A stretch of 64,000 bases of DNA. Origin: an uncultured Pseudobdellovibrionaceae bacterium (lineage in GTDB: Bacteria > Bdellovibrionota > FAC87 > UBA2466). The position numbers and the translations under genes are program-made. Below, piece by piece: positions 1 to 64,000 of the stretch. A model generated the notes under the pieces. That model had not been told where the DNA came from. It saw only the letters and a list, made by a program, of their open reading frames with translations, and made no database searches. Numbering within the stretch: the stretch's first letter is position 1; every line of letters begins with the position of its first letter. Location of the stretch: assembly GCA_964396165.1 (NCBI GenBank), contig CAYNEF010000001.1, positions 65,990 to 129,989 of the forward strand. Direction: 5' to 3'.

Positions 1-368
1 AGTCCAACTTAAGTGTACTTTCTAACGCTGGTCTTCCTATCCTTTTGGATATTGCCTGCCTTAACGCCAATTGGAAAAGCTCTGGAGCAGCATCCCGCAA
101 TTTCGCAGAGACTATATTACTTGATCCCAAACGAGGTCTTGCCGGAATTTTAGGTTCGGGAGGCAGCGGGAACGGCCATGAATACTTCCAAACCATAGGC
201 CGTACTATGGCGACAGCACGAAAACAAATGAATTCCGACAGTCGCACTAATGAAATTGGTCGTGTGATTTGGGCCGCGAAGATCAAAGCAAACAATCAGG
301 ATCGGACATATTGGAATTATTATGGCGATCCGACCTCAAGTATTTGGGAATCAACTATTAGTAACTAA
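1..368 (+). CDS. Hypothetical protein, C-terminal fragment continuing from upstream of the window
   Basis: Frame 3 is open from base 3 with no upstream stop; the listed ORF 45..368 is only the first in-frame Met. No recognisable motif. Confidence 0.35.
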   Translation, partial: SNLSVLSNAGLPILLDIACLNANWKSSGAASRNFAETILLDPKRGLAGILGSGGSGNGHEYFQTIGRTMATARKQMNSDSRTNEIGRVIWAAKIKANNQDRTYWNYYGDPTSSIWESTISN

Positions 369-440
369 AACTTTTTTAATCGTGTTTGGTAGTACATCGT
401 TCGGCACCCCTTAACTCTAAATAAATACAAAGGAGAACTT

Positions 441-1211
441 ATGCGCCTACATAACCTGTTATTCTTAACTATCCTACTTGCCCTTACAAACGGAGTCGCT
501 GCGGAAAACCGTATTGTTGGAGGAACCCCAGCAGCGGCTGGCGAGTTCCCATTCATTGTTTCATTGCAAAGAGGATCGAGCCATTTCTGCGGTGGATCTT
601 TAATCAAAAAAAACTGGGTACTGACTGCCGCTCATTGCGTTCGTTCCGGCACCTCTAGTTTGAGAGTCAAAATCGGGCTACTTAACCTGAAGGACAATAC
701 GGGAGTCGAAACCTTTACGGCAAAACAGGTAATCGTTCACCCTCAGAATAACAGCTCCACAAACGAAAATGACCTGGCACTGATAAATTTAGACGGAGAA
801 TCCAAGTTCGCACCGGTTATTCTCAATAATACAACCATCGATATTCCTGATGAAGAATCAAAGGCGCCTATTGCCACTACAATGGGTTGGGGAACAACTT
901 CGGAAGGGGGAAAGATTTCCCAAAAACTCCTCAAAGTGGATGTGCCGCTCGTAAATAGTAAAAATTGCGCAAATGCTTATCCAGGAAAAACGGACAAGAC
1001 GATGATCTGTGCGGGATACCAAAAAGGTGGAAAAGACTCCTGTCAGGGAGATAGTGGCGGGCCTCTCATTGTTAAGCTTGCTACCGGCGAAACTGTTCTT
1101 GCGGGCGCTGTAAGCTGGGGAATGGGTTGTGCGAGACCCAAAAAATATGGCGTCTATGCCGATGTAAATTTTGGTTTAAGTTGGATCGAAAGCCAGATTG
1201 AAAAAAATTAG
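441..1211 (+). CDS. Secreted trypsin-like serine protease (S1 family)
   Basis: Signal peptide, then IVGG maturation site, TAAHC (His), a DLAL-type Asp and GDSGGPL (Ser) catalytic motifs. RBS aaaggag precedes the ATG. Confidence 0.9.
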   Translation: MRLHNLLFLTILLALTNGVAAENRIVGGTPAAAGEFPFIVSLQRGSSHFCGGSLIKKNWVLTAAHCVRSGTSSLRVKIGLLNLKDNTGVETFTAKQVIVHPQNNSSTNENDLALINLDGESKFAPVILNNTTIDIPDEESKAPIATTMGWGTTSEGGKISQKLLKVDVPLVNSKNCANAYPGKTDKTMICAGYQKGGKDSCQGDSGGPLIVKLATGETVLAGAVSWGMGCARPKKYGVYADVNFGLSWIESQIEKN

Positions 1212-1246
1212 TCTTTCTAATTAAAGAAGAATAGTCGCGTTCTAAA

Positions 1247-1756
1247 TTAATCGCGATAAAGGCAATGTGCGTAGATTACATGGCTGTGGCGCGCTTCATG
1301 AAACCTAAGTTTACTTACTACTTCTTCTTGCAACTTTTCGATTTTCGTCTCATGAAACTCAAAGATCTCGTCGCAATCTATACAAACGATGTGATCATGA
1401 TGGCGGGTAGCGCTGATTTCAAACACTTTTTCTCCAGTGTCCTTAATAAGCGTTTCACTTACAATCCCTGCCTCGGCAAAGATTTGCATAGACCGATAGA
1501 CAGTAGCAGGACCGACATTGGGGAATAACTTCGCAACTCTTGCTATCAGTCCTATTACGGTAAAATGAGACTCGTGCTGCGCAACGATGCTTAGAATTTT
1601 AATCCTGGATTCGCTTTGATGAAGTTTTCTTTCAACGACAAAGAGATCTAGTTTGCTCTTAAGTAATTTAAACCTTTCTTCTTTAGTAGAATACTGTGAT
1701 TCTGCCCAAGAAGGAACTGGGCGACCACATGGAAGCTTGTAAGCTTTAGTTTTCAC
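1247..1756 (-). CDS. Fur-family metal-dependent transcriptional regulator (Fur/Zur-like)
   Basis: Winged-helix N-terminus and HHDHIVCIDCDEIFEF-type metal-site motifs plus a C-terminal HC..Y..D. Last gene of the minus-strand efflux operon. Confidence 0.8.
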   Translation of the reverse strand: MKTKAYKLPCGRPVPSWAESQYSTKEERFKLLKSKLDLFVVERKLHQSESRIKILSIVAQHESHFTVIGLIARVAKLFPNVGPATVYRSMQIFAEAGIVSETLIKDTGEKVFEISATRHHDHIVCIDCDEIFEFHETKIEKLQEEVVSKLRFHEARHSHVIYAHCLYRD

Positions 1757-1786
1757 GGTAAGGACGGCTTGAATGGCTCTAGCACT

Positions 1787-3085
1787 TCAAGACTCCTCTT
1801 CATGGATCTTTTCGGTCTCCACAGAGGCGCCAAGAGATTTTTCAAGCTCGATTCTATCGCTCAAAAATTCATATTTGTAGTTTTCGCGTCTTAACTTTGT
1901 TTCGTAAAGCACTTCGGCCGCTTGCTTTAAGTCGATTGAGTTCTTAATCCCGCGCTTGTACTCGCTCATAACCGCGCGGTAATATTTTTCCGCACGATCC
2001 AAGTTTTTTTCCTCAAGATCCACTCGTTCCTGCACTACTTTTAATTTCCTATAAGCAATATCCATTTGTGTAACAGAGGTAAGAATTGCGTTTTTTAACT
2101 CGGCTTCAGTCTTTAGCCGCTTTGCCTCTCCCTCACGCTTTTCCCAGACAGCATCAAAGCCTGAAAACAGCTCCAATTTAATAATGCCCATCAAACTGAG
2201 ACTTGCCCCCCCTTGTTGCGGTCTTTCGATTAAAGGCAAATAACCAGCTTTTGCCTCGATATCAAATTTTGGGAGCCACTTACTTGTCCAAGTTTTAGAC
2301 TGCACCGACGCTATACTGGCATTCCGTCCCGCTATTAGAACCTGCTCGCTTCTTTCATTCATTTTCTTTATATAATCCATAAGCGAACCTTTAATATGCT
2401 GGTGCTGCAGTTTTCCAATCGGCTCTATTTTCGCGCCTATTTCTTCCCCAAGCAACCTTCTTAAATTAGCCCGGGCAGATTCTAACTCTTGTTGGACTAG
2501 CACAATGTCTGATCTTAGGATGGCATCGCGCAAGTCAAAATCCATGACATCAGACTCACCTGTCATCCCGGCTCCGCGCTTTTGTTTCGCGAGTTTTCTT
2601 AATTCATTGTTAAGTGTGAGCGCCTCGTTTTTGAGGTCTAATTTTCCCTTCGTGAAAATATAAAGGTGGAAAATATTTTCCACATCAAGTCCCACGCGAA
2701 ACTCAGTACGGTTGAGTCTAACTTCCGCCTTTTCAGCTTCTAAACTAGCTATTTGCGACCGGTAGCTATCGGAAAATCCGTTAAATACATTTATATTGCC
2801 ATAAGCATATCCAATCACTGCAGACTCGCTATTATGACTGTCAATTTGATTATCGGCACCACCAGCCACTCCCAATTTCGGGTAGTACGAGCTTCTCACA
2901 CGTCCAACAACGGCCTTTGCCTCTTCCAATGTTTTTCTTAATGCCGTCACCTCATAGTTATGCTCTACAGCGAATTTCTTTGCATCCTCTAGGCCCACCG
3001 TCCCAGTTTGGGAAGAATGACTTGGACTAGAATGGAGAACTTGCGAAAGTCCTAAAAATAACATTAAAACACTTCTCATCTTCAT
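1787..3085 (-). CDS. Outer membrane efflux protein (TolC/CzcC family OMF)
   Basis: Length, coiled-coil-rich repeats typical of OMF. Real start is likely MKMRSVLMLFLGLSQVLHS (signal peptide) at 3085; the track ORF runs further to 3193. Immediately downstream of the His-rich gene. Confidence 0.8.
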   Translation of the reverse strand: MKMRSVLMLFLGLSQVLHSSPSHSSQTGTVGLEDAKKFAVEHNYEVTALRKTLEEAKAVVGRVRSSYYPKLGVAGGADNQIDSHNSESAVIGYAYGNINVFNGFSDSYRSQIASLEAEKAEVRLNRTEFRVGLDVENIFHLYIFTKGKLDLKNEALTLNNELRKLAKQKRGAGMTGESDVMDFDLRDAILRSDIVLVQQELESARANLRRLLGEEIGAKIEPIGKLQHQHIKGSLMDYIKKMNERSEQVLIAGRNASIASVQSKTWTSKWLPKFDIEAKAGYLPLIERPQQGGASLSLMGIIKLELFSGFDAVWEKREGEAKRLKTEAELKNAILTSVTQMDIAYRKLKVVQERVDLEEKNLDRAEKYYRAVMSEYKRGIKNSIDLKQAAEVLYETKLRRENYKYEFLSDRIELEKSLGASVETEKIHEEES

Positions 3086-3086
3086 C

Positions 3087-3641
3087 TCAATCGAGCTCCA
3101 CTTGGATTTTTGCCTTTTTTTCTTCGCCTTCGTATTTTGCCGAAATATTCGCAAAGAAACGAAACGCCTTTTGGGGATCAAAAGCGGCTTCAAAATTCGA
3201 TTCTGTAACTGTTACCTTAACCACTTCCGTTTTCTTTTGACGCGGCAACTCAATGCTTAGGATCACGTCCTTAAAAGCACTGGTAGGAAGACTTGAAAAA
3301 ACTTTTGGGTTTTTGGGGTTTAGAGTAAGGGGGTAAATCTTAACCACCTTTTTTGTGTATACCACTTCAAAGAAAATTTCCGCCTCTTCCTTTTCTTCGT
3401 GGTGCTCATGCCCTTTTTCGGCGTGGTTTTCTTTCGACTCCTCTTTTTTGTCATGGTCATGTTCTTTTTCTGCGTGCCCTCCTCCACCATGTTCGTGTTC
3501 TTCTGCTTCATCATGTTCGGAGGCTTTTACTTCACCACCATGAGGAGCGGCGGGCATAGCACCCGGCATATCGTGGCCCTCGTGAGAAAATACATAAGCT
3601 CCCAGGGTCATCATCAGTAGAATTGACAATTTAAATTTCAT
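3087..3641 (-). CDS. His/Glu-rich periplasmic protein, putative metal-binding, in place of the expected RND adaptor
   Basis: Signal peptide MKFKLSILLMMTLGAYVFS. About 70-aa low-complexity HE/HD/HG-rich segment, then a ~100-aa beta-rich C-terminal domain. Overlaps the RND stop by 4 bp (translational coupling). The antisense ORFs at 3320..3620 are artefacts of its repetitive codons. Confidence 0.6.
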   Translation of the reverse strand: MKFKLSILLMMTLGAYVFSHEGHDMPGAMPAAPHGGEVKASEHDEAEEHEHGGGGHAEKEHDHDKKEESKENHAEKGHEHHEEKEEAEIFFEVVYTKKVVKIYPLTLNPKNPKVFSSLPTSAFKDVILSIELPRQKKTEVVKVTVTESNFEAAFDPQKAFRFFANISAKYEGEEKKAKIQVELD

Positions 3642-6600
3642 GCGTGTTTTTCTCCCTGCTCACGGTGCAATAGCAGTTGCTTTTCAGCGGACTTCTGTCC
3701 GAACTTATAAAACACAGTGGGGGTTACCCACATATCTAACAGAGTCGAGCTAAAAAGGCCGCCAAAGATAACAACGGCTACCGGGTGAAGGATTTCCTTT
3801 CCAGGCTCTCCTTTAGCGAGAATCAACGGGACAAGCGCCAGCATCGCCGTCAAAGCCGTCATTAACACCGGCACTAGTCTCTCAAGAGATCCCCTAATGA
3901 CCATCTCATCGGAAAACTTTTCCTTTTCATGTTCCATAAGATGGAGATAGTGGGAAATCATCATGATGCCGTTTCTAGAGGCAATCCCGCAAAGAGTCAC
4001 AAAAGCCACCATGGAAGCCACGGAAAGAATTCTATCAGATAGGAAAACCGCGACTACGCTTCCAATGAGTGCCATTGGAATATTGAGCATAATCTGAATC
4101 GAGATGAAGGCTGACTTAAAATGCATATAAAGGACGAGGAAGATTCCAACAATAGACAAGCTCCCTAGGATAAGCATCATACGACTTGCTTTTTGCTGAC
4201 TTTCAAATTGACCACCATAGCTAATGAAATAGCCCTCAGGCATTGTGACTTTTGATTTGACGCGTGCTTGGATCTCTTCAATCACGCTATTCAAATCCCT
4301 TCCCGACGTATTGGCTTGTACCACAATACGCCTTTGCATGTTTTCTCGGTTAATCATGTTGGGACCTGTCGTTTCGTAAACATCCGCCACTTCATCCAAA
4401 GTGACTCTTCTCCCATCGGGCATCGTCTTAATAATTAAACTTTGAATGTTCTTTACACTGGATCTTGATTCGTCATCCAAACGCATAAAAACTTCGTATA
4501 TCCTTTGTCCCTCTAACACCTGGGCAGTGACTTCCCCTGCCAATGCCATTTCAAGTTGCGTGGCAAGCTCTCCCACTACCATGTTATATTTGATCACTTC
4601 GTCTCTCATAAATCGAATTTTTATCTTTGGGATCTGCACTTGTTGTTCAATTTGAAGGTCGACTAAACCTTTTACATCTTGAATCTCGCTAAAAACTTGT
4701 GCCGCTAAAGATCGTAATTCACTTTGGTTCGTACCAAAAACCTTAATTGCGATTTGTGCTCTCACGCCAGATAAAAGGTGATCTAACTGGTGAGAAATGG
4801 GTTGCCCAACATTGATAGAGGCTCCTGGCAAATTTTTTACCAACCTCTCACGGATTTCTTCGAGAACAGTATCTCGTTTTCTTCCCTTTAAGTTAAAATC
4901 CACATCGATTTCACTGTTATGAACACCTTCGGCATGCTCATCTAGTTCTGCTCTACCTGTCCGCCTACTGACTGATTTTACTTCTGGGCTTTCAAGGATC
5001 AACTTTTCCGCCTTTGTCCCAATTTCATTCGAATAGTCTAAGCTCACCCCGGGGGTCAGGATTACAGCTATCATGGCGGTACCTTCATTAAACTTAGGCA
5101 GAAATTCTTTTCCCATAAAAGGGATCAGACAAATACTCGCGATAAAAAGACCGCTCACAGTACCTAAAACAAGCTTGGGTTTCTTCAATGCTTTTCTTAA
5201 AATCTTTTCGTCCCATTTTTTTAAGAAGCGTACCAAGAAACCATCGGCTCCGTGCTCCATTTGCTTCATATTAGGCAAAAGGTACGAACAAAGCGCAGGC
5301 GTTACTGTAAGCGAAATCAATAAAGAAGCGACGAGAGAAACCACATAGGCAACCCCCAAAGGGGCAAAAAACCTTCCTTCAAGGCCGCCTAATGAAAAAA
5401 GCGGGATAAAAACTAAAACTACGATAATAGTCGCAAAAACAATCGAATTTCTTACTTCGGATGAGGCTTCGTAAATAATTTGGGTTGCAGGTTTTGGATT
5501 CTCGGCATGTTTATTTTCTTTTAGTCTTCTAAAAACATTCTCTACGTCAACGATAGCGTCATCGACAAGTTCACCAATCGCAACTGCGAGCCCCCCTAGC
5601 GTCATCGTGTTGATATTGAGATCAAAAAACTTAAACACAATGGCAGTAAGTACGAAGGACAATGGGATCGCAGTAAGAGTGATTGCAGTGGTCCTGAAAT
5701 TAAGGAGAAAGAGGAATAAAATGATGGTGACAAGAATTGCGCCGTCTCTTAGCGCCTCTTGAACGTTGTGAACGGCATGCTCAATGAAATCCGCTTGCTT
5801 AAAAAGATCTTTATTAATTTTAACTCCTTTTGGGAGAGTCTTTTGGATGTCTTCAAGGGTCTTCGCAATTTGTTCCGACAGCTCGATCGTCGAAGCCCCA
5901 GGTTGCTTTTGGATACTCATGATGACAGCGGGGGAACCATTGATACTTGCATCGCCGCGCTTAATTCTTGGGCCAAACTGGACTTTTGCGACTTCTTTTA
6001 CCTGGACCGGTCTTCCCAAAGAACTCCCCACTGAAGAGCTCTCCACTTCCTCAAGAGATTTGACCCTGCCAAAATTTTGGATGAGATATTCTTTATTGTT
6101 CAGATTTACGAATCCGCCCGTGGTATTTTGGCTTAAGTGGGTGAGATTATGCTGGACGTCTTCAAGGCCAATGTTTCTTTTTCTCAGCTCTTCGGAAGAT
6201 AATTTGATTTGATATTGTTTTACCATTCCCCCGATCGGAATGACTTGGGCAATTCCCGGCGTTGAAAGCAGCCGAGGCCGAATAACCCAGTCGGCTATTG
6301 TCCTAAGATCCATGGGTGTAATAGCCGGATCTTCCGAAGAAAGCCCGACTAACTGAATTTGGCCCATAATGGAAGAAATCGGACCCATGACAGGACTAAT
6401 CCCTTTTGGAAGAGTCTCTTTTACAAGAGCTAACTTTTCGGCGACAAGTTGGCGGTTTCGAAAGATGTCCGTTCCCCAGCCAAACTCCATGTAAATTGCA
6501 GACAGGCCCACTCCTGAAGTGGAACGGACGCGCTCTAGCCCAGGAGTTCCATTTATGGCCACTTCAACCGGAAGAGTGACAAGGACTTCGACTTCCTCAG

Positions 6601-6772
6601 GGGCAAGTCCCCCGGCTTCTGTCATGATTGTAACGGTAGGACGATTAAGATCAGGAAAAACATCGACCGGCAAGTGAACTATAACCCATCCCCCGTAAGC
6701 AAGAAGCATCGCTGCGCTTGCTAGGACGAAAAGGCGGTTTTTAAGAGAAAACTGGATGATCCGATCAAACAC
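3638..6772 (-). CDS. Heavy-metal efflux RND transporter (CzcA/CusA family)
   Basis: 1044 aa, 12-TM RND architecture. N-terminus MFDRIIQFSLKNRLFVL...VDVFPDL typical of the HME subfamily. Confidence 0.9.
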   Translation of the reverse strand: MFDRIIQFSLKNRLFVLASAAMLLAYGGWVIVHLPVDVFPDLNRPTVTIMTEAGGLAPEEVEVLVTLPVEVAINGTPGLERVRSTSGVGLSAIYMEFGWGTDIFRNRQLVAEKLALVKETLPKGISPVMGPISSIMGQIQLVGLSSEDPAITPMDLRTIADWVIRPRLLSTPGIAQVIPIGGMVKQYQIKLSSEELRKRNIGLEDVQHNLTHLSQNTTGGFVNLNNKEYLIQNFGRVKSLEEVESSSVGSSLGRPVQVKEVAKVQFGPRIKRGDASINGSPAVIMSIQKQPGASTIELSEQIAKTLEDIQKTLPKGVKINKDLFKQADFIEHAVHNVQEALRDGAILVTIILFLFLLNFRTTAITLTAIPLSFVLTAIVFKFFDLNINTMTLGGLAVAIGELVDDAIVDVENVFRRLKENKHAENPKPATQIIYEASSEVRNSIVFATIIVVLVFIPLFSLGGLEGRFFAPLGVAYVVSLVASLLISLTVTPALCSYLLPNMKQMEHGADGFLVRFLKKWDEKILRKALKKPKLVLGTVSGLFIASICLIPFMGKEFLPKFNEGTAMIAVILTPGVSLDYSNEIGTKAEKLILESPEVKSVSRRTGRAELDEHAEGVHNSEIDVDFNLKGRKRDTVLEEIRERLVKNLPGASINVGQPISHQLDHLLSGVRAQIAIKVFGTNQSELRSLAAQVFSEIQDVKGLVDLQIEQQVQIPKIKIRFMRDEVIKYNMVVGELATQLEMALAGEVTAQVLEGQRIYEVFMRLDDESRSSVKNIQSLIIKTMPDGRRVTLDEVADVYETTGPNMINRENMQRRIVVQANTSGRDLNSVIEEIQARVKSKVTMPEGYFISYGGQFESQQKASRMMLILGSLSIVGIFLVLYMHFKSAFISIQIMLNIPMALIGSVVAVFLSDRILSVASMVAFVTLCGIASRNGIMMISHYLHLMEHEKEKFSDEMVIRGSLERLVPVLMTALTAMLALVPLILAKGEPGKEILHPVAVVIFGGLFSSTLLDMWVTPTVFYKFGQKSAEKQLLLHREQGEKHA

Positions 6773-6783
6773 CTAAACTCCGC

Positions 6784-7503
6784 TTAGAGAACGAACCCAA
6801 CACCGAGATCGAAAGACCATCCTTCAAATACTTGTGCCGAGGCAAAGCTACGGTACAGGGTCGAGCCAAGTTGAACACCTTTAAACCATTTGGAAGCTTC
6901 GCTCGTCCCTTCAAAGAGATTTAAATGAGCTGATAACTGATAGGAAGGCACCCAAAACCCTTGTTCAATCCCGTCAAGTTTCCCACTTTGATAAAACCAA
7001 AGAAAGCCGACTGAAGAAGCAATGCCCGGCTTTAAAAAAGAAGCGCCCGGAATACGGTAGTCAATTTGAGCCCCTAGATTTAAAGGAAGGGTATGGACTT
7101 TTAAAACGTCGCTAAATTTCTTTCCCGATTTATTTGTCACTGAAATCAAGCTTTCACGGTAGGAATACCCAGCCGAAGCTAACCCTGAAACCTCAACGCC
7201 ATAAAAAGCCGCTAAGACAGTTCCCACCTCCACCCGTAAAGTGGGAAGGCTTGAACCCGTACTTGCATAAGGCACGGTGTAGTAATCGTTTGATAGTTCA
7301 AATTTCTCAGGGGTAATGTAAGAAAACACGGGCCTTAATATAATCCCGTTTGAAGCATAATTTTCAACTTTAGCTTCCGTGACACTTTCACGGTAAAGCG
7401 TATTGACTAAATCCTTATCCATTTCAAAATCGGATTTAGATTCTGGTTCTGAGCCAAAGGTAGACAAACAAAAAATAGCTAAGACAAACAAAAACCGACT
7501 CAT
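6784..7503 (-). CDS. Secreted protein, possible small outer-membrane beta-barrel
   Basis: Signal peptide. Alternating hydrophobic pattern, aromatic-rich, C-terminal ...GVGFVL. 11 bp upstream of the RND start, so in the same operon. Confidence 0.45.
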   Translation of the reverse strand: MSRFLFVLAIFCLSTFGSEPESKSDFEMDKDLVNTLYRESVTEAKVENYASNGIILRPVFSYITPEKFELSNDYYTVPYASTGSSLPTLRVEVGTVLAAFYGVEVSGLASAGYSYRESLISVTNKSGKKFSDVLKVHTLPLNLGAQIDYRIPGASFLKPGIASSVGFLWFYQSGKLDGIEQGFWVPSYQLSAHLNLFEGTSEASKWFKGVQLGSTLYRSFASAQVFEGWSFDLGVGFVL

Positions 7504-8735
7504 TTATTCACCTCTAAGTTACCCACTTCCCCGAGCGCATCCGCTGCTACTGTCCCTCGGATTACTTTCCGATCTACGTCCGCTTTCACCGTTAAATTGT
7601 AACTTCCCGTTGTTTTTGCAACAAGCTTTCTTGTGTAGTAGTTATATTGAACTTCGCTGAAAGGGAGCTCGAAATACTCAGTAGAACCGAAGGGTCCAAG
7701 ATAAAACCTAACATTACCAGTCACTTTAAGACCGTTGGGGCTTGTCAGATCTTGGGAAGTGACAAAAGCGATCTGCACTCTTTCCGGTAGGTTAGAGTTT
7801 GGATTTGTGTTAACGAACTTACCTTGATAGGTCCCTTTTAAAGCCTCAAAAACATCCCCTGCTCCTGCTGTATCGGGAGGACCAGTTTTTCTAAAAGAAA
7901 TTTTTCCGAGCGTTCCCGTATATTGGCTGGACCATTCGCCAGTGACCTCCCCTTCAGCCCAACTTCCGGAGAGAACGATATCAGTGCCTTCTTGCCTGAA
8001 AATAATTTGCCCCGTAACGGCGTTAAACTGTACTTTATCGAACTTATAGGTCAGATATTCCGATGAGTTCCAGTCGCCGCAGATTAACTTTAAGGTAGCT
8101 GCCGCCTTCAACCCCTCAGGAGGCTGAAAACTCGTCTGAAGGTTAAGCTGGCCTAAATGGTAGAGCTTGCCCTCACGCAAAAGAATACCTTGGTATTCCC
8201 CCTTTAATTGTTCTGCTAACCCATTTGTCGATTGCGTTGCATTGCGATCTAATGAAACTGTCCCGGAACTCACAGAGGTGGGCATCGTCCAAGTTCCCTG
8301 AAGTTTTGACTCTGTTTGAGTGAGCGAAAAAATTATATTTTCCCCAGAGCTCGCGACTACAATATCAAGAGCACTTCGTTTTGGATCAAAATCAGCCTTT
8401 TGTACGGCAAATCCAGGAGAGGTATTCGGATCACATCCTTGACCAAATGTAAAACATAGGTATCCCGTAAGAATTGGGGTCATCACAGGATCGACTTGTC
8501 CTTCAATCGTTGTAGGGATGTCCTTGATTTCAAGACGCAAGGAAACGTTTTGTGTTTTACCGCTGGTCTGCACGAGTTTGCCAGCATACTCCCCTTCGAC
8601 CTGTTTTAACTCAGAACGTTTATTTTCCGACGATGCTCGAAGCTGTTCTCTTTTCAGATCTCTATCGCTAACAGAATTTTTCGAGCAGGAAATAGCAATA
8701 AGACCAAAGAATGCAAGTGCAAGTTTTTTATACAT
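7500..8735 (-). CDS. Lipoprotein built from ~110-aa tandem repeat domains (uncharacterised family)
   Basis: Lipobox LIAISCS. Three to four internal repeats with the L(K/T)G.Y.G...(F/Y)LGPFGS.EY...F..VQ(F/Y)N.Y.R.L motif. Paralogous to 8753..9580. Confidence 0.6.
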   Translation of the reverse strand: MYKKLALAFFGLIAISCSKNSVSDRDLKREQLRASSENKRSELKQVEGEYAGKLVQTSGKTQNVSLRLEIKDIPTTIEGQVDPVMTPILTGYLCFTFGQGCDPNTSPGFAVQKADFDPKRSALDIVVASSGENIIFSLTQTESKLQGTWTMPTSVSSGTVSLDRNATQSTNGLAEQLKGEYQGILLREGKLYHLGQLNLQTSFQPPEGLKAAATLKLICGDWNSSEYLTYKFDKVQFNAVTGQIIFRQEGTDIVLSGSWAEGEVTGEWSSQYTGTLGKISFRKTGPPDTAGAGDVFEALKGTYQGKFVNTNPNSNLPERVQIAFVTSQDLTSPNGLKVTGNVRFYLGPFGSTEYFELPFSEVQYNYYTRKLVAKTTGSYNLTVKADVDRKVIRGTVAADALGEVGNLEVNK

Positions 8736-8752
8736 TAGTACCCTTCCTAACT

Positions 8753-9580
8753 TTATGGATAGTGCGTAAGGGTGGCGTCAGCGACTTGCCCCATCCCATC
8801 GGCAAAAACAGTGCCTGTAAAAATCCCATCGTGACTCATTTTGCCTTTGAAGGTTAAGCCATATTCCATAGTACGCGCCGTCAAATAACGATTGTAAAAA
8901 TTAAACTGCACATCGGTGAGTTTTGTTTCCACATATTCCAAAGAGCCAAAGGGTCCAAGGTAAAGACGCACATTTCCGGAAATGACAATTTTAGGTTCTG
9001 TCCCTGAATTTTCTTGCGTACTCACTAAAGACATTGAAGCACGCTCTGGCAGATTAGACTCGGAGTTGGTGTTTTTTAACTCTCCCCGATAATGTCCGGT
9101 AAGCGTTTTAACTAAAATGCCTTGAGAAGGAGGCGTAGGTTCTACATCTTTAGCAGCGCTGAACTTGCCGACCTTTCCAAGCAACGTCGAATGCCAGTCT
9201 CCCTGAATCGTTCCGGTCTTAAGAAAACCAATCATACTTACGTTATTTTTTTCGCTTCGAAGAGTAATTTGCCGTGTAAGTAAGTTCATTGGCACATCGT
9301 CAAATTCGTAAGTTAAAAATTCATTTGAGTTTTGTTCCCCGAAAAAAATTCTCAAATTTGCTGATATTTTAAGCTGGCCACCACCGACGTTTACGGTGCG
9401 TAGCGTTATGTGCGCATATTGGTAAAATTGGCTGCCGTCATGAAGTAAAACCGCCTTATACAACCCCTGCACCGACTCATCATCCAAAGAATTAGCTTCA
9501 GAACCAAAACTTGCGAATGGCGTCATAAAAGAGAGTACTAAAATACCTAAAAAAAACTTTTTGATGTTTGACTGGAACAC
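8753..9580 (-). CDS. Secreted paralog of the 7500..8735 repeat-domain protein (two repeats)
   Basis: Signal peptide. NLPERASMSLVSTQ...VRLYLGPFGSLEYVE...VQFNFYNRYLTA aligns with NLPERVQIAFVTSQ...VRFYLGPFGSTEYFE...VQYNYYTRKLVA in the neighbouring gene. First gene of the operon. Confidence 0.6.
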   Translation of the reverse strand: MFQSNIKKFFLGILVLSFMTPFASFGSEANSLDDESVQGLYKAVLLHDGSQFYQYAHITLRTVNVGGGQLKISANLRIFFGEQNSNEFLTYEFDDVPMNLLTRQITLRSEKNNVSMIGFLKTGTIQGDWHSTLLGKVGKFSAAKDVEPTPPSQGILVKTLTGHYRGELKNTNSESNLPERASMSLVSTQENSGTEPKIVISGNVRLYLGPFGSLEYVETKLTDVQFNFYNRYLTARTMEYGLTFKGKMSHDGIFTGTVFADGMGQVADATLTHYP

Positions 9581-9653
9581 GAATGCCTCCTATTGGCTTA
9601 AAAAAGGTGCAAATTTGCGCCTACAAATACTTTAGTGGCGGATAACTTATCTT

Positions 9654-9674
9654 TCACTTTAAATTTACTTTAAG
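9654..9674. promoter_or_regulatory. Direct repeat tcACTTTAAa / ttACTTTAAg spaced 11 bp, candidate OmpR-family response-regulator binding site in a divergent promoter region
   Basis: Seen directly in the 9581..9733 intergenic region between the efflux operon and the two-component system. An imperfect palindrome GGTGCAAATTTGCGCC lies at 9607..9622. Confidence 0.3.
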
Positions 9675-9679
9675 ATGCT

Positions 9680-10429
9680 ATGCGCAATAACTTTCCCATG
9701 CTAATTCCCTTATCAAAAGAGAGGGAGCCGAATTTGAAAGGGGAAAAACGTCGTATTTTATTGGTGGAAGACCATATAGACATGGCAGAACCTTTAATAA
9801 AGGGGCTGGAAGAAGAGGGGTTCTACGTAAAACACGTAACTCTTGGGAAAGAAGCCATTCGTGTTTTTAACGAGGTTTGGCAACTAATCATTTTAGATCT
9901 CACGCTTCCCGATGTGCCCGGCGAATCTATTTTAAGCCACTTAAAACAAAAACCCGACTATCCTCCCGTTCTTATCCTCACTGCCCGAAGCAAAGTAGAA
10001 GATAAAGTAGAACTCTTTCGTCAAGGCTGTGACGACTACATGACTAAACCTTTCGCATTTGAAGAGCTTTTAGGACGAGTTCAGGCGCTCCTTCGACGTT
10101 CGCACCGGGTTCTGCCTAATAAAACCACCCTTTTAGATCTGGAATTAGATCCCAGCACTCATGTGCTCTCTAAGAAAAACCTCTCTACGCAACTCACTCC
10201 GAAAGAATCTGCCTTAGTGCAATTTCTTATGGGAGCCGAAGGAAGAGTAGTCTCTAGGAAAGAGTTGTTCTTATATGGTTGGGGACTTGATAAGGAACCT
10301 GACACTAATTTCATCGGGGTTTACCTCTTTAACCTAAGAAAAAAACTTTCTGAAGTAAATTGTGCAGACTGGTTGATGACGCTTCGAGGAACTGGATACC
10401 GCTTTTACGATCCGAAAGAAAAACAATGA
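9680..10429 (+). CDS. OmpR-family response regulator (CzcR/CusR-like)
   Basis: Receiver domain (RILLVEDH...D) plus winged-helix trans_reg_C (LTPKE..LL). Likely true start is TTG at 9734, preceded by gagggag 6 nt upstream, giving M-KGEKRRILLVEDH. Confidence 0.85.
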   Translation: MRNNFPMLIPLSKEREPNLKGEKRRILLVEDHIDMAEPLIKGLEEEGFYVKHVTLGKEAIRVFNEVWQLIILDLTLPDVPGESILSHLKQKPDYPPVLILTARSKVEDKVELFRQGCDDYMTKPFAFEELLGRVQALLRRSHRVLPNKTTLLDLELDPSTHVLSKKNLSTQLTPKESALVQFLMGAEGRVVSRKELFLYGWGLDKEPDTNFIGVYLFNLRKKLSEVNCADWLMTLRGTGYRFYDPKEKQ

Positions 10430-11691
10430 CGACGAAAGTTAGATTCACTCTCACCATTTCGATGGTAGTGGCCCTTTTGGTGGGAGCACTCAGTTCGTTC
10501 GTGTATGTGAGAGTCCGCGCCAAGATGCTTACCCAGGCTTCCCAATCCCTTGCGGACTTCCTTAAGCATGAAGCCGATCATATCGTTCATCCTATGGAAC
10601 AAAATGGGTTAGTGATCGACAAAAATCACTTTGGGGATTTTCTTTTGAAAATAGAATCTGAAAACGAAATCCTTTTTGACGGATTCCCCCAAAAAACCGC
10701 CGAAATTAATTCTCCCAATTACATTGTAAAAAAAGTAGTCCAAGATATTAACGGAAAGCCTTTGACCTTGACGGGGGCTTATAATTTGGCCCCTCTTTAT
10801 CATTACCTCGACTCGCTTCTTCAAACTTTGATGTTAGGGTGGGTGCTTACTGTTGCACTCATCATTCCTATTAGTTATTCCCTTGCACTGGCTTTGCTTA
10901 AACCGTTTAGAAACCTTGCTGCAGTGACGTACGAATTGCGCGCCGAAAGTTTGGAGTTTCGGTTCCCAGTACCCCAATATAAAGACGAAGAAGGTCTATT
11001 AGTAGTTTCTTTCAATGCTCTATTGGAACGTCTTCAGAGGTCCTTCGAAAGCATGAGAAATTTCTCACGTAATGTCTCCCATGAGATTCGAACGCCTGTT
11101 TCCGTCATTATGAGCCAATCCGAGATGGCTTTGCGAAAAAACAGGACTTCCGACGAATACCGTAATGCTTTGGAAAAGTCCTTTGATGAATCAAAAAGGT
11201 TAAAAAGCATTATTGACAACCTTCTCTCGCTTGCTGAAGTTGATAGGATTTATGATGAAAACAGAAAGACCACTTTCCCTGTTTTGCTAAGAATTAAAGA
11301 AATTGTGGCAACTCTTACTCAGCAGAGGAATGAATTGAAAGAAATTGCAATTGACTGCGACGAAAATCTTTTGTTTATCGGAAATGAAGTGGCTTTCACC
11401 TCTATCGTCTCAAATCTGATTGAGAACGCCCTTAAATACGGCGGAAAAAAAGTACGTGTATCCTGCATGGAGCAAGGAGAGCGAGTAGTTTTTCTCATCG
11501 AGGACGATGGCCCTGGGATGGTTAGCGCCACTGCCTTACCAAGCAAAACAAAAATGCCTAAGGGAGAAACAAGTCATGGACTTGGGCTTTCAATTGTAAG
11601 AGCTTTTTCTGAAGCTTATGGAGGAGAACTTATCCTTAAGCAATCTTCCCTAGGTGGGCTTTGCGCGACCACCTCTTTACCCTTGAAATAA
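10426..11691 (+). CDS. Sensor histidine kinase (two TM segments, HAMP, HisKA, HATPase)
   Basis: H-box SHEIRTP, N-box NLIENALKYG, G-boxes DDGPGM and GLGLS. ATG overlaps the response-regulator TGA (ATGA); the track ORF starts earlier, at 10360, in the same frame. Confidence 0.85.
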   Translation: MTTKVRFTLTISMVVALLVGALSSFVYVRVRAKMLTQASQSLADFLKHEADHIVHPMEQNGLVIDKNHFGDFLLKIESENEILFDGFPQKTAEINSPNYIVKKVVQDINGKPLTLTGAYNLAPLYHYLDSLLQTLMLGWVLTVALIIPISYSLALALLKPFRNLAAVTYELRAESLEFRFPVPQYKDEEGLLVVSFNALLERLQRSFESMRNFSRNVSHEIRTPVSVIMSQSEMALRKNRTSDEYRNALEKSFDESKRLKSIIDNLLSLAEVDRIYDENRKTTFPVLLRIKEIVATLTQQRNELKEIAIDCDENLLFIGNEVAFTSIVSNLIENALKYGGKKVRVSCMEQGERVVFLIEDDGPGMVSATALPSKTKMPKGETSHGLGLSIVRAFSEAYGGELILKQSSLGGLCATTSLPLK

Positions 11692-11848
11692 AACTCATGA
11701 CTCACTGCAAATTTGCTGGGAATAAAATAGATTTCACAAGTTCGTAGCTTCAAATTAACAAAGGATAATCAAAGCCGTCAGGACAAAGAACGCAAGATGT
11801 ATTATAATTCAAAAAAAGAATAAAATTTTAATTTCTATTAAAAATCAA

Positions 11849-12778
11849 TTGGGGGAACTAATAATGAGGTACTTTAAAAAAGTTGGCGCGATCTTCTGTC
11901 TGACTATAAGTCTCTTTTCATTTTCTATTTCTGCCAACGAAACAAGCGATAAAGAAGTAGAACGAATTAAACCTGAAGAAGGAAGTTCGAGTCTTTCTGA
12001 TCATCCTTTGCGCGCAGAATCTCAATTCGGAGCCAGCTTGGATCTTAGGCCTTCCTGGTCAGGTAACGAAGGGAGCATGCACACAGAAAACGAACTTGCT
12101 TTGGAGTACCGCCCAACCTCTAGTGCTCACATCGGCTACACCCAAGAATTTCAAACTAACCTCTACAATCCTAATACTGGCGAGACCGACCAAGGGGTTA
12201 GTCCTCATCTACATGACGGGTATCTACGAGGAGAATTTAAAGAAATCTGGAAAAATGGGAATGGCCTATCCTTTACTAATGAAGCACGTGTTTATTTACC
12301 CACCCATGCAGGGGATCGCGAGGCTGGACTCGTAACAGCACTCAGGAATTATTTCAAATTCAATTATGAAGTCTCTGACATGGTAGAGCTTGCAGTGATG
12401 GATGCCCCTATTTTGCATGTTTATAATAAGGCTGGCGTAGTGGACGAAGCAGGAGAAGCTACAGCAAATCCCGTAATTGAAAACAGGCTATTCTTGGTCG
12501 CTGGACTTTCTTTCTTTAAAAAATCACTTAGTCTTAAACTTCCTTTGATAGTTGAAAACGCTCGCCACAGTGATTTTCAAGAAGGGGCAAAATTTAATAA
12601 TAGTTGGAGCCATAAACTTTGGGTTTATCCGGAGCTTACTTATTCCGTGGGGGAATCTACCGCCATTGGAATGGCGTACTACAGTGAAAACCTCGTTAAA
12701 GATGACTTTTCTGAACTAGCATTAAATGCTGGATTTTCAAAAGGAGTTTTCCAAGTCATTCTCCAACAGTCTTTGTAG
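11849..12778 (+). CDS. Secreted protein, possible outer-membrane beta-barrel
   Basis: Signal peptide MRYFKKVGAIFCLTISLFSFSISA, with a probable start at 11864. Beta-rich and aromatic-rich. Sits next to the metal two-component system. Confidence 0.45.
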   Translation: MGELIMRYFKKVGAIFCLTISLFSFSISANETSDKEVERIKPEEGSSSLSDHPLRAESQFGASLDLRPSWSGNEGSMHTENELALEYRPTSSAHIGYTQEFQTNLYNPNTGETDQGVSPHLHDGYLRGEFKEIWKNGNGLSFTNEARVYLPTHAGDREAGLVTALRNYFKFNYEVSDMVELAVMDAPILHVYNKAGVVDEAGEATANPVIENRLFLVAGLSFFKKSLSLKLPLIVENARHSDFQEGAKFNNSWSHKLWVYPELTYSVGESTAIGMAYYSENLVKDDFSELALNAGFSKGVFQVILQQSL

Positions 12779-12804
12779 AAAGTTCAATTACTAATAAAAT
12801 TTAA

Positions 12805-12846
12805 GAAGCTGCTAACCCTTGACTTGGGTCAGCGGCTTCTTTTTTC
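12805..12846 (+). terminator. Rho-independent terminator
   Basis: Hairpin gaagctgctaaccc / gggtcagcggcttc followed by ttttttt. Confidence 0.5.
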
Positions 12847-13048
12847 AGCGATTATCGGCATTATCGGCACAAGGAGTAGCTATGAAACTAATCTTGTAGT
12901 GGTCGGCACCCTTCAGCATCCGCATGAAGGCCGCAAATCTTTTGATTGTTTTTCTGTGCCCAATCTGTCACAAATTTCAATGCTGTTTCACTGGAAAGGC
13001 TTGGGAGATAGCTTGTTGTCTTGATATCCCCGCGACTATTTACTCCAA

Positions 13049-13636
13049 CTATCCATCTAACCTTCGTATTCTTCTCGACATAATAAGCCGCTCCACCAGA
13101 ATCCCCGTAACATAAGCCGCACCATTTTTAGTGATGATGTCATTACTATTGCCTTGTGGTGTACGAGTGACCTTGGAAGTTCCTACACGAAAAACTCCGT
13201 CGTTTCCTCCGCCGCCACCCGGTTTTATGCACCCATATCCTGTTAATGTGAGTTCATCGTCAACGCGAACACGGTTTGTATCTGTATTAATATTTTCGTA
13301 GACCGTTCCTGTCACTGGTTTATCGATCAAGCAAAGCGCCCAATCAGAGGTGCTATTGTTGCTGTATTGAGGGGTACGGGCACAAACGCTATTGTATTGA
13401 TTCGGTCCCACGCTAAAAACGGCTTTGCCGCCGTTTTTCACACAGTGAGAAGCTATCAATAACGTATTAGTTCCAATAACGGTAGCTGAACAACGAGATC
13501 CCGACATAGAAGCATATACAGAGCTAGGCCAATCCTTTGGATCTGCAGGCTCTCCGTTGATTAACCTTCCCTCGAATTCATCCGCTATTGATAGACTTGC
13601 TCCAAAGATTGCAAGCATGCATATTAGATTTTTCAT
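13049..13636 (-). CDS. Secreted degenerate trypsin-like homolog (lacks GDSGG; possible pseudo-protease or fragment)
   Basis: Signal peptide. RLINGEPA and CSATVIGTNTLLIASHC resemble IVGG and TAAHC, but no Ser motif is present. Only 195 aa. Confidence 0.35.
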   Translation of the reverse strand: MKNLICMLAIFGASLSIADEFEGRLINGEPADPKDWPSSVYASMSGSRCSATVIGTNTLLIASHCVKNGGKAVFSVGPNQYNSVCARTPQYSNNSTSDWALCLIDKPVTGTVYENINTDTNRVRVDDELTLTGYGCIKPGGGGGNDGVFRVGTSKVTRTPQGNSNDIITKNGAAYVTGILVERLIMSRRIRRLDG

Positions 13637-13803
13637 AAGCGCACCTTTCTTCGCTATCGCGAATGATTGTTTTTTAATACGTCGAAAGGAGCTTCGACAG
13701 TTTGACTCAGTTACTTAATCCATTTATTTTGCATGCACTGAAACTTATGATCGACTGTTAAGGCTGATTCTTAAATCGAAAAAAATCAAAGGATGATATC
13801 TAT

Positions 13804-14112
13804 CTAATGACTACTTTTCCTTTTTGCCTGAACAACAAAAGTAAAACCCATAGCATCAAGAACTATGTCTATCCCAGTCAGTTCTGAATTTGTACGCTCT
13901 GATAAAATTAGCTCAAGGTGAGGAACTTTTACATTCATGATTTGAGCTACGCGAGCCATGCCGCCAGCACTAACCTCTATCACATCTCGGAGAGCTCGTA
14001 GAAACGTGGGTGTATCGCCAACTTTCAATGCCTCATTCAAATAACTTGCCGCCTCCGAAGGATCTCTAAGAAGGTCCTCTACTAAGTATTGAATGTCGGC
14101 GTTCTCATCCAT
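13804..14112 (-). CDS. HigA-family addiction-module antidote protein (COG3636-type HTH)
   Basis: DPSEAASYLNEALKVGDTPTFLRALRDV...GMARVAQIMNV...LTGIDIVLDAMGFTFVV matches the conserved layout of the 'addiction module antidote' family, judged from memory of family members. Confidence 0.6.
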   Translation of the reverse strand: MDENADIQYLVEDLLRDPSEAASYLNEALKVGDTPTFLRALRDVIEVSAGGMARVAQIMNVKVPHLELILSERTNSELTGIDIVLDAMGFTFVVQAKRKSSH

Positions 14113-14121
14113 ATTTAGTCT

Positions 14122-14787
14122 CTACTTCATAAAACTAAACTGAGGGCACTCTTTATTTACGTTGTTCCAATAAACCTTTCCTTTTTTTGTCATCTCTCTA
14201 TGGTGATCGGAATGTAAAGATTGCAGCTCCTCAAACTTGAGAAGCTCTAGCCACGGGAGTTCAAATTTACCGCCTTTGTGATTCGGTGACTTATAAAGAT
14301 GGTTTTTGACTTTAGTAATTGTAGGGTTCCAATCACCTTCTACCGACCACCATCCGCCAGAAATTGGATAGCAAGCGTCCGTGTATCTACTTTCTTTCGC
14401 TCTTAACCAATCTTCATTCCAGATTTCTACTTCATCCTCAAAATCCTGCGCCTCAGGCACTGCTATTAGGATTGGCCCAGTCAATTTTTCAGTATTGCGA
14501 CCATGCTTGGACATAAAAAATTGAATTTCGCTTTTCTGGGTAGCTTGATCCCAGATCACAAGCTTCTTAAGCCATGTAGAATCCTGTGAAGACAAGTACG
14601 GACCTGCTTTATCGAGAAGCCTTCTATAGTCAATTGCAGAAAACTCTGTGGAATCATAGATAAGCACAAACTTATGCTCTCTAGATTCAGAGGTTCCTTT
14701 CATTATTGCTCGTACCCCTTTTGACGAAAAAGGAACCGCAAGCAAACCAAGTTTTCCAGCCATTATGATTAATTCCCTACGAGTCAT
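14122..14787 (-). CDS. Hypothetical protein with Tat-type signal (TRRELIIMAGKLGLLAVPF), noncanonical partner of the antidote gene
   Basis: Lies 9 bp upstream of the antidote gene, where a ~95-aa RelE/HigB killer would be expected. No RelE-like motifs recognised. Confidence 0.45.
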   Translation of the reverse strand: MTRRELIIMAGKLGLLAVPFSSKGVRAIMKGTSESREHKFVLIYDSTEFSAIDYRRLLDKAGPYLSSQDSTWLKKLVIWDQATQKSEIQFFMSKHGRNTEKLTGPILIAVPEAQDFEDEVEIWNEDWLRAKESRYTDACYPISGGWWSVEGDWNPTITKVKNHLYKSPNHKGGKFELPWLELLKFEELQSLHSDHHREMTKKGKVYWNNVNKECPQFSFMK

Positions 14788-15174
14788 AAACCCTCCTTTA
14801 ATGATTTTTTAATATCGCTCAAAATTAATTTTTCATTAATTTTTGCTTAGCTCGGAACTAAACCTACTCCTCCAGTTAAGCATGCATAGGTTTTTAGCCG
14901 GTTATTCTCAGGTGAAACTGTGATCGTCTGTTAATAAGCCGTCTTGAAAAACGTGCAAAGAAACTTGCTAACGTCTGTTAAGCGATTTCACGAAACAAAA
15001 GCGTTTCGTTTCGGAATAAGCCGATACACTTAAAAGAAATCAAAAGAGTCGGCATGAGTAAATTCAGTCAATGGATGCATTTATTCATTAAAAGAATCTT
15101 AATTTGTGAAAAAGAGATTGCATGATTATGTTAATAACCAGGTGTAGACACTTTAAATATAAATTCTAGCAGCT

Positions 15175-15543
15175 ATGAAAATACAAAAGCAAAAAACGAT
15201 TGTTTCTTTCCGGAAAATCCATTCCCTATTTACTCTACTTGTTCTTTTGTGTCTTTTAACTACAATGTTAAACTTGCAAAAAAACCCTTGTTCCACGAAC
15301 CGGACAAACTTTACAACTCAAAACAGTACTAACTCGTCCCCCTTTTTACCGTTCCGCTACAATAGTGAATCACATGCTCCGTCATGCGATGAATCCTGTA
15401 ATGACTGTTTTCATGCGATTATCCCACAACTGCAAATAGACGCTTCTCAGATTATTACCCTAGTGAAAAACACTTACCTCATGCGTACGCACTCAATTCC
15501 TATTCCACCACCTTTTAGACCTCCCTCTAATTTTTCCGTTTAA
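15175..15543 (+). CDS. Hypothetical small membrane/secreted protein (doubtful)
   Basis: Hydrophobic N-terminus then low-complexity S/T/P-rich sequence. May be non-coding leader DNA of the SulP gene. Confidence 0.2.
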   Translation: MKIQKQKTIVSFRKIHSLFTLLVLLCLLTTMLNLQKNPCSTNRTNFTTQNSTNSSPFLPFRYNSESHAPSCDESCNDCFHAIIPQLQIDASQIITLVKNTYLMRTHSIPIPPPFRPPSNFSV

Positions 15544-15596
15544 TGTTGTAAAAAAGACCCGAACACAAACTAAATACATTATGTTGGAGAAATTTT

Positions 15597-17873
15597 ATGC
15601 AATCAGATGCTCAACCTTTGTCTCAAAAATGGGTAAATTCAATAAAGAAGTCCCCAAACCAGTCTAAAAATAAGACACCCAACCGAAACTTATGGGACTT
15701 GGGATTATTTTCCCTCCTCTCGGATTGGAAACGCCTTTTCTCTTCAGACTGCTTTCGGCAAGATTTTATTTCAGGTCTAGTAGTAGCCTGTGCTGCTGTG
15801 CCTCTCTCTTTAGCTATTGCCCTAGCTTCGGGAGTTACGCCAGCTACGGGGCTCACTACAGCAATCGTAGCTGGGATAGTGTGCGCGTTATTTGGTGGCA
15901 GCCCTCTTTCAGTAAGTGGTCCAGCGGCTGCAATGTCAATTCTCGTAAATACCGCAGTCATTAAATACGGCTTGTCGGGCCTTTTTTTACTCACCTTAGT
16001 ATGCGGCGCCTTGCAGATTTTTAGTGGCGTATTTCGTCTTGGGAAAATTATCCGCTTTGTTCCTGCTCCAGTTATAATGGGTTTCACCGCAGGAATCGGA
16101 GCAATTATTTTTACGGGGCAACTACCTAAAGCTTTAGGACTTCCAGCCGCTGATCCATCCCATGTTTGTGATGTAATCACACATTCTATGGAGATCTTCC
16201 GACAAACAAATCCTATGGAACTATTTCTGTCTTTGCTTACTATTGGCCTTATGTTTACATTCCCTAAGTTTTCTTCCAAAGTTCCAGCCGCCTTAGTGGC
16301 TGTTGTGGTACCTTCAACTCTAGCAATCTTTCTAAAAATACAAGTAGAAGTCATTGGAACAATTCCCACAAGCTTATTACTCCCTACTGTCCCTACCTTG
16401 CCTAAACATGTAGATGAGGGTTTCTTTTTAATGGCGATAACTATTTACGCTCTTGCCTCGCTGGAAACTCTGCTTTCTTCAAGTGCTGTAGATAAAATGA
16501 GTAGAGGAAAAGCACATAACCCTGACCAGGAACTAATAGGCCAGGGCCTCGGTAATATAGCCTCAGCCATGTTAGGCGGAATCCCCATAACCGCGGTAAT
16601 CGCCAGATCTGCACTAAATGTTCAAGCAGGAGCAAAAACTCGAAGATCGTCAATTATTCATTCGTTATTTATAGTGGCCGCTATTTTGTTATTATCTCCC
16701 GTTGTCAGTCGGATCCCAATATCGGTATTAGCCGGGATTCTTCTTTCTACCGCTTTAAGAATGTTAAATCCTAAGGAATTAGTAGAGCTTTGGAAAACCT
16801 CTAAAACCGATGCCGTCGTTTATGCAGTAACTTTTGTCGTAATAGTTCTCGTGGGCTTGCTTGCAGGTGTCCAGGCCGGTATTGCAGCGGCATTGATTAT
16901 CGCAGCTATACGACTTTCGCAGGTACGAATCAACGTGGACGTTCACGAAGGAATGTCGCCTACACGTCTATCATTATCAGGCCCCTTAACTTTTCTTTCG
17001 TCGGGCCAAATGTCCGACTTGCAAAAACGTCTCGAGAATGAACCTATTGACGGCGTACTGCTCGACTTGTCAGCCGTAAGTTATTTTGACCATTCAGGGA
17101 GTGAGCAATTAACAAATTTTATCAATTATTTATTTAGACGAACCTCTAGGTTAGCCGTCTTACACGCTTCCCATGAGCTAAAAAGGAAAATAGAGTTCCA
17201 ACTAGAAGAAGCTACAAAAGAGATTTTTGTTGATACCGAAACTGAGGCACAAATAAAACTCAACGACAAGTTACCGATTCGTCGCCTCTTACAAGGAATA
17301 ACTAGTTATTCGCGCAAGAAACAAAAATATGAATTGCTCTTCGAAAAACTCGCGGAACGGCAAAGCCCTCACACTCTTTTAATCACATGTTGCGACAGCC
17401 GAATCGATCCCACTCTAATTACTTCGACTCATCCAGGTGAACTTTTTGTTTTAAGAAACATAGGGAATCTTGTACCGAAATATGGTTCCACTAGCCATGT
17501 TGGCGAACAGGCTGCCATTGAGTACTCTCTTTCCGTACTAAACGTAAAAGAGGTTGTAGTGTGCGGACACTCGGGATGTGGAGCAGTTCATGCGAAGCTC
17601 AAGGGCGTGCCTAAGACTTTACCCGGAGTGGATAAATGGTTAACCCAAATAAACGATAACGCTTTCTTGGCCACGGACAATGTGGATACAGCATCAAAAA
17701 CAAATGTAGTGCAACAAATGGAAAACCTGATGAGTTATAACATCGTCAAAGAAAAAGTCGAATCAGGTGTCCTACGCCTACATGGGTGGTTTTACGAAAT
17801 TAAAACTGGTGATGTCTCTACTTGGGATAAGTCTTCTGGTTCTTTTGGAAAGCTTTTTCTAAATCGAAATTAG
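15597..17873 (+). CDS. SulP-family anion (bicarbonate/sulfate) permease fused to STAS and C-terminal beta-carbonic anhydrase domains
   Basis: SulP TM core, STAS region, then beta-CA motifs CCDSRIDP and HSGCGAV. Such SulP-CA fusions are known in established knowledge (e.g. mycobacterial Rv3273). Confidence 0.85.
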   Translation: MQSDAQPLSQKWVNSIKKSPNQSKNKTPNRNLWDLGLFSLLSDWKRLFSSDCFRQDFISGLVVACAAVPLSLAIALASGVTPATGLTTAIVAGIVCALFGGSPLSVSGPAAAMSILVNTAVIKYGLSGLFLLTLVCGALQIFSGVFRLGKIIRFVPAPVIMGFTAGIGAIIFTGQLPKALGLPAADPSHVCDVITHSMEIFRQTNPMELFLSLLTIGLMFTFPKFSSKVPAALVAVVVPSTLAIFLKIQVEVIGTIPTSLLLPTVPTLPKHVDEGFFLMAITIYALASLETLLSSSAVDKMSRGKAHNPDQELIGQGLGNIASAMLGGIPITAVIARSALNVQAGAKTRRSSIIHSLFIVAAILLLSPVVSRIPISVLAGILLSTALRMLNPKELVELWKTSKTDAVVYAVTFVVIVLVGLLAGVQAGIAAALIIAAIRLSQVRINVDVHEGMSPTRLSLSGPLTFLSSGQMSDLQKRLENEPIDGVLLDLSAVSYFDHSGSEQLTNFINYLFRRTSRLAVLHASHELKRKIEFQLEEATKEIFVDTETEAQIKLNDKLPIRRLLQGITSYSRKKQKYELLFEKLAERQSPHTLLITCCDSRIDPTLITSTHPGELFVLRNIGNLVPKYGSTSHVGEQAAIEYSLSVLNVKEVVVCGHSGCGAVHAKLKGVPKTLPGVDKWLTQINDNAFLATDNVDTASKTNVVQQMENLMSYNIVKEKVESGVLRLHGWFYEIKTGDVSTWDKSSGSFGKLFLNRN

Positions 17874-18024
17874 TTCCTTATGCGCCAGGTAAAGCCTTAA
17901 CCTAAAATTAATATGAATTAAATTATAAGCTCTGTCAGAATTTAGACTAACTGAAAAGCACCGTGTCTTTTTTTTGAGAAACACTTAAAGGTATCGAATT
18001 AGCTAACCTAGAAAAGGAGCCAAT

Positions 18025-18354
18025 ATGAAATTTGGATGGTTAACTGCGCGTTTATTTTTTCTTGTAATTTTTATGCTGTCCATAAGGACAGCTGACGCTA
18101 ATAGTACAGAAGCTGTTGATACCATTCCAACTGAGGGCAAAATTGTAGCTACTGAATGCGCAGGGATGGATAGCACATGGAACGAAAACGATAGCGCACC
18201 CGAGCTGGATTACGACTGGGTATATCTAGATTGCTTCCATGATTCTGTGGTTAATAAAAAATGTCCACAGACTGCGAAGGCAAAAGGTTACAAATGGGCC
18301 ATGATTAAAGGAGAATGTGCGCGTAGTTATTGGAAGTGTTACGGCTCGATGTAA
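18025..18354 (+). CDS. Small secreted cysteine-rich protein
   Basis: Signal peptide, 6 Cys in ~85 mature residues. Confidence 0.45.
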   Translation: MKFGWLTARLFFLVIFMLSIRTADANSTEAVDTIPTEGKIVATECAGMDSTWNENDSAPELDYDWVYLDCFHDSVVNKKCPQTAKAKGYKWAMIKGECARSYWKCYGSM

Positions 18355-18365
18355 GAAACCTTATC

Positions 18366-18698
18366 CTATCCACACAAATAGGGACGAGAGCTGTTAGGCA
18401 CCTTACACATCCCACTGCATTTTTGCTGCGGATGTGCTACACGACATTCTTGTATCGCGAGATTGCAGGCGTTATTGGGACCGCTGGATGCGCCGGCTAC
18501 GGTATGCCATCCATGTTGGTCATTTTTTGTTTGCACACTACATTTTAGTTGCCAACGTAGTGACTCACTTTCCTCACTAGTTGAAATTTCGTTTGCAAAT
18601 ATATTTCCGGAGATAAAAATAAAGATTAAGCTTATATAGATAGATTTCATGGAATTATTCCTTTGATTGGGTAATGGCGCTTTACTAATCGATTTCAT
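18366..18698 (-). CDS. Small secreted cysteine-rich protein
   Basis: Probable start at the second Met (MKSIYISLIFIFISGNIFA signal peptide). 5 Cys. Confidence 0.45.
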   Translation of the reverse strand: MKSISKAPLPNQRNNSMKSIYISLIFIFISGNIFANEISTSEESESLRWQLKCSVQTKNDQHGWHTVAGASSGPNNACNLAIQECRVAHPQQKCSGMCKVPNSSRPYLCG

Positions 18699-19252
18699 TG
18701 TTTTTGGACATAGGGTTTAGGATGGGACACATCGTAATTTACTATTTCCCACCAGCATTGACAGGGATGTTGAGGACCGTAGTAATTGCATCGGAAAGCT
18801 TTTTTTCCAGTTTCCCTGATATAGAACAAGCTTAAACCACTTTCGGAATCTTTAAAAACATGCGCCTCAAAATTTCTATCCGTCGATGCTCCCCCACACT
18901 TACTTGTGGGGAAATAAAGCTGGGTAGTTCCACTAAATTTATTGCTTTCTGCCGCATCAGGTTTAAGTTTCACCTGAAATGAGGATGTAGCACCCGTAGT
19001 AAACTTACGAATTGCCCTTAGAATATAGCCATCTGATACAGCTTCAATTTTAGCAGGACCTTTAAAGTAGGGGCTTGGCTCTTCCCCATAGAGGTAAAGG
19101 CCAGAAGGGATTTCCGAAACAGGCACTTCCTCGTCTTGGTTGTTTCTCTGTTCAAACAGAGTAACTTCTGCGGTTTCTTGCTGAAAACTTTGAGATGAAC
19201 AAGGAAGGATAATTCCTAGAAAGATTAGTCCCCAGATCTTTAATGTTTTCAT
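18695..19252 (-). CDS. Secreted hypothetical protein
   Basis: Signal peptide. 4-bp overlap with the downstream small gene, suggesting an operon. Confidence 0.5.
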   Translation of the reverse strand: MKTLKIWGLIFLGIILPCSSQSFQQETAEVTLFEQRNNQDEEVPVSEIPSGLYLYGEEPSPYFKGPAKIEAVSDGYILRAIRKFTTGATSSFQVKLKPDAAESNKFSGTTQLYFPTSKCGGASTDRNFEAHVFKDSESGLSLFYIRETGKKAFRCNYYGPQHPCQCWWEIVNYDVSHPKPYVQKQ

Positions 19253-19393
19253 ATTCGCGGCCCCCTATGGTTTGTACTAAGTTAATTCTAATTAATGTTA
19301 AATTTTTACAGAATACAATCCCAACTGCACATTAATTTTTCTTTAACGCCCTTGCCATGGCCATATTAACTCATAGATGTTATTAGAATTGAT

Positions 19394-21622
19394 ATGACGC
19401 AAAAAAACTACGATAAGGCCGGTACTACCTCTCACTTGGAATTAAAGGTTCACGGAATGGATTGCGCTGAAGAAATCTCGGCCCTTAAACGAGAGATACT
19501 GCCTACTCTTGGGGAAAACGGGAATCTTTCCTTTGATCTACTGAACGGGAAAGTGTCCATTACCTCAGAAAAATTTATCCCATTGGAATCCATATTAGCT
19601 GCAATAAAAAAAACCGGGATGAAAGCCGAAATGTGGGACAAGGGACAAAAGCATCCACAAAAAGAATCTTGGTGGCAAAGCCATAGCCGCACAGCATCGA
19701 CATTGGCTAGCGCAACTTCCCTTTTAATTGGCTTTTTGCTCCATGCGCTCACTTCGAAAAATTTCCGGATCGCTTTTGGCGCTGAAGAAACTGGACAAAT
19801 ACATGATGTTCCTTACGCCGTACGCGGCTTTTATCTCTTTGCAATCGTCTCGGGAGGTTGGTTTATCCTTCCCAAGGCTTTTTATTCCTTAAAAAAATTT
19901 CGTCCCGATATGAATCTGCTCATGACCATCGCCGTGTGCGGCGCCATCCTGATTGGTGAATGGTTTGAGGCGGCGACAGTCGCATTTCTCTTCTCGCTTT
20001 CGTTATTGCTGGAATCCTGGAGTGTCGGCAAGGCAAGAAAAGCGATTCAATCTCTTATGGCTCTTACACCCTCTCGAGTGCATCTAAAGGATGTCTCCGG
20101 TGCACTTAAAGAAGTTGAGCCATCTGAAGTCCCTGTTGGATCTATTATTCTCGTTCGCCCCGGGGAAAAATTCGCTCTCGACGGCAAGATCATCTCAGGT
20201 TCTAGTTATGTCAATCAAGCTGCCATCACTGGGGAAAGCATTCCGGTTTTTAAAGATTCAAGCGCTGAAGTATTTGCGGGTACCGTGAATGGCGACGGAG
20301 CGCTTGAAGTAGAAACGACAAAGTTGGTTTCAGACACTATGCTTTCGCGTATTATTGGAATGGTTTCTGAAGCGCAATCGAAAAAGGGCCCTTCGGAGCA
20401 ATGGGTTGATAAATTTGCGGTAATATACACGCCGATAGTCTTAATGTTAGCGTGCGCTGTTTTATTTATCCCGCCACTCTTTCTAGAAGGCAACTGGACA
20501 GATTGGATTTATCGGTCTTTAGTCCTTTTAGTTATCGCTTGCCCATGTGCTTTGGTCATATCGACTCCCGTTAGTATCGTATCTGCATTAGCGGCGGCGG
20601 CTAAAAACGGGATTCTAATAAAAGGTGGAACTTATATAGAGGCCCCAGCTCATTTAAAAGCCATTGCTTTTGATAAGACCGGTACCTTAACCCAAGGCAA
20701 ACCAAGAGTGAGCGAAGTTATTCCCTTGGGAAACCATACTGAGGCTGAACTGCTAGCCCTTGCAGCCGGAATGGAAACGCATAGCGATCATCCCCTTGCG
20801 AAAGCAATAAGGGAACATGCGGAGCAAAGGGGAATTAAGCCTAGTGTCGCAACTGATTTTCAAACCATACAAGGGAAAGGAGCCACAGCTTTAATTAAGG
20901 GTCGAACTTATTGGCTTGGCTCCCACCGTTTTTTGGAAGAAAAGGGGCAGGAAACCCCAGAAGTGCATAAAGCCATAGAGGAGAAATCTTTCTCCGGAAA
21001 AAGTGTAGTAGTACTCGGCAATGAAACGCATGTGTGTGGTTTTATCGCTCTTAACGATTCTTTAAGATCGGGTGCGAGGAAAGCTATTGAAGATCTCAGG
21101 CAAAAAGGCGTTGAACGGCTGGTCATGCTGACTGGAGATAATAGGACAACCGCGAAAAATATTGGTGGGGAAGTCGGCGTTGATGAGGTCTTGTCCGAGT
21201 TACTGCCCTTGGACAAAGTAAAAAGTCTTGAAGCGCTTAATAATAGATACGGAACAACCGCTATGGTCGGGGACGGGATTAACGATGCTCCTGCATTGGC
21301 CGCTGCTACATTAGGTATCGCAATGGGGGTCACAGGAAGTGACGTCGCTCTTGAAACGGCTGATATCGCTCTCATGTCGGATGATCTTTCGAAGCTGCCT
21401 TGGCTTATCGACCACTCCAGAAAAACACTACGGATCATTCGGCAAAACATAACCGCTTCAATTTTTGTCAAAGCTGTCTTTGTGCTCCTTACCTTCCTTG
21501 GATATTCTTCTCTTTGGAGTGCAATCGCAGCAGATATGGGCGTCTCGCTTGCGGTTGTATTTAATGGGTTGCGGCTACTTAGCAATAATGTCGAAAATCA
21601 ATCCCCGATAACACTACGATAG
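19394..21622 (+). CDS. P1B-type heavy-metal ATPase (Zn/Cd/Pb, ZntA/CadA-like)
   Basis: N-terminal HMA-like domain, TM CPCALVISTP, DKTGTLT, SDHPLAKAI, GDGINDAP. The HMA motif is GMDCAEE, with only one Cys. Confidence 0.9.
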   Translation: MTQKNYDKAGTTSHLELKVHGMDCAEEISALKREILPTLGENGNLSFDLLNGKVSITSEKFIPLESILAAIKKTGMKAEMWDKGQKHPQKESWWQSHSRTASTLASATSLLIGFLLHALTSKNFRIAFGAEETGQIHDVPYAVRGFYLFAIVSGGWFILPKAFYSLKKFRPDMNLLMTIAVCGAILIGEWFEAATVAFLFSLSLLLESWSVGKARKAIQSLMALTPSRVHLKDVSGALKEVEPSEVPVGSIILVRPGEKFALDGKIISGSSYVNQAAITGESIPVFKDSSAEVFAGTVNGDGALEVETTKLVSDTMLSRIIGMVSEAQSKKGPSEQWVDKFAVIYTPIVLMLACAVLFIPPLFLEGNWTDWIYRSLVLLVIACPCALVISTPVSIVSALAAAAKNGILIKGGTYIEAPAHLKAIAFDKTGTLTQGKPRVSEVIPLGNHTEAELLALAAGMETHSDHPLAKAIREHAEQRGIKPSVATDFQTIQGKGATALIKGRTYWLGSHRFLEEKGQETPEVHKAIEEKSFSGKSVVVLGNETHVCGFIALNDSLRSGARKAIEDLRQKGVERLVMLTGDNRTTAKNIGGEVGVDEVLSELLPLDKVKSLEALNNRYGTTAMVGDGINDAPALAAATLGIAMGVTGSDVALETADIALMSDDLSKLPWLIDHSRKTLRIIRQNITASIFVKAVFVLLTFLGYSSLWSAIAADMGVSLAVVFNGLRLLSNNVENQSPITLR

Positions 21623-22174
21623 CAAATAATTTTTTACATGGCCCCTAAGCAGCCAGCCCAAGCGAAAGGAAAAGAAGCCTCCTAATAAAGCTCCTAAGGA
21701 CCAAGCTGCAATGAGGCTAGCAGGGATCGTATGTTCCACTTCCCCAACGGATAGAAAAAAACCCAATGACAAAAAAACCAAAAGAGCCCATTGAAGCAGC
21801 GGTGTTTTTCTAATTGCTCGAACTTCGTGCGTTCTCAAAAGAAAAGCTGCGACCAAACCCGTCCCTCCCAAAAAGACAGCTCCACAAGCGAGCATGCACC
21901 CATAAGATCCAAAGCTTGAAAAAAAGCTTAAAAGAAAATCATTTTCTTTGTGGATTGTGACTCCCAATTGTGGGCAGAAGAAAAGCGTGATCACGCCCGC
22001 TATAAAATGAATCGCGAATAACTTGCAGAAAACCTTCCAGATGGGTGGGTTGAGCTCGTCATGCAGTGTCCGTTTAATAAAAGCTGTAACGTCGGAGGGT
22101 GGTGTACTCCGGTCGGATTCCAAAAAGTACTGGTACTCTTTGTTCCAGTCGTCTTTTGAAAAATCTTTTTTCAT
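21614..22174 (-). CDS. Membrane anti-sigma factor (NrsF/DUF1109-like, multi-TM)
   Basis: Overlaps the ECF sigma stop by 4 bp. Cytoplasmic N-terminus followed by ~5 TM helices. Confidence 0.5.
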   Translation of the reverse strand: MKKDFSKDDWNKEYQYFLESDRSTPPSDVTAFIKRTLHDELNPPIWKVFCKLFAIHFIAGVITLFFCPQLGVTIHKENDFLLSFFSSFGSYGCMLACGAVFLGGTGLVAAFLLRTHEVRAIRKTPLLQWALLVFLSLGFFLSVGEVEHTIPASLIAAWSLGALLGGFFSFRLGWLLRGHVKNYLLS

Positions 22175-22794
22175 TTTTTTGCCCTCAATTTCTGTCCGTG
22201 CATTTTCACCTTCTTCAGAGCACGGCTAACCATTTGGCGCGCGTTTACAGGAGTCGTTTCAAGCCGTAACGCAATTTCCTCAAAAGAAAAATCGTTCCCG
22301 TACCTAAGCAGAAGCGCTTGTTTCTGTTCCTCGGAGAGTATTTTTAACCTTGCGGTATCTTCCAATAATACTGGCTCTAAATTGTGTTGTTCAGCCTGCA
22401 CGCTGGTGACAGTAGTTTTAGAAATCTCGATAGTTTTTTTACTTTCCCTCCCTTTGGATCGCAGTGCATCTATCATCACACTTCGACAGATCGTAAAAAG
22501 CCAAGGGAGCAACGGTAGCGGAGTACGATATTGCATGCGGGTCAGGTGAAACTTAAAAAAAGTGCCCTGAAAAATATCGTCCGCGAGCGCACTATCTGAA
22601 ATGCGCTTTCTCAAATAGCCTCGAACTAAATCCGCATTTCGATCGTAAAGCAGGTTGAATGCCATGGAATCCCCTTCCTGGTAGGCAATCATCAACTCCT
22701 CATCGGTTTTGGAACTGTAATCAATTTCACTCATACTTATTACGATCTGAGTCCACTTTTTTGTGACAAACCATTTAGCTACCACGGGAAGCAC
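22171..22794 (-). CDS. ECF-type RNA polymerase sigma-70 factor
   Basis: Region 2 (LLYDRNADLVRGYL...) and region 4 HTH (LLLRYGNDFSFEEIALRLETTPVNARQMVSRALKKV). Start may be the internal MSEIDYS. Confidence 0.8.
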   Translation of the reverse strand: MLPVVAKWFVTKKWTQIVISMSEIDYSSKTDEELMIAYQEGDSMAFNLLYDRNADLVRGYLRKRISDSALADDIFQGTFFKFHLTRMQYRTPLPLLPWLFTICRSVMIDALRSKGRESKKTIEISKTTVTSVQAEQHNLEPVLLEDTARLKILSEEQKQALLLRYGNDFSFEEIALRLETTPVNARQMVSRALKKVKMHGQKLRAKK

Positions 22795-22931
22795 TAAAAA
22801 ATCAAATACTTAGCAAATAATCCACTTTAAGTTAGAAATTCGTCACAAAAGCACACTGCGCTTCGTAACTATCTTCAAGAAGGGAAATCTTCGACAGCCA
22901 TTAACTATGGTTTAGAAGAAACGCTCAAAAA

Positions 22932-23294
22932 ATGCATAAAGGTCTGTTAAAATTTGTGGGAATTCTAGTAGGAAGTTCTCTTTTATTTGCTTATTTGTTT
23001 AGCTTTAAACAGTCTAAAACCGTAAGCAGTGAAAACCTTAAGTCTTCAAATGCTCAAACTTGTCAAATCTCGGAAATGACACCTACGTCTTGCTCAGGGG
23101 ATAAGGACGACCACGCTGGTTCTGCTGAAGATACTTCACACTGTCAAAAGCACTGCGGCCATGTTCATGCCGGACTTCTCTCAGATGCAAATCTGAATCT
23201 CACTTCACCAGACTCTAAAAAATCCATCGATTCCCCCGAAAAAACACCCGAAAACGTAATTCTCGATCCTGGCTCTCGTCCTCCCAATCTTTAA
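22932..23294 (+). CDS. Small membrane-anchored Cys/His-rich protein, possible metal binding
   Basis: N-terminal TM, then TCQISEMTPTSCSGDKDDHAGSAEDTSHCQKHCGHVHAG. Confidence 0.35.
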   Translation: MHKGLLKFVGILVGSSLLFAYLFSFKQSKTVSSENLKSSNAQTCQISEMTPTSCSGDKDDHAGSAEDTSHCQKHCGHVHAGLLSDANLNLTSPDSKKSIDSPEKTPENVILDPGSRPPNL

Positions 23295-23372
23295 AAATTA
23301 GTTTCCTGAAATTTATTAAAAACCAAGTCCATGAGTTTACGGTCATAAATACCTTACTCATAAAAATCAAAA

Positions 23373-23837
23373 TTGGAGATTAAACAAATGAAAACTTTAA
23401 ATCTATTAAGCGTTGGAATAATTATTACTTCTCTTTCAGCAAGCGTCAGCTATGCTCGCACAAGCTCAATCCGAGGTCGATTCGATCATAGCATGCGAAA
23501 ACCAGTACTCACTGACGTAAAGTGGACCGGAACATTCCGTTGTGAGGAGAAAAAACACGCAGTCGATCATGAGAAAAACCATGAATGCGATCTGGAATTT
23601 GTAAATGACGATACAAATGAAGTCTGGAACGTTAAAACCACAAAGGCTCTTGAGTCAATGCACCAACAATATGATGGGCCAATAAAAGCACAAATTGAAG
23701 CAGTGCGTTCCCCCCGTTATTTATTAGGAGGAAGTTATGTGGATATCAAAAATATCAAGCTCATGGACGGTGCGGTAAAAGACGATAAGCTTCCTGAAAG
23801 TAAAGATAACGAGAAAATGAGAAATGGCCGTATTTAA
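23373..23837 (+). CDS. Secreted hypothetical protein
   Basis: Signal peptide. No motif recognised. Confidence 0.45.
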   Translation: MEIKQMKTLNLLSVGIIITSLSASVSYARTSSIRGRFDHSMRKPVLTDVKWTGTFRCEEKKHAVDHEKNHECDLEFVNDDTNEVWNVKTTKALESMHQQYDGPIKAQIEAVRSPRYLLGGSYVDIKNIKLMDGAVKDDKLPESKDNEKMRNGRI

Positions 23838-23975
23838 TAATCAAACCGTTAAAAAATAGGCGTCCGAAAGGACGCTCTAAGGCCACTATTTCTGTCTACG
23901 GAACAGCGGAAATAGTGGCTTCTTTAATGCCATTCCGGCGGTGTTACAACGCTTGTAAAAAGGCAGGGAGAAAAA

Positions 23976-25235
23976 GTGCGTTTAAGCTTATCCAAAATAG
24001 CCAAAATAGTAACCATCCTGTTCTTGGTTTTGCCTCCAGTACGGGCCGAGGAGGAAGTTAAACCTGAAAAATGGACTTTAACCAAATTGCTTGAAAAGGC
24101 TTCGGCCAATTCTGCAACTGTTAAAGCTGCCGAAAAAGATTCTATTTCAGCTGAAAACCAAGCTTACCAAGCAGGCAAATGGGATAATCCGGAGGTCTCA
24201 GCAAACTTTGGCGAAAAATCCGATAGTAGCACTAAAGGAAACGTCTTTCAGGTTTCCCTGCTTCAAACCGTTCCTGTTTTCGGACAAAAAAGCATCTTGG
24301 AAAAAATAGGGAACCAGCAATTCCTCATTTCCCAAACTGAAAAACAAATCCAAAGCCTAATCCTTCAGCATGAGGTCGTAAAACGAGCTTACCGTCTCGC
24401 CGCGGTAGACGAACAAATGAAACATGTTTCCCATCGCAAGGATAAAATTCACCTAGTTGAACAATATTTAAAAAGCCGCCCCTTTGCCTCCCCCTCTCAA
24501 TTAGTGGAAAAAAGCCTGATAGAAAATCGCTTGCGAGAAATAGAAGAGAAATTTGTTCAAATTTCAGCGACAAGGGAAAAAGAATGGCAATCCTTGAACA
24601 TACTGCTCAACTTTTCTTCACCAATTTATCCCGAGCTAAATTGGTTTACCTCTCCTACTCTTCCTAACCGCGAAAGCCTACTTGAAAAAATACAAAAGGA
24701 TAATTTGGAGATCACTAAACAATCAAAGGTGGTTGCGACTTCAGAATTACAGATCGAGCAGGCAGGTAAAAAGGTTTATCCAGAGGTTCGAGTAGGGGGA
24801 GGATACAATCAAGAAATTTTGGGTACTACTGAAAAGTCTTACTATGGAATGCTTCAGCTCAGTATCCCTCTTCTAGACAGGGGGGGCTATGGGCTTGAAG
24901 CAGCAAAAGCCAAACGCGAAGCAGAGACTTACCGATTGGAGCAACAGCGACGCGAGACGGTTAGCAAGTTTGGAGAAGCGTGGGCTGAGCTGACTGAAGG
25001 GACAAGGCGACTAGAATTATTTCCACTGTCACTAGTCCCAAAACTTGAGAATCAAATGAAAGTCACCGAAGCAAATTGGCGAAAGGGATTAGTGCAAGTA
25101 GCGTCATTTCTCGAACTAGAAAACCAAGTACATGAACAAGCTGTAAAAGTATTTGATGCGCAAATGGCTTATGTCGAAGCTCTAAGTCACGTGCTTCTCT
25201 CGTCGGGACAGTCTTTTCCTGTGGAGGGAAAATAA
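23976..25235 (+). CDS. Outer membrane efflux protein (TolC/CzcC family)
   Basis: Signal peptide, OMF-like coiled-coil repeats. Stop is 1 bp before the RND ATG. Confidence 0.8.
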   Translation: MRLSLSKIAKIVTILFLVLPPVRAEEEVKPEKWTLTKLLEKASANSATVKAAEKDSISAENQAYQAGKWDNPEVSANFGEKSDSSTKGNVFQVSLLQTVPVFGQKSILEKIGNQQFLISQTEKQIQSLILQHEVVKRAYRLAAVDEQMKHVSHRKDKIHLVEQYLKSRPFASPSQLVEKSLIENRLREIEEKFVQISATREKEWQSLNILLNFSSPIYPELNWFTSPTLPNRESLLEKIQKDNLEITKQSKVVATSELQIEQAGKKVYPEVRVGGGYNQEILGTTEKSYYGMLQLSIPLLDRGGYGLEAAKAKREAETYRLEQQRRETVSKFGEAWAELTEGTRRLELFPLSLVPKLENQMKVTEANWRKGLVQVASFLELENQVHEQAVKVFDAQMAYVEALSHVLLSSGQSFPVEGK

Positions 25236-25236
25236 A

Positions 25237-28200
25237 ATGCTCAATACTCTTGTGGAATCAGGCCTTCGTAATCGTCTTTGGGTATTTTCCCTTTTTGGCG
25301 CGCTTGCACTCTTAGGAATCGGTGCAGTTATTAGCCTTCCTCTGGATGCTGTTCCAGATATAACGAATGTTCAAGTTGTTGTTAATACGAAAACAAATGC
25401 TTTAGATCCAGGAAAGATAGAAAAGCTCGTTACCTACCCCATCGAAACTGAGCTTTCGGGGATGCCGGGCGTTGAGCAAGTCCGATCTCTTTCCAAATAT
25501 GGGCTCTCCCAAGTAGTCGTTATTTTCGAGGAAGGCACCAATATCTATTTTGCGAGACAACTTGTTTCCGAGCGACTTCAAGGAGCGCGCGAAAATATTC
25601 CAAGCGGGCTCTCCCCCGAAATGGCTCCTGTTACAACCGGCCTTGGCGAAGTACTGATGTATGTGGTGACAGCAAAGCCAGGCTCTGATTTAGCGAAAAA
25701 AACCGAGAAAGAACAACTTTTATACTTGAGAGAGATGCAAGACTTTGTCATTCGCCCACAACTTAAAAAAATTACCGGTGTGGCTGACGTTGACACTAAC
25801 GGAGGATTCCTTAAAGAAGTGCATATCAACTTCGTTCCAGAACGCCTCGCCCACTTTGGGCTATCTTTGGATAAATTCATCACAAAGATCGATTCCCTAG
25901 GAGAAAGTTTCGGCGGAGGCTACATACAAAAAGAAGGGAATCAAGTAATAGTTCGGGCAACGGGCAAGGTGGCCGATCTTGAAACCATTTCCAACTTGCC
26001 ATTAAGTTTAAATGTAAGTGGAAAACCAATTCGGATAAAAGACGTTGCAGATGTAAGCGTTAATAGCGCTCTTCGACTGGGAGCTGCAACTTTTGGGGGT
26101 AAAGAAACGGTACTGGGCACAGTTCTCATGTTAATTGGTGGAAATAGTCGAGAAGTTTCCTCGCAAGCAGAAGACTTTTTAAAAAGAGAAATTCAGCTAC
26201 CGCAAGATGCTGACGTGAACATTGTTTATTCTCGAAGCCACCTTGTGGGCGCCACTATTCATACTATCCTTAAGAATCTCTTTGAAGGGGCGCTGCTAGT
26301 TGTCGTAGTCCTGTTACTTTTATTGGGCAATTTTAGAGCTGCCTTAACCGTTGCGCTTGCTATCCCAATCTCGATGCTTTTTGCGCTTAAAGGCATGGCA
26401 ATTTCCAAAATTTCAGCGAACTTGATGAGCCTTGGGGCAATTGATTTTGGGCTGCTTGTGGATGGTTCTGTCGTTCTCATTGAAAATATCGTTCGAAGAT
26501 TTGAAGAACTTCATGGAAAAGTTATCGATAAAAAAGAAAAACTGGAAATTGTATTAGAAGCAAGCCAAGAGGTTTTAAAACCCATCGTATTTGGACTTTT
26601 AATCATCATGCTAGTCTACGTACCCATCCTTTATTTAGAGGGTGTCGAAGGAAAAATGTTTAGACCAATGGCGGCAACGGTGCTTTTAGCTTTGGGCGCA
26701 AGTCTTATTGTTGCCTTGTTTCTTATGCCTGCATTGGCTTATTTCCTTATCCCCAGCAAAATTAAGGAAACAGAACCCTGGCTCTTTCGTATCATTAAAA
26801 ATCTTTATCAACCGTTGTTGAAGGTTAGTTTAAAGCAACGATGGATAGTCGGCGTTATTACGTTAATTCCAGCCACTCTCGCAATCTTTCTATTTTTTCA
26901 ACTGGGGTCTGATTTCGTGCCTCAGTTGGACGAAGGAGATTTAGTCATTAACCTTGCAAGGGAATCCCGGCAGGGAATAGACGAGTCGGTAATTCGCCAA
27001 AAACAGGCTGAGGAAATTATCGGGAGTTTTAAAGAGGTTGAATCCGTTTTTTCCCGAATGGGCACCCCTGAATCAGCCCTTGATCCTATGGGACCCTATT
27101 TAGCGGATACTTTTGTAATCTTGAAAAAGAATAAAAATGAATGGCCCCAAATATCAGGTAGAACGAGGACAAAAGAAGAACTGTTTGAGGCTATCAAAGT
27201 TGAGCTTGAAAAAAATAACCCGACCCAAGAAGTTTCACCTAATCAGCCCATTGCGATGCGATTTAATGAGATACTTGAGGGATCTCGAGCGGATATTTCC
27301 CTTAGAATTTATGGACCCGATCTGGACAAGCTTGTTGAATATTCAGAAAAGGCGCAAAAGATTTTGTCTGATATGAAAGGAATATCCTCCCTTGAATCAG
27401 ATCCTTTAACAGCCCTGACCAAAGGTCCAGTACTCGATGTGGTCTTGGACTACGAAAAAATGGCGCGCTTCGGACTTTCGCTTCGCGATGTGAATGGCGT
27501 TCTAGAGAGTGCGATGAGCGGACGTGAAGTCGGATCTTTTTACGAGGGAGATAGGAGGTTTGCTATCGTTCTACATCTTAAAGAAAGCTTAAGAAATGAC
27601 ATTTCTCAAATTGCCGCTGTTCCGGTAAGTCTTCCTGATGGGGGAACTATTCCTTTGTCATCCGTCGCTACCATTAGCGAACATGACCAGGTTACAACAG
27701 TCGCAAGAAGCGGTGCCAGAAGATATTCCGCGTTGTCTATTTTTCTTAAGGACAGGGATATTGCGAGTTTCGTTGTGGAAGCAAAAGAGCGAATTAAAAG
27801 CCAGTTGAATTTGGACTCAAATTATACGGTCGAATGGGGAGGACAATTCAAAAACTTGGAAAGAGCCCGCAAAACTCTCTTTATTATTATTCCAATTACA
27901 CTTCTTGTGATCTTTATTCTCCTACTAAAAAGTTTTGGTAACATTCGCCACTCACTGCTGGTTTTTAGCGCGATTCCATTCGCTGTAGTTGGGGGAGTAT
28001 TCGCACTTTATTTTAGAGGAATTAATTTTAGCGTCTCTGCAGCGGTAGGTTTCATTGCTTTAGCGGGTATCGCTACACTGAATAGTATGGTGATGGTAAG
28101 TTTCTTTAATCAACTTCGTGCTAAGGGAGAAGGGATAGAGGATACAATCTTTAAAGGCGCCCTTCTAAGGCTTCGTCCCGTTGCGATGACAGCGCTTGTA

Positions 28201-28392
28201 GCTAGCTTAGGGTTTCTTCCCATGGCATTAAATACCGGCATGGGCGCCGAAGTGCAACGCCCCCTTGCCACCGTTGTCATTGGCGGACTTTTCACCTCAA
28301 CAATTTTGACTCTTATTGTTGTACCTATATTATACGGCTGGATTGAGAAAAAGTTTGGCACGGAGAGTTCCACTCCAGTAGACCGCGTTTAA
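25237..28392 (+). CDS. Heavy-metal efflux RND transporter (CzcA/CusA family)
   Basis: 1051 aa. N-terminus ...DAVPDITNVQVVVNT...VTYPIE matches the HME-RND signature region. Confidence 0.9.
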   Translation: MLNTLVESGLRNRLWVFSLFGALALLGIGAVISLPLDAVPDITNVQVVVNTKTNALDPGKIEKLVTYPIETELSGMPGVEQVRSLSKYGLSQVVVIFEEGTNIYFARQLVSERLQGARENIPSGLSPEMAPVTTGLGEVLMYVVTAKPGSDLAKKTEKEQLLYLREMQDFVIRPQLKKITGVADVDTNGGFLKEVHINFVPERLAHFGLSLDKFITKIDSLGESFGGGYIQKEGNQVIVRATGKVADLETISNLPLSLNVSGKPIRIKDVADVSVNSALRLGAATFGGKETVLGTVLMLIGGNSREVSSQAEDFLKREIQLPQDADVNIVYSRSHLVGATIHTILKNLFEGALLVVVVLLLLLGNFRAALTVALAIPISMLFALKGMAISKISANLMSLGAIDFGLLVDGSVVLIENIVRRFEELHGKVIDKKEKLEIVLEASQEVLKPIVFGLLIIMLVYVPILYLEGVEGKMFRPMAATVLLALGASLIVALFLMPALAYFLIPSKIKETEPWLFRIIKNLYQPLLKVSLKQRWIVGVITLIPATLAIFLFFQLGSDFVPQLDEGDLVINLARESRQGIDESVIRQKQAEEIIGSFKEVESVFSRMGTPESALDPMGPYLADTFVILKKNKNEWPQISGRTRTKEELFEAIKVELEKNNPTQEVSPNQPIAMRFNEILEGSRADISLRIYGPDLDKLVEYSEKAQKILSDMKGISSLESDPLTALTKGPVLDVVLDYEKMARFGLSLRDVNGVLESAMSGREVGSFYEGDRRFAIVLHLKESLRNDISQIAAVPVSLPDGGTIPLSSVATISEHDQVTTVARSGARRYSALSIFLKDRDIASFVVEAKERIKSQLNLDSNYTVEWGGQFKNLERARKTLFIIIPITLLVIFILLLKSFGNIRHSLLVFSAIPFAVVGGVFALYFRGINFSVSAAVGFIALAGIATLNSMVMVSFFNQLRAKGEGIEDTIFKGALLRLRPVAMTALVASLGFLPMALNTGMGAEVQRPLATVVIGGLFTSTILTLIVVPILYGWIEKKFGTESSTPVDRV

Positions 28393-28518
28393 GATACTAT
28401 GTCATTATCTGAACACACTCATTCTAAACTCTAATCTAGGTATTGCAAATTCTTCCTATAGAGAATATGTTCAAAAAAAATCAGGGCCGGGTACAACCTT
28501 CTTGATTTTCAAAGACGG

Positions 28519-28551
28519 AATGGGGGCTATGAAAATAGCTCCCATTTTTTA
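28519..28551 (+). terminator. Rho-independent terminator after the RND gene
   Basis: aatgggggctat-gaaa-atagctcccatt followed by tttttt. Confidence 0.5.
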
Positions 28552-28587
28552 TTAATATCTTAAATAGCAAAAAGTAAGGCTAGAAAA

Positions 28588-28803
28588 TTAGGGACGCTTC
28601 CGTCTCTTTAACCATACTAATACTTCCGAAGTTTGGTACCGTACCGCTCTCCCTATTTTAAAATAGGGAAGTCCGTCATCTACCATGAGTTTATTGATAT
28701 AGCTTACAGAGATAGCTAATCTTTCTGAAAGTTGATCCTTTGTAACCAAAAACTCTGACTCGCTGAATATGGGGCTAGGTTTTTGCACTTCAGTTGAACG
28801 CAT
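28588..28803 (-). CDS. AlpA/Xis-family excisionase-like DNA-binding protein
   Basis: LSERLAISVSYINKLMVDDGLPYFKIGRAVRYQTSEVLVWLKRR resembles the AlpA prophage regulatory HTH. Confidence 0.55.
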   Translation of the reverse strand: MRSTEVQKPSPIFSESEFLVTKDQLSERLAISVSYINKLMVDDGLPYFKIGRAVRYQTSEVLVWLKRRKRP

Positions 28804-29079
28804 TTTATTTCTTCAAAAAAAGATTTTTCACTCATATAGGAATTTATTGGCAACAGAAATCGAAAGTTTACAATTCCTCCCGCAACAACGCAACGAATCA
28901 TACCACCTTTTTATCACTAACTCCTAGCTAAGCGAGCCAAAAGAGAATCCGGAGGACTGAAGTCCTATTAGTTATGGAAGTGCCCGACTTACCTATACAA
29001 ATGAAAAGCACGGAAAGCTGGGTGGCAATTATTGGACTGATTTAAAGACAACTGGCCCGCTAACACTATTTAAGAAATC

Positions 29080-29499
29080 TTAGTCGGAGCTATGCTCCTG
29101 TGCGAAAGCTTCGATTCTGGATTTAAGTTCATCTCGAACTTTTCGAAAACGACTTAACTCTTCTTCTTCAGAGCCCCCTTTGCCAGCAGGATCAGGCAAA
29201 GGCCAATGCACTTTAGTTGCCCTAGAAACCATCTGTGGGCACACTTCTTCCGCGCATAAAGTAATCACATAATTTAAACTAGCAATGAATCCCGGATGCA
29301 AGTCATCGTATGACTTAGAGTGATGACTGGTAATGTCGATACCAATCTCATTCAGCGTCTTTATGGCACTGGGATTTACTTTCGACGGTGCAGATCCCGC
29401 GCTCTCCACTTTCACGCTTTTATCGAATATCTTTTTAGCAAGGCCTTCTGCCATTTGGCTCCTTGCTGAATTTGCGACACACATAAATAGAATATTCAT
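29080..29499 (-). CDS. arsC: Arsenate reductase, LMW-PTP (thioredoxin-coupled) family
   Basis: CX5R P-loop CVANSARS plus downstream Cys pair (LCAEEVCPQ). Confidence 0.85.
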
Positions 29500-30569
29500 A
29501 ATAGTTTCTCCTCAAAGCGTCTTTTTCTCAACCAAAAGGCAGCCTGGACAAGCGAGATCAGTACCGGCACCTCAACCAAAGGTCCTATAACAGTCGCGAA
29601 TGATGCCCCATGCGCTATTCCGAAAGTCGCAATCGCTACCGCAATCGCTAGTTCAAAGTTATTCGAAGCGGCTGTAAAAGATAGACTGGTTGCTTCTCGA
29701 TAATTCGCGCCAGCCTTTTGACTTAATATGAATGATAAAAAGAACATTACTACGAAATAGATGGCGAGTGGAATCGCTATACGTAAGGTGTCTACTGGTA
29801 AGGCGAGGACCGTATCCCCTTTTAAAGAAAACATAACCTCAATTGTGAATAAGAGTGCCGCTAAAGTTATCGGACTGATCCGAGGAATAAACTCCTTGTC
29901 GTACCAATCAATTCCTTTTGTAGGTCGCAAGATAAGTCTTGTAATAAAACCAGCCGAGAAAGGGATGCCTAGGTAAATACCTACTGATTTTGCGATATCC
30001 CAAATCGTTACATGCAATTGTAGACTTTGGAGTCCTAACCAACTTGGAAATAGAGTTAAAAAGAGATAGGCATAGAAAGGAAAGAATAGGATTTGAAAAA
30101 TAGAATTAAGAGCGACGAGCCCGGCGCAGTACTCGGCACTTCCTTCCGCAAGTTCATTCCATACGATAACCATGGCTATGCAACGGGCAATTCCCATTAG
30201 CATTAACCCTGCCATATACTCAGGTTTGTCTTTTAAAAAAATAATGGCCAGAAAAAACATGAGCAAGGGTCCGATAAGCCAATTTTGAATTAGGGAGAGA
30301 GCTAGGATTTTTTTATTACGGAAAACCTCTCCTAATTTTTCGTACTGCACCTTCGCCAAAGGGGGATACATCATAAGGATCAATCCTACGGCGATAGGAA
30401 TTGAAGTCGTTCCCAAACTAAATTGAGTAAGGGCTTTCCCCAGTTGTGGCGCAAATACACTTATGACTAACCCCAGGCCCATGGCCAAAAAAATCCAAAG
30501 GGTTAAGTATCTATCTAAAAAAGAAAGTTTCTTGGTTTTCATGGCAGGTATCATTGGCATTAGCAACAC
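29496..30569 (-). CDS. acr3: Arsenite efflux permease, ACR3 family
   Basis: 357 aa, 10 TM, ACR3-like conserved segments. 4-bp overlap with arsC. Confidence 0.85.
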
Positions 30570-31000
30570 TTAGCGGCTGTTGAACAAGCGTTTGCTTTTG
30601 GAACCAACCTTGGCGGTTCTGTTCCGACCGCGGGTAACTGTTCGTGTACAAAAAAGACTTCCCATGAGTTCCCATCCGGATCTTGAAACCAAAATTTGTC
30701 TTGCTTCGCAAAGCAGCAATCCGTTGCTTCCTCTATCAACGTTGGGATGTTTTTCGCAGAAAGATTTTTTTGCCACTCCTTCACTTCATCAACGCTCTCG
30801 ACCTCAATACCAAGATGGTTCACATGACTTGCTTTTCTGCCATCTACCGCTTCATGCATGGCAAAGTTCAGAGCTAGCGTCTTTAAATCAAATTTTGCAT
30901 AGGTTGCAGATTGTTTTTGAGGTTCTACTCCAAATACAGTTCGATAGAAATCTACTGATTTTTTTAAGTTCAATACATTAATAGATAGATGTGGTCTCAT
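30560..31000 (-). CDS. VOC/glyoxalase-fold protein with vicinal Cys pair (ArsI-like C-As lyase / CadI-like)
   Basis: Start taken at MRPHLSIN with RBS aaggag 6 nt upstream. TDCCFA vicinal cysteines, C-terminal CSTAAKCC. Confidence 0.55.
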
Positions 31001-31010
31001 TCGGTCTCCT

Positions 31011-31409
31011 TTAACAACCTTTTTCAAAGCAATCGAAAATTCGGCACTCTCGCATGGATTGCTCTCCCTCACCGCAAACTTTTGAAAGTCGGAAAAGAGA
31101 AGCTTTCATCTGCTTCAGATCCTCAATCTTTTTACGAATCTCCTGGATCTTCTCATTGGCCTTTTCTTGTACCTGGGCACCAGTAATTTTTCGCTTGGAT
31201 TGTATATCCAAGAGTTCTTTTACTTCCCGTAAGGTAAACCCAAGTTCCTGAGCACGCTTAACAAAGCGAACACGGGAGGCCTCATCGTTTGTATAGAGCC
31301 TAAAACCGCCATCACGGCGTTGGGGCTTTTTGATTAGCCCCTTCCGCTCATAAAAACGAATGGTTTCAACTCCTACACCGGCGAGCTTAGCTAATTTTCC
31401 AATCGTCAT
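31011..31409 (-). CDS. MerR-family metal(loid)-responsive transcriptional regulator
   Basis: HTH MTIGKLAKLAGVGVETIRFYERKGLI, coiled-coil, C-terminal Cys cluster (CGEGEQSMRECRIFDCFEKGC). Start at the internal Met. Confidence 0.75.
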   Translation of the reverse strand: MTIGKLAKLAGVGVETIRFYERKGLIKKPQRRDGGFRLYTNDEASRVRFVKRAQELGFTLREVKELLDIQSKRKITGAQVQEKANEKIQEIRKKIEDLKQMKASLFRLSKVCGEGEQSMRECRIFDCFEKGC

Positions 31410-31430
31410 ATCCACACCTAACACCCTACA

Positions 31431-31450
31431 CTCCGTACCATAGTACGGAG
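31431..31450. promoter_or_regulatory. Perfect 20-bp dyad CTCCGTACCATAGTACGGAG inside a MerR-type promoter (TTGACT, 19-20 bp spacer, TAGGGT)
   Basis: Seen directly in the sequence, 22 bp upstream of the merR-like start. Confidence 0.45.
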
Positions 31451-31665
31451 TCAATGGTAATCTTGATTTGAGCCAATTATTCAGTTTGAAGCAGGAATTG
31501 GACATTGATTCCTACAGAACGTACATTTTACTAGACAAAGACTTTTCCACCACTAGGCACATATTTTCAAATGGAAAGATTGTTTACGCTTCAAACGTGG
31601 GACGATTGCACCGTAGGGTTAGAAGATCAGCTTAATATTATTAGCTTTTGATTTCTAGTATATAT

Positions 31666-32460
31666 CTATTCAAAATGTGAGTGATCAAGTTCATACTTGT
31701 TTGTTATGTTGAAATTAAGACGGCCTGTATTTTCTTCGAAAATAATTAAATTATTTTTAGTTTGGGTTCTTGCGCTTGCATACAAAATGCCTTTATATCC
31801 TTTTTTTCGAGCTACTACACCTAAGATTTGACTAGCACTGGGAATTTCAAATTGTTGGTTAAGATCGAACCACTCATTCATCACAACACTTCTAGGTATT
31901 TTCAGAGCTTTGAATGTCGGATCAGCAGTTAAAACTAATATATTATCCAGATCGACTTCAAATTCAAAAAACCAGTACTTAGGCATTTTAAATTCACTTT
32001 CTATTTCTTCCTTTTTTCTTCCGATTAATTGCGCATAATTATTCTTTTGTATATCTAAATGGAACAGCTCTGCATAACAACATTCTTTACTCTGACTCAA
32101 ATACAAAACTCGATTACGCATTTCTGCAACGTTTTTGTAGTTAAACCGTGAATTTGAAAACAATGATCCTTCACCAGACAAGGGCTCGCTGCTGTATGCT
32201 TCTTTAACAATTCGGAAAAAATTTGTTTTCTTGTCTTTATAAGAGCATTTGGCAGCGGAGGAAAAATCTAGCTCTGATAAGCTATCTAATTCTGCCTTTA
32301 ATCTAAGCTCTTGCCTTTGGAGAAATTTTTTCTTCGATCCCTCTGTTGCGAACTCATCTTCAACATCTGCAACAGTGTTTCGTAAGTACCACTTACAAAA
32401 AGCATCTACCTCTGAGGGATTAGTAAAACACACCCCATCAAGGACACTAAAATCGTACAC
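31666..32460 (-). CDS. RES-domain toxin (ParT/MbcT-like)
   Basis: SNSRFNYKN...VLYLSQSKECCYAELF...GILYASARTQ carries the RES Arg/Glu/Ser signature layout. Immediately downstream of the Xre/ParS antitoxin. Confidence 0.6.
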   Translation of the reverse strand: MYDFSVLDGVCFTNPSEVDAFCKWYLRNTVADVEDEFATEGSKKKFLQRQELRLKAELDSLSELDFSSAAKCSYKDKKTNFFRIVKEAYSSEPLSGEGSLFSNSRFNYKNVAEMRNRVLYLSQSKECCYAELFHLDIQKNNYAQLIGRKKEEIESEFKMPKYWFFEFEVDLDNILVLTADPTFKALKIPRSVVMNEWFDLNQQFEIPSASQILGVVARKKGYKGILYASARTQTKNNLIIFEENTGRLNFNITNKYELDHSHFE

Positions 32461-32462
32461 TA

Positions 32463-32885
32463 TTAACCCAGACGTTGTTCGAGGATATTTCTGACTTGGC
32501 GAGTTTTTCCTTTAAGCATAAATTCTAGCGCACTTTTATCATCAAATTCCGGTCTAGGCATTTTAAGCCAACGCTGCATCTTCACTTTAATGGCAGTGGG
32601 CGCAAGCTCGGATTCTGACTCTCCGATAATTTTAATGATCAAATTAAATATTAATAACCACTGCTTCAGGGTTTGGTTCTGTGACGCGTAAGGATTTTTG
32701 CTTATTTTAGACTCATCTAAATGAAAACTTTCAGCAATCTGCTTTTGCTTTATATCCAATAATTCCGCAAGTCGCTTAAGGTTCACTTCGGTAGGATTTT
32801 CTTGTGTGTATAAGTCTTCTAATACATCTAAATCTTTAAAAGAGTTAGATGTTGAATCCTTAGTGTCTTTCTTGCTCATTTGCAC
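32463..32885 (-). CDS. Xre-HTH / ParS-MbcA type antitoxin (DUF2384-like C-terminus)
   Basis: HTH LKRLAELLDIKQKQIAESFHLDESKISK, then a C-terminal helical domain ending ...ALEFMLKGKTRQVRNILEQRLG. Confidence 0.6.
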   Translation of the reverse strand: MQMSKKDTKDSTSNSFKDLDVLEDLYTQENPTEVNLKRLAELLDIKQKQIAESFHLDESKISKNPYASQNQTLKQWLLIFNLIIKIIGESESELAPTAIKVKMQRWLKMPRPEFDDKSALEFMLKGKTRQVRNILEQRLG

Positions 32886-33385
32886 TCCAAATTCATTAGT
32901 GAATACCTATAACCTACTAGCATCCACATTTCAATATAGGTGCAATTATTGTGCAATTGCATGGCAATACTTTTATAATTTAATTATATCACTAACTAAT
33001 TGATTTTAATGATAATATCATAACACACTGCTCATATAGCACTATATACCATACAAAAACAGTGTCAAATTTCATCATTTTGCCTGTATTTTATACACTA
33101 ATGAGATTGTCTTTTTTAGTGCATTAAAAGAGTAACTTTTAGGAAGAACCTTTTAAGGGCAGTCACTACTTCCGTATCCTTTAATTCTGCTTATGATGAC
33201 AAGTTTACCCTGTTTAATATGGGTGAGCCCGAGGGGAAAAAGATCGTAGATTTTTTCAAGTTTAATAATGTCGAAGTGTCGGTGGCAGCCAAGCTTTATT
33301 CAAACTGCCCTAGATGAAAATAAACGATAGCTTCTATTTTTTTACGAGTTACTGACCCCGACGAGTATTGGAAAACTACCCAAAA

Positions 33386-33420
33386 GGTTGCACCGAGGGT
33401 TGCACCAAGGTTGCACGAGA
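33386..33420. repeat. Three tandem copies of a 12-bp unit GGTTGCACC(G/A)AG
   Basis: Seen directly, ~110 bp upstream of the tRNA-like gene inside an ORF-free AT-rich stretch. Confidence 0.6.
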
Positions 33421-33532
33421 TCCCAAGAAAGACCGAAATTAGCCGAAAAATTCCGAAGGAAGGTACGTTTGACAGACTGGCCTAACCCATAGTAATTATT
33501 GTTTTAAGTTAATTGTATTGGACAGTTAATGA

Positions 33533-33604
<72 letters not shown>

Positions 33605-33676
33605 ATCTTTAACCTTTGAGAAAAACGTCGAATGCAGATATTCCGGTCGAGATCTGCTGCAGGTAAATTACATTCG

Positions 33677-35047
33677 CTAAGGTCTAAAAATACCACCAGT
33701 GTTGATTGTTCCACTGGAATCTTGTCCTCCAAACACTACCATCTTGGTGCCCGTCCATATTGCGGTATGAGCGTTGCGGATAGAGGGAGCAGTCGTAGTA
33801 GTAATTGTCGTCCAGGAGTTAGTAGTAGGATTAAATAGTCCGCCGGTGTTGTTATACACAGTGCTTCCGTCATCCCCTGCAAATACGAGAAGCTGAGTAC
33901 CTGTCCAAATACCTGTATGATAATAACGAATGCTTGGGGCGCCGGTAGTTGTAGTGAGAGTCCAAGAGTTGGCGCTTAAGTCATATACGCCACCTGTATT
34001 GATTCCACTTGTACCGTCCCACCCTCCAAACACCACCATTTTTGTCCCAGTCCAAACAGCACTATGTATCCGACGAATGTCCGGAGCACCTGTAGTGGTA
34101 GACAGCGTCCAGGTATCTGTCGCAGGATCATATGCGCCACCCGTATTTAAGAAAAGGCCCGCGCCTCGATCGCCTCCAAATAGTAAAGCTTTTTCGCCTG
34201 TCCAATTAGCAGTGTGATTTGCACGTATGCCAGGAGCACCTAACGTAGTCGTAGCTGTCCATGTATCGGTTGCGGGATTATATAGTCCACCCGTGTTTAC
34301 CCTCCCACCACCACCTCCTCCTCCGTGCACAAACATTTTACTTCCAGTCCATGTAGCCGTATGTAACCGGCGAATGCTAGGTGCGGCAGTTGTCGAGAGT
34401 GCACTCCAAGTATCAAGTTGCGGATCATAACTGCCACCCGTATTGAGATAAGCCCCATTGTATCCACCAAAGACAAGCATCTTAGAATCTGTCCAAACTG
34501 CAGAATGGTATGCACGAATATCGGGAGCACCGGTTGTAGTAATCTCTGTCCAAGAGTCAGTAGATGGATCGTATGCCCCTCCAGTATTGAGATAACTACT
34601 TGCAACTCCCTGTCCTCCGAACACTAATACTTTTGAGCCTGTCCAGACTGCCGTATGCACATAGCGAATAGCTGGAGCGCCCGTGGTCGTACTGGAAATC
34701 CACTTGGCAAAATAAGTAAATAAACCAGTGCCGGTTCCGCTTTGAGTATCCGGATTAGTAACGGTGATGTCAGCACTTCCTGCCGTGCCGCCTGGAGTTG
34801 TACACGTAATGGTGTAGTAATTGACGATCGTGGGTGAAGTACAGGGACTGCCTGCTACAGTTACTGTTGCATTGAGAGAAAAACCGAGGCCGGTTATTGT
34901 AATAACTGTTCCGCCAAAAGTGGAATCAGTCTCTGGGGTCACGCTAGTTACGGTAGGCGCTGGTGCAATAGTGCTTGATGAACTAGTTACTCCATTGCCA
35001 CAACCAGATATTAGTAAGAGATTTAAAAAAAAATAAACTATCTTCAT
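33677..35047 (-). CDS. Lipoprotein with IPT/TIG domain and about seven Kelch-like beta-propeller repeats
   Basis: Lipobox LISGCG. IPT-like TVTSVTPETDSTFGGTVITITGLGF. Repeats GAP.IR..HTA.WTG.KM.VFGG...NTGG.Y.P.TD.W. Confidence 0.7.
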   Translation of the reverse strand: MKIVYFFLNLLLISGCGNGVTSSSSTIAPAPTVTSVTPETDSTFGGTVITITGLGFSLNATVTVAGSPCTSPTIVNYYTITCTTPGGTAGSADITVTNPDTQSGTGTGLFTYFAKWISSTTTGAPAIRYVHTAVWTGSKVLVFGGQGVASSYLNTGGAYDPSTDSWTEITTTGAPDIRAYHSAVWTDSKMLVFGGYNGAYLNTGGSYDPQLDTWSALSTTAAPSIRRLHTATWTGSKMFVHGGGGGGGRVNTGGLYNPATDTWTATTTLGAPGIRANHTANWTGEKALLFGGDRGAGLFLNTGGAYDPATDTWTLSTTTGAPDIRRIHSAVWTGTKMVVFGGWDGTSGINTGGVYDLSANSWTLTTTTGAPSIRYYHTGIWTGTQLLVFAGDDGSTVYNNTGGLFNPTTNSWTTITTTTAPSIRNAHTAIWTGTKMVVFGGQDSSGTINTGGIFRP

Positions 35048-35325
35048 CATTTCGGTTAGACGCATATTTTTTAAGTCCTGCTTATTTAAAAACTAATGTA
35101 TCTATATCGTCTCCTCGGAGAATCTTATTTATAGTTGGATAATGCGAATATAAACACAATTCTGGTACGAACGGTAGAGCTGCTGTGGGCACCTCAACGG
35201 GGAGGGCAATTACCAAGTTGAGGTGTGAGGTGGTGGGCCGATGTCGATTTTCCTACTCCCGAGCTGCCATGATTTAGACAAGAAGTAATCTTACTAAGGA
35301 CAAAGTCAAAAGATCTAAATCCTGT

Positions 35326-35351
35326 GGTTCAAATCCTACCCCGCAACCAAT
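35326..35351 (+). repeat. 26/27-bp direct repeat of the tRNA 3' end (att-like); partner at 33580..33606
   Basis: GGTTCAAATCCTACC(C)CCGCAACCAAT occurs twice in the same orientation. The second copy lacks a foldable T-stem, so it is a partial copy. Confidence 0.55.
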
Positions 35352-35606
35352 TGACCAAAGCCGCTTAAGTACCAACTACCGGACATTCCTTAACGATTAA
35401 CACTCAAGCTAAACCTTAACCTTGCACGTGCAAGGTAGTTTCACGAAAGAACTGCCGTACCTTTTCATTGTGGTTACAAAACTGTTTTTTTGGCAACTTT
35501 AGCAGTGTGTATTCTTTAGGCGTTTAGTGAATTTCACAGTCTGCACCAGCCTGTTCTATTGGTACTTAACTTGCTCAGCTCTATTTATGGAAATTAGTAG
35601 GAGCAA

Positions 35607-38522
35607 GTGATGCGTAAATTCTTTTTTAATCCCTTAATACTGGTAACACTATTTTTTCTCACTCTAACATCCTTGCAAGTGGCGCAAGCCTGTCAAGACT
35701 GTACGAATGGAGGCTCGGGATCATCTTGTGAGACCTGCGAATACGTCTATAATTCGAATACGGGAAGTTATGACTATATTTGCCAGAGCAATTATAGTTC
35801 CGTTTACTACTACAATTATCTAACTCTAGATGGATACGCGCTGGATGAAAGAACTTCTCTGCCAATTACTCTCGATTACACAAGAGTAAAATTGTATGAT
35901 CGCTACGGACGTCTTCTTGCTACAAGGACAGCTGATTTAGACGGCTATTACGATTTTAATGATTATTACATAACCGATAGTTACAATGTGACTTATTACA
36001 CCGTATGCGCAAGTGCTGGGATCAACTATCCAGAAAAATGCTACGAACGGAGTTTTTATGACTCAGCAAATTCGTATTGTAGTATCTACAACTATCAGAA
36101 TTTTTACCTAAAGGCTCAGCCACCTAAACCGACAAACATTGTTTTCTCTGGAGTAACTCAAACGGGCGCCTCTGTGAGTTGGCAAAACGGCGGTGGCATT
36201 ACAACAGGATTTAAAATAAATTTTGCGGCTGGGAGAGATTACCCCTCTTGTAGCGGGATGGACGTTGGTTTAAGTACTAGTCGCAGCTTTTCTGGGTTAA
36301 AAGACTCCACCCAATATTTATATACAGTATGCGCGTATGACCAATATGGAACGTACTCCTATCCGCTCAATGGGCAACTGATTACGTCAAAAGATCCGTT
36401 AAAGATTTCCATTTCAGCTGGCAGAAATGGGTATGTCGGTATTGACGGAAAAGTTTGGGACTCGGACTCAGGCCTTTACGCTGGATCTACTGGTACTTTC
36501 TCTACAGGTAATTCAATTCAAAACGTGACAGATTCAGAACTTTACCAGTACACGCGCTATGGTCAAAATTTTCAGTATTCGATACCGATGACTAGCGGTA
36601 ACTACTTCGCATTTTTGAAGTTTGCAGAAGTGTATTTCAGCTCGGCAAATGAACGCATTTTCAATGTTTCATTGAATGGGAATACAGTTTTATCAAGTCT
36701 GGATCTTTTTGCGGCAGCGGGAGGCCGCGATAAAGCTGTGGATTACGTCTTTCCTGTGGCTGTAGGAAATGGCATCTTAAAAATGGATCTAGTGGCCTCC
36801 AAAAACAATGCTTCGATTAATGCGATACAGGTACTAGCAGCAGGAAGTGGTAAATCGATTGTCGGCACACCGGCGTTTCCCGCGACTGCCTACGTTTGGA
36901 ACCAATATACAGCAGCAGTTGCAGCACCGACTTATACATTTGGTGCAAGCACTCTTTCGTCACTCCGCTCTTGGATTGGGTACGCGGGAGTTTCGTCAAA
37001 ACAAAATTTTGCTTGGAGCGGTCTCACAGCAGGAAGAACTTATTTCGTCAGTTACTACCCAGCATTTGCTACAGACTCGGTTCCCTACACCGCAAATATT
37101 GTTTCTGGTTCAGCTACAATCCACACGGGCCAAACGTTTGTTCCCAAGCCTCCCATCGCGAATGGAAATTATTATCAAGTGCCGACTCCATGGATGATAG
37201 TGTTCACTGCGAACTCTTCTAACGTGACTTTGCAATTGGGCAATGATCAAACAAGTGGTGCCCATTACATGTATTTGGATTACGTCGAGGGTTCAAATCC
37301 CAATATACCGGCGTTTATTGCGGCTCCTCCGACTCCCACTAACTTTGTTGCTAGCGCAACTACTACGTCTAGTCTTTCCTTTACTTGGAACAGTGCTGGG
37401 GGAACGACACAAGGATTTAAGTTTAGTTCTGCTGCCGGAAATGTTTCTACACTTGGTTGTGAGTCAGGAACGGACTTGGGATCTGCTACAAGTTATACTT
37501 TAGGAAGTTTACAACCAAGTACTACCTACACAGTGGCGCTGTGTTCGTATAACTCTGTTACTACCCTTTCTCAACCAGTTCGGCTTGTACTAAATACAGC
37601 TAATTTGCCATTGCCTAACTCGGGAAGTGTTCTCGTAAATGCAGGGGGAAGTTCCTATACTGCGGCTAACGGAGCAAGGTGGTCCGCAGATTCTGGTTTT
37701 TCCTCTAGTTCCACATACCAAGTATCAAATTCGATATCAAATACGGTTGATCAAAATTTATATCAAACCAGCCGATATGGCTCGAGCTTCACCTATACTG
37801 CAAACGTCACTGATGGTCTTTATGAAATTACTTTAAAGTTTGCAGAGCCCTATGTATCTGGTGTGGGCCAACGTGTGTTTAATACATCGGTAAATGGTAT
37901 CCAGTGGCTTACCAATTTTGATATTTTTAAGGAAAGTGGAGGAAAGTTTGCAGCAGTAGATCGCAGTGGGTACTTTAATGTGACAGGTGGAAAAGTAACG
38001 ATTCAGCTTTCTGCCATAGCAAATAATGCGATGATTAGTGCAGTCCAAATTTCTCCTGTTCCTACACAAAAGCTTGTCATTGGAACACCTGCCTTCCCTT
38101 CAACAGTGGGAGTATGGAACCAGTTTCTCTCTGCTAGCGCTAATGAAAACTATATCGTAGGAACTAGTAATCTCTCCAAAATACGTTCTTGGATAGGCTA
38201 TGCTGGTGCGTCCACTACGCAAAGTTTCACTTGGAACAACTTAAGTGTCGGTAAGAGTTATTATCTGAATTACTACCCTGCATTTGCGACAAACTCTATC
38301 CCATACTTTGCAGAGGTAACTGCAGGAACAGCAACATTAACCAGTGGCGCTACATTTACGCCCCCGTTGTCTTTGTCGACTGGCAATTACTATAATGGTC
38401 AACTTGCTTGGCCAATTCGCTTTGTGGCAGGTTCTCCCTCAATTACGATTCGCATGCGTAACGGACAAACCAGTGGTGCTCAATATATGTATTTAAATTG
38501 GGTAGAGACTGTGAAACCTTGA
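35607..38522 (+). CDS. Large secreted protein: Cys/Tyr-rich N-terminus, CarbopepD-reg-like domain, then tandem duplicated [FN3 - malectin-like carbohydrate-binding - beta domain] module
   Basis: Signal peptide. TRTADLDGYYDF. Two ~400-aa internal copies with FAEVYFSSANERIFNVSLNGN...FAAAGG vs FAEPYVSGVGQRVFNTSVNGI...FKESGG, and GTPAFP...RSWIGYAG...YYPAFAT in both. Confidence 0.7.
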   Translation: MMRKFFFNPLILVTLFFLTLTSLQVAQACQDCTNGGSGSSCETCEYVYNSNTGSYDYICQSNYSSVYYYNYLTLDGYALDERTSLPITLDYTRVKLYDRYGRLLATRTADLDGYYDFNDYYITDSYNVTYYTVCASAGINYPEKCYERSFYDSANSYCSIYNYQNFYLKAQPPKPTNIVFSGVTQTGASVSWQNGGGITTGFKINFAAGRDYPSCSGMDVGLSTSRSFSGLKDSTQYLYTVCAYDQYGTYSYPLNGQLITSKDPLKISISAGRNGYVGIDGKVWDSDSGLYAGSTGTFSTGNSIQNVTDSELYQYTRYGQNFQYSIPMTSGNYFAFLKFAEVYFSSANERIFNVSLNGNTVLSSLDLFAAAGGRDKAVDYVFPVAVGNGILKMDLVASKNNASINAIQVLAAGSGKSIVGTPAFPATAYVWNQYTAAVAAPTYTFGASTLSSLRSWIGYAGVSSKQNFAWSGLTAGRTYFVSYYPAFATDSVPYTANIVSGSATIHTGQTFVPKPPIANGNYYQVPTPWMIVFTANSSNVTLQLGNDQTSGAHYMYLDYVEGSNPNIPAFIAAPPTPTNFVASATTTSSLSFTWNSAGGTTQGFKFSSAAGNVSTLGCESGTDLGSATSYTLGSLQPSTTYTVALCSYNSVTTLSQPVRLVLNTANLPLPNSGSVLVNAGGSSYTAANGARWSADSGFSSSSTYQVSNSISNTVDQNLYQTSRYGSSFTYTANVTDGLYEITLKFAEPYVSGVGQRVFNTSVNGIQWLTNFDIFKESGGKFAAVDRSGYFNVTGGKVTIQLSAIANNAMISAVQISPVPTQKLVIGTPAFPSTVGVWNQFLSASANENYIVGTSNLSKIRSWIGYAGASTTQSFTWNNLSVGKSYYLNYYPAFATNSIPYFAEVTAGTATLTSGATFTPPLSLSTGNYYNGQLAWPIRFVAGSPSITIRMRNGQTSGAQYMYLNWVETVKP

Positions 38523-38545
38523 TCAGTTCGGTTATCATAATCCCC

Positions 38546-39067
38546 ATGCAAATGATCAAATTCATTCTTTTGAGTCTAACCGCAATATTTTTAAGTGCAG
38601 GTTGCGCACATTATCACAGTTCTATAATTGAGGAGCAACCTCTGACAAATAAACTGGAGGCATTTAAGAATATAGTGATTGATGCCTCCTCAGCTGATCC
38701 GAACTCCAAGCAGTTTGAAAATGTATTTTCGACAACGCTTTTTGTTCAATTGAAAGAATCCAAACTCTTTAATTCAGTCACGTATAAGGCAGAACCTTCC
38801 AGTGAGGCAGATCTCATTCTCAAAGCCACGATTTTGGATTCAAGACTTCCGCCGGAAAAAGACGATTCCATTTTTGTGGCAGATAATAGATACGGGTTTA
38901 AAATTAGATACACACTGATTGCCGCAAAAACCAAATCCCCACTTGTTTCCTTTTCCACACAATCGGATTCTGGCCAACGCCACTATTCAGTCGGAACTTC
39001 TGAGGCCGGCTATGGATTTTTGCGCTCCGCTAGAGAAGTAGTAAATTATATAAAATTACACAAATAA
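38546..39067 (+). CDS. Lipoprotein, hypothetical
   Basis: Start taken at MQMIKFILLSLTAIFLSAGC (lipobox), so the track ORF's overlap with the previous gene is not real. Confidence 0.5.
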   Translation: MQMIKFILLSLTAIFLSAGCAHYHSSIIEEQPLTNKLEAFKNIVIDASSADPNSKQFENVFSTTLFVQLKESKLFNSVTYKAEPSSEADLILKATILDSRLPPEKDDSIFVADNRYGFKIRYTLIAAKTKSPLVSFSTQSDSGQRHYSVGTSEAGYGFLRSAREVVNYIKLHK

Positions 39068-39095
39068 GAATTTAAAAAGATTTCGGCCTATCTTA

Positions 39096-40214
39096 TTGGT
39101 GCGAGCTCTAATAATGCATTATAATCATTTGATGAAAAATTATAAAATTCAATTTTCTCTCGCCATCATTGGCTTACAGCATTTATTTTGTTCTGCTTGG
39201 CTATTTGCAGATAGCCCTTCCATTCCCTTCTTTGGAGAGAAATCACTTCTAGTGATTCGTATGGATTTTTCAGATAAACCTGGTTCTCCTGCGACCGAAG
39301 GTGAGATGGCCATACTGACGGGGAAAATCCGTCAGTTTTTTCAAGATAATTCTTACGGCAAAGCCACAGTCAAGCCGATTACTTTTCCGACTATCCGAAT
39401 GCCGCAGCCCTTGTCCTACTATGCGGAAAAAAATGCTAATGGTTCGTTCATCCATTATCAGGAAGTTCGGCGTGATGCCCTGGACGCTTCGCGTGCTGCT
39501 GGCTACCCGCCTGAGAATTATGATCGTCTATTATTCTTTACTCACGTCAGCACCGGACCTTTTGGTAATTTTGCAACCGGGAACAGCGCCTATATAAACG
39601 ACGTGCCGCAAAGTATAGGGGCTTTTATCCATGAGTTAGGACATGCTTTTTCTTTACCCCACGCCCACTTGTTTGGTTATACCGATACCTCGATGACTAA
39701 AGGCGTCCGTGACGAATATGGGAATCCCTTCGACATCATGGGGTTTGGAGGCACCGGCGATAAATTGGCTCACCATTTTAATATCTTTTTCAAATTTGGA
39801 CTTGGTTGGATCACGGATGACGATGTGATTACCGCAAGCGTTGATGGAACTTATCGCATCATGCAACAAGACGCAGCAACGGCCCATGGTCATCGAGCTA
39901 TTCGCATCTTGCTTCCCTCCTCTGCTCCGGCTGATTACTGGATTGAATTCCGTCAAGCCCTAACGGACCATCCATTCGCGATGAATGGAATAGAGATTTA
40001 TCGTGCTAGGGGGGACATGGGCAGCCAAGAACTCTTGCGAGTGATTCCTAACCCCGATCCCAAGGCGGATTGGTACAAGTCGCCATTGAGCATGAATACG
40101 ACTTTCACTGATTCCCAATATGGAATTAAAATCACCCCTTTGCACAAAGTAGGAACGGTTCCGGAAAGCGTAGATATCGCCATCCTCTTTAACTCCTTTT
40201 CGCACAACCACTAG
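39096..40214 (+). CDS. Secreted zinc metalloprotease, metzincin-like (HELGHAFSLPH)
   Basis: HExxHxxxxxH motif with Ser in the Gly position. Signal peptide if the start is MKNYK (39132). Confidence 0.55.
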   Translation: MVRALIMHYNHLMKNYKIQFSLAIIGLQHLFCSAWLFADSPSIPFFGEKSLLVIRMDFSDKPGSPATEGEMAILTGKIRQFFQDNSYGKATVKPITFPTIRMPQPLSYYAEKNANGSFIHYQEVRRDALDASRAAGYPPENYDRLLFFTHVSTGPFGNFATGNSAYINDVPQSIGAFIHELGHAFSLPHAHLFGYTDTSMTKGVRDEYGNPFDIMGFGGTGDKLAHHFNIFFKFGLGWITDDDVITASVDGTYRIMQQDAATAHGHRAIRILLPSSAPADYWIEFRQALTDHPFAMNGIEIYRARGDMGSQELLRVIPNPDPKADWYKSPLSMNTTFTDSQYGIKITPLHKVGTVPESVDIAILFNSFSHNH

Positions 40215-40221
40215 TTAACCG

Positions 40222-41202
40222 TTAGCGGAACTTCTGGCAGCTCACTTCGCCGCCTACCATGTAATACATTCCGGCTATTTGCTGTATAATTCTGTTTACA
40301 ACTACGGGACTATTTTTGTCTTTAGCCACGTTCATTCTTAGTGGGCCATCAAAATCGCTTTCAACCTCTACATCACGGGTAACGCCAATCCCGTGCTTGG
40401 GCATGGTTAAGTCTGGTTCTAAAAATCTCGTTAGACTGATAATGGGTTGCAATCCCGCCACTATTAATTGGTAGTAAATTTTTCCAGCCTCATTGTAGCG
40501 GTAATATGCAATTTCGTTATTAGACCGGCATAACTCTACATTTTGCGTAGGTAGCCCCTGCCCAATGGGAATCAATTGCGCATCTGAAAAAACGGAAGCT
40601 GTTACCTTACGTGTTCGGACAGCAGTCGACTCTCCCCCTTTATCGCGCAACAACCGATAAAAAGCCTCGTGAAAATAAAGTGCGGCCTTACTAACATTGT
40701 CCATTTTGCTAATAATGCGCATATTCTTATAAATTTTATTTGTTTTATCGTTCCAGGAAATGGCACCTTCTAGTGGACAGCCTTCCATCGTTAATTCGTG
40801 TTCCATATCGTTAGGCGGAGCGATACCAACTCCTATAGGCAGTGAGATTCCCTCATTTTGGATTTTTAAAAGCAGTGGACGTAAGGCTTGAGACAGGGGA
40901 CTGCCGAGTGCGCTAGTCACGAGCGGGTCAGAAGCTCGTTGAACTTTTGCAAGGGCATCTTCCAGTAATTGCGCCACTGTAGCTTTGCTTTGCATGGGGA
41001 CTAAGGAATAGAGGTTTTCTCCCTCGAATAAATCAAGAAGCTTTACTGACTGAACTCCGCCGTTTCCGTCGCGACAAACAAAGGCACCTCCACTATTGGA
41101 TTCATGACCGCCATCCAAAGCGGCGTCCGTGACACTGCCTAAAGAAACGGCGGACAATAGAAAGTTGAAAGAGAGAAAAAGTAGTTTTACGTTAATTTTC
41201 AT
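40222..41202 (-). CDS. Secreted hypothetical protein
   Basis: Signal peptide MKINVKLLFLSFNFLLSAVSLG at the internal Met. No motif recognised. Confidence 0.5.
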   Translation of the reverse strand: MKINVKLLFLSFNFLLSAVSLGSVTDAALDGGHESNSGGAFVCRDGNGGVQSVKLLDLFEGENLYSLVPMQSKATVAQLLEDALAKVQRASDPLVTSALGSPLSQALRPLLLKIQNEGISLPIGVGIAPPNDMEHELTMEGCPLEGAISWNDKTNKIYKNMRIISKMDNVSKAALYFHEAFYRLLRDKGGESTAVRTRKVTASVFSDAQLIPIGQGLPTQNVELCRSNNEIAYYRYNEAGKIYYQLIVAGLQPIISLTRFLEPDLTMPKHGIGVTRDVEVESDFDGPLRMNVAKDKNSPVVVNRIIQQIAGMYYMVGGEVSCQKFR

Positions 41203-41930
41203 TTTATTTCCTTCATTGCTGAGGTTTCCTTGCCCTAGAATTAAAGAGGGCGAGAGTAATGGCAAGGCGCTTTGGACACTAAGTGTGTTCCAAACAATAT
41301 CTTTTCAAAAATCTAACCAAAACAAAAAACACCAAATGCTTATTTTCATATTGGCAAAATTTTTGCACTGATTTTCGTGCTTTAACATTAAAAACCTTTT
41401 TTTCGAGGAAGCAGCATCTTATGAAACAGCAACTGGATAAGCTCTCCACAAGGAGGAAAACGTGTGTTTTGCTTTTTTCACATATCCTCTATTTACTTAA
41501 AAAAGTTTTAACGCTTACTTGGCAACTTACAATATTTATATTGGTTCTAGTCTGTTCTTTAGAAAATTTTCATTCGCCCGCGAAAAACAGAGCAGAACTA
41601 TCTGAGGGAAATGTTCCCTACATGCACAAAAGAGCTCACCAAATATGGCAATTAACGACATTTAACCAAAGATATAAGAAGGAGCAACCATAACAGCTAA
41701 ACTCATTATTGAAGAAATCCCGTCGTCCGCTAGAAAAGAAGAAATATACGAATTCTTCTCGGCATCGTATACAGACCGCGTCGCAGACCACAGCATTGCT
41801 AAGCACCAAATTGAACAAAAATCAGGCAAATCGAGTGTCGTATAAGAAAGTTTATGTTTAGGGCAGGTGTAGAATACCCCGTTAATAACTCTTATCCCTT
41901 AGACCGCTTGATGCCGTTAGCGGAGGGAAT

Positions 41931-42836
41931 TTATTTTCGGCCTCTTTTCATTTTGTCTACGTCTGATTTCCATCTCCAGACGTCGGCTCGTCCGGTGTTA
42001 TGGAAAATGATTAGGCAATTGTCAGAGAGAGGGGAGTTTTTCTCGAGTAGCCGCGCGGGCCAAGTGGCATCGTTCCTCAGTTCTTTAAATGCAGCCTTTA
42101 GTGTCTTAAAATATTTTGCTTCCAACTTTCTTTCATACGCAATTCCCCGATTTAATTCTTTCTTAGAAATATTTTCTGGGGCATCATTGTCCATGAAAAA
42201 AGTTTCGGCTGAATGTTCCGCGATTTCATCTGTTAGGGATTCGGGAGGCCTGAACCCAAAGCGTGTCCAATCATTCAGTCCCCAAGCCTTACTGTCTGGC
42301 CAGTAAGACATTTGTTTGCCGCCTAAGTCTCCATTTGCAAGATAGGCGTATTTTTTTACATCTCTAAACAAGGCGTCTTCCATTTCTTGACGTTGTTGCT
42401 TGGGAATGGACATGTCGTAAATGAAAGACTGATAGGATATTGCGTTGGGTGGAATCCGATCCACCAGCGCATAGGTAAAAGGCAGGTGCTTATGTACCTT
42501 TGTGTGAAGTACACCCTCCCTTTCTAAAATAGGGGCGCTTTCTACCATCAGATTCAGAAAGAATGTTGGGTTAAGCTCCCTATATGCCGGCTTTGGAATC
42601 CTAAGAACTTTACCCGGGAATTCTTTCACGGAATAAACCCGTGTCGTATTTCCACTGCCGAGAAACTCATCGATAGTAAAAGTACTATTGTCTGAAAATT
42701 TTAGGACTGTTCCTTTGCTTAATTCGAATTGCGAAATATTTCTTGGGCTCTTGACGAAGATGACCTCTGGCTCGAGTTCTTGCTCGGCTCCAAGAAAGGC
42801 ACAAAAAAGAAGTACGAAAAGGTACAAGTGTCGCAT
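41931..42836 (-). CDS. Secreted protein with protein-kinase-like motifs (atypical kinase fold?)
   Basis: Signal peptide. Gly-rich LGSGNTTRVYSV, KVLRIPK, NGDLGGKQ (HGDL-like), LNDWTRFGF (DFG/IDxE-like). Confidence 0.4.
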   Translation of the reverse strand: MRHLYLFVLLFCAFLGAEQELEPEVIFVKSPRNISQFELSKGTVLKFSDNSTFTIDEFLGSGNTTRVYSVKEFPGKVLRIPKPAYRELNPTFFLNLMVESAPILEREGVLHTKVHKHLPFTYALVDRIPPNAISYQSFIYDMSIPKQQRQEMEDALFRDVKKYAYLANGDLGGKQMSYWPDSKAWGLNDWTRFGFRPPESLTDEIAEHSAETFFMDNDAPENISKKELNRGIAYERKLEAKYFKTLKAAFKELRNDATWPARLLEKNSPLSDNCLIIFHNTGRADVWRWKSDVDKMKRGRK

Positions 42837-43540
42837 GATACTTTTTCGGAATATCTGTAGTTAAAGGTAAGAACTATATACTGGGAGCGTTAGCCAATTG
42901 TGGTTAAAAATGCACAATCTCACTGGAATGGGGATCTCCTTATGCAAAGGACGAGATTGCTTCGTCGGCTGACGCCTCCTCGTAAGGATAAGAAATTTAA
43001 TCTACCAAAGGAAAGAAAAAAGGCCTGTAGTCTGTTAAGACTGCAGGCCTCTTCGGTGCTAGGGAACCCCGTTTTATCTTTAGGAACCATTTACCTGTAA
43101 CAATACGCATCTGATACGCGAGTCTTTTACGCGGCATTAGAAAGTAGAATATGAATTTCGGAACAGGTAAGCACCAAAGTAGAATAAATTGTAAAAATCT
43201 GCTAATTAATTTTGCGAAGTTGACCGTAAAAAATTGCAGTCATGCCCAATGACCGTTTTCGACAGGCGCCGGGGTCAAAACAGAATTACGCTTCTGAAAA
43301 TATAAGAACGGCCTCTCGAAAAACGAAAGCCAGAAGATTCGATCGGAACGCGACTTCGAACTGATTGGGGCAGTTACCATAAGAAACACACGAAAGTTTA
43401 AAAGTCTTTCCTTATGAGAGAGCAAAGTAGTGATAGTTTCCAAGCACTGAATTCGTACAGGTAAATGATCAATATCCTTCCCCTAAGTTGCCTGAAGATC
43501 CGCTAAGGGGTAAGACTATTATCTTGAGGTAAATACCCTG

Positions 43541-44992
43541 ATGGGAAGTACTGTATCTGATAAAAACTACGGTTTTCAATTTGAGAATAGCTATGTGCGA
43601 CTACCAGGCGAATTTTATTCTCATGAAAACCCTATAGCCGTAAGCGCCCCCAGTACCATTGTCTTTAATAATACTCTCGCCAAAGAGTTAGACTTGGATA
43701 TGGAATCTTTGCAAAAAGATTGCGCTTCTGTTTTCTCAGGCAACAAAAAGATACCGGGCACTGAAACTATAGCTCAGGCATATGCGGGGCACCAATACGG
43801 ACATCTCACCATGCTCGGAGATGGACGCGCCATTTTACTAGGCGAACATTTAACTAAAAAAGGGCAACGCTATGATTTGCAATTAAAAGGAAGCGGGCAA
43901 ACTGTTTACTCTCGTCGTGGGGATGGGAGAGCAGCCCTTGGTCCTATGTTGCGTGAATATATTGTAAGCGAAGCCATGCACGCATTAGGCATCCCCTCCA
44001 CTCGAAGCCTTGCCGTAGTATCGACAGGGGAAACAGTATACCGAGATGAAATGCTTGCAGGCGCTGTGCTTGCAAGAGTGGCGTCTAGTCATATTCGCGT
44101 CGGCACTTTTGAGTACGCCTATCACTACGGAATGGCATACCAAAAACCACAACTCGTGAAACTTCTCGCAGATTATACAATTGCACGCCACTACCCTGAC
44201 TCTAAAGAGCAACAAAACCCTTATTTGTCTTTTCTAAAAGAAGTCTCTACTCGACAAGCTCTTCTCATCGCAAAATGGATGAGTTTTGGTTTCATTCATG
44301 GAGTGATGAATACGGACAATATGGCGGTTAGTGGTGAGACAATTGATTATGGCCCTTGCGCATTTATGGATGCTTACTCCAGCGATAAAGTTTTTAGTTC
44401 TATCGATAGTGGCGGCCGTTACTCTTACCAAAACCAGCCTGTGATAGCTCAATGGAATATCGCGCGCTTGGCAGAATGTCTTTTACCTCTACTCGATGAC
44501 GACAAGACAAAGGCCACAGAAAAAGCAAACGAAGTCTTAACTTATTTTATGCAACAATACCATTCGCAGTGGTTGCGAGTGATGAGAAATAAACTTGGAA
44601 TTTACAATGAAGAAGAAGCGGATTTTAAACTCATTGATTCACTCTTAAAGAAAATGCAAGAATCGCACGCTGACTTCACAAATACATTTCGCACAATTCA
44701 CTTGATATCTAATCAGACTGAATGGCATTTAGAGTGGAAGGCGCGTTTAAGTAGGCAAAAAGAAAGTGAAAGCCAGGTACAGTCTTTGATGCACAAGAGT
44801 AACCCTTATGTAATTCCTAGAAATCACCGGATAGAAGAAGTGATTCGTTCAGCATACCAAAATAATTTTGCTCCGCTTTATAAAATGATCGAAGCGATGC
44901 GTGTACCTTTTGAAGAAAATACGCAATTTGAAGAATATACAAAGCCACCTACTGACGATGAGCTTGTCACGATGACCTTTTGTGGTACGTGA
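43541..44992 (+). CDS. selO: Protein adenylyltransferase SelO (YdiU/UPF0061)
   Basis: GHQYGHLTMLGDGRAILLGE, QLKGSGQT.YSRRGDGRA, MNTDNMAVSGETIDYGPCAFMD. Confidence 0.9.
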   Translation: MGSTVSDKNYGFQFENSYVRLPGEFYSHENPIAVSAPSTIVFNNTLAKELDLDMESLQKDCASVFSGNKKIPGTETIAQAYAGHQYGHLTMLGDGRAILLGEHLTKKGQRYDLQLKGSGQTVYSRRGDGRAALGPMLREYIVSEAMHALGIPSTRSLAVVSTGETVYRDEMLAGAVLARVASSHIRVGTFEYAYHYGMAYQKPQLVKLLADYTIARHYPDSKEQQNPYLSFLKEVSTRQALLIAKWMSFGFIHGVMNTDNMAVSGETIDYGPCAFMDAYSSDKVFSSIDSGGRYSYQNQPVIAQWNIARLAECLLPLLDDDKTKATEKANEVLTYFMQQYHSQWLRVMRNKLGIYNEEEADFKLIDSLLKKMQESHADFTNTFRTIHLISNQTEWHLEWKARLSRQKESESQVQSLMHKSNPYVIPRNHRIEEVIRSAYQNNFAPLYKMIEAMRVPFEENTQFEEYTKPPTDDELVTMTFCGT

Positions 44993-44998
44993 CAGTTC

Positions 44999-45559
44999 TT
45001 ACGTGTTTTTTTTACGGTAGCGGCGCACTAAATTTGGCACAACCATCATGAGTACCAAGATGATGATCGTCGTCCAGGTACCATCCCCTAAAATATTATT
45101 GAGCCAAAGTGTAGAAGCCATAATGAGGCAAAAATAAATCATGTCTCCCGCGATGGCGAACATCCATCCGATGAGAAAACCATGTCCAGCGGCTGCAGCA
45201 ACAGCCCGGCCTGTCATCGGATCCACTCCAAAGGCAACAGTGATAAGGGCGAGCGGCCCCAAGTGTGTTCCATAATGGGCAGTTGTTTTTTTCATTGTTT
45301 CTTTAAAAGCCTCACTGAAGCGTGCTACTTTTGAGGAACGCTTTGCTAACATAATCACAAGCAGAACAACCGGCTCGAGCACACAGGCAAGTATGATATC
45401 GGAAATAAAATATAAAATGACTGTGATGGGCCATTGAATGCTGCGGCTTCGCGCAAGAAGAACTCCTGCAGGAATCCCGCCTCCAATCGGTATCAGAAAA
45501 ACAGCTAAGACTCCCCACATGTTAGAAAGCGCATGCAAAAAACTGTTTTCATTACCCAT
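44999..45559 (-). CDS. Small integral membrane protein (possibly small multidrug-export-like, COG2426)
   Basis: About 5 TM helices. GGIPAG-type motif. Confidence 0.4.
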   Translation of the reverse strand: MGNENSFLHALSNMWGVLAVFLIPIGGGIPAGVLLARSRSIQWPITVILYFISDIILACVLEPVVLLVIMLAKRSSKVARFSEAFKETMKKTTAHYGTHLGPLALITVAFGVDPMTGRAVAAAAGHGFLIGWMFAIAGDMIYFCLIMASTLWLNNILGDGTWTTIIILVLMMVVPNLVRRYRKKNT

Positions 45560-45719
45560 TACGGCTAATTATCGAGTGGAAAGGCTAAATAACGCAAGAT
45601 CAAATAGGATAAATATAACGTAATAAGTGACAAATAATCCCTTTCACCTCGATTGTGTATGACTCTCAAGCTTAGGCATCAAGATTGCTATACAGCAGGA
45701 CTATTAGAAGGAGGCATAT

Positions 45720-47405
45720 ATGCCGAAAACATTCGTTACATTTGTTCTATTAACTGCATCTTTATTTTCCTTTGGAGCCACACGAACTCTAAACACCCAA
45801 TTATCCGAAAAAGAGAAAGCGGAGCTAACTGCTCGGCTAAATGCTTTTCATCAGAAAACAAAGGTGCAAAACCCAATGGATATGAGAATTGGCAAAATGG
45901 ACGTTCTTTCAGAAGAATGGACCGAGCCCAATCCGCTCTTAAAACAAACCATGCCTCATACTGATCCGCTGTTACAATCCGCCGGAAAAAAATTGATGCC
46001 TCAGTTTCTAAAATCCCGCTGTGAACAAATATTTAAAAAGAAGTATCCATTTCTTGAGTGCCAAACCAAAGAAGCATGGAACTTTGTGGCTACAGATGAA
46101 ACAGAATCAGAAAATTCTTTTGAAGGCCTTTTAAAAACCTGGATGCCAACAGAAGCCATCGTTCGTAATTTAACCCAGATACCCGTACAAGCAGAAATTG
46201 CCCAGACAGTATGGTCTGGTGATTATTGGAGAATGCGTTGGGGGCTAACCTCTTACCGTTATTCAGATCCTAGATCTTTTGCCACATATAGTGAAGCAGT
46301 AGACTCGTATCATCAACCAGGAGAGTGGCTATCTGCAACAGCAAGTCATACAACTGCAGAGTTAAGCAACATCGCCGTAAAGTGGTCTCCTGCAGAAAAA
46401 TATGACTTGTTAGCCGGAGACGAAAATATGACTTTGACTCAACAACAAAAACAAGAAGGTTCTTATAATCTTGGAGAAGATGGAAATGTGGAATCCTGGT
46501 TTGGCATCTGTCATGGTTGGGCTCCAGCATCTTTTATGGTTCCTTCGCCAAATTTTCCGGTTCACGCCATCAGTGCAAGAGGAGCTGACGTAGTTTGGTA
46601 TCCAGACGATGTAAGAGCAATGGCCACTCTTGCTTGGGCGAATGGAAATTTTCAAACCAATTTTATCGGCGGCAGATGTAATCAGAAACAACCTGAGCGC
46701 TACCCTAACGGACGACTGTCCCAACCAGAGTGTTTCGACAACAATCCGGTCAGTTTTCACTTAGCACTTGGCAATATGATTGGGATTCAAAAAACTCCTG
46801 TCATTATGGACGCCGCATTCGACTATCAAGTGTGGAACCAACCGATTCTTGCCTATGAATTTGAATACTATAACCCTCTTGATTTGCAACAAAAGGGAAA
46901 AGATTGGCAGAAATATGTTGTAACTTACAACGAAGCATTTAAATCAAATGACCGTTTTCAACAGCCTTTGACTCGTGGAAAAAAACAAAGCAACGGAAAA
47001 TATGATGATTCACGCATCACAGGTGTAGTCGGCGTAACTGCTACGGTAATTTACCTGGCGGAAACGACTGCAACACACACTACAACACCTTCGCGTAATA
47101 ACACTGTTCGTGTGACCTACACCTATGACCTCGAATTTGAGTCGCAGAATGGAACGCTCATTCCTACAGGTGGAGAATGGCATGAAAACCGTCATCCGGA
47201 TTTTCTTTGGGTTCCAGAAAAAGGAAGCATAGCTAAATTAAATTACGATGCTACTGCGCTCAATGTAGATCTTTTGCGTAAACCTGAACCACTAACTACT
47301 ACAACTGCAACTCAAGCAAGCAGTTCAGGGTACCCACTCTGTCAGGTATTGGAAAAGGTAGTACGCAGTGCGAATCCACAGGGCAGTTATCAATGCACTC
47401 ATTGA
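45720..47405 (+). CDS. Secreted hypothetical protein with a Cys/His segment (FGICHGWAPASF), possible papain-like fold
   Basis: Signal peptide. No firm family assignment. Confidence 0.5.
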   Translation: MPKTFVTFVLLTASLFSFGATRTLNTQLSEKEKAELTARLNAFHQKTKVQNPMDMRIGKMDVLSEEWTEPNPLLKQTMPHTDPLLQSAGKKLMPQFLKSRCEQIFKKKYPFLECQTKEAWNFVATDETESENSFEGLLKTWMPTEAIVRNLTQIPVQAEIAQTVWSGDYWRMRWGLTSYRYSDPRSFATYSEAVDSYHQPGEWLSATASHTTAELSNIAVKWSPAEKYDLLAGDENMTLTQQQKQEGSYNLGEDGNVESWFGICHGWAPASFMVPSPNFPVHAISARGADVVWYPDDVRAMATLAWANGNFQTNFIGGRCNQKQPERYPNGRLSQPECFDNNPVSFHLALGNMIGIQKTPVIMDAAFDYQVWNQPILAYEFEYYNPLDLQQKGKDWQKYVVTYNEAFKSNDRFQQPLTRGKKQSNGKYDDSRITGVVGVTATVIYLAETTATHTTTPSRNNTVRVTYTYDLEFESQNGTLIPTGGEWHENRHPDFLWVPEKGSIAKLNYDATALNVDLLRKPEPLTTTTATQASSSGYPLCQVLEKVVRSANPQGSYQCTH

Positions 47406-47422
47406 AAATTGATTAGTTTATT

Positions 47423-47463
47423 AAAAAAACTCCCGGAGTCTTTCGGCACCGGGAGTTTTTTTA
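47423..47463. terminator. Bidirectional rho-independent terminator
   Basis: aaaaaaa-CTCCCGG-agtctttcggcac-CCGGGAG-ttttttt lies between the convergent genes. Confidence 0.6.
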
Positions 47464-47838
47464 TCTCTCGATTAATTCTACTTTATACCCATCCGGATCT
47501 TCCACAAAAGCGATTACCGATGTTCCATGTTTCATCGGTCCAGGTTGGCGAGTGACTTTTCCCCCGGCTTCCACCAGTTTTTTACACGCGCCATAAATAT
47601 CTTTCACACCGAAGGCCATATGACCGTAGGCATTTCCTAATTCGTATTTGGAAGTTTCCCAATTGTGTGTCAACTCCAAGAAGGGTTCGCTATCTCCCCC
47701 TGCGCCTAAAAACACCAAAGTAAACTTCCCCTCGGGATATTCCTTTCGGTTGTGCAATTTTAATCCAAGCACTTCCGTATAGAAGTGTATCGATTTTTCC
47801 AAATCCACTACCCGAATCATTGTGTGTAAATAGCGCAT
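47461..47838 (-). CDS. gloA: Glyoxalase I (lactoylglutathione lyase)
   Basis: HTMIRVVDLEKSI.FYT.VLGM...ELTHNW...YGHMAFGV...DPDGYKVELIE. Confidence 0.85.
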   Translation of the reverse strand: MRYLHTMIRVVDLEKSIHFYTEVLGLKLHNRKEYPEGKFTLVFLGAGGDSEPFLELTHNWETSKYELGNAYGHMAFGVKDIYGACKKLVEAGGKVTRQPGPMKHGTSVIAFVEDPDGYKVELIER

Positions 47839-47966
47839 GCTTTACTCCTTAAACTGTTTGCCTGAGTGAAACACAAAATTGACAGGCACTCAACTCTTTG
47901 GGAAGAAAAGCTAAAAAAAGAATTAAACCGCCGATTACCTCCCTGGTTTCCTAGATAAGCAGTCCT

Positions 47967-48956
47967 TTAAATTTTTGCAAAAGCGTTAAGGCACGAAGGT
48001 GATACTTTCGTTACCTGTGCTTTACGTGTAACTGGTATATCAGAAAGTAATTCTTTACCGCGAAGAGATAAGGGACTGTCCATCAGTTCCATTTTAAAAA
48101 GACGATCCCCGTTCACAGTCATATAGTTTCCTTCTGAATCACGACGCCATTGCATCTTTTCCAAGCTTTCGCTAACAGGAGTACCGGTCACTTTTTCTCG
48201 GCGTGTAACTTCTTCCACTAATCCCGCAAGATAAAACATTCTATCGCGAAGGCGGCTAAATCTCGTTTCAGATATGCGTGCAAGAGCCGGCAAATTCTTT
48301 TCAGTCGCCGCATCCAATGTTTCCTGATTTGACTCTAAAAACTTTACCTGTTTGCCAGAGGCACTTACCGCCCATTTGTAAGGAATGTAAATCACATGCC
48401 CTTCTCTTTCTGTAGGCGCAGTATTGGTCATGATATCTTCGACCAAGTAGGCATCTTCGGCTTCGGCCCCCAATACTTTTGCGAGACTTTTTACAATTTT
48501 TGGTCTCTGTGATTTGGGAAGTGAAGTATCAATTTCTGTGCGAGTGTCATTCGGATCCAGGTTTAATCCATCTTTATTGGAAAATACTTTGCCGCCTGCT
48601 TTTTCTACTGCGCTTAAAACGCTTTCGCCGTTAGGCATACATATTTGAGAAAGCGCACTGCGGTTACGAGTTTCATTTCCAAAACTAAAAAAATGCACTT
48701 TCCATCCATTTTGAATCAGCCATTGCACAAGCTCTGGAAATCCATCGGAGACTCTGTACCGATTGACTCTCGCGGCAGTATCCCCACCGCTTTGCAAATC
48801 TGTTTTTACTTCAATTGTTTTTTCAAGATTGCTTTCATTATTCGCATGAAACAGAACTACACCGTCTAAATCAAACACGATAGATTTTTGGCCAGCTCTG
48901 GATTTGGGTAAAAAGAGTACGGAGAGAAGAACTATTATTTTTAGTGTGTGTTTCAT
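47967..48956 (-). CDS. Secreted HAD-superfamily-like phosphatase
   Basis: Signal peptide. Motif I IVFDLDGVVL. Confidence 0.4.
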   Translation of the reverse strand: MKHTLKIIVLLSVLFLPKSRAGQKSIVFDLDGVVLFHANNESNLEKTIEVKTDLQSGGDTAARVNRYRVSDGFPELVQWLIQNGWKVHFFSFGNETRNRSALSQICMPNGESVLSAVEKAGGKVFSNKDGLNLDPNDTRTEIDTSLPKSQRPKIVKSLAKVLGAEAEDAYLVEDIMTNTAPTEREGHVIYIPYKWAVSASGKQVKFLESNQETLDAATEKNLPALARISETRFSRLRDRMFYLAGLVEEVTRREKVTGTPVSESLEKMQWRRDSEGNYMTVNGDRLFKMELMDSPLSLRGKELLSDIPVTRKAQVTKVSPSCLNAFAKI

Positions 48957-49055
48957 AACTACCTCACTTGAAGAAGCGACGCAGTCAGAAGAAAAGGCTC
49001 ATTTGGGTAATTAAAAAAACGTACTCTGAAGGAATACAAATGAGAATAACTAGGG

Positions 49056-50786
49056 CTAGTATCGTTTAAACTTGATGACACGTTGTAAACGGCCTGCGGT
49101 ACCGGTGTACCCACCGAGTAAAGCGCCCTCGATTCCGTAATCCGTTATCTTACCCAGAATGGTTTGATCAGCATCCAACGACAGTAAGATTGTCCCTGTA
49201 TAAAAATCTACGATTCCTGATTGTACAACACCGTACACAGTGCTGCTTCCGCAATAGAGCTCAGCGGTTCCAGTCAATGTGAAAGGAAAATAGGAAGGAA
49301 CATGGTTATTTGAATTACTGATTGCCATCATCGTCAGATTGAAATCCATCGAGAAGCAGCTATTATTTGGCCGTGAAATATTGGCCGTATATTTTCCTTG
49401 CACAGGTTTAGGCAAATGCACACCATTAAAAATGGCCACATCCGGGTTTTCCCCTTTTACAAACTCAACTGTACCCACCTTGCCGTAACTTTTTGAGTAA
49501 AGAATACCTTTTAGTCCCTGCTCTCCCCATTCTGTTATTTTTAAGATCTGATCGCCTGTGCTATCCAAAAGCAATTCTTTGAATTTACCCAGAGCTAATT
49601 GAGTGGGCACAAAAGCTATCGAAATGGAACTATCCGTGTCTGTATCTGTACCATGATCGGTAGAAGGGAAAATTCTTCCCACCATAGAAACCATCTTCTG
49701 CCAGGAACGGTGATCGGAGTTTTCTACAGGAGCTCCTGAAAGCGCAATTTCTAAAGACATAATTTTATAGATATTACGTTCTTCTAAATGCAACACGCCG
49801 TAGTATTCCCCTTCTATATTCGAACGATCCTTTGTAGGAAAAATATGGTTTTCTATCTGTTCAATCCCCTTCAGATGGTGTTCTCGTGATTTTTTACTGC
49901 ACTTGTACTTCACCATGTACTCGTCCAACGAATCGGGTGCGGAAGCAAGGCGTGTGAATTCGCATCTGTTGCCGCATTTAATCGAATCGCCCTTTACGTG
50001 ACAGGATTCTTCCGCAGCAGGAAGTAAAAGAACTGCAGAATAAGGATTGTAACTTGCCCCTAACCACGTGCCGAAGATAGTACTATTCCCCGCAAGAGTG
50101 GAAAAACGTGAGTAGCCCAATGTGCGGGCTCGGATCTGTACCCCTTGCAGTGTATTGATCTTATCCCGACTGGAATCTTCCAATTTACTTGCTTCGAGTT
50201 GCAAGGTGATGTCTTTGCCCTCGCATCTGCCTTTGTACTCACCAGTCAAAGACTTAACCATCGGGATATTAGGAAATATTGCGTTCACTTTTTCAAAGTC
50301 ATCGGGAGTGGGGGTATAAACCAATTCAGCATGACCCCTAATAACACCACCACGGGTGCTTCTGATTTTGCCTGTAATTTTATTTCCATCATCCAGCACC
50401 ATGCCTTGCCAGAATGTAAGATCTGTTCCAAATCCAGAGAGCATTCCATCCAAAACAATCTCTGAAGAATCCCAAAGATAATCTTCTACTACATAGTAAT
50501 GGCTGACGTATTCGTGGGTGGTAAAACCCCCTAACTTTAACTTTAAAAAAGCAATAAGTTGGGACTTGCCGTCCACTGTATCTCTTCTTTCAAACTCGAT
50601 ACACAATCCTACTTTTTCCGTGCGCCCTTCGAAAGTCACAAACCCGATATAGGTACCTATCTTTGGACCAGCGGCGAAAAGGCGAGTGGTCAGAATTAGA
50701 ATGAGAAAAAATGCTTTGAAAATCCGTGTATTTTGCAAGGGAAAGACTCCTAAAAAGTGTGCTTTTTTAGCATTTTTAAGAGCCAA
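49056..50786 (-). CDS. Large secreted hypothetical protein
   Basis: Hydrophobic N-terminus, beta-rich. No motif recognised. Confidence 0.5.
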   Translation of the reverse strand: MALKNAKKAHFLGVFPLQNTRIFKAFFLILILTTRLFAAGPKIGTYIGFVTFEGRTEKVGLCIEFERRDTVDGKSQLIAFLKLKLGGFTTHEYVSHYYVVEDYLWDSSEIVLDGMLSGFGTDLTFWQGMVLDDGNKITGKIRSTRGGVIRGHAELVYTPTPDDFEKVNAIFPNIPMVKSLTGEYKGRCEGKDITLQLEASKLEDSSRDKINTLQGVQIRARTLGYSRFSTLAGNSTIFGTWLGASYNPYSAVLLLPAAEESCHVKGDSIKCGNRCEFTRLASAPDSLDEYMVKYKCSKKSREHHLKGIEQIENHIFPTKDRSNIEGEYYGVLHLEERNIYKIMSLEIALSGAPVENSDHRSWQKMVSMVGRIFPSTDHGTDTDTDSSISIAFVPTQLALGKFKELLLDSTGDQILKITEWGEQGLKGILYSKSYGKVGTVEFVKGENPDVAIFNGVHLPKPVQGKYTANISRPNNSCFSMDFNLTMMAISNSNNHVPSYFPFTLTGTAELYCGSSTVYGVVQSGIVDFYTGTILLSLDADQTILGKITDYGIEGALLGGYTGTAGRLQRVIKFKRY

Positions 50787-50899
50787 TAATCAATACTCTT
50801 CAAGCGTGATGAAAGGTGACATTTATTGTCAAAAAAAAGAGGCGATCCTTTGGATGGATCGCCTCCTCTTCTTAAGTGAAAGGTTTTTAAAGCGCGCAA

Positions 50900-51463
50900 T
50901 TAAGCGTGGCAATAAGCCCAGTTCAATTGCACTGCTGCATGTGGAATCTGGTTCAAGAAAAGTTGAACCATTGGCAAGATGACCAGTAATGCTTGAATGA
51001 CTGGTGCATATTGAGGAGCAATGACAGCAATGATTGGCGCTACTTGATTTAAAATAGCGATAATAGCGCTGATGTCTATCTGGCCTCCTGCTGCTACTCC
51101 ACTAAATTGAGAAGCAAGCGACAGTGCTAGCGTCAATGCGCTGTTCGCATTTCCACCGGATACTGTATTTAGAACTGTAGACAAAGAAGCTAAATTGGAA
51201 GGATCCACTTTGATCTGACCAGAAGCAGCCATGGTGGAAATCAGTTGCATCAACTGAGCATAATCCACTGGTACTTTTGGGACAGAGGGAACTTTTGGTT
51301 TTTTAGAGAACAAACCACTTCTTGAATTGTCACTTTCGGTAGCAGTACCACCGTTTAAGACATCAAGTGCCTGTTGTTCTGACATTTGCGTTTCGACTTT
51401 TTCTTTACCGCAAGCGCTGAGTAATAACAAAGCGATGGCGAGTGTAGATAGGGACTTTTTCAT
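50900..51463 (-). CDS. Lipoprotein, low-complexity Ala/Gln/Leu-rich
   Basis: Lipobox LLSACG. Confidence 0.5.
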   Translation of the reverse strand: MKKSLSTLAIALLLLSACGKEKVETQMSEQQALDVLNGGTATESDNSRSGLFSKKPKVPSVPKVPVDYAQLMQLISTMAASGQIKVDPSNLASLSTVLNTVSGGNANSALTLALSLASQFSGVAAGGQIDISAIIAILNQVAPIIAVIAPQYAPVIQALLVILPMVQLFLNQIPHAAVQLNWAYCHA

Positions 51464-51636
51464 AGGGACCTCCGAGAGAGTTGTTTTTAGTTATTTATTG
51501 GAGGTAACGTGCAGCTATCGAAGAGAGTGGTTTTTAGGATGCGAAAAACCACTGAAATATCTTCTGTAATTCCAGTATTACTCTTGAATTAAGTTAGGAG
51601 TTTCCCGCAAAAATGAAATTAACGGCATACTTGAAA

Positions 51637-52875
51637 TTAACGGGGGCCGCGAAACCATTTCAGTATTTTCGTGTGTTTAGCCTCGGCAATACGTTGTGTT
51701 TTGTAGATACCTTTATGCCCTGAAAAATAAAAGCTTACGTAACACGCAACCAATGCATAAGGCGCAATCTGAAATCCAAAAATTTCCACAGCCATAATAG
51801 AACACGCAAGCGGGGTATTCGCGGCTGCACCAAATACGGCAGCAAAGCCGACTGCAGCAAGCAGACTTGCAGAAACAGGAAGTAAAGTACTAAGAGCACT
51901 TCCTAAAGTAGAACCGATAAATACCAAGGGAATAAATTCTCCTCCCTTAAATCCGGATCCCACAGTAAGAGCTGTGAAAATAAATTTATAAAGCGGAAAC
52001 GAATAGGGAGAAACGTGGTTTAGCGAATCCTGTATTGTAGAAATTCCAAGCCCTGCATAACGGTATGTCCCTTCCCAGTAATACAAGAGCACTAACAAGA
52101 TTCCCGCAACAAAGGGTCTTAAATAAGAAAGAGAAATGTATTTACTTTGCATTTTTTCTATCGTGTGTGTCGTTTTGGAAAATAACATTGCAGTGATTCC
52201 AAAAAGTATTCCTGCGATTGATACCCAAAGGAAAGACTGCAGTTGAAAAGGCCCTATTTCAATATTCGGGTAAACAGAGTGGGGCGCGTGCAACACGACT
52301 GCGGTGTAATAGGCAGTAAAGGAAGCCAGAAAACATTCAACGACTGCAAAGGGTCTTAACTTTCCAATCTGAATCACTTCCATTCCAAATACGACTCCCG
52401 CCCAAGGTGTCCCGATGGCGGCGCCAAATCCAGCGCCTGCTCCTGCCACAAGTAGAATTTTTCTTTCTTCCTTTTCTATTTTAAAAAAGTGCGAAAGCTG
52501 ATCGGAAAGCGATGCCCCCATTTGCACGGCAGTTCCTTCTCGCCCTGCCGATCCGCCAAATAAGTGCGTCACTACGGTCCCCAATAAAACAAGCGGAGCC
52601 ATGACAAAAGGAATGGTATTTTTCGGATCGTGAATCTGTTCGAGGATAAGATTATTCCCTCGAGCCACTTCTTTTCCGAATCGGTGGTACAGCCAACCAA
52701 TCGTAAGTCCAGCAAGCGGCAGAAACCAAATAAGAGATAGGTGTGCTTCTCGCGTTTTAGTCGCTATATCCAACAGAAAAAGAAAAACGGTTGCAGCAAG
52801 GCCAGAGAACAAACCCGACAATAAACTAAGTAAAATCCATTTAAGGGTGGGACGTCGTTTTTTACTGGGCTTCAT
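51637..52875 (-). CDS. CLC-family fluoride/proton antiporter (CLC-F, EriC-F)
   Basis: GNNLI and GREGT motifs replace GSGIP/GREGP. No CBS domains, 412 aa. RBS ggag 8 nt upstream. Confidence 0.75.
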   Translation of the reverse strand: MKPSKKRRPTLKWILLSLLSGLFSGLAATVFLFLLDIATKTREAHLSLIWFLPLAGLTIGWLYHRFGKEVARGNNLILEQIHDPKNTIPFVMAPLVLLGTVVTHLFGGSAGREGTAVQMGASLSDQLSHFFKIEKEERKILLVAGAGAGFGAAIGTPWAGVVFGMEVIQIGKLRPFAVVECFLASFTAYYTAVVLHAPHSVYPNIEIGPFQLQSFLWVSIAGILFGITAMLFSKTTHTIEKMQSKYISLSYLRPFVAGILLVLLYYWEGTYRYAGLGISTIQDSLNHVSPYSFPLYKFIFTALTVGSGFKGGEFIPLVFIGSTLGSALSTLLPVSASLLAAVGFAAVFGAAANTPLACSIMAVEIFGFQIAPYALVACYVSFYFSGHKGIYKTQRIAEAKHTKILKWFRGPR

Positions 52876-53478
52876 ATGCAGGCTCCATTATAACCAATTA
52901 GTGAGTCGCAGACTAAAATTTCTCTGTCTTTTACTTTATCTGCAACTTTACCCAATCTGTTTCGCTGCTGCCAAAAGAACTCCTGTAAATCCTCCGCAAG
53001 TTCTTTTTGAATTGGGAACTTTGCTCGACACTCCAAATTTTTCAATCCTCTGGCACCTGGAATTTGGAGCTTGTCTTGTAAACAATATCCATGGCTGTCT
53101 GGGGATTCATGCCGCTTATAGAACGGAAAATAACGACGCAAATACCTACCCCGTCTTTCCCGTTTTTATCTCTTATGAGCAAAGTTTCGATAAATACTTA
53201 AGAGACTTTTCTGTCAGTACGTTGATAGGACAAAACAGCCGCGGATCAGCGGGCCAAATTGATTCTCTCTTTCTTCTCGGGTGGAGGTGGGTGAATCCAC
53301 TTCTACATACAAATTTAGCTGTCGGTGTCGGGCCCAGATTGATACTGCTCGGTGAATCTAGCGTTTCGGGAGTATTGACGATAAAAATGGGTTATTCACT
53401 ATAATGCATTGCAACACTGCTCTAACCGCTAGAGTGCATCCTTGAATTATCCTGCTATTAGCTTTATAAATCAGATAG

Positions 53479-54549
53479 ATGAAAAATATTCTTATCCTCG
53501 GGGGAAGCGGGTTTGTCGGTTCTCAACTGGCAAAACGTCTCAAATCCCATAATCCCAAAGCCTCTATTCTAGCGATAGATAATTTAAAACGAAGAGGATC
53601 GGAATTAAATCTCGCCGACTTTAAGAAACTCGGCATTGATTTTTCCCATGCCGATATTCGAGTAAGCAGCGACTTATTCGATCTCTCAGGCAATTTTGAT
53701 TTAGTAATCGATTGTTCTGCAGAGCCAAGTGTCCTTGCCGGACTTAACTCGGCACCTAATTATCTTTTGCAGACAAATCTAATGGGTACCCTCAATGTGC
53801 TTGAGTTTGTACGTCAACGAGCTAAAAAACTTTTATTCTTATCCACGTCACGCGTGTATTCGATACAACCACTTACCGAAATAAAGCTGAATGAATCAGA
53901 AAGCCGTTTTGATGCGAATGCGAAACAAGAAATAGCAGGAGTAAATAACCAAGGAATCAGTGAAATCTTTCCGACACATCTTGCCCGTTCGCTTTACGGA
54001 GCAAGCAAACTTTGTTCAGAGCAATTGATTCAAGAGTATAACTACACGTATGGTACAGAAACACTTATCAACCGATGTGGCGTAATTGCAGGCCCGGGAC
54101 AATTTGGAAAAACGGATCAAGGCGTGTTTACTCTTTGGGTAGCGAAACATTTCTTTAAAGGGCAACTTACCTATACGGGTTTTGGCGGTCAGGGAAAACA
54201 AGTCCGTGATTTGTTACACCCAGAAGATCTCTTTGACCTTGTTGTAAAACAAATCAACGATTCAAAACCCTGGAAAGCCGAAACGTACAATGTCGGTGGT
54301 GGACTTGCTTGCAGTACTTCCTTAAAAGAGCTGACACAACTTGCGATTGAAAGTACGGGAAATAAAATTTCTATTGAATCAAAACCTACGACAACCAGTG
54401 TGGATATCCCCTGGTATGTAACGGACAGTACTAAAGCGAGTAAGTATTACCAATGGAGTCCCAAACACACAGCTAAATCAATTGTCGGAGATATCACCAA
54501 CTGGATTCGCGAGAACCAACGCTCTCTCGAACCGCTTTTCATGAATTAG
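53479..54549 (+). CDS. NAD-dependent epimerase/dehydratase (SDR, CDP-paratose 2-epimerase-like)
   Basis: GGSGFVGS Rossmann motif, YxxxK (YGASK). Confidence 0.8.
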
Positions 54550-54556
54550 GATTAAT

Positions 54557-55624
54557 ATGAGTATTGCGCTAGTAACAGGATCTTCGGGTTTAATTGGAAG
54601 TGAAACCTGTAAGTTTTTTCACGAAAAAGGAATGAAAATAGTCGGGATCGACAATGATCTTCGCAAATATTTTTTTGGTGCTGACGCTTCCACTAACTGG
54701 AACACATCACAACTACAAAAATCTTTAAAAAACTTCACACACCATGCTATCGATATCCGGGATCAAGAAGGTATTTTCAAACTTTTTAAAGAATATAAAA
54801 GCGAAATTAAGGCAGTCATCCATACTGCTGCACAACCCAGCCACGACTGGGCTGCCAAAGAGCCTTTTACCGACTTTACTGTTAACGCTAACGGCACGCT
54901 CGTGATGCTGGAAGCAACCAGACAATTTTGCCCGGATGCCGCATTTATTTTTACTTCTACCAATAAGGTTTATGGTGACACACCTAATTTTCTTCCTCTA
55001 GTCGAGAAAGATAGACGCTGGGAACTGGACGCCTCACACAGGTACTCTGAATTTGGAATTGATGAATCGATGAGTATTGATTCTTCCAAACACAGTATAT
55101 TCGGCGCGAGTAAAGTGGCGGCGGATGTCATGGTACAGGAATACGGACACTATTTTGGAATGCACACTTCTGTTTTTAGAGGCGGGTGTTTGACAGGCCC
55201 TGCGCATTCAGGCGCCGAATTGCACGGCTTTTTGGCTTATCTGGTAAAATGCGCAATCACTGGAAAGCAATATAATATTTTCGGTTATAAGGGAAAACAG
55301 GTTCGCGACAATATCCACTCCTATGACTTGGTAAACGCGTTTTGGCATTTCTTTGAAAAACCAAAAAGTGCATCCGTATACAATATGGGTGGATCTCGCC
55401 ACAGTAATTGCTCGGTTTTAGAAGCAATTGATCTTCTGGAAACCATGACCAATAAAAAGTTCAATTACACCGTAACGGATACAGCGCGCTCAGGGGATCA
55501 TATCTGGTGGATAAGTGATGTCAGACGTTTTCAAAAAGACTATCCGGGCTGGAAATACAAATACGATTTAAAAACTATCTTAAGCGAAATTGTAGCTGCC
55601 ACAATAGAGCGCTCAAAAAACTAA
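54557..55624 (+). CDS. NAD-dependent epimerase/dehydratase (CDP-paratose/tyvelose 2-epimerase-like), tandem paralog
   Basis: [29 protein letters not shown]. Confidence 0.8.
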
Positions 55625-55627
55625 TAC

Positions 55628-56428
55628 ATGAAAAAACTTGCCGTTGTTTTTCTATTCTTCAGCTCCATTGCTCTACCTGCAGCTGTTGACTATTTCTCAG
55701 ACGCTCCCAGAGCTTTCAAATCACTTCTTGCAGATCCGAGAGAAGCGCAATTTCGGGTTGGCTATTTAAAAACGGGTGAAAAAAACTCCTACCTGGATAT
55801 GGTAATGGGGGGGCAGTTAAACATAGTGAACATCATTCTTGAAAACGGACATATTTTAAATATCGGATTAAAAGGGCTCATTTCTTCCCGTTTTCAGTTT
55901 GCCTCCAAATCATTTGATCTTCAAAACTCGGATTACATCGGTGGGCTAACAGTTGTCTTTGGCAGAAACACTACATTTTTGGAACTTTTCCATTCACACC
56001 AGAGCTCTCACTTTGGAGACGATCTTGTAGCAAGTAATCCCGCTATTTTTAAAAATTATAGTTATGAATCTGTCAGACTTCTCTTCTCAAAAGAATTCGT
56101 ATTTCCGTTGCGTGTATATGGTGGTCCTAAACTTATTTATCGCGCGGATCCGGAAGAGTTACTAATGAAATCGCACATTATCTTGGGCGCCACTTATTTT
56201 CCCGAACTCATAAATGATCTGTATTTCGCTCTCAACTTTGAATCTAAACAGGAAAATGACTGGACTGTAGACTCAGCATTTACGGTTGGATATATGTTAG
56301 GAGAAGGTGCAAAAGTGCAACGCAGACAAAGATTATTTTTAGAGATTTACAATGGTTACTCACCCATGGGGCAATTGTCTAAGATAAGAGAATTTTCTGT
56401 GCTAGCGGGTTTCGCGTTCACTCTTTAA
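55628..56428 (+). CDS. Secreted beta-rich hypothetical protein
   Basis: Signal peptide. C-terminal ...LAGFAFTL. Confidence 0.45.
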   Translation: MKKLAVVFLFFSSIALPAAVDYFSDAPRAFKSLLADPREAQFRVGYLKTGEKNSYLDMVMGGQLNIVNIILENGHILNIGLKGLISSRFQFASKSFDLQNSDYIGGLTVVFGRNTTFLELFHSHQSSHFGDDLVASNPAIFKNYSYESVRLLFSKEFVFPLRVYGGPKLIYRADPEELLMKSHIILGATYFPELINDLYFALNFESKQENDWTVDSAFTVGYMLGEGAKVQRRQRLFLEIYNGYSPMGQLSKIREFSVLAGFAFTL

Positions 56429-57172
56429 ATATATCCACTCGGGGTTTTGCTCTCTAAAATTTGTTAGAAGATCGGCGATACCACCTTCTGCTTTTTCCAT
56501 TCCTATCTGTGTACCTTCAATTTCATTTTCAATCAGAACAGAAGTGACGCTCTCTGATAGCGATTCAAGCAGAATTTTTCCCTTCCAATAGCCTATGTGC
56601 TTTGTACCCTTGATTTTTTGGTATTGGATTTCCACCTTCTTCGTTTCGAAAGATTTCCCTTCAAACAAATGCATAAAGGCTATTACCCAGCGTTGCTTGA
56701 ACATAGATGGGCCTGCCGAATAATTTGCTTCAAAAAAAAACGGGGTTGAGGGATCCTGCACTTTGCTTAAACCATCCATATTGGCATCACGCCACTTCAC
56801 ACCTAATGCGCTATGCGAAACGGCCCAGGTTTCAGTCATTGGCCGATATACGCAACCGCCCCCTTTTGCAAAGTACCGCTCTTCTGTTGCATGCTTATCG
56901 ATAATCATCGGCTCAATACTTACCCACGTTTTTTGTGTAGCATCATATTTACAGACGGTAGTGGATAACTCCGTTTTCTTGTTTGGATCTATTTGGGTAC
57001 TGGGGCTAGATTCTGGTTCTTTGATAAATGGTGTGTCATCTCCGTCTTGAGAACCGCAGCCACTTAAGAAAAATACAATAAGAAGATAAAGTATGGGCAC
57101 AGGCGCTATGTTAGCATCTCGCGCGCCTTTAGTGCAACCTCGCGAGCGGTGTCTACTTTGTCTGCGAGGCAA
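56402..57172 (-). CDS. Lipoprotein, hypothetical
   Basis: FFLSGCGSQ lipobox after a long n-region. The true start may be internal. Confidence 0.45.
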   Translation of the reverse strand: MPRRQSRHRSRGCTKGARDANIAPVPILYLLIVFFLSGCGSQDGDDTPFIKEPESSPSTQIDPNKKTELSTTVCKYDATQKTWVSIEPMIIDKHATEERYFAKGGGCVYRPMTETWAVSHSALGVKWRDANMDGLSKVQDPSTPFFFEANYSAGPSMFKQRWVIAFMHLFEGKSFETKKVEIQYQKIKGTKHIGYWKGKILLESLSESVTSVLIENEIEGTQIGMEKAEGGIADLLTNFREQNPEWIYLKSERETR

Positions 57173-58251
57173 GTAATGTGTCCCATTTTTCTACCAGGTC
57201 TTGCCTGCTCTTTTCCATACAGGTGCAAATAAACATCAGGAAGGTCGAGTACTTTTTTCCAGTTTGGCTCACCCTTTGCCCAAACATCGCCGAGTAAATT
57301 TACCATCGCTGCCGGCCTGTGCATTTTAGTAGAGCCTAAGGGAAGTCCTGTTACTGCTCTTAGTTGCTGTTCGAACTGAGAAGTTACGGATGCTTCAATC
57401 GTCAGATGCCCGGAGTTGTGTGGACGTGGTGCAAGTTCATTCACAATCAATTTTTGATCTTTTGTAACAAAAAATTCGATGCAGAAGGTTCCGACTACTC
57501 CCAGTTTTTCCGTGATTTTCTTTCCCAGAAGAACAGCTTGATCCGCTACGCTCTCAGTCACTTTCGCAGGACAAATCGTCAGGTCCAGTACATGGTTTTT
57601 ATGCACATTTTCAAACAGATTCCAATGCACAAAATTTCCAGACTTGGATCTGGCACAGACAAGGGAAATCTCTTTGTCGAACTGGACAAAAGATTCTAAC
57701 ACTGAAGCCGTCACGGTGTTCGTGCTTAAGAAAAATTGCAATTCCACTTCATTTTGAAACTTTGTCTGCCCTTTTCCGTCATACCCAAAACCAGCCGTTT
57801 TTAAAATACACGGAAAACCCAACTGTTTTGCAGAGTTCATGAGCGAATCATTGCTGGACACTTCTCGAAAAGGAGCGAGAGGGAAATTATTATCGAGCAA
57901 AAACTTTTTTTCTCTCAAACGGTGTTGCGTTGTTTGCAGCACCTGAGTGCTGGGGTATACGGGCACTAACTCTTCCAGGCGACTTGTTGTTAGGGCTGGG
58001 ATATTTTCGAACTCAAGTGTTACGACTTTTACCTGAGATGCAAACTTGGCAAGGCTGTCCATATCCTCATACTCTGCCTGTATGTGTTCTGCTACTTGAG
58101 ATAGAGGAGGATCTTTTTCCGGCGAATAACCGATTACTTTGTACCCAAGTCGTGCGGCGCTCATTGCCAGCATTCGCCCCAACTGTCCACCGCCAAGCAC
58201 TCCAATTGTTTCACCGGGTAAAACAATTTTGTTTTTGGAAGCGTCGATCAT
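57106..58251 (-). CDS. purK: N5-carboxyaminoimidazole ribonucleotide synthase (ATP-grasp)
   Basis: [13 protein letters not shown]-grasp layout. 4-bp overlap with purE. Confidence 0.9.
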
Positions 58252-58742
58252 TTTAATTTTTCTTTAAGTACTTTGGAAGTTTGCTTGTTTCTAAATTGTT
58301 TAATTTTTTGATTTAATTTTGAATCCTGCAAAGAAAGAATCTGAATAGCGAGAAGGGCCGCATTTTTTGCACCGGCTTTTCCAATCGCAAGGGAGCCTAC
58401 TGGAATGCCTGCAGGCATTTGTACAATGGAAAGCAGGGAATCTAAACCATGCAAAGTTTTGCTTTCTACCGGAACTCCGAGTACTGGAAGCGTCGTTTCT
58501 GCCGCAATCATCCCTGGCAAATGGGCAGATCCACCGGCACCGGCAATAATTACTTGTATCCCGCGCGACTCTGCCGTTTCTGCAAATTCTCTTAAAAGTT
58601 TTGGAGTTCTGTGGGCTGAAACAATTCCACACTCATGGGGAACGCCGAATTCCTTCAAAATTGCAGCCGTTTCCTTCATGGTTTCCCAATCCGACTTGCT
58701 TCCCATGACAATCGCCACCAAAACTTTTGAATTCTTTTTCAC
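58248..58742 (-). CDS. purE: N5-CAIR mutase
   Basis: [20 protein letters not shown]. Confidence 0.9.
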
Positions 58743-58894
58743 GCCCCAGTTCTACACCAAATCCCCCCCATAAGTCCACCCACAGACCCAAAACCAAAAG
58801 CCCACATATTTTCAAATGAATCAGGAGTACAAACGAGCAGAGTCACAATCATCTGGTGTTTTAATTGGGAAGAAATTTAGAGCAATGGCAGGGA

Positions 58895-58976
58895 GTAAAG
58901 GGAAGTGCCTAGGGGGAGAGGGAACGCGACTTCGGGGTTGGAGCGCTTCCCTCTCCCCCTAGGCACTTCCCTTTAC
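58895..58976. repeat. 30-bp perfect inverted repeat (GTAAAGGGAAGTGCCTAGGGGGAGAGGGAA ... 22-nt loop ... reverse complement)
   Basis: Seen directly. Lies between purE and the ABC transporter gene. Confidence 0.65.
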
Positions 58977-59006
58977 GGACTACTAAAAGCAACCAACATA
59001 CTTAAC

Positions 59007-59819
59007 TCAAGCAGCAACAACTTTAATCACATTCTTATACTCAGAAATAATTTCACGCGGCTTCCCAACATTCACAATTTCCCCATCCGCCATATAAATA
59101 CATTTATGACAAATTCTCTCAATTGCATCCATATCATGGCTGACAAAAAGAATCGTGCGTCCGTTACCAGCAATTTTCTCTGTCTTCTCAAGACACTTCT
59201 TCTGAAAAGCATTATCCCCGACAGCAAGCACTTCATCGATCATCAAAACTTGCTGGTTTAAATGGGCAGCAACCGCGAAAGCAAGTCGCACGTACATCCC
59301 AGAGGAATATCTTTTTACCGGAGTATCAATAAACTGCCCGATTTCGGAAAAATCGACGATCTGATCAAATTGCCTGTCAATTTCCCTTTTTCGCATCCCT
59401 AAAATCGCGCCATTCAAATAAATATTTTCTCTCCCCGATAATTCCCCATGAAATCCTGTGCCCACTTCAAGTAACGAAGATACGCGGCCGCGAATGATGG
59501 CATGTCCACTGGAAGGCTCGGTAATGCGAGATAAGATTTTAAGCAAAGTAGATTTTCCGCAACCGTTGTTCCCTACAATCCCGATGATTTCACCTGCATC
59601 CACATTAAAGGAAACATCTTTCAATGCCCACATGGAATTAGGATAAGGCCCTTGTCTGCCGCCATGAGAATTAGGAGGCGCAAGCTGAGAAGACCTATCA
59701 CGGAATTTGAGCCACGCTCTGTCAATCGTTTCTCTTAGCGTATGCGAACCAATAATGCCAAGATTGTACAACTTTGAAAGATGGTGCACTTCGATAATAT
59801 GTTTTTTAGTTTGTGTCAT
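59007..59819 (-). CDS. ABC transporter ATP-binding protein (polysaccharide/O-antigen export type, Wzt/TagH-like)
   Basis: Walker A GNNGCGKST, signature SGMYVRLAFA, Walker B LMIDE. Confidence 0.85.
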   Translation of the reverse strand: MTQTKKHIIEVHHLSKLYNLGIIGSHTLRETIDRAWLKFRDRSSQLAPPNSHGGRQGPYPNSMWALKDVSFNVDAGEIIGIVGNNGCGKSTLLKILSRITEPSSGHAIIRGRVSSLLEVGTGFHGELSGRENIYLNGAILGMRKREIDRQFDQIVDFSEIGQFIDTPVKRYSSGMYVRLAFAVAAHLNQQVLMIDEVLAVGDNAFQKKCLEKTEKIAGNGRTILFVSHDMDAIERICHKCIYMADGEIVNVGKPREIISEYKNVIKVVAA

Positions 59820-59820
59820 T

Positions 59821-60711
59821 TTATACTGTGTCGATGAAAGATTTTTCTGTTTTGGAAAATGCGGATAATCCTAAAATGAGTAAAGTGACAGAAATCAAAA
59901 TGGCGCTATAAAAACAACGGTCAGAGAAATAACCATAGCCTAAGAATGCATAGCGCACTCCTTCTACTACGGTTGCCATTGGATTTAAAAACACAAGGAA
60001 TCTCCACTTAACCGGGAACTGGGAAACCGGGAAAATAATGGGGGTCGCGTACATCCAGAGCTGGATGATAAAGCCAGTCATGTGTACCAAGTCTCTATAT
60101 TTAGCAGTAGCGGCTGCCATAAGCAGACCTGCGCCCAAGCTCAAACAGATAGAGATTAAAAATAAAATGGGCACCATAAAGACGAAGTTTGTGAAATGTA
60201 AGTGTGCGCCACTTACCGTGAAAAACTTGTAATAGAAATACACTAAGATGAACATTCCAAATTGAATGAAGAACATCATGAGTTTAGAAGCAATCGCAGC
60301 TAGAGGAGCTGTAAGTCTTGGGAAATAGACTTTACTCATTAGATGCGCGTTGAGTACTAATGAATTGGCAGCACCTTCAAAAGAGTGCCCGAAGTATCCC
60401 CACGTTGCGAGGCCGCAGAGATAAAATAAAATAGGTGGCACACCATCTGTAGGCAATTGAGCGATATTGCTAAATACGAGATTAAAAATTCCAGAGAGAA
60501 GAAGCGGTTGTAGCACATACCACAACGGACCTAATATAGTTTGTCTGTATTTGGAAATGAACTCTCTTTGCACAAATAGAAAAAGCAGATCTCTGTACTG
60601 CCAAACCTCGAAGAGGTTTGGAAACGTGATTCCTCGCTTGGGAGCGATACGAATCTCGTACTCTGCTGATTTTCTTTTAAATCGTTTAAGCATGGTTATA
60701 AGAGTTCTCAT
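59821..60711 (-). CDS. ABC-2 type transporter permease (Wzm-like)
   Basis: 6 TM. 1-bp gap to the ATPase gene. Confidence 0.8.
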   Translation of the reverse strand: MRTLITMLKRFKRKSAEYEIRIAPKRGITFPNLFEVWQYRDLLFLFVQREFISKYRQTILGPLWYVLQPLLLSGIFNLVFSNIAQLPTDGVPPILFYLCGLATWGYFGHSFEGAANSLVLNAHLMSKVYFPRLTAPLAAIASKLMMFFIQFGMFILVYFYYKFFTVSGAHLHFTNFVFMVPILFLISICLSLGAGLLMAAATAKYRDLVHMTGFIIQLWMYATPIIFPVSQFPVKWRFLVFLNPMATVVEGVRYAFLGYGYFSDRCFYSAILISVTLLILGLSAFSKTEKSFIDTV

Positions 60712-60751
60712 TTAATTTATCGGCACAATTATCAAGATTTCTTAACAATCT

Positions 60752-62500
60752 TTATTTTAGAAGTGACACAGTGAATCGACAGCCGATAGGATTTACGGAA
60801 GGTAAGTAGAGGAATTGCTTGGCGGGGAGTGTATAAGTCTGCTTTGTAGCCTCAGAATACAACTCAATGCGTTTAACATCATTAGGCAATTTAAACGCAG
60901 CATAATTATTTTTTGCATTGCATGAATTAATTTCTTTTTCACCCTCTTTGAAAACCAGAGCGGTTGCGTCAGGTAAATTGCTCACTGAAACTGCTTTTTT
61001 AGGATCTAACAAAGAACCATCCGGCAGTTGCGAGCGGAGTATATGAAAGCCACTAGTATGAGTTTGCAGAGAAAGTGTAGGGTAAGAATCCAGGTAATCG
61101 AATGCAACATTTGTACGCAGCCAAAAAACAGTGGGAACTAAGGCTTCCTCTGAATGTGCTTCTTTTCCAAAAAATCGGCTGGGGCCTAAGAGCACACTTC
61201 TTTCAGAGTAAAAGGGGATTTCCAAGTGCCCAATAGAGTCTGAGTGGTAGTAAATCAACTCAGTCGGCTCCGTCATGGATTTCAAGGTCAAGATCTCAGA
61301 AATCTGAGGGCGAAAATCATGGTAGATAATTCCCAAAATAGAATCCAAATGTTTTATCCGCCAACCGAAAACAAATACCATCAAAGAGAGTGAGACATAG
61401 AGCAAGAGCTTTTTTCGTACAGTCATCAAGGAGGCCATCCCGATACCCGCCAACACAAAAATATAAGGCGTTTCGGTAATAAAATAATAATCGTGGTGTA
61501 CATGAATATTAAATAAAATGAGAACAGGGATAAAGATTACGAGTAGCAGTATCAAGCGTGAAACCACATATTTTCTCGTCGCAAGAATTGCAAAAAGAAA
61601 AGGCAACACTAAAAAATCAGAAAGAATACTTCTTCCAACTATATTGAAAAGCCTCACCCATCTCCATCCTTCAATGCGCTGGTAAAGTTCTCCAAAAAAC
61701 CATCTTGGAGCATTAAAATCACCGGTAATGCCTAATACATGAGTAGACCACTTCATCCAAGAAAAGCCGATAATCCCCTGTAAGCAAAGTGAGTAGATGA
61801 GATACTTGTGCTTTTCTAATTTTTCTTTTTGATAAAATAAGCAATAGCACAAGTAGAAAAAAGCAGTGAGTCCCACGGAAAACCAGACAGTCACTTTTCC
61901 CGTACTGGCAAGAATTCCAAACAAAACAGAAAGAATGAAATTCTTTTTCTTGGATTCGTTTACTTCGAGACAAACAAGGTAATACGCACTCATCAAACAA
62001 AAACACTGCACCATCAAATCAATAAGTACGGTACGGGAATAAACAATATTAAACGGCGAAATGGTATAAAAAACAAACGACCAGAGGGCAATCTCTTTAG
62101 AGAAAATTTTCTCTGTGATTTTGTATAAATAAATTGACCCGACAAAGAAGAATAAAACACTGATAAGCCGACCAGTCATCTCAAGCGAAAAGCCCAGCTG
62201 CATGGCGTGTGCAACAAGCCACTGGTAGAGCGGAAACTCTATCACGTAATTCCATAGTTTCCCTCCGTAAGGAGATCGGTAATCAAAGACTGTTCCAAAC
62301 CCCTTATTGAAATAATACGCAGTTAAGGCAGTTTGATTTTGTCTCCAAGGATGAGGCTCAATCAAAGGATTATTTAAGTCATAAAATCTAGGATGCAGAG
62401 TGAGCGGCAGGATTAAAAAAGCGATAAACGACCAGGTGTAATAACTTACTAGACTTGAAAAATCACTCTTCTTTGGTAAGTGTATCCGCATTAATTGCAT
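60752..62500 (-). CDS. GT-C fold glycosyltransferase (ArnT/PMT-like, GT39/83)
   Basis: About 12 TM, 582 aa. YTISPFNIVYSRTVLIDLM segment. Confidence 0.5.
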   Translation of the reverse strand: MQLMRIHLPKKSDFSSLVSYYTWSFIAFLILPLTLHPRFYDLNNPLIEPHPWRQNQTALTAYYFNKGFGTVFDYRSPYGGKLWNYVIEFPLYQWLVAHAMQLGFSLEMTGRLISVLFFFVGSIYLYKITEKIFSKEIALWSFVFYTISPFNIVYSRTVLIDLMVQCFCLMSAYYLVCLEVNESKKKNFILSVLFGILASTGKVTVWFSVGLTAFFYLCYCLFYQKEKLEKHKYLIYSLCLQGIIGFSWMKWSTHVLGITGDFNAPRWFFGELYQRIEGWRWVRLFNIVGRSILSDFLVLPFLFAILATRKYVVSRLILLLVIFIPVLILFNIHVHHDYYFITETPYIFVLAGIGMASLMTVRKKLLLYVSLSLMVFVFGWRIKHLDSILGIIYHDFRPQISEILTLKSMTEPTELIYYHSDSIGHLEIPFYSERSVLLGPSRFFGKEAHSEEALVPTVFWLRTNVAFDYLDSYPTLSLQTHTSGFHILRSQLPDGSLLDPKKAVSVSNLPDATALVFKEGEKEINSCNAKNNYAAFKLPNDVKRIELYSEATKQTYTLPAKQFLYLPSVNPIGCRFTVSLLK

Positions 62501-62617
62501 CGCATCATTAATAAGTTTTAATCTAATCTTCTACAGCCGATTACTTGTATTTTGTTTGCTATAATATCTGTTTATAACCAATAAGAATATTGAATTTTCC
62601 TATCGATAAGAGGACTT

Positions 62618-64000
62618 ATGGGACAAAGTAAACAGAAGCAAATCTTAAACGCACAACAAAGCGGTTCCATTAAGTACCAATGGCCGCTGCATTTACTCAC
62701 TGTTTTTGTATTAATCGGCATCGGAATCGGCGGTTATTTAACCTGGCACCACGAAAACGAATTGTACGGCGATAGCTCGGTTTCTCTCGTAAATTGCCCA
62801 GAGAACGCAACTATTAACTGCGAAGTAGTGAACACAAGCAAGTACTCAGAATTTCTCGGAGTACCTATTGCGGTCTTTGCGATCCCCACTTACCTGCTCA
62901 TACTTGCGCTCATTCTTTTTAGAAAAAAACAAAAAAATGCGCTGCAATCCGTCTTTTTTATCGGCTTAATGACAAGTGCGTATTCGGGTTATCTTTACTA
63001 TATTTCGACGGTAAAGGTCGGCTATCTTTGCCTTTGGTGTTTCAGACTCTATCTCATCAATCTTTCGATCCCGATCCTTTCTGGAATCGCACTATGGGAA
63101 AACCCTCTTCAACACTTTAAGAAATGGGCTGAGCTGTTTGATTTCAAGCAAGCAACCACGAAATTTGCAATGACAACTTTTTCCGTATGCATGGTCGTCA
63201 CACTCATTGGTCAAAAAGTTTACCGCACTTCTCTTGTGAAAACAGGCAAGAGTGCTTCACTTCCTGGAGCACAAGATGGTGAATCGGTTGTGAACTGGAA
63301 TAAAGGTGCTTTTGTCGTGCCCTCTAAATTAAAAATGGTGAAAAGCAACGGACACGAATTAGAAACTGTGGATTTCGATATACAAAGTAAATTTGGAAAA
63401 GGAAAACCGGTTGCCTTATTCTTTCACTCTCCTGGTTACGGTTTTTCTGAAAGCACACTTTTGGAAACAGAAAAATACATTCGTGAAAACAACAAAAATA
63501 CGGAGTTTTACGTCGTTGTCGGCAGAGGCGGTGATTACCGATTAGAAAGCGCGTGGGAATCCATCAAGTCCCTGCCCCTTCCTAAAGACGTTACCATTCT
63601 TATCGATGAAGAACATGAGGCAATGAAACAATTAAACATTCAAGAGACACCAAATTTAACTCTTGTAGGCGGTGATGGAACCCTTGTCGCATTAAGATTA
63701 AGAGCTTTGAACGCCTTACTTCCCGGAGATGAGAAGAAGACGACAAAAGAAGTTCTTGCTCAAGTTGAAGCAGGCCAGTCTAGCCCCCAATACAAAATTA
63801 CCCCCCAGTATTTTCCCTCTTCACAACTTGTAGGAAAATGCGCGCCCAATTTTACATTGAACGACATCACAAGTGGCATTCCCTATAAATTCACGGGAAA
63901 GTCTGCCAATGGGAAGCCGACATTACTCGTCTTCTGGTCCTCTACCTGCAAACACTGCCAGAAAGAAATCCCAGAAATTGTTAGACACATGAAAGCAAAT
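62618..64000 (+). CDS. VKOR-domain protein fused to thioredoxin-like domains (DsbB analogue), 3' end outside the window
   Basis: Not in the ORF track because it has no stop inside the window. VKOR loop C-x7-C, SKYSEFLGVPIAVFAIPTY, TM CXXC (LCLWCF), C-terminal Trx CXXC (STCKHCQ). RBS aagagga. Confidence 0.7.
   Translation, partial: MGQSKQKQILNAQQSGSIKYQWPLHLLTVFVLIGIGIGGYLTWHHENELYGDSSVSLVNCPENATINCEVVNTSKYSEFLGVPIAVFAIPTYLLILALILFRKKQKNALQSVFFIGLMTSAYSGYLYYISTVKVGYLCLWCFRLYLINLSIPILSGIALWENPLQHFKKWAELFDFKQATTKFAMTTFSVCMVVTLIGQKVYRTSLVKTGKSASLPGAQDGESVVNWNKGAFVVPSKLKMVKSNGHELETVDFDIQSKFGKGKPVALFFHSPGYGFSESTLLETEKYIRENNKNTEFYVVVGRGGDYRLESAWESIKSLPLPKDVTILIDEEHEAMKQLNIQETPNLTLVGGDGTLVALRLRALNALLPGDEKKTTKEVLAQVEAGQSSPQYKITPQYFPSSQLVGKCAPNFTLNDITSGIPYKFTGKSANGKPTLLVFWSSTCKHCQKEIPEIVRHMKAN

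What the first reader, a model, noticed from the sequence alone, without database searches (positions are those of the whole stretch)
23976..28392. Second OMF-RND (CzcC-CzcA-like) pair, also with no adjacent adaptor gene
The OMF stop and the RND ATG are 1 bp apart, and nothing adaptor-like lies within 2 kb on either side. Two independent adaptor-less HME-RND loci in one window suggests this is a lineage feature, not an accident.
Basis: inference. Interest (0 to 1): 0.5.

Follow-up and report, generated by a model that had tools for sequence, protein, structure and literature searches.

The report
Metal-efflux pump pair lacking its adaptor
Two back-to-back genes encode the inner-membrane motor and the outer-membrane exit duct of a heavy-metal efflux pump. 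The periplasmic adaptor that textbooks call essential is missing here and in about 38 related loci from two bacterial phyla, so this may be a pump family that works without a classical adaptor.

Summary
Window 23976-25235 encodes an intact TolC-fold outer-membrane factor (OMF). Window 25237-28392 encodes an intact CzcA/ZneA-type heavy-metal RND transporter. They are 1 bp apart, with the RND ribosome-binding site inside the OMF gene. No membrane-fusion (adaptor) protein was detected anywhere in the 64-kb window.

This is not a local accident. All 30 informative genome loci whose RND is at least 48% identical show the same OMF-RND adjacency without an adaptor. These loci come from Bdellovibrionota and Leptospirales/Spirochaetota. 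Eight further loci from the protein collection show the same. These RNDs form one clade. Its sister clade (41-47% identity) has the canonical OMF-MFP-RND order in 45 of 45 informative loci. Both genes are under strong purifying selection.

A third architecture also turned up. In it the OMF is fused to a reduced adaptor without lipoyl and hairpin domains, and an RND gene follows directly.

The trait belongs to a mobile gene module, not to the host lineage.

Whether the pump truly works without any adaptor, or borrows an unlinked one, could not be settled without whole genomes or experiments.

The parts
23976..25235 (+). OMF2: a 419-aa TolC/CzcC-like outer-membrane factor with a signal peptide, no lipobox and no extra domain.
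   Evidence: Pfam OEP matches twice (E 1.4e-22). The AF2 model has pLDDT 87 and the TolC fold (TM 0.77). It belongs to a distinct OMF clade that scores above 280 bits on the clade HMM, against 156 bits or less for canonical OMFs. The periplasmic tips (about residues 166-175 and 368-376) are its most conserved parts.
25237..28392 (+). RND2: a 1051-aa CzcA/ZneA-type heavy-metal RND antiporter. Its TM4 motif is DFGLLVDGSVVLIEN (the divalent-cation type).
   Evidence: ACR_tran E 4e-267. TIGR00914 scores 1115.7 bits against a cutoff of 701. ZneA 4k0e scores 576 bits. The motif is read from the translation. It is a member of the monophyletic adaptor-less clade.
25219..25239 (+). OMF-RND junction: a GGAGG Shine-Dalgarno sequence inside the 3' end of the OMF gene, then TAA, 1 nt and ATG. 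This implies translational coupling.
   Evidence: Sequence. The gap between the two genes is -23 to +18 bp in all related loci.
28517..28548 (+). Terminator-like hairpin of 14 pairs followed by a T-run, 125 nt after the RND stop. It is the likely end of the transcription unit.
   Evidence: This is a consensus scan only.
23373..23837 (+). p154: a small secreted His/Cys/Glu-rich protein that is a neighbour, not a conserved partner. A stem-loop at 23882-23919 separates it from OMF2.
   Evidence: It has no Pfam, NCBIfam or PDB match. Its only homologue lies in one locus, L002 (23% identity). Its weak MFP-HMM hit (E=2) covers only the signal peptide and a low-complexity stretch.
22932..23294 (+). 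p120: a small Cys/His-rich protein (HCQKHCGHVH) with an N-terminal hydrophobic segment. It is context and may bind metal.
   Evidence: Translation. No family match. No homologue in related loci.
19394..22794 (.). Context: a P-type metal ATPase (19394-21622, +), a 186-aa protein (21614-22174, -) and an ECF sigma factor (22171-22794, -).
   Evidence: P-type ATPases also flank the module in L082 and L148.
1787..6772 (-). Related second adaptor-less module (locus 1). It comprises RND1 (3638-6772), the small His-rich protein p184 (3087-3641, 4-bp overlap with RND1) and OMF1 (1787-3193).
   Evidence: The RND-small protein-OMF organisation is conserved in 13 of 13 metagenome relatives at 55-79% identity.

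Best explanation
Shown: this is a self-contained, translationally coupled two-gene cassette. It encodes a TolC-fold outer-membrane channel and a CzcA/ZneA-type proton-driven exporter of the divalent-metal (Zn/Co/Cd) type. It belongs to a large monophyletic branch of the heavy-metal RND family in which the adaptor (MFP) gene has been lost from the operon. The branch is maintained under purifying selection and has spread between Bdellovibrionota and Leptospirales. Here it sits in a metal/arsenic resistance cluster. Inferred mechanism: the pump works without a dedicated classical adaptor. The RND trimer takes up divalent cations through its conserved acidic sites, driven by the TM4 Asp-Asp-Glu proton relay, and hands them to the OMF trimer. 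The OMF's conserved periplasmic tips dock on, or are opened by, the RND itself, directly or transiently. The related architecture in which the OMF carries a covalently tethered adaptor reduced to its RND-proximal domains, with no hairpin, suggests that this sub-family stopped using hairpin-to-OMF tip contacts before the adaptor was lost altogether.
For: The identity and integrity of both genes are established. No MFP was found in the window or in any related locus. This rests on six-frame HMM searches at maximum sensitivity over 647 kb plus 69 kb for loci L147-L149; L150 and L151 rest on the precomputed Pfam annotation only. It also rests on Pfam scans of 47 of the window's 51 ORFs of at least 150 aa, a Pfam scan of 123 flanking ORFs, and precomputed Pfam annotation of 9 neighbourhoods out to 10 kb each side. 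The same HMM detects the reduced MFP domains fused to OMFs at 27-36 bits, so it is sensitive to degenerate adaptors. Only the OMF and the RND are conserved across the loci; there is no third partner. The adaptor-less RNDs form a single clade, and its sister clade has an MFP in 45 of 45 informative loci. The phyla are intermixed in the tree, and the contexts vary and are partly mobile. A pump that needed a cognate adaptor left behind would not survive such transfers. dN/dS is 0.05-0.07 for the RND and 0.12-0.18 for the OMF. The OMF tips are the most conserved part of the OMF. The OMF::hairpin-less-MFP fusions are each followed directly by an RND gene. There is a spirochaete precedent: Borrelia BesA lacks the hairpin, and reviewers say such an assembly can only be reconciled with direct RND-OMF binding (PMC4446572; PMC8277102). 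L. interrogans has at least 14 acrB loci but only 2 with an acrA (PMC4956267). An adjacent tolC-acrB pair is co-induced in L. interrogans biofilm (PMC11442865).
Against: No whole genome could be inspected, so an unlinked adaptor cannot be excluded. By established knowledge, all characterised HME-RND pumps (Czc, Cus, Zne) need their MFP. Neither protein shows a clade-specific insertion or extra domain that could replace an adaptor. The RND crown hairpin tips are not more conserved than in canonical pumps. The docking domain is if anything relatively relaxed, which does not look like a tight, co-evolving RND-OMF interface. The conserved OMF tips could equally reflect gating or binding of an unlinked partner. 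No multimer model or experiment was possible. It is not established that the L. interrogans tolC-acrB pair belongs to this clade.
Confidence: 0.5

Rival explanations
1. Adaptor in trans. The pump is a normal tripartite machine whose MFP is encoded elsewhere in the genome, either as an orphan gene or borrowed from another operon, as E. coli AcrD borrows AcrA.
For: By established knowledge, MFPs are essential in all studied HME-RND pumps, and there is precedent for RND pumps that use an unlinked MFP (AcrD/AcrA). The OMF tips, which bind MFP hairpin tips in canonical pumps, stay highly conserved. Neither the RND nor the OMF has a structural novelty. Leptospira genomes do contain a few acrA genes. 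A canonical operon exists in a Bdellovibrionales MAG (L057).
Against: No MFP lies within about 8-10 kb in about 38 independent loci, or within the 64-kb window, which holds two such pumps. The module sits in unrelated and mobile contexts and has crossed phyla, which is hard to reconcile with a specific unlinked partner. MFP-RND pairing is usually specific, and sharing is known only between close paralogues (established knowledge). The RND docking domain, where an MFP would sit, is relatively less constrained than in the canonical sister clade.
Confidence: 0.3
2. Uncoupled function. The RND works alone in the inner membrane, moving cations from the cytoplasm or inner leaflet to the periplasm. 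The co-expressed OMF is an independent, perhaps constitutively leaky, outer-membrane exit with no stable trans-envelope complex.
For: From memory of Goldberg et al. 1999, purified CzcA alone transports Zn/Co/Cd in proteoliposomes. There is no heightened conservation of the RND crown, and the docking domain is relaxed.
Against: The strict adjacency and translational coupling of the OMF and RND in every locus, and the co-divergence of a dedicated OMF clade, argue for a stoichiometric physical partnership. By established knowledge, TolC-type channels are closed at rest. The OMF tips are strongly conserved.
Confidence: 0.1
3. A non-homologous small periplasmic protein is the bridging or activating third component. 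Here that would be p154 or p120, or in trans the p184-type protein of locus 1.
For: p154 and p120 are secreted, metal-ligand-rich and directly upstream. p154 has a homologue in the operon region of L002. Other adaptor-less HME modules (locus 1, L150) always carry a small 131-190 aa protein next to the RND. A module built like locus 1 lies next to the OMF2-RND2-type pair in two other genomes.
Against: p154 and p120 are absent from 32 of the 33 related genome loci, including the closest (L023). A stem-loop separates p154 from the OMF gene. The ordered domain of p184 best matches the copper-binding protein CrdA (Foldseek E 7e-4) and shows no profile similarity to MFPs (hhalign probability 16%), which fits a metallochaperone rather than a bridge.
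Confidence: 0.07
4. Decaying remnant. This is a former tripartite operon that lost its adaptor and is now non-functional.
For: Only the absence of the MFP.
Against: Both genes are full length with all motifs. dN/dS is 0.05-0.18. The arrangement is conserved in hundreds of sequence clusters.
Confidence: 0.02

Closest known systems
ZneCAB / CzcCBA (Cupriavidus metallidurans) divalent-cation HME-RND systems
   Same: RND2 is most similar to ZneA among solved structures (576 bits). It has the D-D-E TM4 motif and acidic residues aligned with ZneA E136, D602 and E610 (alignment; the site assignment is from memory of Pak et al. 2013). OMF2 has CzcC-like size and the TolC fold. The likely substrates are Zn/Co/Cd.
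   Different: Those systems have, and need, the adaptor ZneB or CzcB, encoded next to the RND gene. Here and in the whole clade no adaptor gene is linked.
CusCFBA (E. coli) Cu/Ag efflux
   Same: Both belong to the HME-RND family with a dedicated OMF. CusA scores 521 bits, and the OMF2 model matches CusC and SilC.
   Different: Cus has the adaptor CusB and the chaperone CusF. The CusA TM4 motif and methionine cluster are of the monovalent-metal type (from memory). RND2 has the divalent-type DFG-DG-EN motif.
BesABC (Borrelia burgdorferi), an RND pump with a hairpin-less adaptor
   Same: It is a spirochaete RND system in which the adaptor cannot reach the OMF tip. Reviewers say this can only be reconciled with direct RND-OMF binding (PMC4446572). 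The OMF::reduced-MFP fusions found here likewise lack the hairpin.
   Different: BesA is still a separate adaptor that retains its lipoyl, beta-barrel and MP domains, and Bes is a drug-type (HAE1) pump. Here there is no adaptor at all.
AcrD (E. coli) and similar RND pumps without their own adaptor gene
   Same: An RND gene is not accompanied by an MFP gene.
   Different: AcrD also lacks its own OMF gene and borrows AcrA and TolC from a close paralogue's system. Here a dedicated OMF is translationally coupled to the RND, and the arrangement defines a whole clade across phyla.
CrdAB-CzcBA (Helicobacter pylori); relevant to locus 1 only
   Same: The beta domain of p184 best matches CrdA, a small periplasmic metal-binding protein encoded with an OMF and an HME-RND.
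   Different: The H. pylori system retains the adaptor CzcB (PMC12319023, title and abstract listed). Locus 1 has none.

Membership tests
CusA/CzcA heavy-metal efflux RND permease (TIGR00914; TCDB 2.A.6.1) | Full-length match above the curated cutoff. | tested here: met
   It scores 1115.7 bits against a cutoff of 701.45 and aligns residues 1-1040 to model positions 1-1039 of 1051. ACR_tran matches model positions 17-1019 of 1021.
CusA/CzcA heavy-metal efflux RND permease (TIGR00914; TCDB 2.A.6.1) | TM4 proton-relay motif of the divalent HME type (DFG..DG..EN). | tested here: met
   The translation contains AIDFGLLVDGSVVLIEN. The motif is conserved in both the adaptor-less and the canonical clade consensus. 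The motif definition is from memory of Nies 2003.
CusA/CzcA heavy-metal efflux RND permease (TIGR00914; TCDB 2.A.6.1) | Metal transport activity and substrate range. | not testable with these tools
   This can only be inferred from similarity to ZneA and from the genomic context (P-type ATPase, ars, MerR).
Outer-membrane factor (TolC/OEP family, PF02321) | Two OEP repeats. | tested here: met
   PF02321 matches in 2 stretches with E 1.4e-22.
Outer-membrane factor (TolC/OEP family, PF02321) | TolC fold: a beta-barrel plus a long alpha-helical barrel. | tested here: met
   The AF2 model has pLDDT 87.4 with helices of up to 63 residues and 4 barrel strands per protomer. TM is 0.77 to TolC and 0.71-0.73 to SilC and CusC.
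Tripartite CBA-type HME efflux system (CzcCBA / CusCBA / ZneCAB) | RND and OMF encoded together. | tested here: met
   The gap is 1 bp. The adjacency is conserved in all 30 informative related loci.
Tripartite CBA-type HME efflux system (CzcCBA / CusCBA / ZneCAB) | A membrane-fusion/adaptor protein (HlyD/CzcB family) encoded in the operon. | tested here: not met
   No MFP was found by Pfam, NCBIfam or a dedicated HMM in the window or in about 38 related loci. The sister clade has one in 45 of 45 informative loci.
Tripartite CBA-type HME efflux system (CzcCBA / CusCBA / ZneCAB) | An adaptor present anywhere in the genome and required for function. | not testable with these tools
   Only 64 kb of the source genome, and flanks of at most 10 kb on each side of related loci, were available.
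IhpABC divalent metal exporter (NF045679 IhpA) | Match above the curated cutoff for the equivalog. | tested here: not met
   It scores 39.6 bits against a cutoff of 650.

The most novel reading that the evidence does not exclude
A widespread family of genuinely two-component trans-envelope RND pumps. The TolC-type channel docks directly on, and is opened by, the RND trimer with no periplasmic adaptor. The family would have arisen by stepwise reduction of the adaptor: canonical MFP, then a hairpin-less MFP tethered to the OMF, then none. If true, this would be a natural example of the 'direct docking' assembly that was abandoned for AcrAB-TolC.
Probability: 0.35. Interest if true: 0.85.

Novelty: new variant of a known kind. 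Interest (0 to 1): 0.62.

Why it matters
The periplasmic adaptor is regarded as an obligatory third part of every RND efflux machine of double-membraned bacteria. It bridges the two membranes, opens the exit duct and, in metal pumps, helps deliver the ion.

A large, selected and horizontally spreading clade keeps a dedicated exit duct glued to the pump gene but has no adaptor gene. A sister form has a stump of the adaptor fused to the duct. Together these give a natural series for asking what the adaptor is really needed for and whether direct RND-OMF docking exists.

It also matters for annotation. In Leptospira (including pathogens), Bdellovibrionota and relatives, 'incomplete' efflux operons should not be dismissed as non-functional. 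RND, MFP and OMF counts will mislead pump inventories there.

The question is directly testable with a two-gene construct.

Tried and rejected
1. My first MFP HMM was contaminated by one OMF (L059). It gave false 'MFP' hits on the OMFs of L004 and L059. I rebuilt it without that sequence.

2. Weak MFP-HMM hits to p154 (E=2), L002 and L014 small proteins align only to the signal peptide plus His/Glu-rich low-complexity stretches. I rejected them as adaptors.

3. The apparent 'noMFP' members of the canonical clade (L041, L042, L058, L062) were artefacts of my greedy ORF picking or of contig ends. Six-frame search finds their MFPs. L044 stays undeterminable because its RND starts at the contig edge.

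4. I looked for a conserved third gene by all-vs-all clustering of 34 loci and by listing the genes immediately upstream. There is none. The upstream genes are heterogeneous: LuxR-type regulators, unrelated enzymes and spurious ORFs.

5. I looked for clade-specific insertions that could replace an adaptor. The adaptor-less RNDs are shorter than the sister clade by 23 aa (after about residue 147) and by 16 aa at the DC hairpin tip. At the first site, visible in the alignment, ZneA is shorter still; the second lies beyond the printed part of that alignment, and ZneA's short hairpin there is from memory. So the differences look like insertions of the sister clade rather than features of adaptor loss. 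The OMFs show no indel of note.

6. I tested whether the RND crown hairpin tips are more conserved in the adaptor-less clade. They are not.

7. I scanned for riboswitches and other RNA regulators with Rfam at gathering threshold over the whole window. Only a tRNA at 33533-33601 was found.

8. The promoter scan was uninformative: 10 hits against 10.6 expected.

9. The phmmer hits of p154 to designed 'Cake' repeat proteins have no significant stretch. I rejected them.

10. The exact look-up of RND2 by translation failed, although the identical protein is in the collection as P0041. Cluster look-ups gave no organism names.

11. Six literature searches found no description of adaptor-less OMF-RND modules.

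12. The L015 'OMF of 656 aa' is an in-frame run-on from an upstream MurI-like ORF, not a domain fusion.

Full report
**1. What is in the window**

The stretch 23976-28392 holds two ORFs on the plus strand, 23976-25235 (419 aa, GTG start) and 25237-28392 (1051 aa, ATG start).

- The first ORF matches the Pfam outer-membrane efflux protein family twice (PF02321, E 1.4e-22).
- Its AlphaFold model used 31 homologues and has mean pLDDT 87.4 and pTM 0.76. It shows the repeated strand-strand-long helix-helix pattern of a TolC protomer.
- The model superposes on TolC, SilC, CusC and OprM over about 410 columns (TM 0.71-0.78). There is no extra domain.
- The second ORF matches ACR_tran end to end (E 4e-267). 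It matches the CusA/CzcA heavy-metal RND model far above its cutoff (1115.7 bits against 701).
- Its closest solved relatives are ZneA (576 bits) and CusA (521 bits).
- Its TM4 reads AIDFGLLVDGSVVLIEN. From memory of the HME classification, this is the Asp-Asp-Glu relay of divalent-cation pumps.
- Acidic residues align with ZneA E136, D602 and E610 (alignment; the site assignment is from memory).
- The junction is GTGGAGGGAAAATAA-a-ATG. The RND ribosome-binding site lies inside the OMF gene and 1 nt separates stop and start.
- A 14-bp hairpin with a T-run follows the RND gene at 28517-28548.

Base composition is unremarkable, at about 42-44% GC like the rest of the window.

**2. No adaptor is nearby, or anywhere in the window**

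The genes within 2 kb are these:

- Upstream: p154 (23373-23837) and p120 (22932-23294), two small secreted His/Cys-rich proteins with no family match, and an ECF sigma factor.
- Downstream: an HTH_17 protein, ArsC and ACR3.

Pfam scans of 47 of the 51 ORFs of at least 150 aa (48 window ORFs in all) found no HlyD/MFP family.

I built a heavy-metal-type MFP profile from 31 adaptors of canonical relatives. I ran it without filters on all six frames of the window and found nothing.

The second RND of the window (3638-6772, minus strand) has its OMF at 1787-3193 (OEP, E 6e-39). A 184-aa His-rich protein lies between them. This locus also has no MFP.

**3. The arrangement is conserved and defines a clade**

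A scan of one genome per species returned 80 loci. Gene maps and an OMF profile show the following.

- Every locus whose RND is at least 48% identical to RND2 and whose upstream DNA is present (30 of 30) has an OMF gene directly followed by the RND gene, with a gap of -23 to +18 bp. Three further loci start at a contig edge.
- Of the 33 loci, 14 are labelled Bdellovibrionota, 18 Leptospirales/Spirochaetota and 1 is unclassified.
- Relatives at 41-47% identity come from Alphaproteobacteria, Bacteroidota, Planctomycetota and one Bdellovibrionales MAG (L057). They have OMF-MFP-RND.
- After I corrected ORF-picking artefacts with a six-frame search, 45 of 45 informative loci in this group have an MFP.

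In a neighbour-joining tree the adaptor-less RNDs form one clade that is sister to the canonical one. Both deeper outgroup loci that can be assessed carry MFPs, and the phyla are intermixed inside the adaptor-less clade.

The OMFs form a matching clade. They score above 280 bits on the clade HMM, against 156 bits or less for canonical OMFs.

The negative evidence for an MFP in these loci is as follows.

- The MFP profile finds nothing at E below 0.67 in 647 kb of six-frame translation of the window plus these loci. It also finds nothing in three further loci.
- A Pfam scan of 123 flanking ORFs of 285-500 aa shows no recurrent HlyD family.
- All-vs-all clustering finds no third conserved gene, and the upstream genes are heterogeneous.
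- Eight more loci reached through the protein collection, with precomputed Pfam annotation out to 10 kb each side, show OEP plus ACR_tran and no HlyD. In one of them (L147, a MAG labelled Elusimicrobia) the upstream gene has no Pfam entry and was recognised as an OMF of this clade only by the clade HMM (E 2e-63).
- Their contexts vary: metal islands with P-type ATPases, a site next to TraC/TrbC conjugation genes, and housekeeping neighbourhoods.

**4. The genes are functional and the family is large**

- dN/dS for three unsaturated pairs is 0.05-0.07 for the RND and 0.12-0.18 for the OMF.
- At least 120 clusters at 90% identity are at least 55% identical to RND2.
- A profile of the OMF family finds 334 representatives of 50%-identity clusters at E of 1e-30 or better.
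- Of the 147 new proteins among the best 150, 85 score in the range of the adaptor-less clade.

**5. A third architecture**

Two proteins in that search are long: P0245 (666 aa) and P0264 (756 aa).

- Each is a complete OMF followed by a His-rich linker and about 200 residues that match the MFP profile.
- The match covers profile positions 26-94 and 197-307 (36 and 27 bits). It skips about 100 positions that correspond to the lipoyl and alpha-hairpin domains.
- The precomputed Pfam hits are CzcB_C, YknX_C and RND-MFP_C.
- Each is followed directly by an RND gene (L152, L153).
- The L153 RND (802 aa, cut by the contig end) is about 43% identical to both the adaptor-less and the canonical clade, so it represents a third lineage of similar depth; only 139 residues of the L152 RND are available.

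This has two consequences. First, my profile can see even reduced adaptors, so its silence elsewhere is meaningful. Second, this HME sub-family contains a form in which the adaptor keeps only its RND-proximal domains and is tethered to the exit duct.

Such an assembly cannot use hairpin-to-OMF tip contacts. Reviewers make the same argument for the hairpin-less BesA of Borrelia, saying it can be reconciled with direct RND-OMF binding but is incompatible with tip-to-tip models (PMC4446572; PMC8277102).

**6. Mechanism: what the sequences say and do not say**

- Neither protein has a clade-specific insertion that could replace an adaptor. The two length differences from the sister clade are 23 aa (after about residue 147) and 16 aa (at the DC hairpin tip).
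- At the first site, visible in the alignment, ZneA is shorter still than RND2. The second site lies beyond the printed part of that alignment; that ZneA also has a short hairpin there is from my memory of its sequence.
- The OMF periplasmic tips are the most conserved part of the protein. They are at least as conserved as in canonical OMFs (tip-2 core z of -1.33 against -0.63). Something still constrains them, either gating or a partner.
- The RND crown hairpin tips are not more conserved than in canonical pumps.
- The docking domain as a whole is relatively less conserved than the porter domain when compared with the sister clade (Mann-Whitney p of 5e-5). The domain borders are approximate and taken from AcrB, and alignment columns are not independent.
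- That pattern fits loss of an adaptor that used to sit on the docking domain. It does not look like a tight, co-evolving RND-OMF interface.

The data therefore show a conserved, selected, mobile two-gene module without a linked adaptor. They do not decide how the two proteins are coupled.

**7. Weighing the explanations**

- I put about 0.5 on function without a dedicated classical adaptor (direct or transient OMF-RND coupling).
- I put about 0.3 on an adaptor supplied in trans.
- I put about 0.1 on uncoupled function.
- Small, non-conserved periplasmic proteins such as p154, or decay of the operon, take the small remainder.

The argument against a trans adaptor has three parts.

- None was found in about 38 neighbourhoods, or in a 64-kb window that holds two such pumps.
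- The contexts are variable and mobile, and the module has crossed phyla.
- By established knowledge, MFP-RND pairing is usually specific.

The argument for a trans adaptor also has three parts.

- Every studied HME pump needs its MFP.
- AcrD is a precedent for a borrowed adaptor.
- The OMF tips are conserved.

The literature gives circumstantial support that the situation is common in Leptospira.

- L. interrogans has at least 14 acrB loci, of which only 2 include an acrA (PMC4956267).
- A RAST survey annotates 3-6 AcrB-like genes in many species but MFPs in only 2 species (PMC11435864).
- An adjacent tolC-acrB pair is co-induced with metal-stress genes in biofilm (PMC11442865). I could not establish that this pair belongs to this clade.
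- Six full-text searches found no paper that describes adaptor-less OMF-RND modules.

**8.

The observation and the claim 'not an accident' hold. 'Lineage feature' needs rewording, because the trait belongs to the module, which occurs in at least two phyla, while a canonical operon exists in a Bdellovibrionales MAG.

The two loci of the window belong to different HME clades. RND1 and RND2 are distant, with relatives of one only about 27-32% identical to the other. Both clades lack an MFP.

RND1 relatives at 55-79% identity always carry a small p184-like protein that overlaps the RND stop (13 of 13). The p184 family has these features.

- An invariant HEGHDMPG..P..PHGG motif.
- A His-rich disordered linker.
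- A confident beta domain whose best structural match is the copper-binding protein CrdA of H. pylori (Foldseek E 7e-4).
- No profile similarity to MFPs (hhalign probability 16%). It looks like a metallochaperone, not a bridge.

A module of the locus-1 kind also lies next to the OMF2-RND2-type pair in two other genomes. In L149 it is 5.5 kb away and is a close relative of locus 1 (RND 69% identical to RND1, with p184, p239, p275/p411 and OMF1 homologues). In L150 it is about 2 kb away, its RND is only 37% identical to RND1, and no p184 or OMF1 homologue was detected by tblastn. The two loci are therefore not fully independent evidence.

**9. Verdict**

This is a real and well-conserved variant of a known system. 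It is an HME-RND/OMF cassette that has dispensed with a linked adaptor, and it has a fused-stump relative that hints at how that happened.

It is a new variant of a known kind. Interest is moderate to high, because it makes a long-standing question directly testable with a two-gene construct: is the adaptor indispensable, and can an RND dock directly on its OMF?

The decisive missing pieces are a whole-genome MFP census in cassette-bearing genomes, multimer modelling and heterologous expression.

Noticed in passing
window 1787-9580 (minus strand): Locus 1 is a second adaptor-less HME module. RND1 (3638-6772) overlaps by 4 bp with p184 (3087-3641), which is followed by OMF1 (1787-3193). p184 has a signal peptide, an invariant HEGHDMPG..P..PHGG motif, a His-rich linker and a beta domain whose best match is H. 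pylori CrdA. The RND-small protein-OMF organisation holds in 13 of 13 metagenome relatives at 55-79% identity, whereas relatives at 27-32% identity have canonical OMF-MFP-RND.
   Followed up: partly
P0245 (locus L152 1528-3528) and P0264 (locus L153 689-2959): These are OMF proteins fused at the C-terminus, through a His-rich linker, to a reduced MFP. The reduced MFP keeps the beta-barrel and membrane-proximal parts and lacks the lipoyl and hairpin domains. Each is followed directly by an RND gene. To my knowledge and in the searches made, this tripartite-in-two-genes architecture is undescribed.
   Followed up: partly
L149 8764-23156 and L150 1842-13153: A module built like locus 1 (an RND, a small 157-190 aa protein and an OMF, without an MFP) lies next to the OMF2-RND2-type pair in two other genomes. 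In L149 it is 5.5 kb away and is a close relative of locus 1 (RND 69% identical to RND1, with p184, p239, p275/p411 and OMF1 homologues). In L150 it is about 2 kb away and divergently oriented, its RND is only 37% identical to RND1, and no p184 or OMF1 homologue was detected by tblastn. In the window the two modules are about 17 kb apart. A functional link between them is possible.
   Followed up: partly
window 6784-9580 (minus strand): Three genes upstream of RND1 encode p239 (6784-7503), a protein of unknown family, and two paralogous proteins with N-terminal signal sequences, p411 and p275 (39% identical to each other). None has a Pfam match. Homologues lie upstream of the RND1-like gene in L086, L091 and L149. 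None of the three is an OMF.
   Followed up: partly
window 18695-33601: OMF2-RND2 sits in a metal/metalloid resistance cluster. The cluster holds a P-type ATPase, an ECF sigma factor with a putative anti-sigma factor, an HTH_17 (excisionase-like) protein, ArsC, ACR3, a glyoxalase-family protein, MerR and a RES-Xre toxin-antitoxin pair. It ends near a tRNA at 33533-33601, so it may be a genomic island. No integrase was seen.
   Followed up: partly
window 1247-1756 (minus strand) and 9680-11691 (plus strand): A Fur-family regulator lies just downstream of OMF1. A response regulator and histidine kinase pair lies just upstream of locus 1. Both are likely metal-responsive regulators of that module.
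   Followed up: no
window 23882-23919: A perfect 11-bp inverted repeat (GCCACTATTTC ... GAAATAGTGGC, 16-nt loop) lies between p154 and the OMF2 start. It could be a terminator for p154, an attenuator or an operator. There is no Rfam match.
   Followed up: no
window 441-1211, 13049-13636, 33677-35065, 35607-38522: The window encodes secreted trypsin-like proteases, a Kelch/TIG protein and a malectin/fn3 protein. The best RND relative (69%) is in a Bacteriovoracaceae MAG. Together these suggest that the source is a predatory Bdellovibrionota genome.
   Followed up: no
L015 513-2483: A MurI-like (glutamate racemase) ORF runs in frame into the OMF gene with no intervening stop, giving a 656-aa ORF. 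This is probably a sequencing or assembly artefact rather than a fusion.
   Followed up: partly

Follow-up and report, generated by a model that had tools for sequence, protein, structure and literature searches.

A MerR-headed ars operon that is probably an undescribed arsenic-sensing switch

Background

In the textbook account, bacterial transcription factors that sense arsenic directly are ArsR/SmtB proteins acting by derepression, with leaky basal expression. Within the ArsR proteins, S3 sites for As(III) arose at different places in R773, AfArsR, and CgArsR. Mercury sensing belongs to MerR, in which Cys79 (Cys82 in Tn501) is required for canonical Hg(II) sensing, and merR is the first gene of the operon that it controls in the mer operons of RC607 and pI258. 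The As(III) sites of the three ArsR proteins are pictured in PMC11672702, and both this review and PMC9909328 assign arsenic sensing to the ArsR family, with no As-sensing MerR among the sensors that they list. Target promoters of the MerR family follow the rule of a 19-20 bp spacer separating the -35 from the -10 hexamer with a dyad operator (PMC9909328). An influence on ars genes has been reported for one member of the MerR family, MerR2 of Pseudomonas pseudoalcaligenes CECT 5344, a Hg-responsive master regulator that acts via an arsR located elsewhere in the genome (PMC10832572). An As-sensing MerR, or an ars operon under MerR control, was not found in the openly searchable full-text literature. 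PMC8963470 was considered as a MerR paper and rejected, its 'MerR' text matches being the surname Merrikh.

The locus described here lies in a 64-kb stretch of DNA from an uncultured Pseudobdellovibrionaceae bacterium, referred to below as the window.

Organization of the operon

The cassette forms one operon on the minus strand, in the order merR-like, arsI-like, ACR3, and LMW-PTP arsC (Table 1). The original prediction, with a span of 30560-31455, took in the promoter, merR, and arsI only, and the operon runs on through ACR3 and ArsC to 29080. Its assignment of the leading gene to the MerR family was borne out by matches to PF13411 (6.1e-19), PF00376 (6.6e-16; MerR-type winged HTH), and PF09278 (7.4e-17). 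Ten nucleotides separate the merR stop from the arsI start, ACR3 begins either at an ATG that overlaps the arsI stop (TAATG) or at the alternative ATG, and the arsC start overlaps the ACR3 stop (ATGA). The ACR3 protein scored 433.6 bits against TIGR00832 (cutoff 282.8), identifying it as an As(III) efflux permease. The putative arsenate reductase ArsC matched PF01451 (8e-19), scored 125 bits against TIGR02691, which is under the cutoff of 174, and carries a CX5R loop (C7..R13) and the distal Cys pair TLCAEEVCP. The hairpin that may serve as a terminator is located 114 nt past the arsC stop and is followed on the minus strand by a moderately T-rich stretch. An Rfam scan of the whole window gave no match inside the operon.

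Table 1. Features of the MerR-headed ars operon (positions in the window)
Feature	Position	Strand	Basis
-35 hexamer TTGACT	31449..31454	-	Sequence reading; same as the Tn501 merT -35
Operator ACTCCGTAC-N4-GTACGGAGT, perfect 9-4-9 inverted repeat	31430..31451	.	Dyad search
-10 hexamer TAGGGT	31423..31428	-	20 bp downstream of the -35
merR-like regulator, 132 aa	31011..31409	-	Pfam and NCBIfam, PDB alignments, AF2 model, Foldseek
arsI-like VOC metalloenzyme, 146 aa	30560..31000	-	NF041414, structure alignment, motif table
ACR3-family arsenite efflux permease	29496..30560 (alternative start 30542)	-	TIGR00832
LMW-PTP-type putative arsenate reductase ArsC, 139 aa	29080..29499	-	PF01451, ORF coordinates
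GC hairpin AGGACT-nn-AGTCCT	28953..28966	.	Palindromic stem, listed on the plus strand; predicted, weak terminator-like element

The only regulator within the cassette is the MerR-like protein. No ArsR homologue was detected in the 64-kb window by tblastn (E 1e-3) with two ArsR probes, and with the same probes none was found adjoining the related cassettes described below. As in the functionally analogous ArsR/SmtB systems (R773, AfArsR, CgArsR), the regulator is encoded first in its ars operon and would be autoregulated, and by analogy Cys-thiolate sensing of trivalent arsenic would be expected here. The folds are unrelated, however, and ArsR is a winged-helix repressor that leaves the DNA, whereas MerR is an activator that stays bound and distorts it.

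Promoter and operator

The promoter was read by hand, because the automated scan handles spacers of 16-18 bp and so misses one of 20 bp. On the minus strand, the hexamers flank a 20-nt spacer (31448-31429), and the -10 is followed after 13 nt by the ATG at 31409. Most of the dyad lies inside the spacer, its left arm sharing 3 nt with the end of the -35. The predicted repeat, CTCCGTAC-CATA-GTACGGAG, was found at 31431-31450 on the plus strand with 0 mismatches, and it extends by one pair to perfect 9-nt arms, so that the claim of a perfect dyad within a long spacer was confirmed and enlarged. The combination of TTGACT, 20 bp, and TAGGGT around a 9-4-9 repeat is that of a MerR-family promoter. 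The dyad is unique within the window with up to 3 mismatches allowed, and dinucleotide shuffles gave a mean of 0.08 matches.

The operator core, TCCGTAC-N4-GTACGGA, consists of the mer operator half-sites, with all 14 half-site positions identical to those of the Tn501-type mer promoter (TCCGTAC-ATGA-GTACGGA, read from plasmid record CP075759.1). By this comparison the dyad is the canonical mer operator and no new operator, which suggests that the regulator is a re-specialised relative of the mercury MerR. The HTH region of the regulator is near-identical to that of Tn501 MerR in the PDB alignment. With a -35 and half-sites that match those of Tn501 exactly and an HTH that nearly does so, binding of the regulator to the dyad is a well-grounded prediction.

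The regulator and its cysteines

The C-terminal cysteine cluster of the original prediction was located at C112, C122, C127, and C132, in the loop after the long dimerisation helix. These four residues, together with Gly77, are invariant in 43 aligned sequences with a mean column identity of 68%, and the same Cys/Gly signature is present in ~100 of the best 120 database clusters (distinct 90%-identity clusters). The AF2 monomer model (pLDDT 82) consists, in this region, of a helix at 77-113, a loop, and a short helix, with low confidence over the C-terminal 20 residues (pLDDT 54-65). Top Foldseek matches of the model were CadR, PbrR, CueR, and MerR (E ~1e-8). A 164-aa GenBank-style product starting at 31505 was rejected as the gene model; homologues mostly measure 132-137 aa and begin with MTIGK, and the N-terminal extension would cover the conserved promoter.

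Against TIGR02051, the equivalog model of the mercury MerR, the regulator scored 130.1 bits, below the cutoff of 150.85, and against the subfamily model NF010315 it scored 97.8 (cutoff 261). The best PDB sequence match was the Bacillus MerR 4ua1 (E 1e-25), in which the Hg ligand Cys79 aligns with Gly77. Of the three Hg ligands, the two in the loop are represented by C112 and C122 and the third is replaced by Gly. Several members of the family are auto-annotated as 'Hg(II)-responsive' in databases.

The regulator resembles the Hg(II) MerR of Tn501/Tn21 (PDB 5crl) in fold, in a near-identical recognition helix, in the -35 and operator half-sites, in the over-long spacer, and in loop cysteines that are in register (C112/C122 here, C117/C126 there). 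It differs in having Gly in place of the third ligand Cys82, the extra invariant C127 and C132, a 20-bp spacer where Tn501 has 19 bp, and a score below the TIGR02051 cutoff; furthermore, merR here is co-directional and first in its operon instead of divergent, and is followed by ars rather than mer genes. The Gram-positive MerR (Bacillus megaterium MB1/RC607 type) shares the position of merR at the head of the operon and is the best sequence match, but has Cys79, lacks the C-terminal tail DCFEKGC, and is not followed by arsI-acr3-arsC. CueR, the Cu/Ag/Au sensor (1q05; 32% identity, TM ~0.7), also has two loop cysteines, and its dimerisation helix likewise begins without a Cys (Ser77, against Gly77 here). 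However, 9 residues lie between the loop cysteines here and 7 in CueR; the present protein adds two more invariant Cys, the operator is another one, and the targets are copA/cueO in CueR and arsenic genes here.

Four closely spaced cysteines might also act as a thiol-redox switch, answering the thiol depletion or oxidative stress that arsenic causes through a disulfide or S-thiolation instead of binding arsenic. The MerR family does include the redox and thiol-stress sensors SoxR and NmlR, both of them weak profile matches of the regulator. The regulator is, however, closest to the metal-binding members, with its loop cysteines in register (C112/C122 against C114/C123), and is linked to arsenic genes only and to no general thiol-stress genes. 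This possibility is considered very unlikely.

Related loci

Approximately 40 related loci were examined in Bdellovibrionota, Nitrospirota, and unclassified MAGs, the nearest labelled relatives of the regulator being Bdellovibrionota MAGs. The arrangement is common to dozens of predatory and nitrite-oxidising bacteria, and the non-redundant ars-linked loci total 37. At these loci the MerR heads varying arsenic modules made up of ArsI, ACR3 or a MIP channel, ArsC, and GNAT, with several ArsI-ArsC loci carrying the MIP channel in addition. Six close relatives, at 66-85% identity, were looked up; every one heads MerR-Glyoxalase-SBF-LMWPc or its MIP/GNAT variants, and the flanks of these six cassettes are unrelated to one another.

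The promoter with the 20-bp-spacer operator was present in 40 of 41 ars-linked loci. Its -35 reads TTGAC[TC] in 36 of the 41 (the others TTGATT, TTGATA, or TTGTGT), the operator core (14 positions) has at most 2 mismatches in 38, and the distance from the -10 to the ATG is 12-16 nt in 29, with a range of 9-40. Conservation of this architecture across orthologous loci places the dyad beyond chance.

A neighbour-joining tree of 154 leaves and 132 columns placed all 34 ars-linked sequences in one 41-leaf clade with 60% bootstrap, and the group of the window's own regulator received 93% support; strict monophyly of the hand-defined ars-linked sets was not recovered in this tree. The comparison thus lends moderate support to a single origin of the ars-linked MerRs. 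The cysteine pattern varies among the ars-linked groups: most of the sister groups keep Cys79, one is without C122, and one (L008, L022, L038, L057, L077) is Hg-like in appearance (CC...ECPIL). A small Nitrospira subgroup (L033, L045, L048, L051) whose tail, ...ECRLLDCFENNWECC, is similar has no ars genes and is neighboured by ZIP, CobW, or transposase genes; the tail motif alone is therefore not predictive of arsenic.

Alternatively, the regulator could have stayed a sensor of Hg(II) or of some other soft metal (Cd, Zn, Pb, Cu/Ag/Au), the ars genes having been wired into a heavy-metal response. The best family and structure matches are to the mercury MerR, and the dyad is the mer operator. 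Genes for a P-type ATPase, ECF sigma factor, OEP, and RND pump make up a metal-resistance neighbourhood in the window. CueR, too, works with two Cys and has none at position 77, and there is a precedent in arsR as a reported target of MerR2 (PMC10832572), although there the regulator is not, as here, the dedicated first gene of an ars operon that has no ArsR, with an altered metal site. Against a soft-metal effector stand the score under the equivalog cutoff, the Gly at the ligand position needed for canonical Hg(II) sensing, and the repeated, specific linkage to ACR3, MIP, ArsC, and ArsI at ~40 loci. No merT, merP, or merA was found within the ars-linked operons themselves or anywhere in the window (MerT and MerP probes), the sole probe hits being two HMA-type MerP matches in L004, >4.9 kb upstream and on the opposite strand. 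Downstream of relatives with the classic motif (C79 / C..GP.SECPIL), on the other hand, stand genes for HMA, MerT, MerC, MerA, MerB, Thioredoxin_3, and P1B-ATPase, and in no case ars genes. Sensing of mercury or of another soft metal is accordingly judged improbable.

The juxtaposition of merR and ars genes could also mean nothing for regulation, being either a mosaic that arose once or what is left of a decaying mer locus. In favour of this, the cassette has an AlpA-type HTH gene, a toxin-antitoxin pair (RES/Xre), and a tRNA-like gene on its flanks, and the 164-aa product overlaps the promoter. The signature is nevertheless shared by the many distinct database clusters counted above, the promoter is conserved, the four cysteines are invariant, gene spacing is tight, and there is no GC anomaly. 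These comparative data effectively refute the suggestion, which retains hardly any credibility. A genomic island was likewise considered and is not supported; GC content is not anomalous, no integrase was seen, and the cassette lies on the 5' side of the tRNA instead of the usual 3' side. The tRNA, at 33533-33601, was called by Rfam and not by ARAGORN. The cassette also lies between the two copies of a 14-nt direct repeat (28909 and 32984; 13/14 identical), a repeat that is within chance expectation.

The ArsI-like enzyme and the nature of the effector

The second gene had been predicted to be ArsI-like with a vicinal CC, and both points hold. The VOC protein scored 138.3 bits against NF041414 (ArsI/CadI; cutoff 116) over the full length (1-145 of 147), and aligned to the T. 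curvata ArsI structures 5c4p/5d4f with E 1e-18. Its H4/H62/E114 triad and vicinal C95-C96 match the corresponding TcArsI positions of 5c4p. From ArsI studies, we take the H/Q-H-E residues to be the Fe(II) triad and the vicinal pair to be substrate-binding. The likeness to ArsI of T. curvata and of Bacillus sp. MD1 includes the triad, the vicinal Cys, and the motif TCC[YF]A.QDK.W. The differences are that the protein here has a Cys-rich C-terminal tail ending KCC and a MerR rather than an ArsR regulator, and that its C-As lyase activity is a prediction. NCBIfam merges ArsI with CadI.

An ArsI-like partner would fit a regulator selective for organoarsenicals, such as MAs(III) or aromatic As(III), for which two thiolates suffice, in parallel to the MAs(III)-selective ArsR. 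The ArsI-like gene stands directly after merR in nearly every operon of the window's group, and all VOC proteins linked to the ars-type merR retain the CC pair and the metal triad (motif table). One subgroup has, in place of the ArsI-like gene, a GNAT that we take to be of the kind detoxifying arsinothricin (the ArsN role). However, 8 of the 27 loci with enough downstream sequence are without a VOC gene (sister groups, ArsC-ACR3), the constant partners being an As(III) exporter and ArsC, the latter at 23 of 27; As(III) is the product of both ArsC and ArsI, and four invariant cysteines exceed the needs of a two-thiolate site. Selectivity for organoarsenicals is therefore regarded as unlikely, and the organoarsenical emphasis of the original prediction appears weak. 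Because the sister groups head ArsC-ACR3 without a VOC gene, the signal that the ars-linked MerRs have in common is more likely to be inorganic As(III).

Proposed mechanism

From the gene neighbourhood, we infer that the effector is trivalent arsenic. The regulator is likely to be a trivalent-arsenic-responsive activator derived from the mercury MerR. The arsenic-sensing interpretation is strengthened because the merR-ars linkage recurs in ~40 loci of several lineages with differing flanks and modules, because no ArsR is adjacent, because Gly replaces Cys79/82 while four other cysteines are invariant, and because no paper describing an arsenic-sensing MerR was found. In the proposed course of events, a lineage of mercury MerRs would have given up the inter-subunit Cys79 and acquired a C-terminal DCFEKGC tail with C127 and C132. 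The new site would bind As(III), perhaps Sb(III) or organo-As(III) as well, and place ars operons of Bdellovibrionota, Nitrospirota, and their allies under positive control.

The mechanism of regulation is proposed to be that of MerR, CueR, and ZntR. A dimer of the 132-aa protein would sit on the 9-4-9 dyad within the 20-bp spacer of its own promoter, and without effector the -35 and -10 would be out of phase and the operon kept low. Binding of a trivalent arsenical (most likely As(III), with Sb(III) and methyl- or aryl-As(III) plausible) to the C-terminal thiolates, namely C112 at the helix end, C122, C127, and C132, of which three or four may ligate arsenic, would cause the dimer to under-twist and kink the operator. 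Such distortion would realign the hexamers and give a single short-leader transcript spanning all four genes. ArsC would then reduce arsenate, ArsI would cleave the C-As bond of trivalent organoarsenicals to give As(III), and ACR3 would expel the As(III).

Conclusions

It is reasonably likely that the regulator is the first metalloid sensor of the MerR family, in which the mer operator and DNA distortion were kept and the thiolate site was moved. If so, the effector range of MerR would be extended to a metalloid, a metal site would have been re-sited from Hg to As on a fixed DNA-binding and allosteric chassis with its operator unchanged, and an As(III) thiolate site would have been invented independently for a fourth time, on a non-ArsR scaffold. 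The database label 'Hg(II)-responsive' would have to be corrected for several members. MerR-type switches are prized for their tight off-states, and the regulator would provide an activator-type part for arsenic biosensors. A cultured carrier of a sister type exists in Bacteriovorax sp. BSW11_IV (locus L038), which makes the idea of an arsenic-sensing MerR directly testable. Predatory Bdellovibrionota and the Nitrospirota would also differ from model organisms in how they regulate arsenic detoxification.

Operon structure

Four close-packed genes on the minus strand of the window, encoding a MerR-family regulator, an ArsI/CadI-type VOC enzyme, an ACR3 arsenite permease and an LMW-PTP arsenate reductase (ArsC), form one unit. 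The merR stop and the arsI start are separated by 10 nt, ACR3 begins at either of two ATG codons, the first of which overlaps the arsI stop (TAATG), and the arsC start and ACR3 stop share ATGA. ArsC scored 125 bits against TIGR02691, for which the cutoff is 174. The original prediction had placed a MerR-headed arsenic operon at 30560-31455; this interval holds the promoter, merR and arsI, and ACR3 and arsC lie outside it. The 164-aa product recorded for merR (P0001) begins at ATG 31505. This start, from which the conserved promoter and operator would fall within coding sequence, is probably mis-called, and ATG 31409 was used because most homologues are 132-137 aa long and begin MTIGK.

Coordinates of the ars operon, its promoter and neighboring features
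Feature	Position	Strand	Details
-35	31454-31449	-	TTGACT; sequence reading
Inverted repeat	31451-31430		ACTCCGTAC-TATG-GTACGGAGT; perfect over 9+9 nt
Spacer	31448-31429	-	20 nt; sequence reading
-10	31428-31423	-	TAGGGT; sequence reading; 13 nt to ATG 31409
MerR-family gene	31409-31011	-	132 aa; PF13411, PF09278, PF00376
ArsI/CadI-type VOC enzyme gene	31000-30560	-	146 aa; NF041414 138.3 bits, cutoff 116
ACR3 arsenite permease gene	30560 or 30542 to 29496	-	TIGR00832 433.6 bits, cutoff 282.8
LMW-PTP ArsC gene	29499-29080	-	PF01451
AlpA-like HTH_17 gene	28588-28803	-	71 aa
RES-domain toxin and Xre/MbcA/ParS-type antitoxin genes	31666-32885	-	264 aa, PF08808 7.6e-12; 140 aa, PF09722 5.7e-5
14-nt direct repeat	28909-28922, 32984-32997		13/14 identical
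tRNA	33533-33601	+	Rfam 39.8 bits; CAU anticodon loop, shortened D-arm
Lipoprotein-like ORF	33677-35065	-	462 aa
Secreted protein	35607-38522	+	971 aa
P-type ATPase	19394-21622
Unassigned partner ORF of ECF sigma factor	21614-22174		186 aa
ECF sigma factor	22171-22794	-
Two unassigned small ORFs before outer-membrane factor	22932-23294, 23373-23837
Outer-membrane factor	23976-25235
RND pump	25237-28392

Promoter and operator

The automated promoter scan was restricted to 16-18 bp spacers and cannot detect the window promoter, with its 20-bp spacer. The predicted perfect dyad within a long spacer was borne out, without a mismatch in either arm; its left arm covers the final 3 nt of the -35 and the remainder lies inside the spacer. 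With three mismatches tolerated, the dyad is the sole match in the window (0.08 expected from shuffles). For comparison, a Tn501-type mer locus was taken from a plasmid record, in which the merT promoter reads TTGACT-CCGTACATGAGTACGGAAG-TAAGGT. The -35, the 7-nt half-sites and the 4-nt centre spacing are identical to those of the window, whereas the merT spacer is 19 bp, the extra base pair of the window lying between dyad and -10. Since half-sites and spacing match, the proposed operator dyad is the canonical mer operator.

The same promoter, with a TTGACT-type -35, a 20-bp spacer and TAnnnT, was found in 40 of the 41 ars-linked loci compared (those in which a MerR relative heads arsenic genes); the -35 is TTGAC[TC] in 36, and in 38/41 the operator has at most two mismatches to TCCGTAC-N4-GTACGGA. 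The distance from the -10 end to the merR ATG is 12-16 nt in 29/41 (range 9-40), and the leader in those 29 should therefore be very short. The predicted leader, of only about 5-8 nt, should be too short for a normal Shine-Dalgarno sequence.

Related loci and gene context

A total of 168 related loci (L001-L168) were gathered from species-representative genomes, metagenomes and exact look-ups. All close relatives looked up head the same cassette with different flanks in each, in the orders MerR-Glyoxalase-SBF-LMWPc (L081, L164, L165, L168), MerR-Glyoxalase-MIP-LMWPc (L083) and MerR-SBF-LMWPc-GNAT (L167, from the P0105 subgroup of related MerRs). Relatives at 47-57% identity, from Bacteriovoracaceae, Bdellovibrionaceae, Pseudobdellovibrionaceae, Halobacteriovorax, Nitrospirota and Manganitrophaceae, also lie directly 5' of ArsI-like, ArsC, ACR3 or MIP genes. 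Among 27 non-redundant ars-linked loci that extend 2.5 kb or more downstream, ArsC is present in 23, an ArsI-like VOC in 19 and ACR3 in 14, with a MIP channel in several others; the VOC gene is missing altogether in 8/27. This conservation contradicts a meaningless mosaic as the origin of the merR-ars juxtaposition, which is considered extremely improbable.

The remaining relatives (about 40-50% identity) served as a contrast. These carry Cys79 and C-x-G-x-GP-x-S-E-C-P-I-L, the classic signature of the mercury sensor (Hg-MerR), and share the operator of the ars-linked loci. ORFs 3' of them match the HMA, Thioredoxin_3, MerC, MerT, MerA-type oxidoreductase, MerB and P1B-ATPase families, and no ars genes were found 3' of any in this contrast set. 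MerT/MerP probes matched in 33 of 126 loci; the mer side of the contrast is independently supported because the Pfam scans agree. The same probes had no match in the window or in ars-linked operons; the sole matches in an ars-linked locus were two of HMA-type MerP in L004, both over 4.9 kb upstream and on the other strand. ArsR probes detected no ArsR-like sequence in the 64-kb window or beside ars-linked cassettes, a moderately strong negative.

Regulator protein and proposed sensor cysteines

The top structure-database match of the window MerR was Bacillus MerR (4ua1, E 1e-25), followed by Tn501 MerR, CueR, PbrR and CadR, and the top NCBIfam model was Hg-MerR TIGR02051 (130.1 bits, under the cutoff of 150.85). 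In residue-level alignment the Bacillus loop ligands C114 and C123 pair with C112 and C122, whereas the third Hg ligand, Cys79, pairs with Gly77. An AlphaFold monomer model, predicted from 43 aligned sequences that are 64-85% identical to the window protein (column identity 68% on average), had a mean pLDDT of 82 and the standard fold of HTH, wing, helix 77-113 ending at C112, loop and short helix, with low confidence in the final 20 residues; its Foldseek matches were CadR, PbrR, CueR and MerR. G77, C112, C122, C127 and C132 are invariant in that alignment, and about 100 of the best 120 database clusters have T-G at 76-77 with C-x9-C-x4-C-x4-C. Several family members are automatically labeled 'Hg(II)-responsive' by JGI, probably wrongly.

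Residual sensing of Hg or another soft metal by the window regulator has a precedent in P. pseudoalcaligenes, where arsR was reported as a target of Hg-MerR2 (PMC10832572), but is rated quite unlikely, given the lost Hg ligand, the lack of mer genes and a linkage specific to ars genes.

The sensor motif is G77 plus four Cys in the window's group, C79 plus four Cys in the Nitrospirota ars-linked group, and C79, C112, C127 and a terminal CxC, without C122, in a large Bacteriovoracaceae group; one ars-linked group (L008, L022, L038, L057, L077) keeps an Hg-like ...ECPIL loop. C112 is common to all ars-linked groups, as is the [DE]CF Cys (C127), except in L038, L057 and L077. That the window protein works as a thiol-redox switch is judged very unlikely.

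Phylogeny

A Kimura-distance neighbor-joining tree of 154 non-redundant sequences was constructed from a short alignment, rooted on CueR, with 200 bootstrap replicates. All 34 ars-linked sequences fell within one 41-leaf clade (60% bootstrap), and the window's own group had 93%. The other seven leaves comprise L020, which is actually ars-linked, L087, without downstream sequence, and five without ars linkage (L028, plus four Nitrospira sequences beside ZIP, CobW or transposase genes). The ars linkage may plausibly have arisen once within the Hg-MerR radiation, though a bootstrap of 60% for the clade lends this only moderate support.

Four MerRs from Nitrospira/Nitrospirales and Planctomycetota (L033, L045, L048, L051) lack Cys79 and have a tail ...ECRLLDCFENNWECC resembling the ars-linked type. 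They adjoin ZIP transporter, CobW GTPase, GDSL lipase or transposase genes, not ars, and may sense another ligand, e.g. zinc.

ArsI-like enzyme

The window VOC protein aligned with structures of T. curvata ArsI at E 1e-18. In that alignment and across all linked VOC proteins, the metal triad H4, H62 and E114 is conserved, and the vicinal pair anticipated by the original prediction was confirmed as C95-C96, within a conserved 11-residue motif. The linked proteins also share a C-terminal tail that is rich in Cys and ends in CC. The VOC proteins under these MerRs belong to two subfamilies, the ArsI-like type of the window and a KRFHVHVG type in Bacteriovoracaceae. At the sequence level the window enzyme is assigned to ArsI/CadI, with a putative C-As lyase role.

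All the ArsI-like proteins (window 30560-30640 and those linked in L001-L168) have a low-complexity tail that closes with CC or CCx and in many cases has a further CC inside it; the chains crystallised for T. curvata ArsI stop short of this region. Might the CC tail hand arsenic off to the pump?

Neighborhood of the operon

The RES-Xre pair, antitoxin gene preceding toxin gene, lies immediately upstream of the ars promoter. An AlpA-like gene follows arsC, and the same family follows arsC in the relative L081 (8901-9134), a hint that a small excisionase-like gene moves along with the cassette, near which no integrase was found. The direct repeat flanking arsC...Xre is probably meaningless, as about two such pairs are expected by chance (estimate for AT-rich 5.4 kb). 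The full-length tRNA, 650 nt from the Xre gene with the ars cassette on its 5' side, was not reported by ARAGORN and is possibly an atypical or degenerate tRNA-Met. The lipoprotein-like ORF has ~50-residue repeats ('TTTGAPxIRxxHTAVWTGxKMxVFGG') with a Kelch/RCC1-like look, and two long duplications lie within the secreted protein. A metal-resistance neighborhood occupies 19394-28392, within which no membrane-fusion protein was recognisable.

Proposed mechanism and novelty

Well grounded by homology is a model in which a MerR-type dimer on the dyad, between out-of-phase hexamers, would keep the promoter low and then activate it by under-twisting the operator; the MerR spacer rule is from PMC9909328. 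With merR leading the transcript, induction would be subject to positive autoregulation. The activating ligand would be a trivalent arsenical on three or four of C112, C122, C127 and C132. As(III) is the favored candidate: ACR3 and MIP transport it, ArsC and ArsI both yield it, and sister regulators head VOC-less operons. Sb(III) and organo-As(III) may be effectors too. A sensor selective for organoarsenicals is thought unlikely.

Full-text searches of the openly accessible literature turned up neither an ars operon under MerR control nor a MerR that senses arsenic, and neither is described in a 2021 MerR review or a 2024 metallostasis review, where the arsenic sensor is ArsR. On the proposed reading, the regulator would be a MerR-family metalloregulator whose effector class and regulon are both new.
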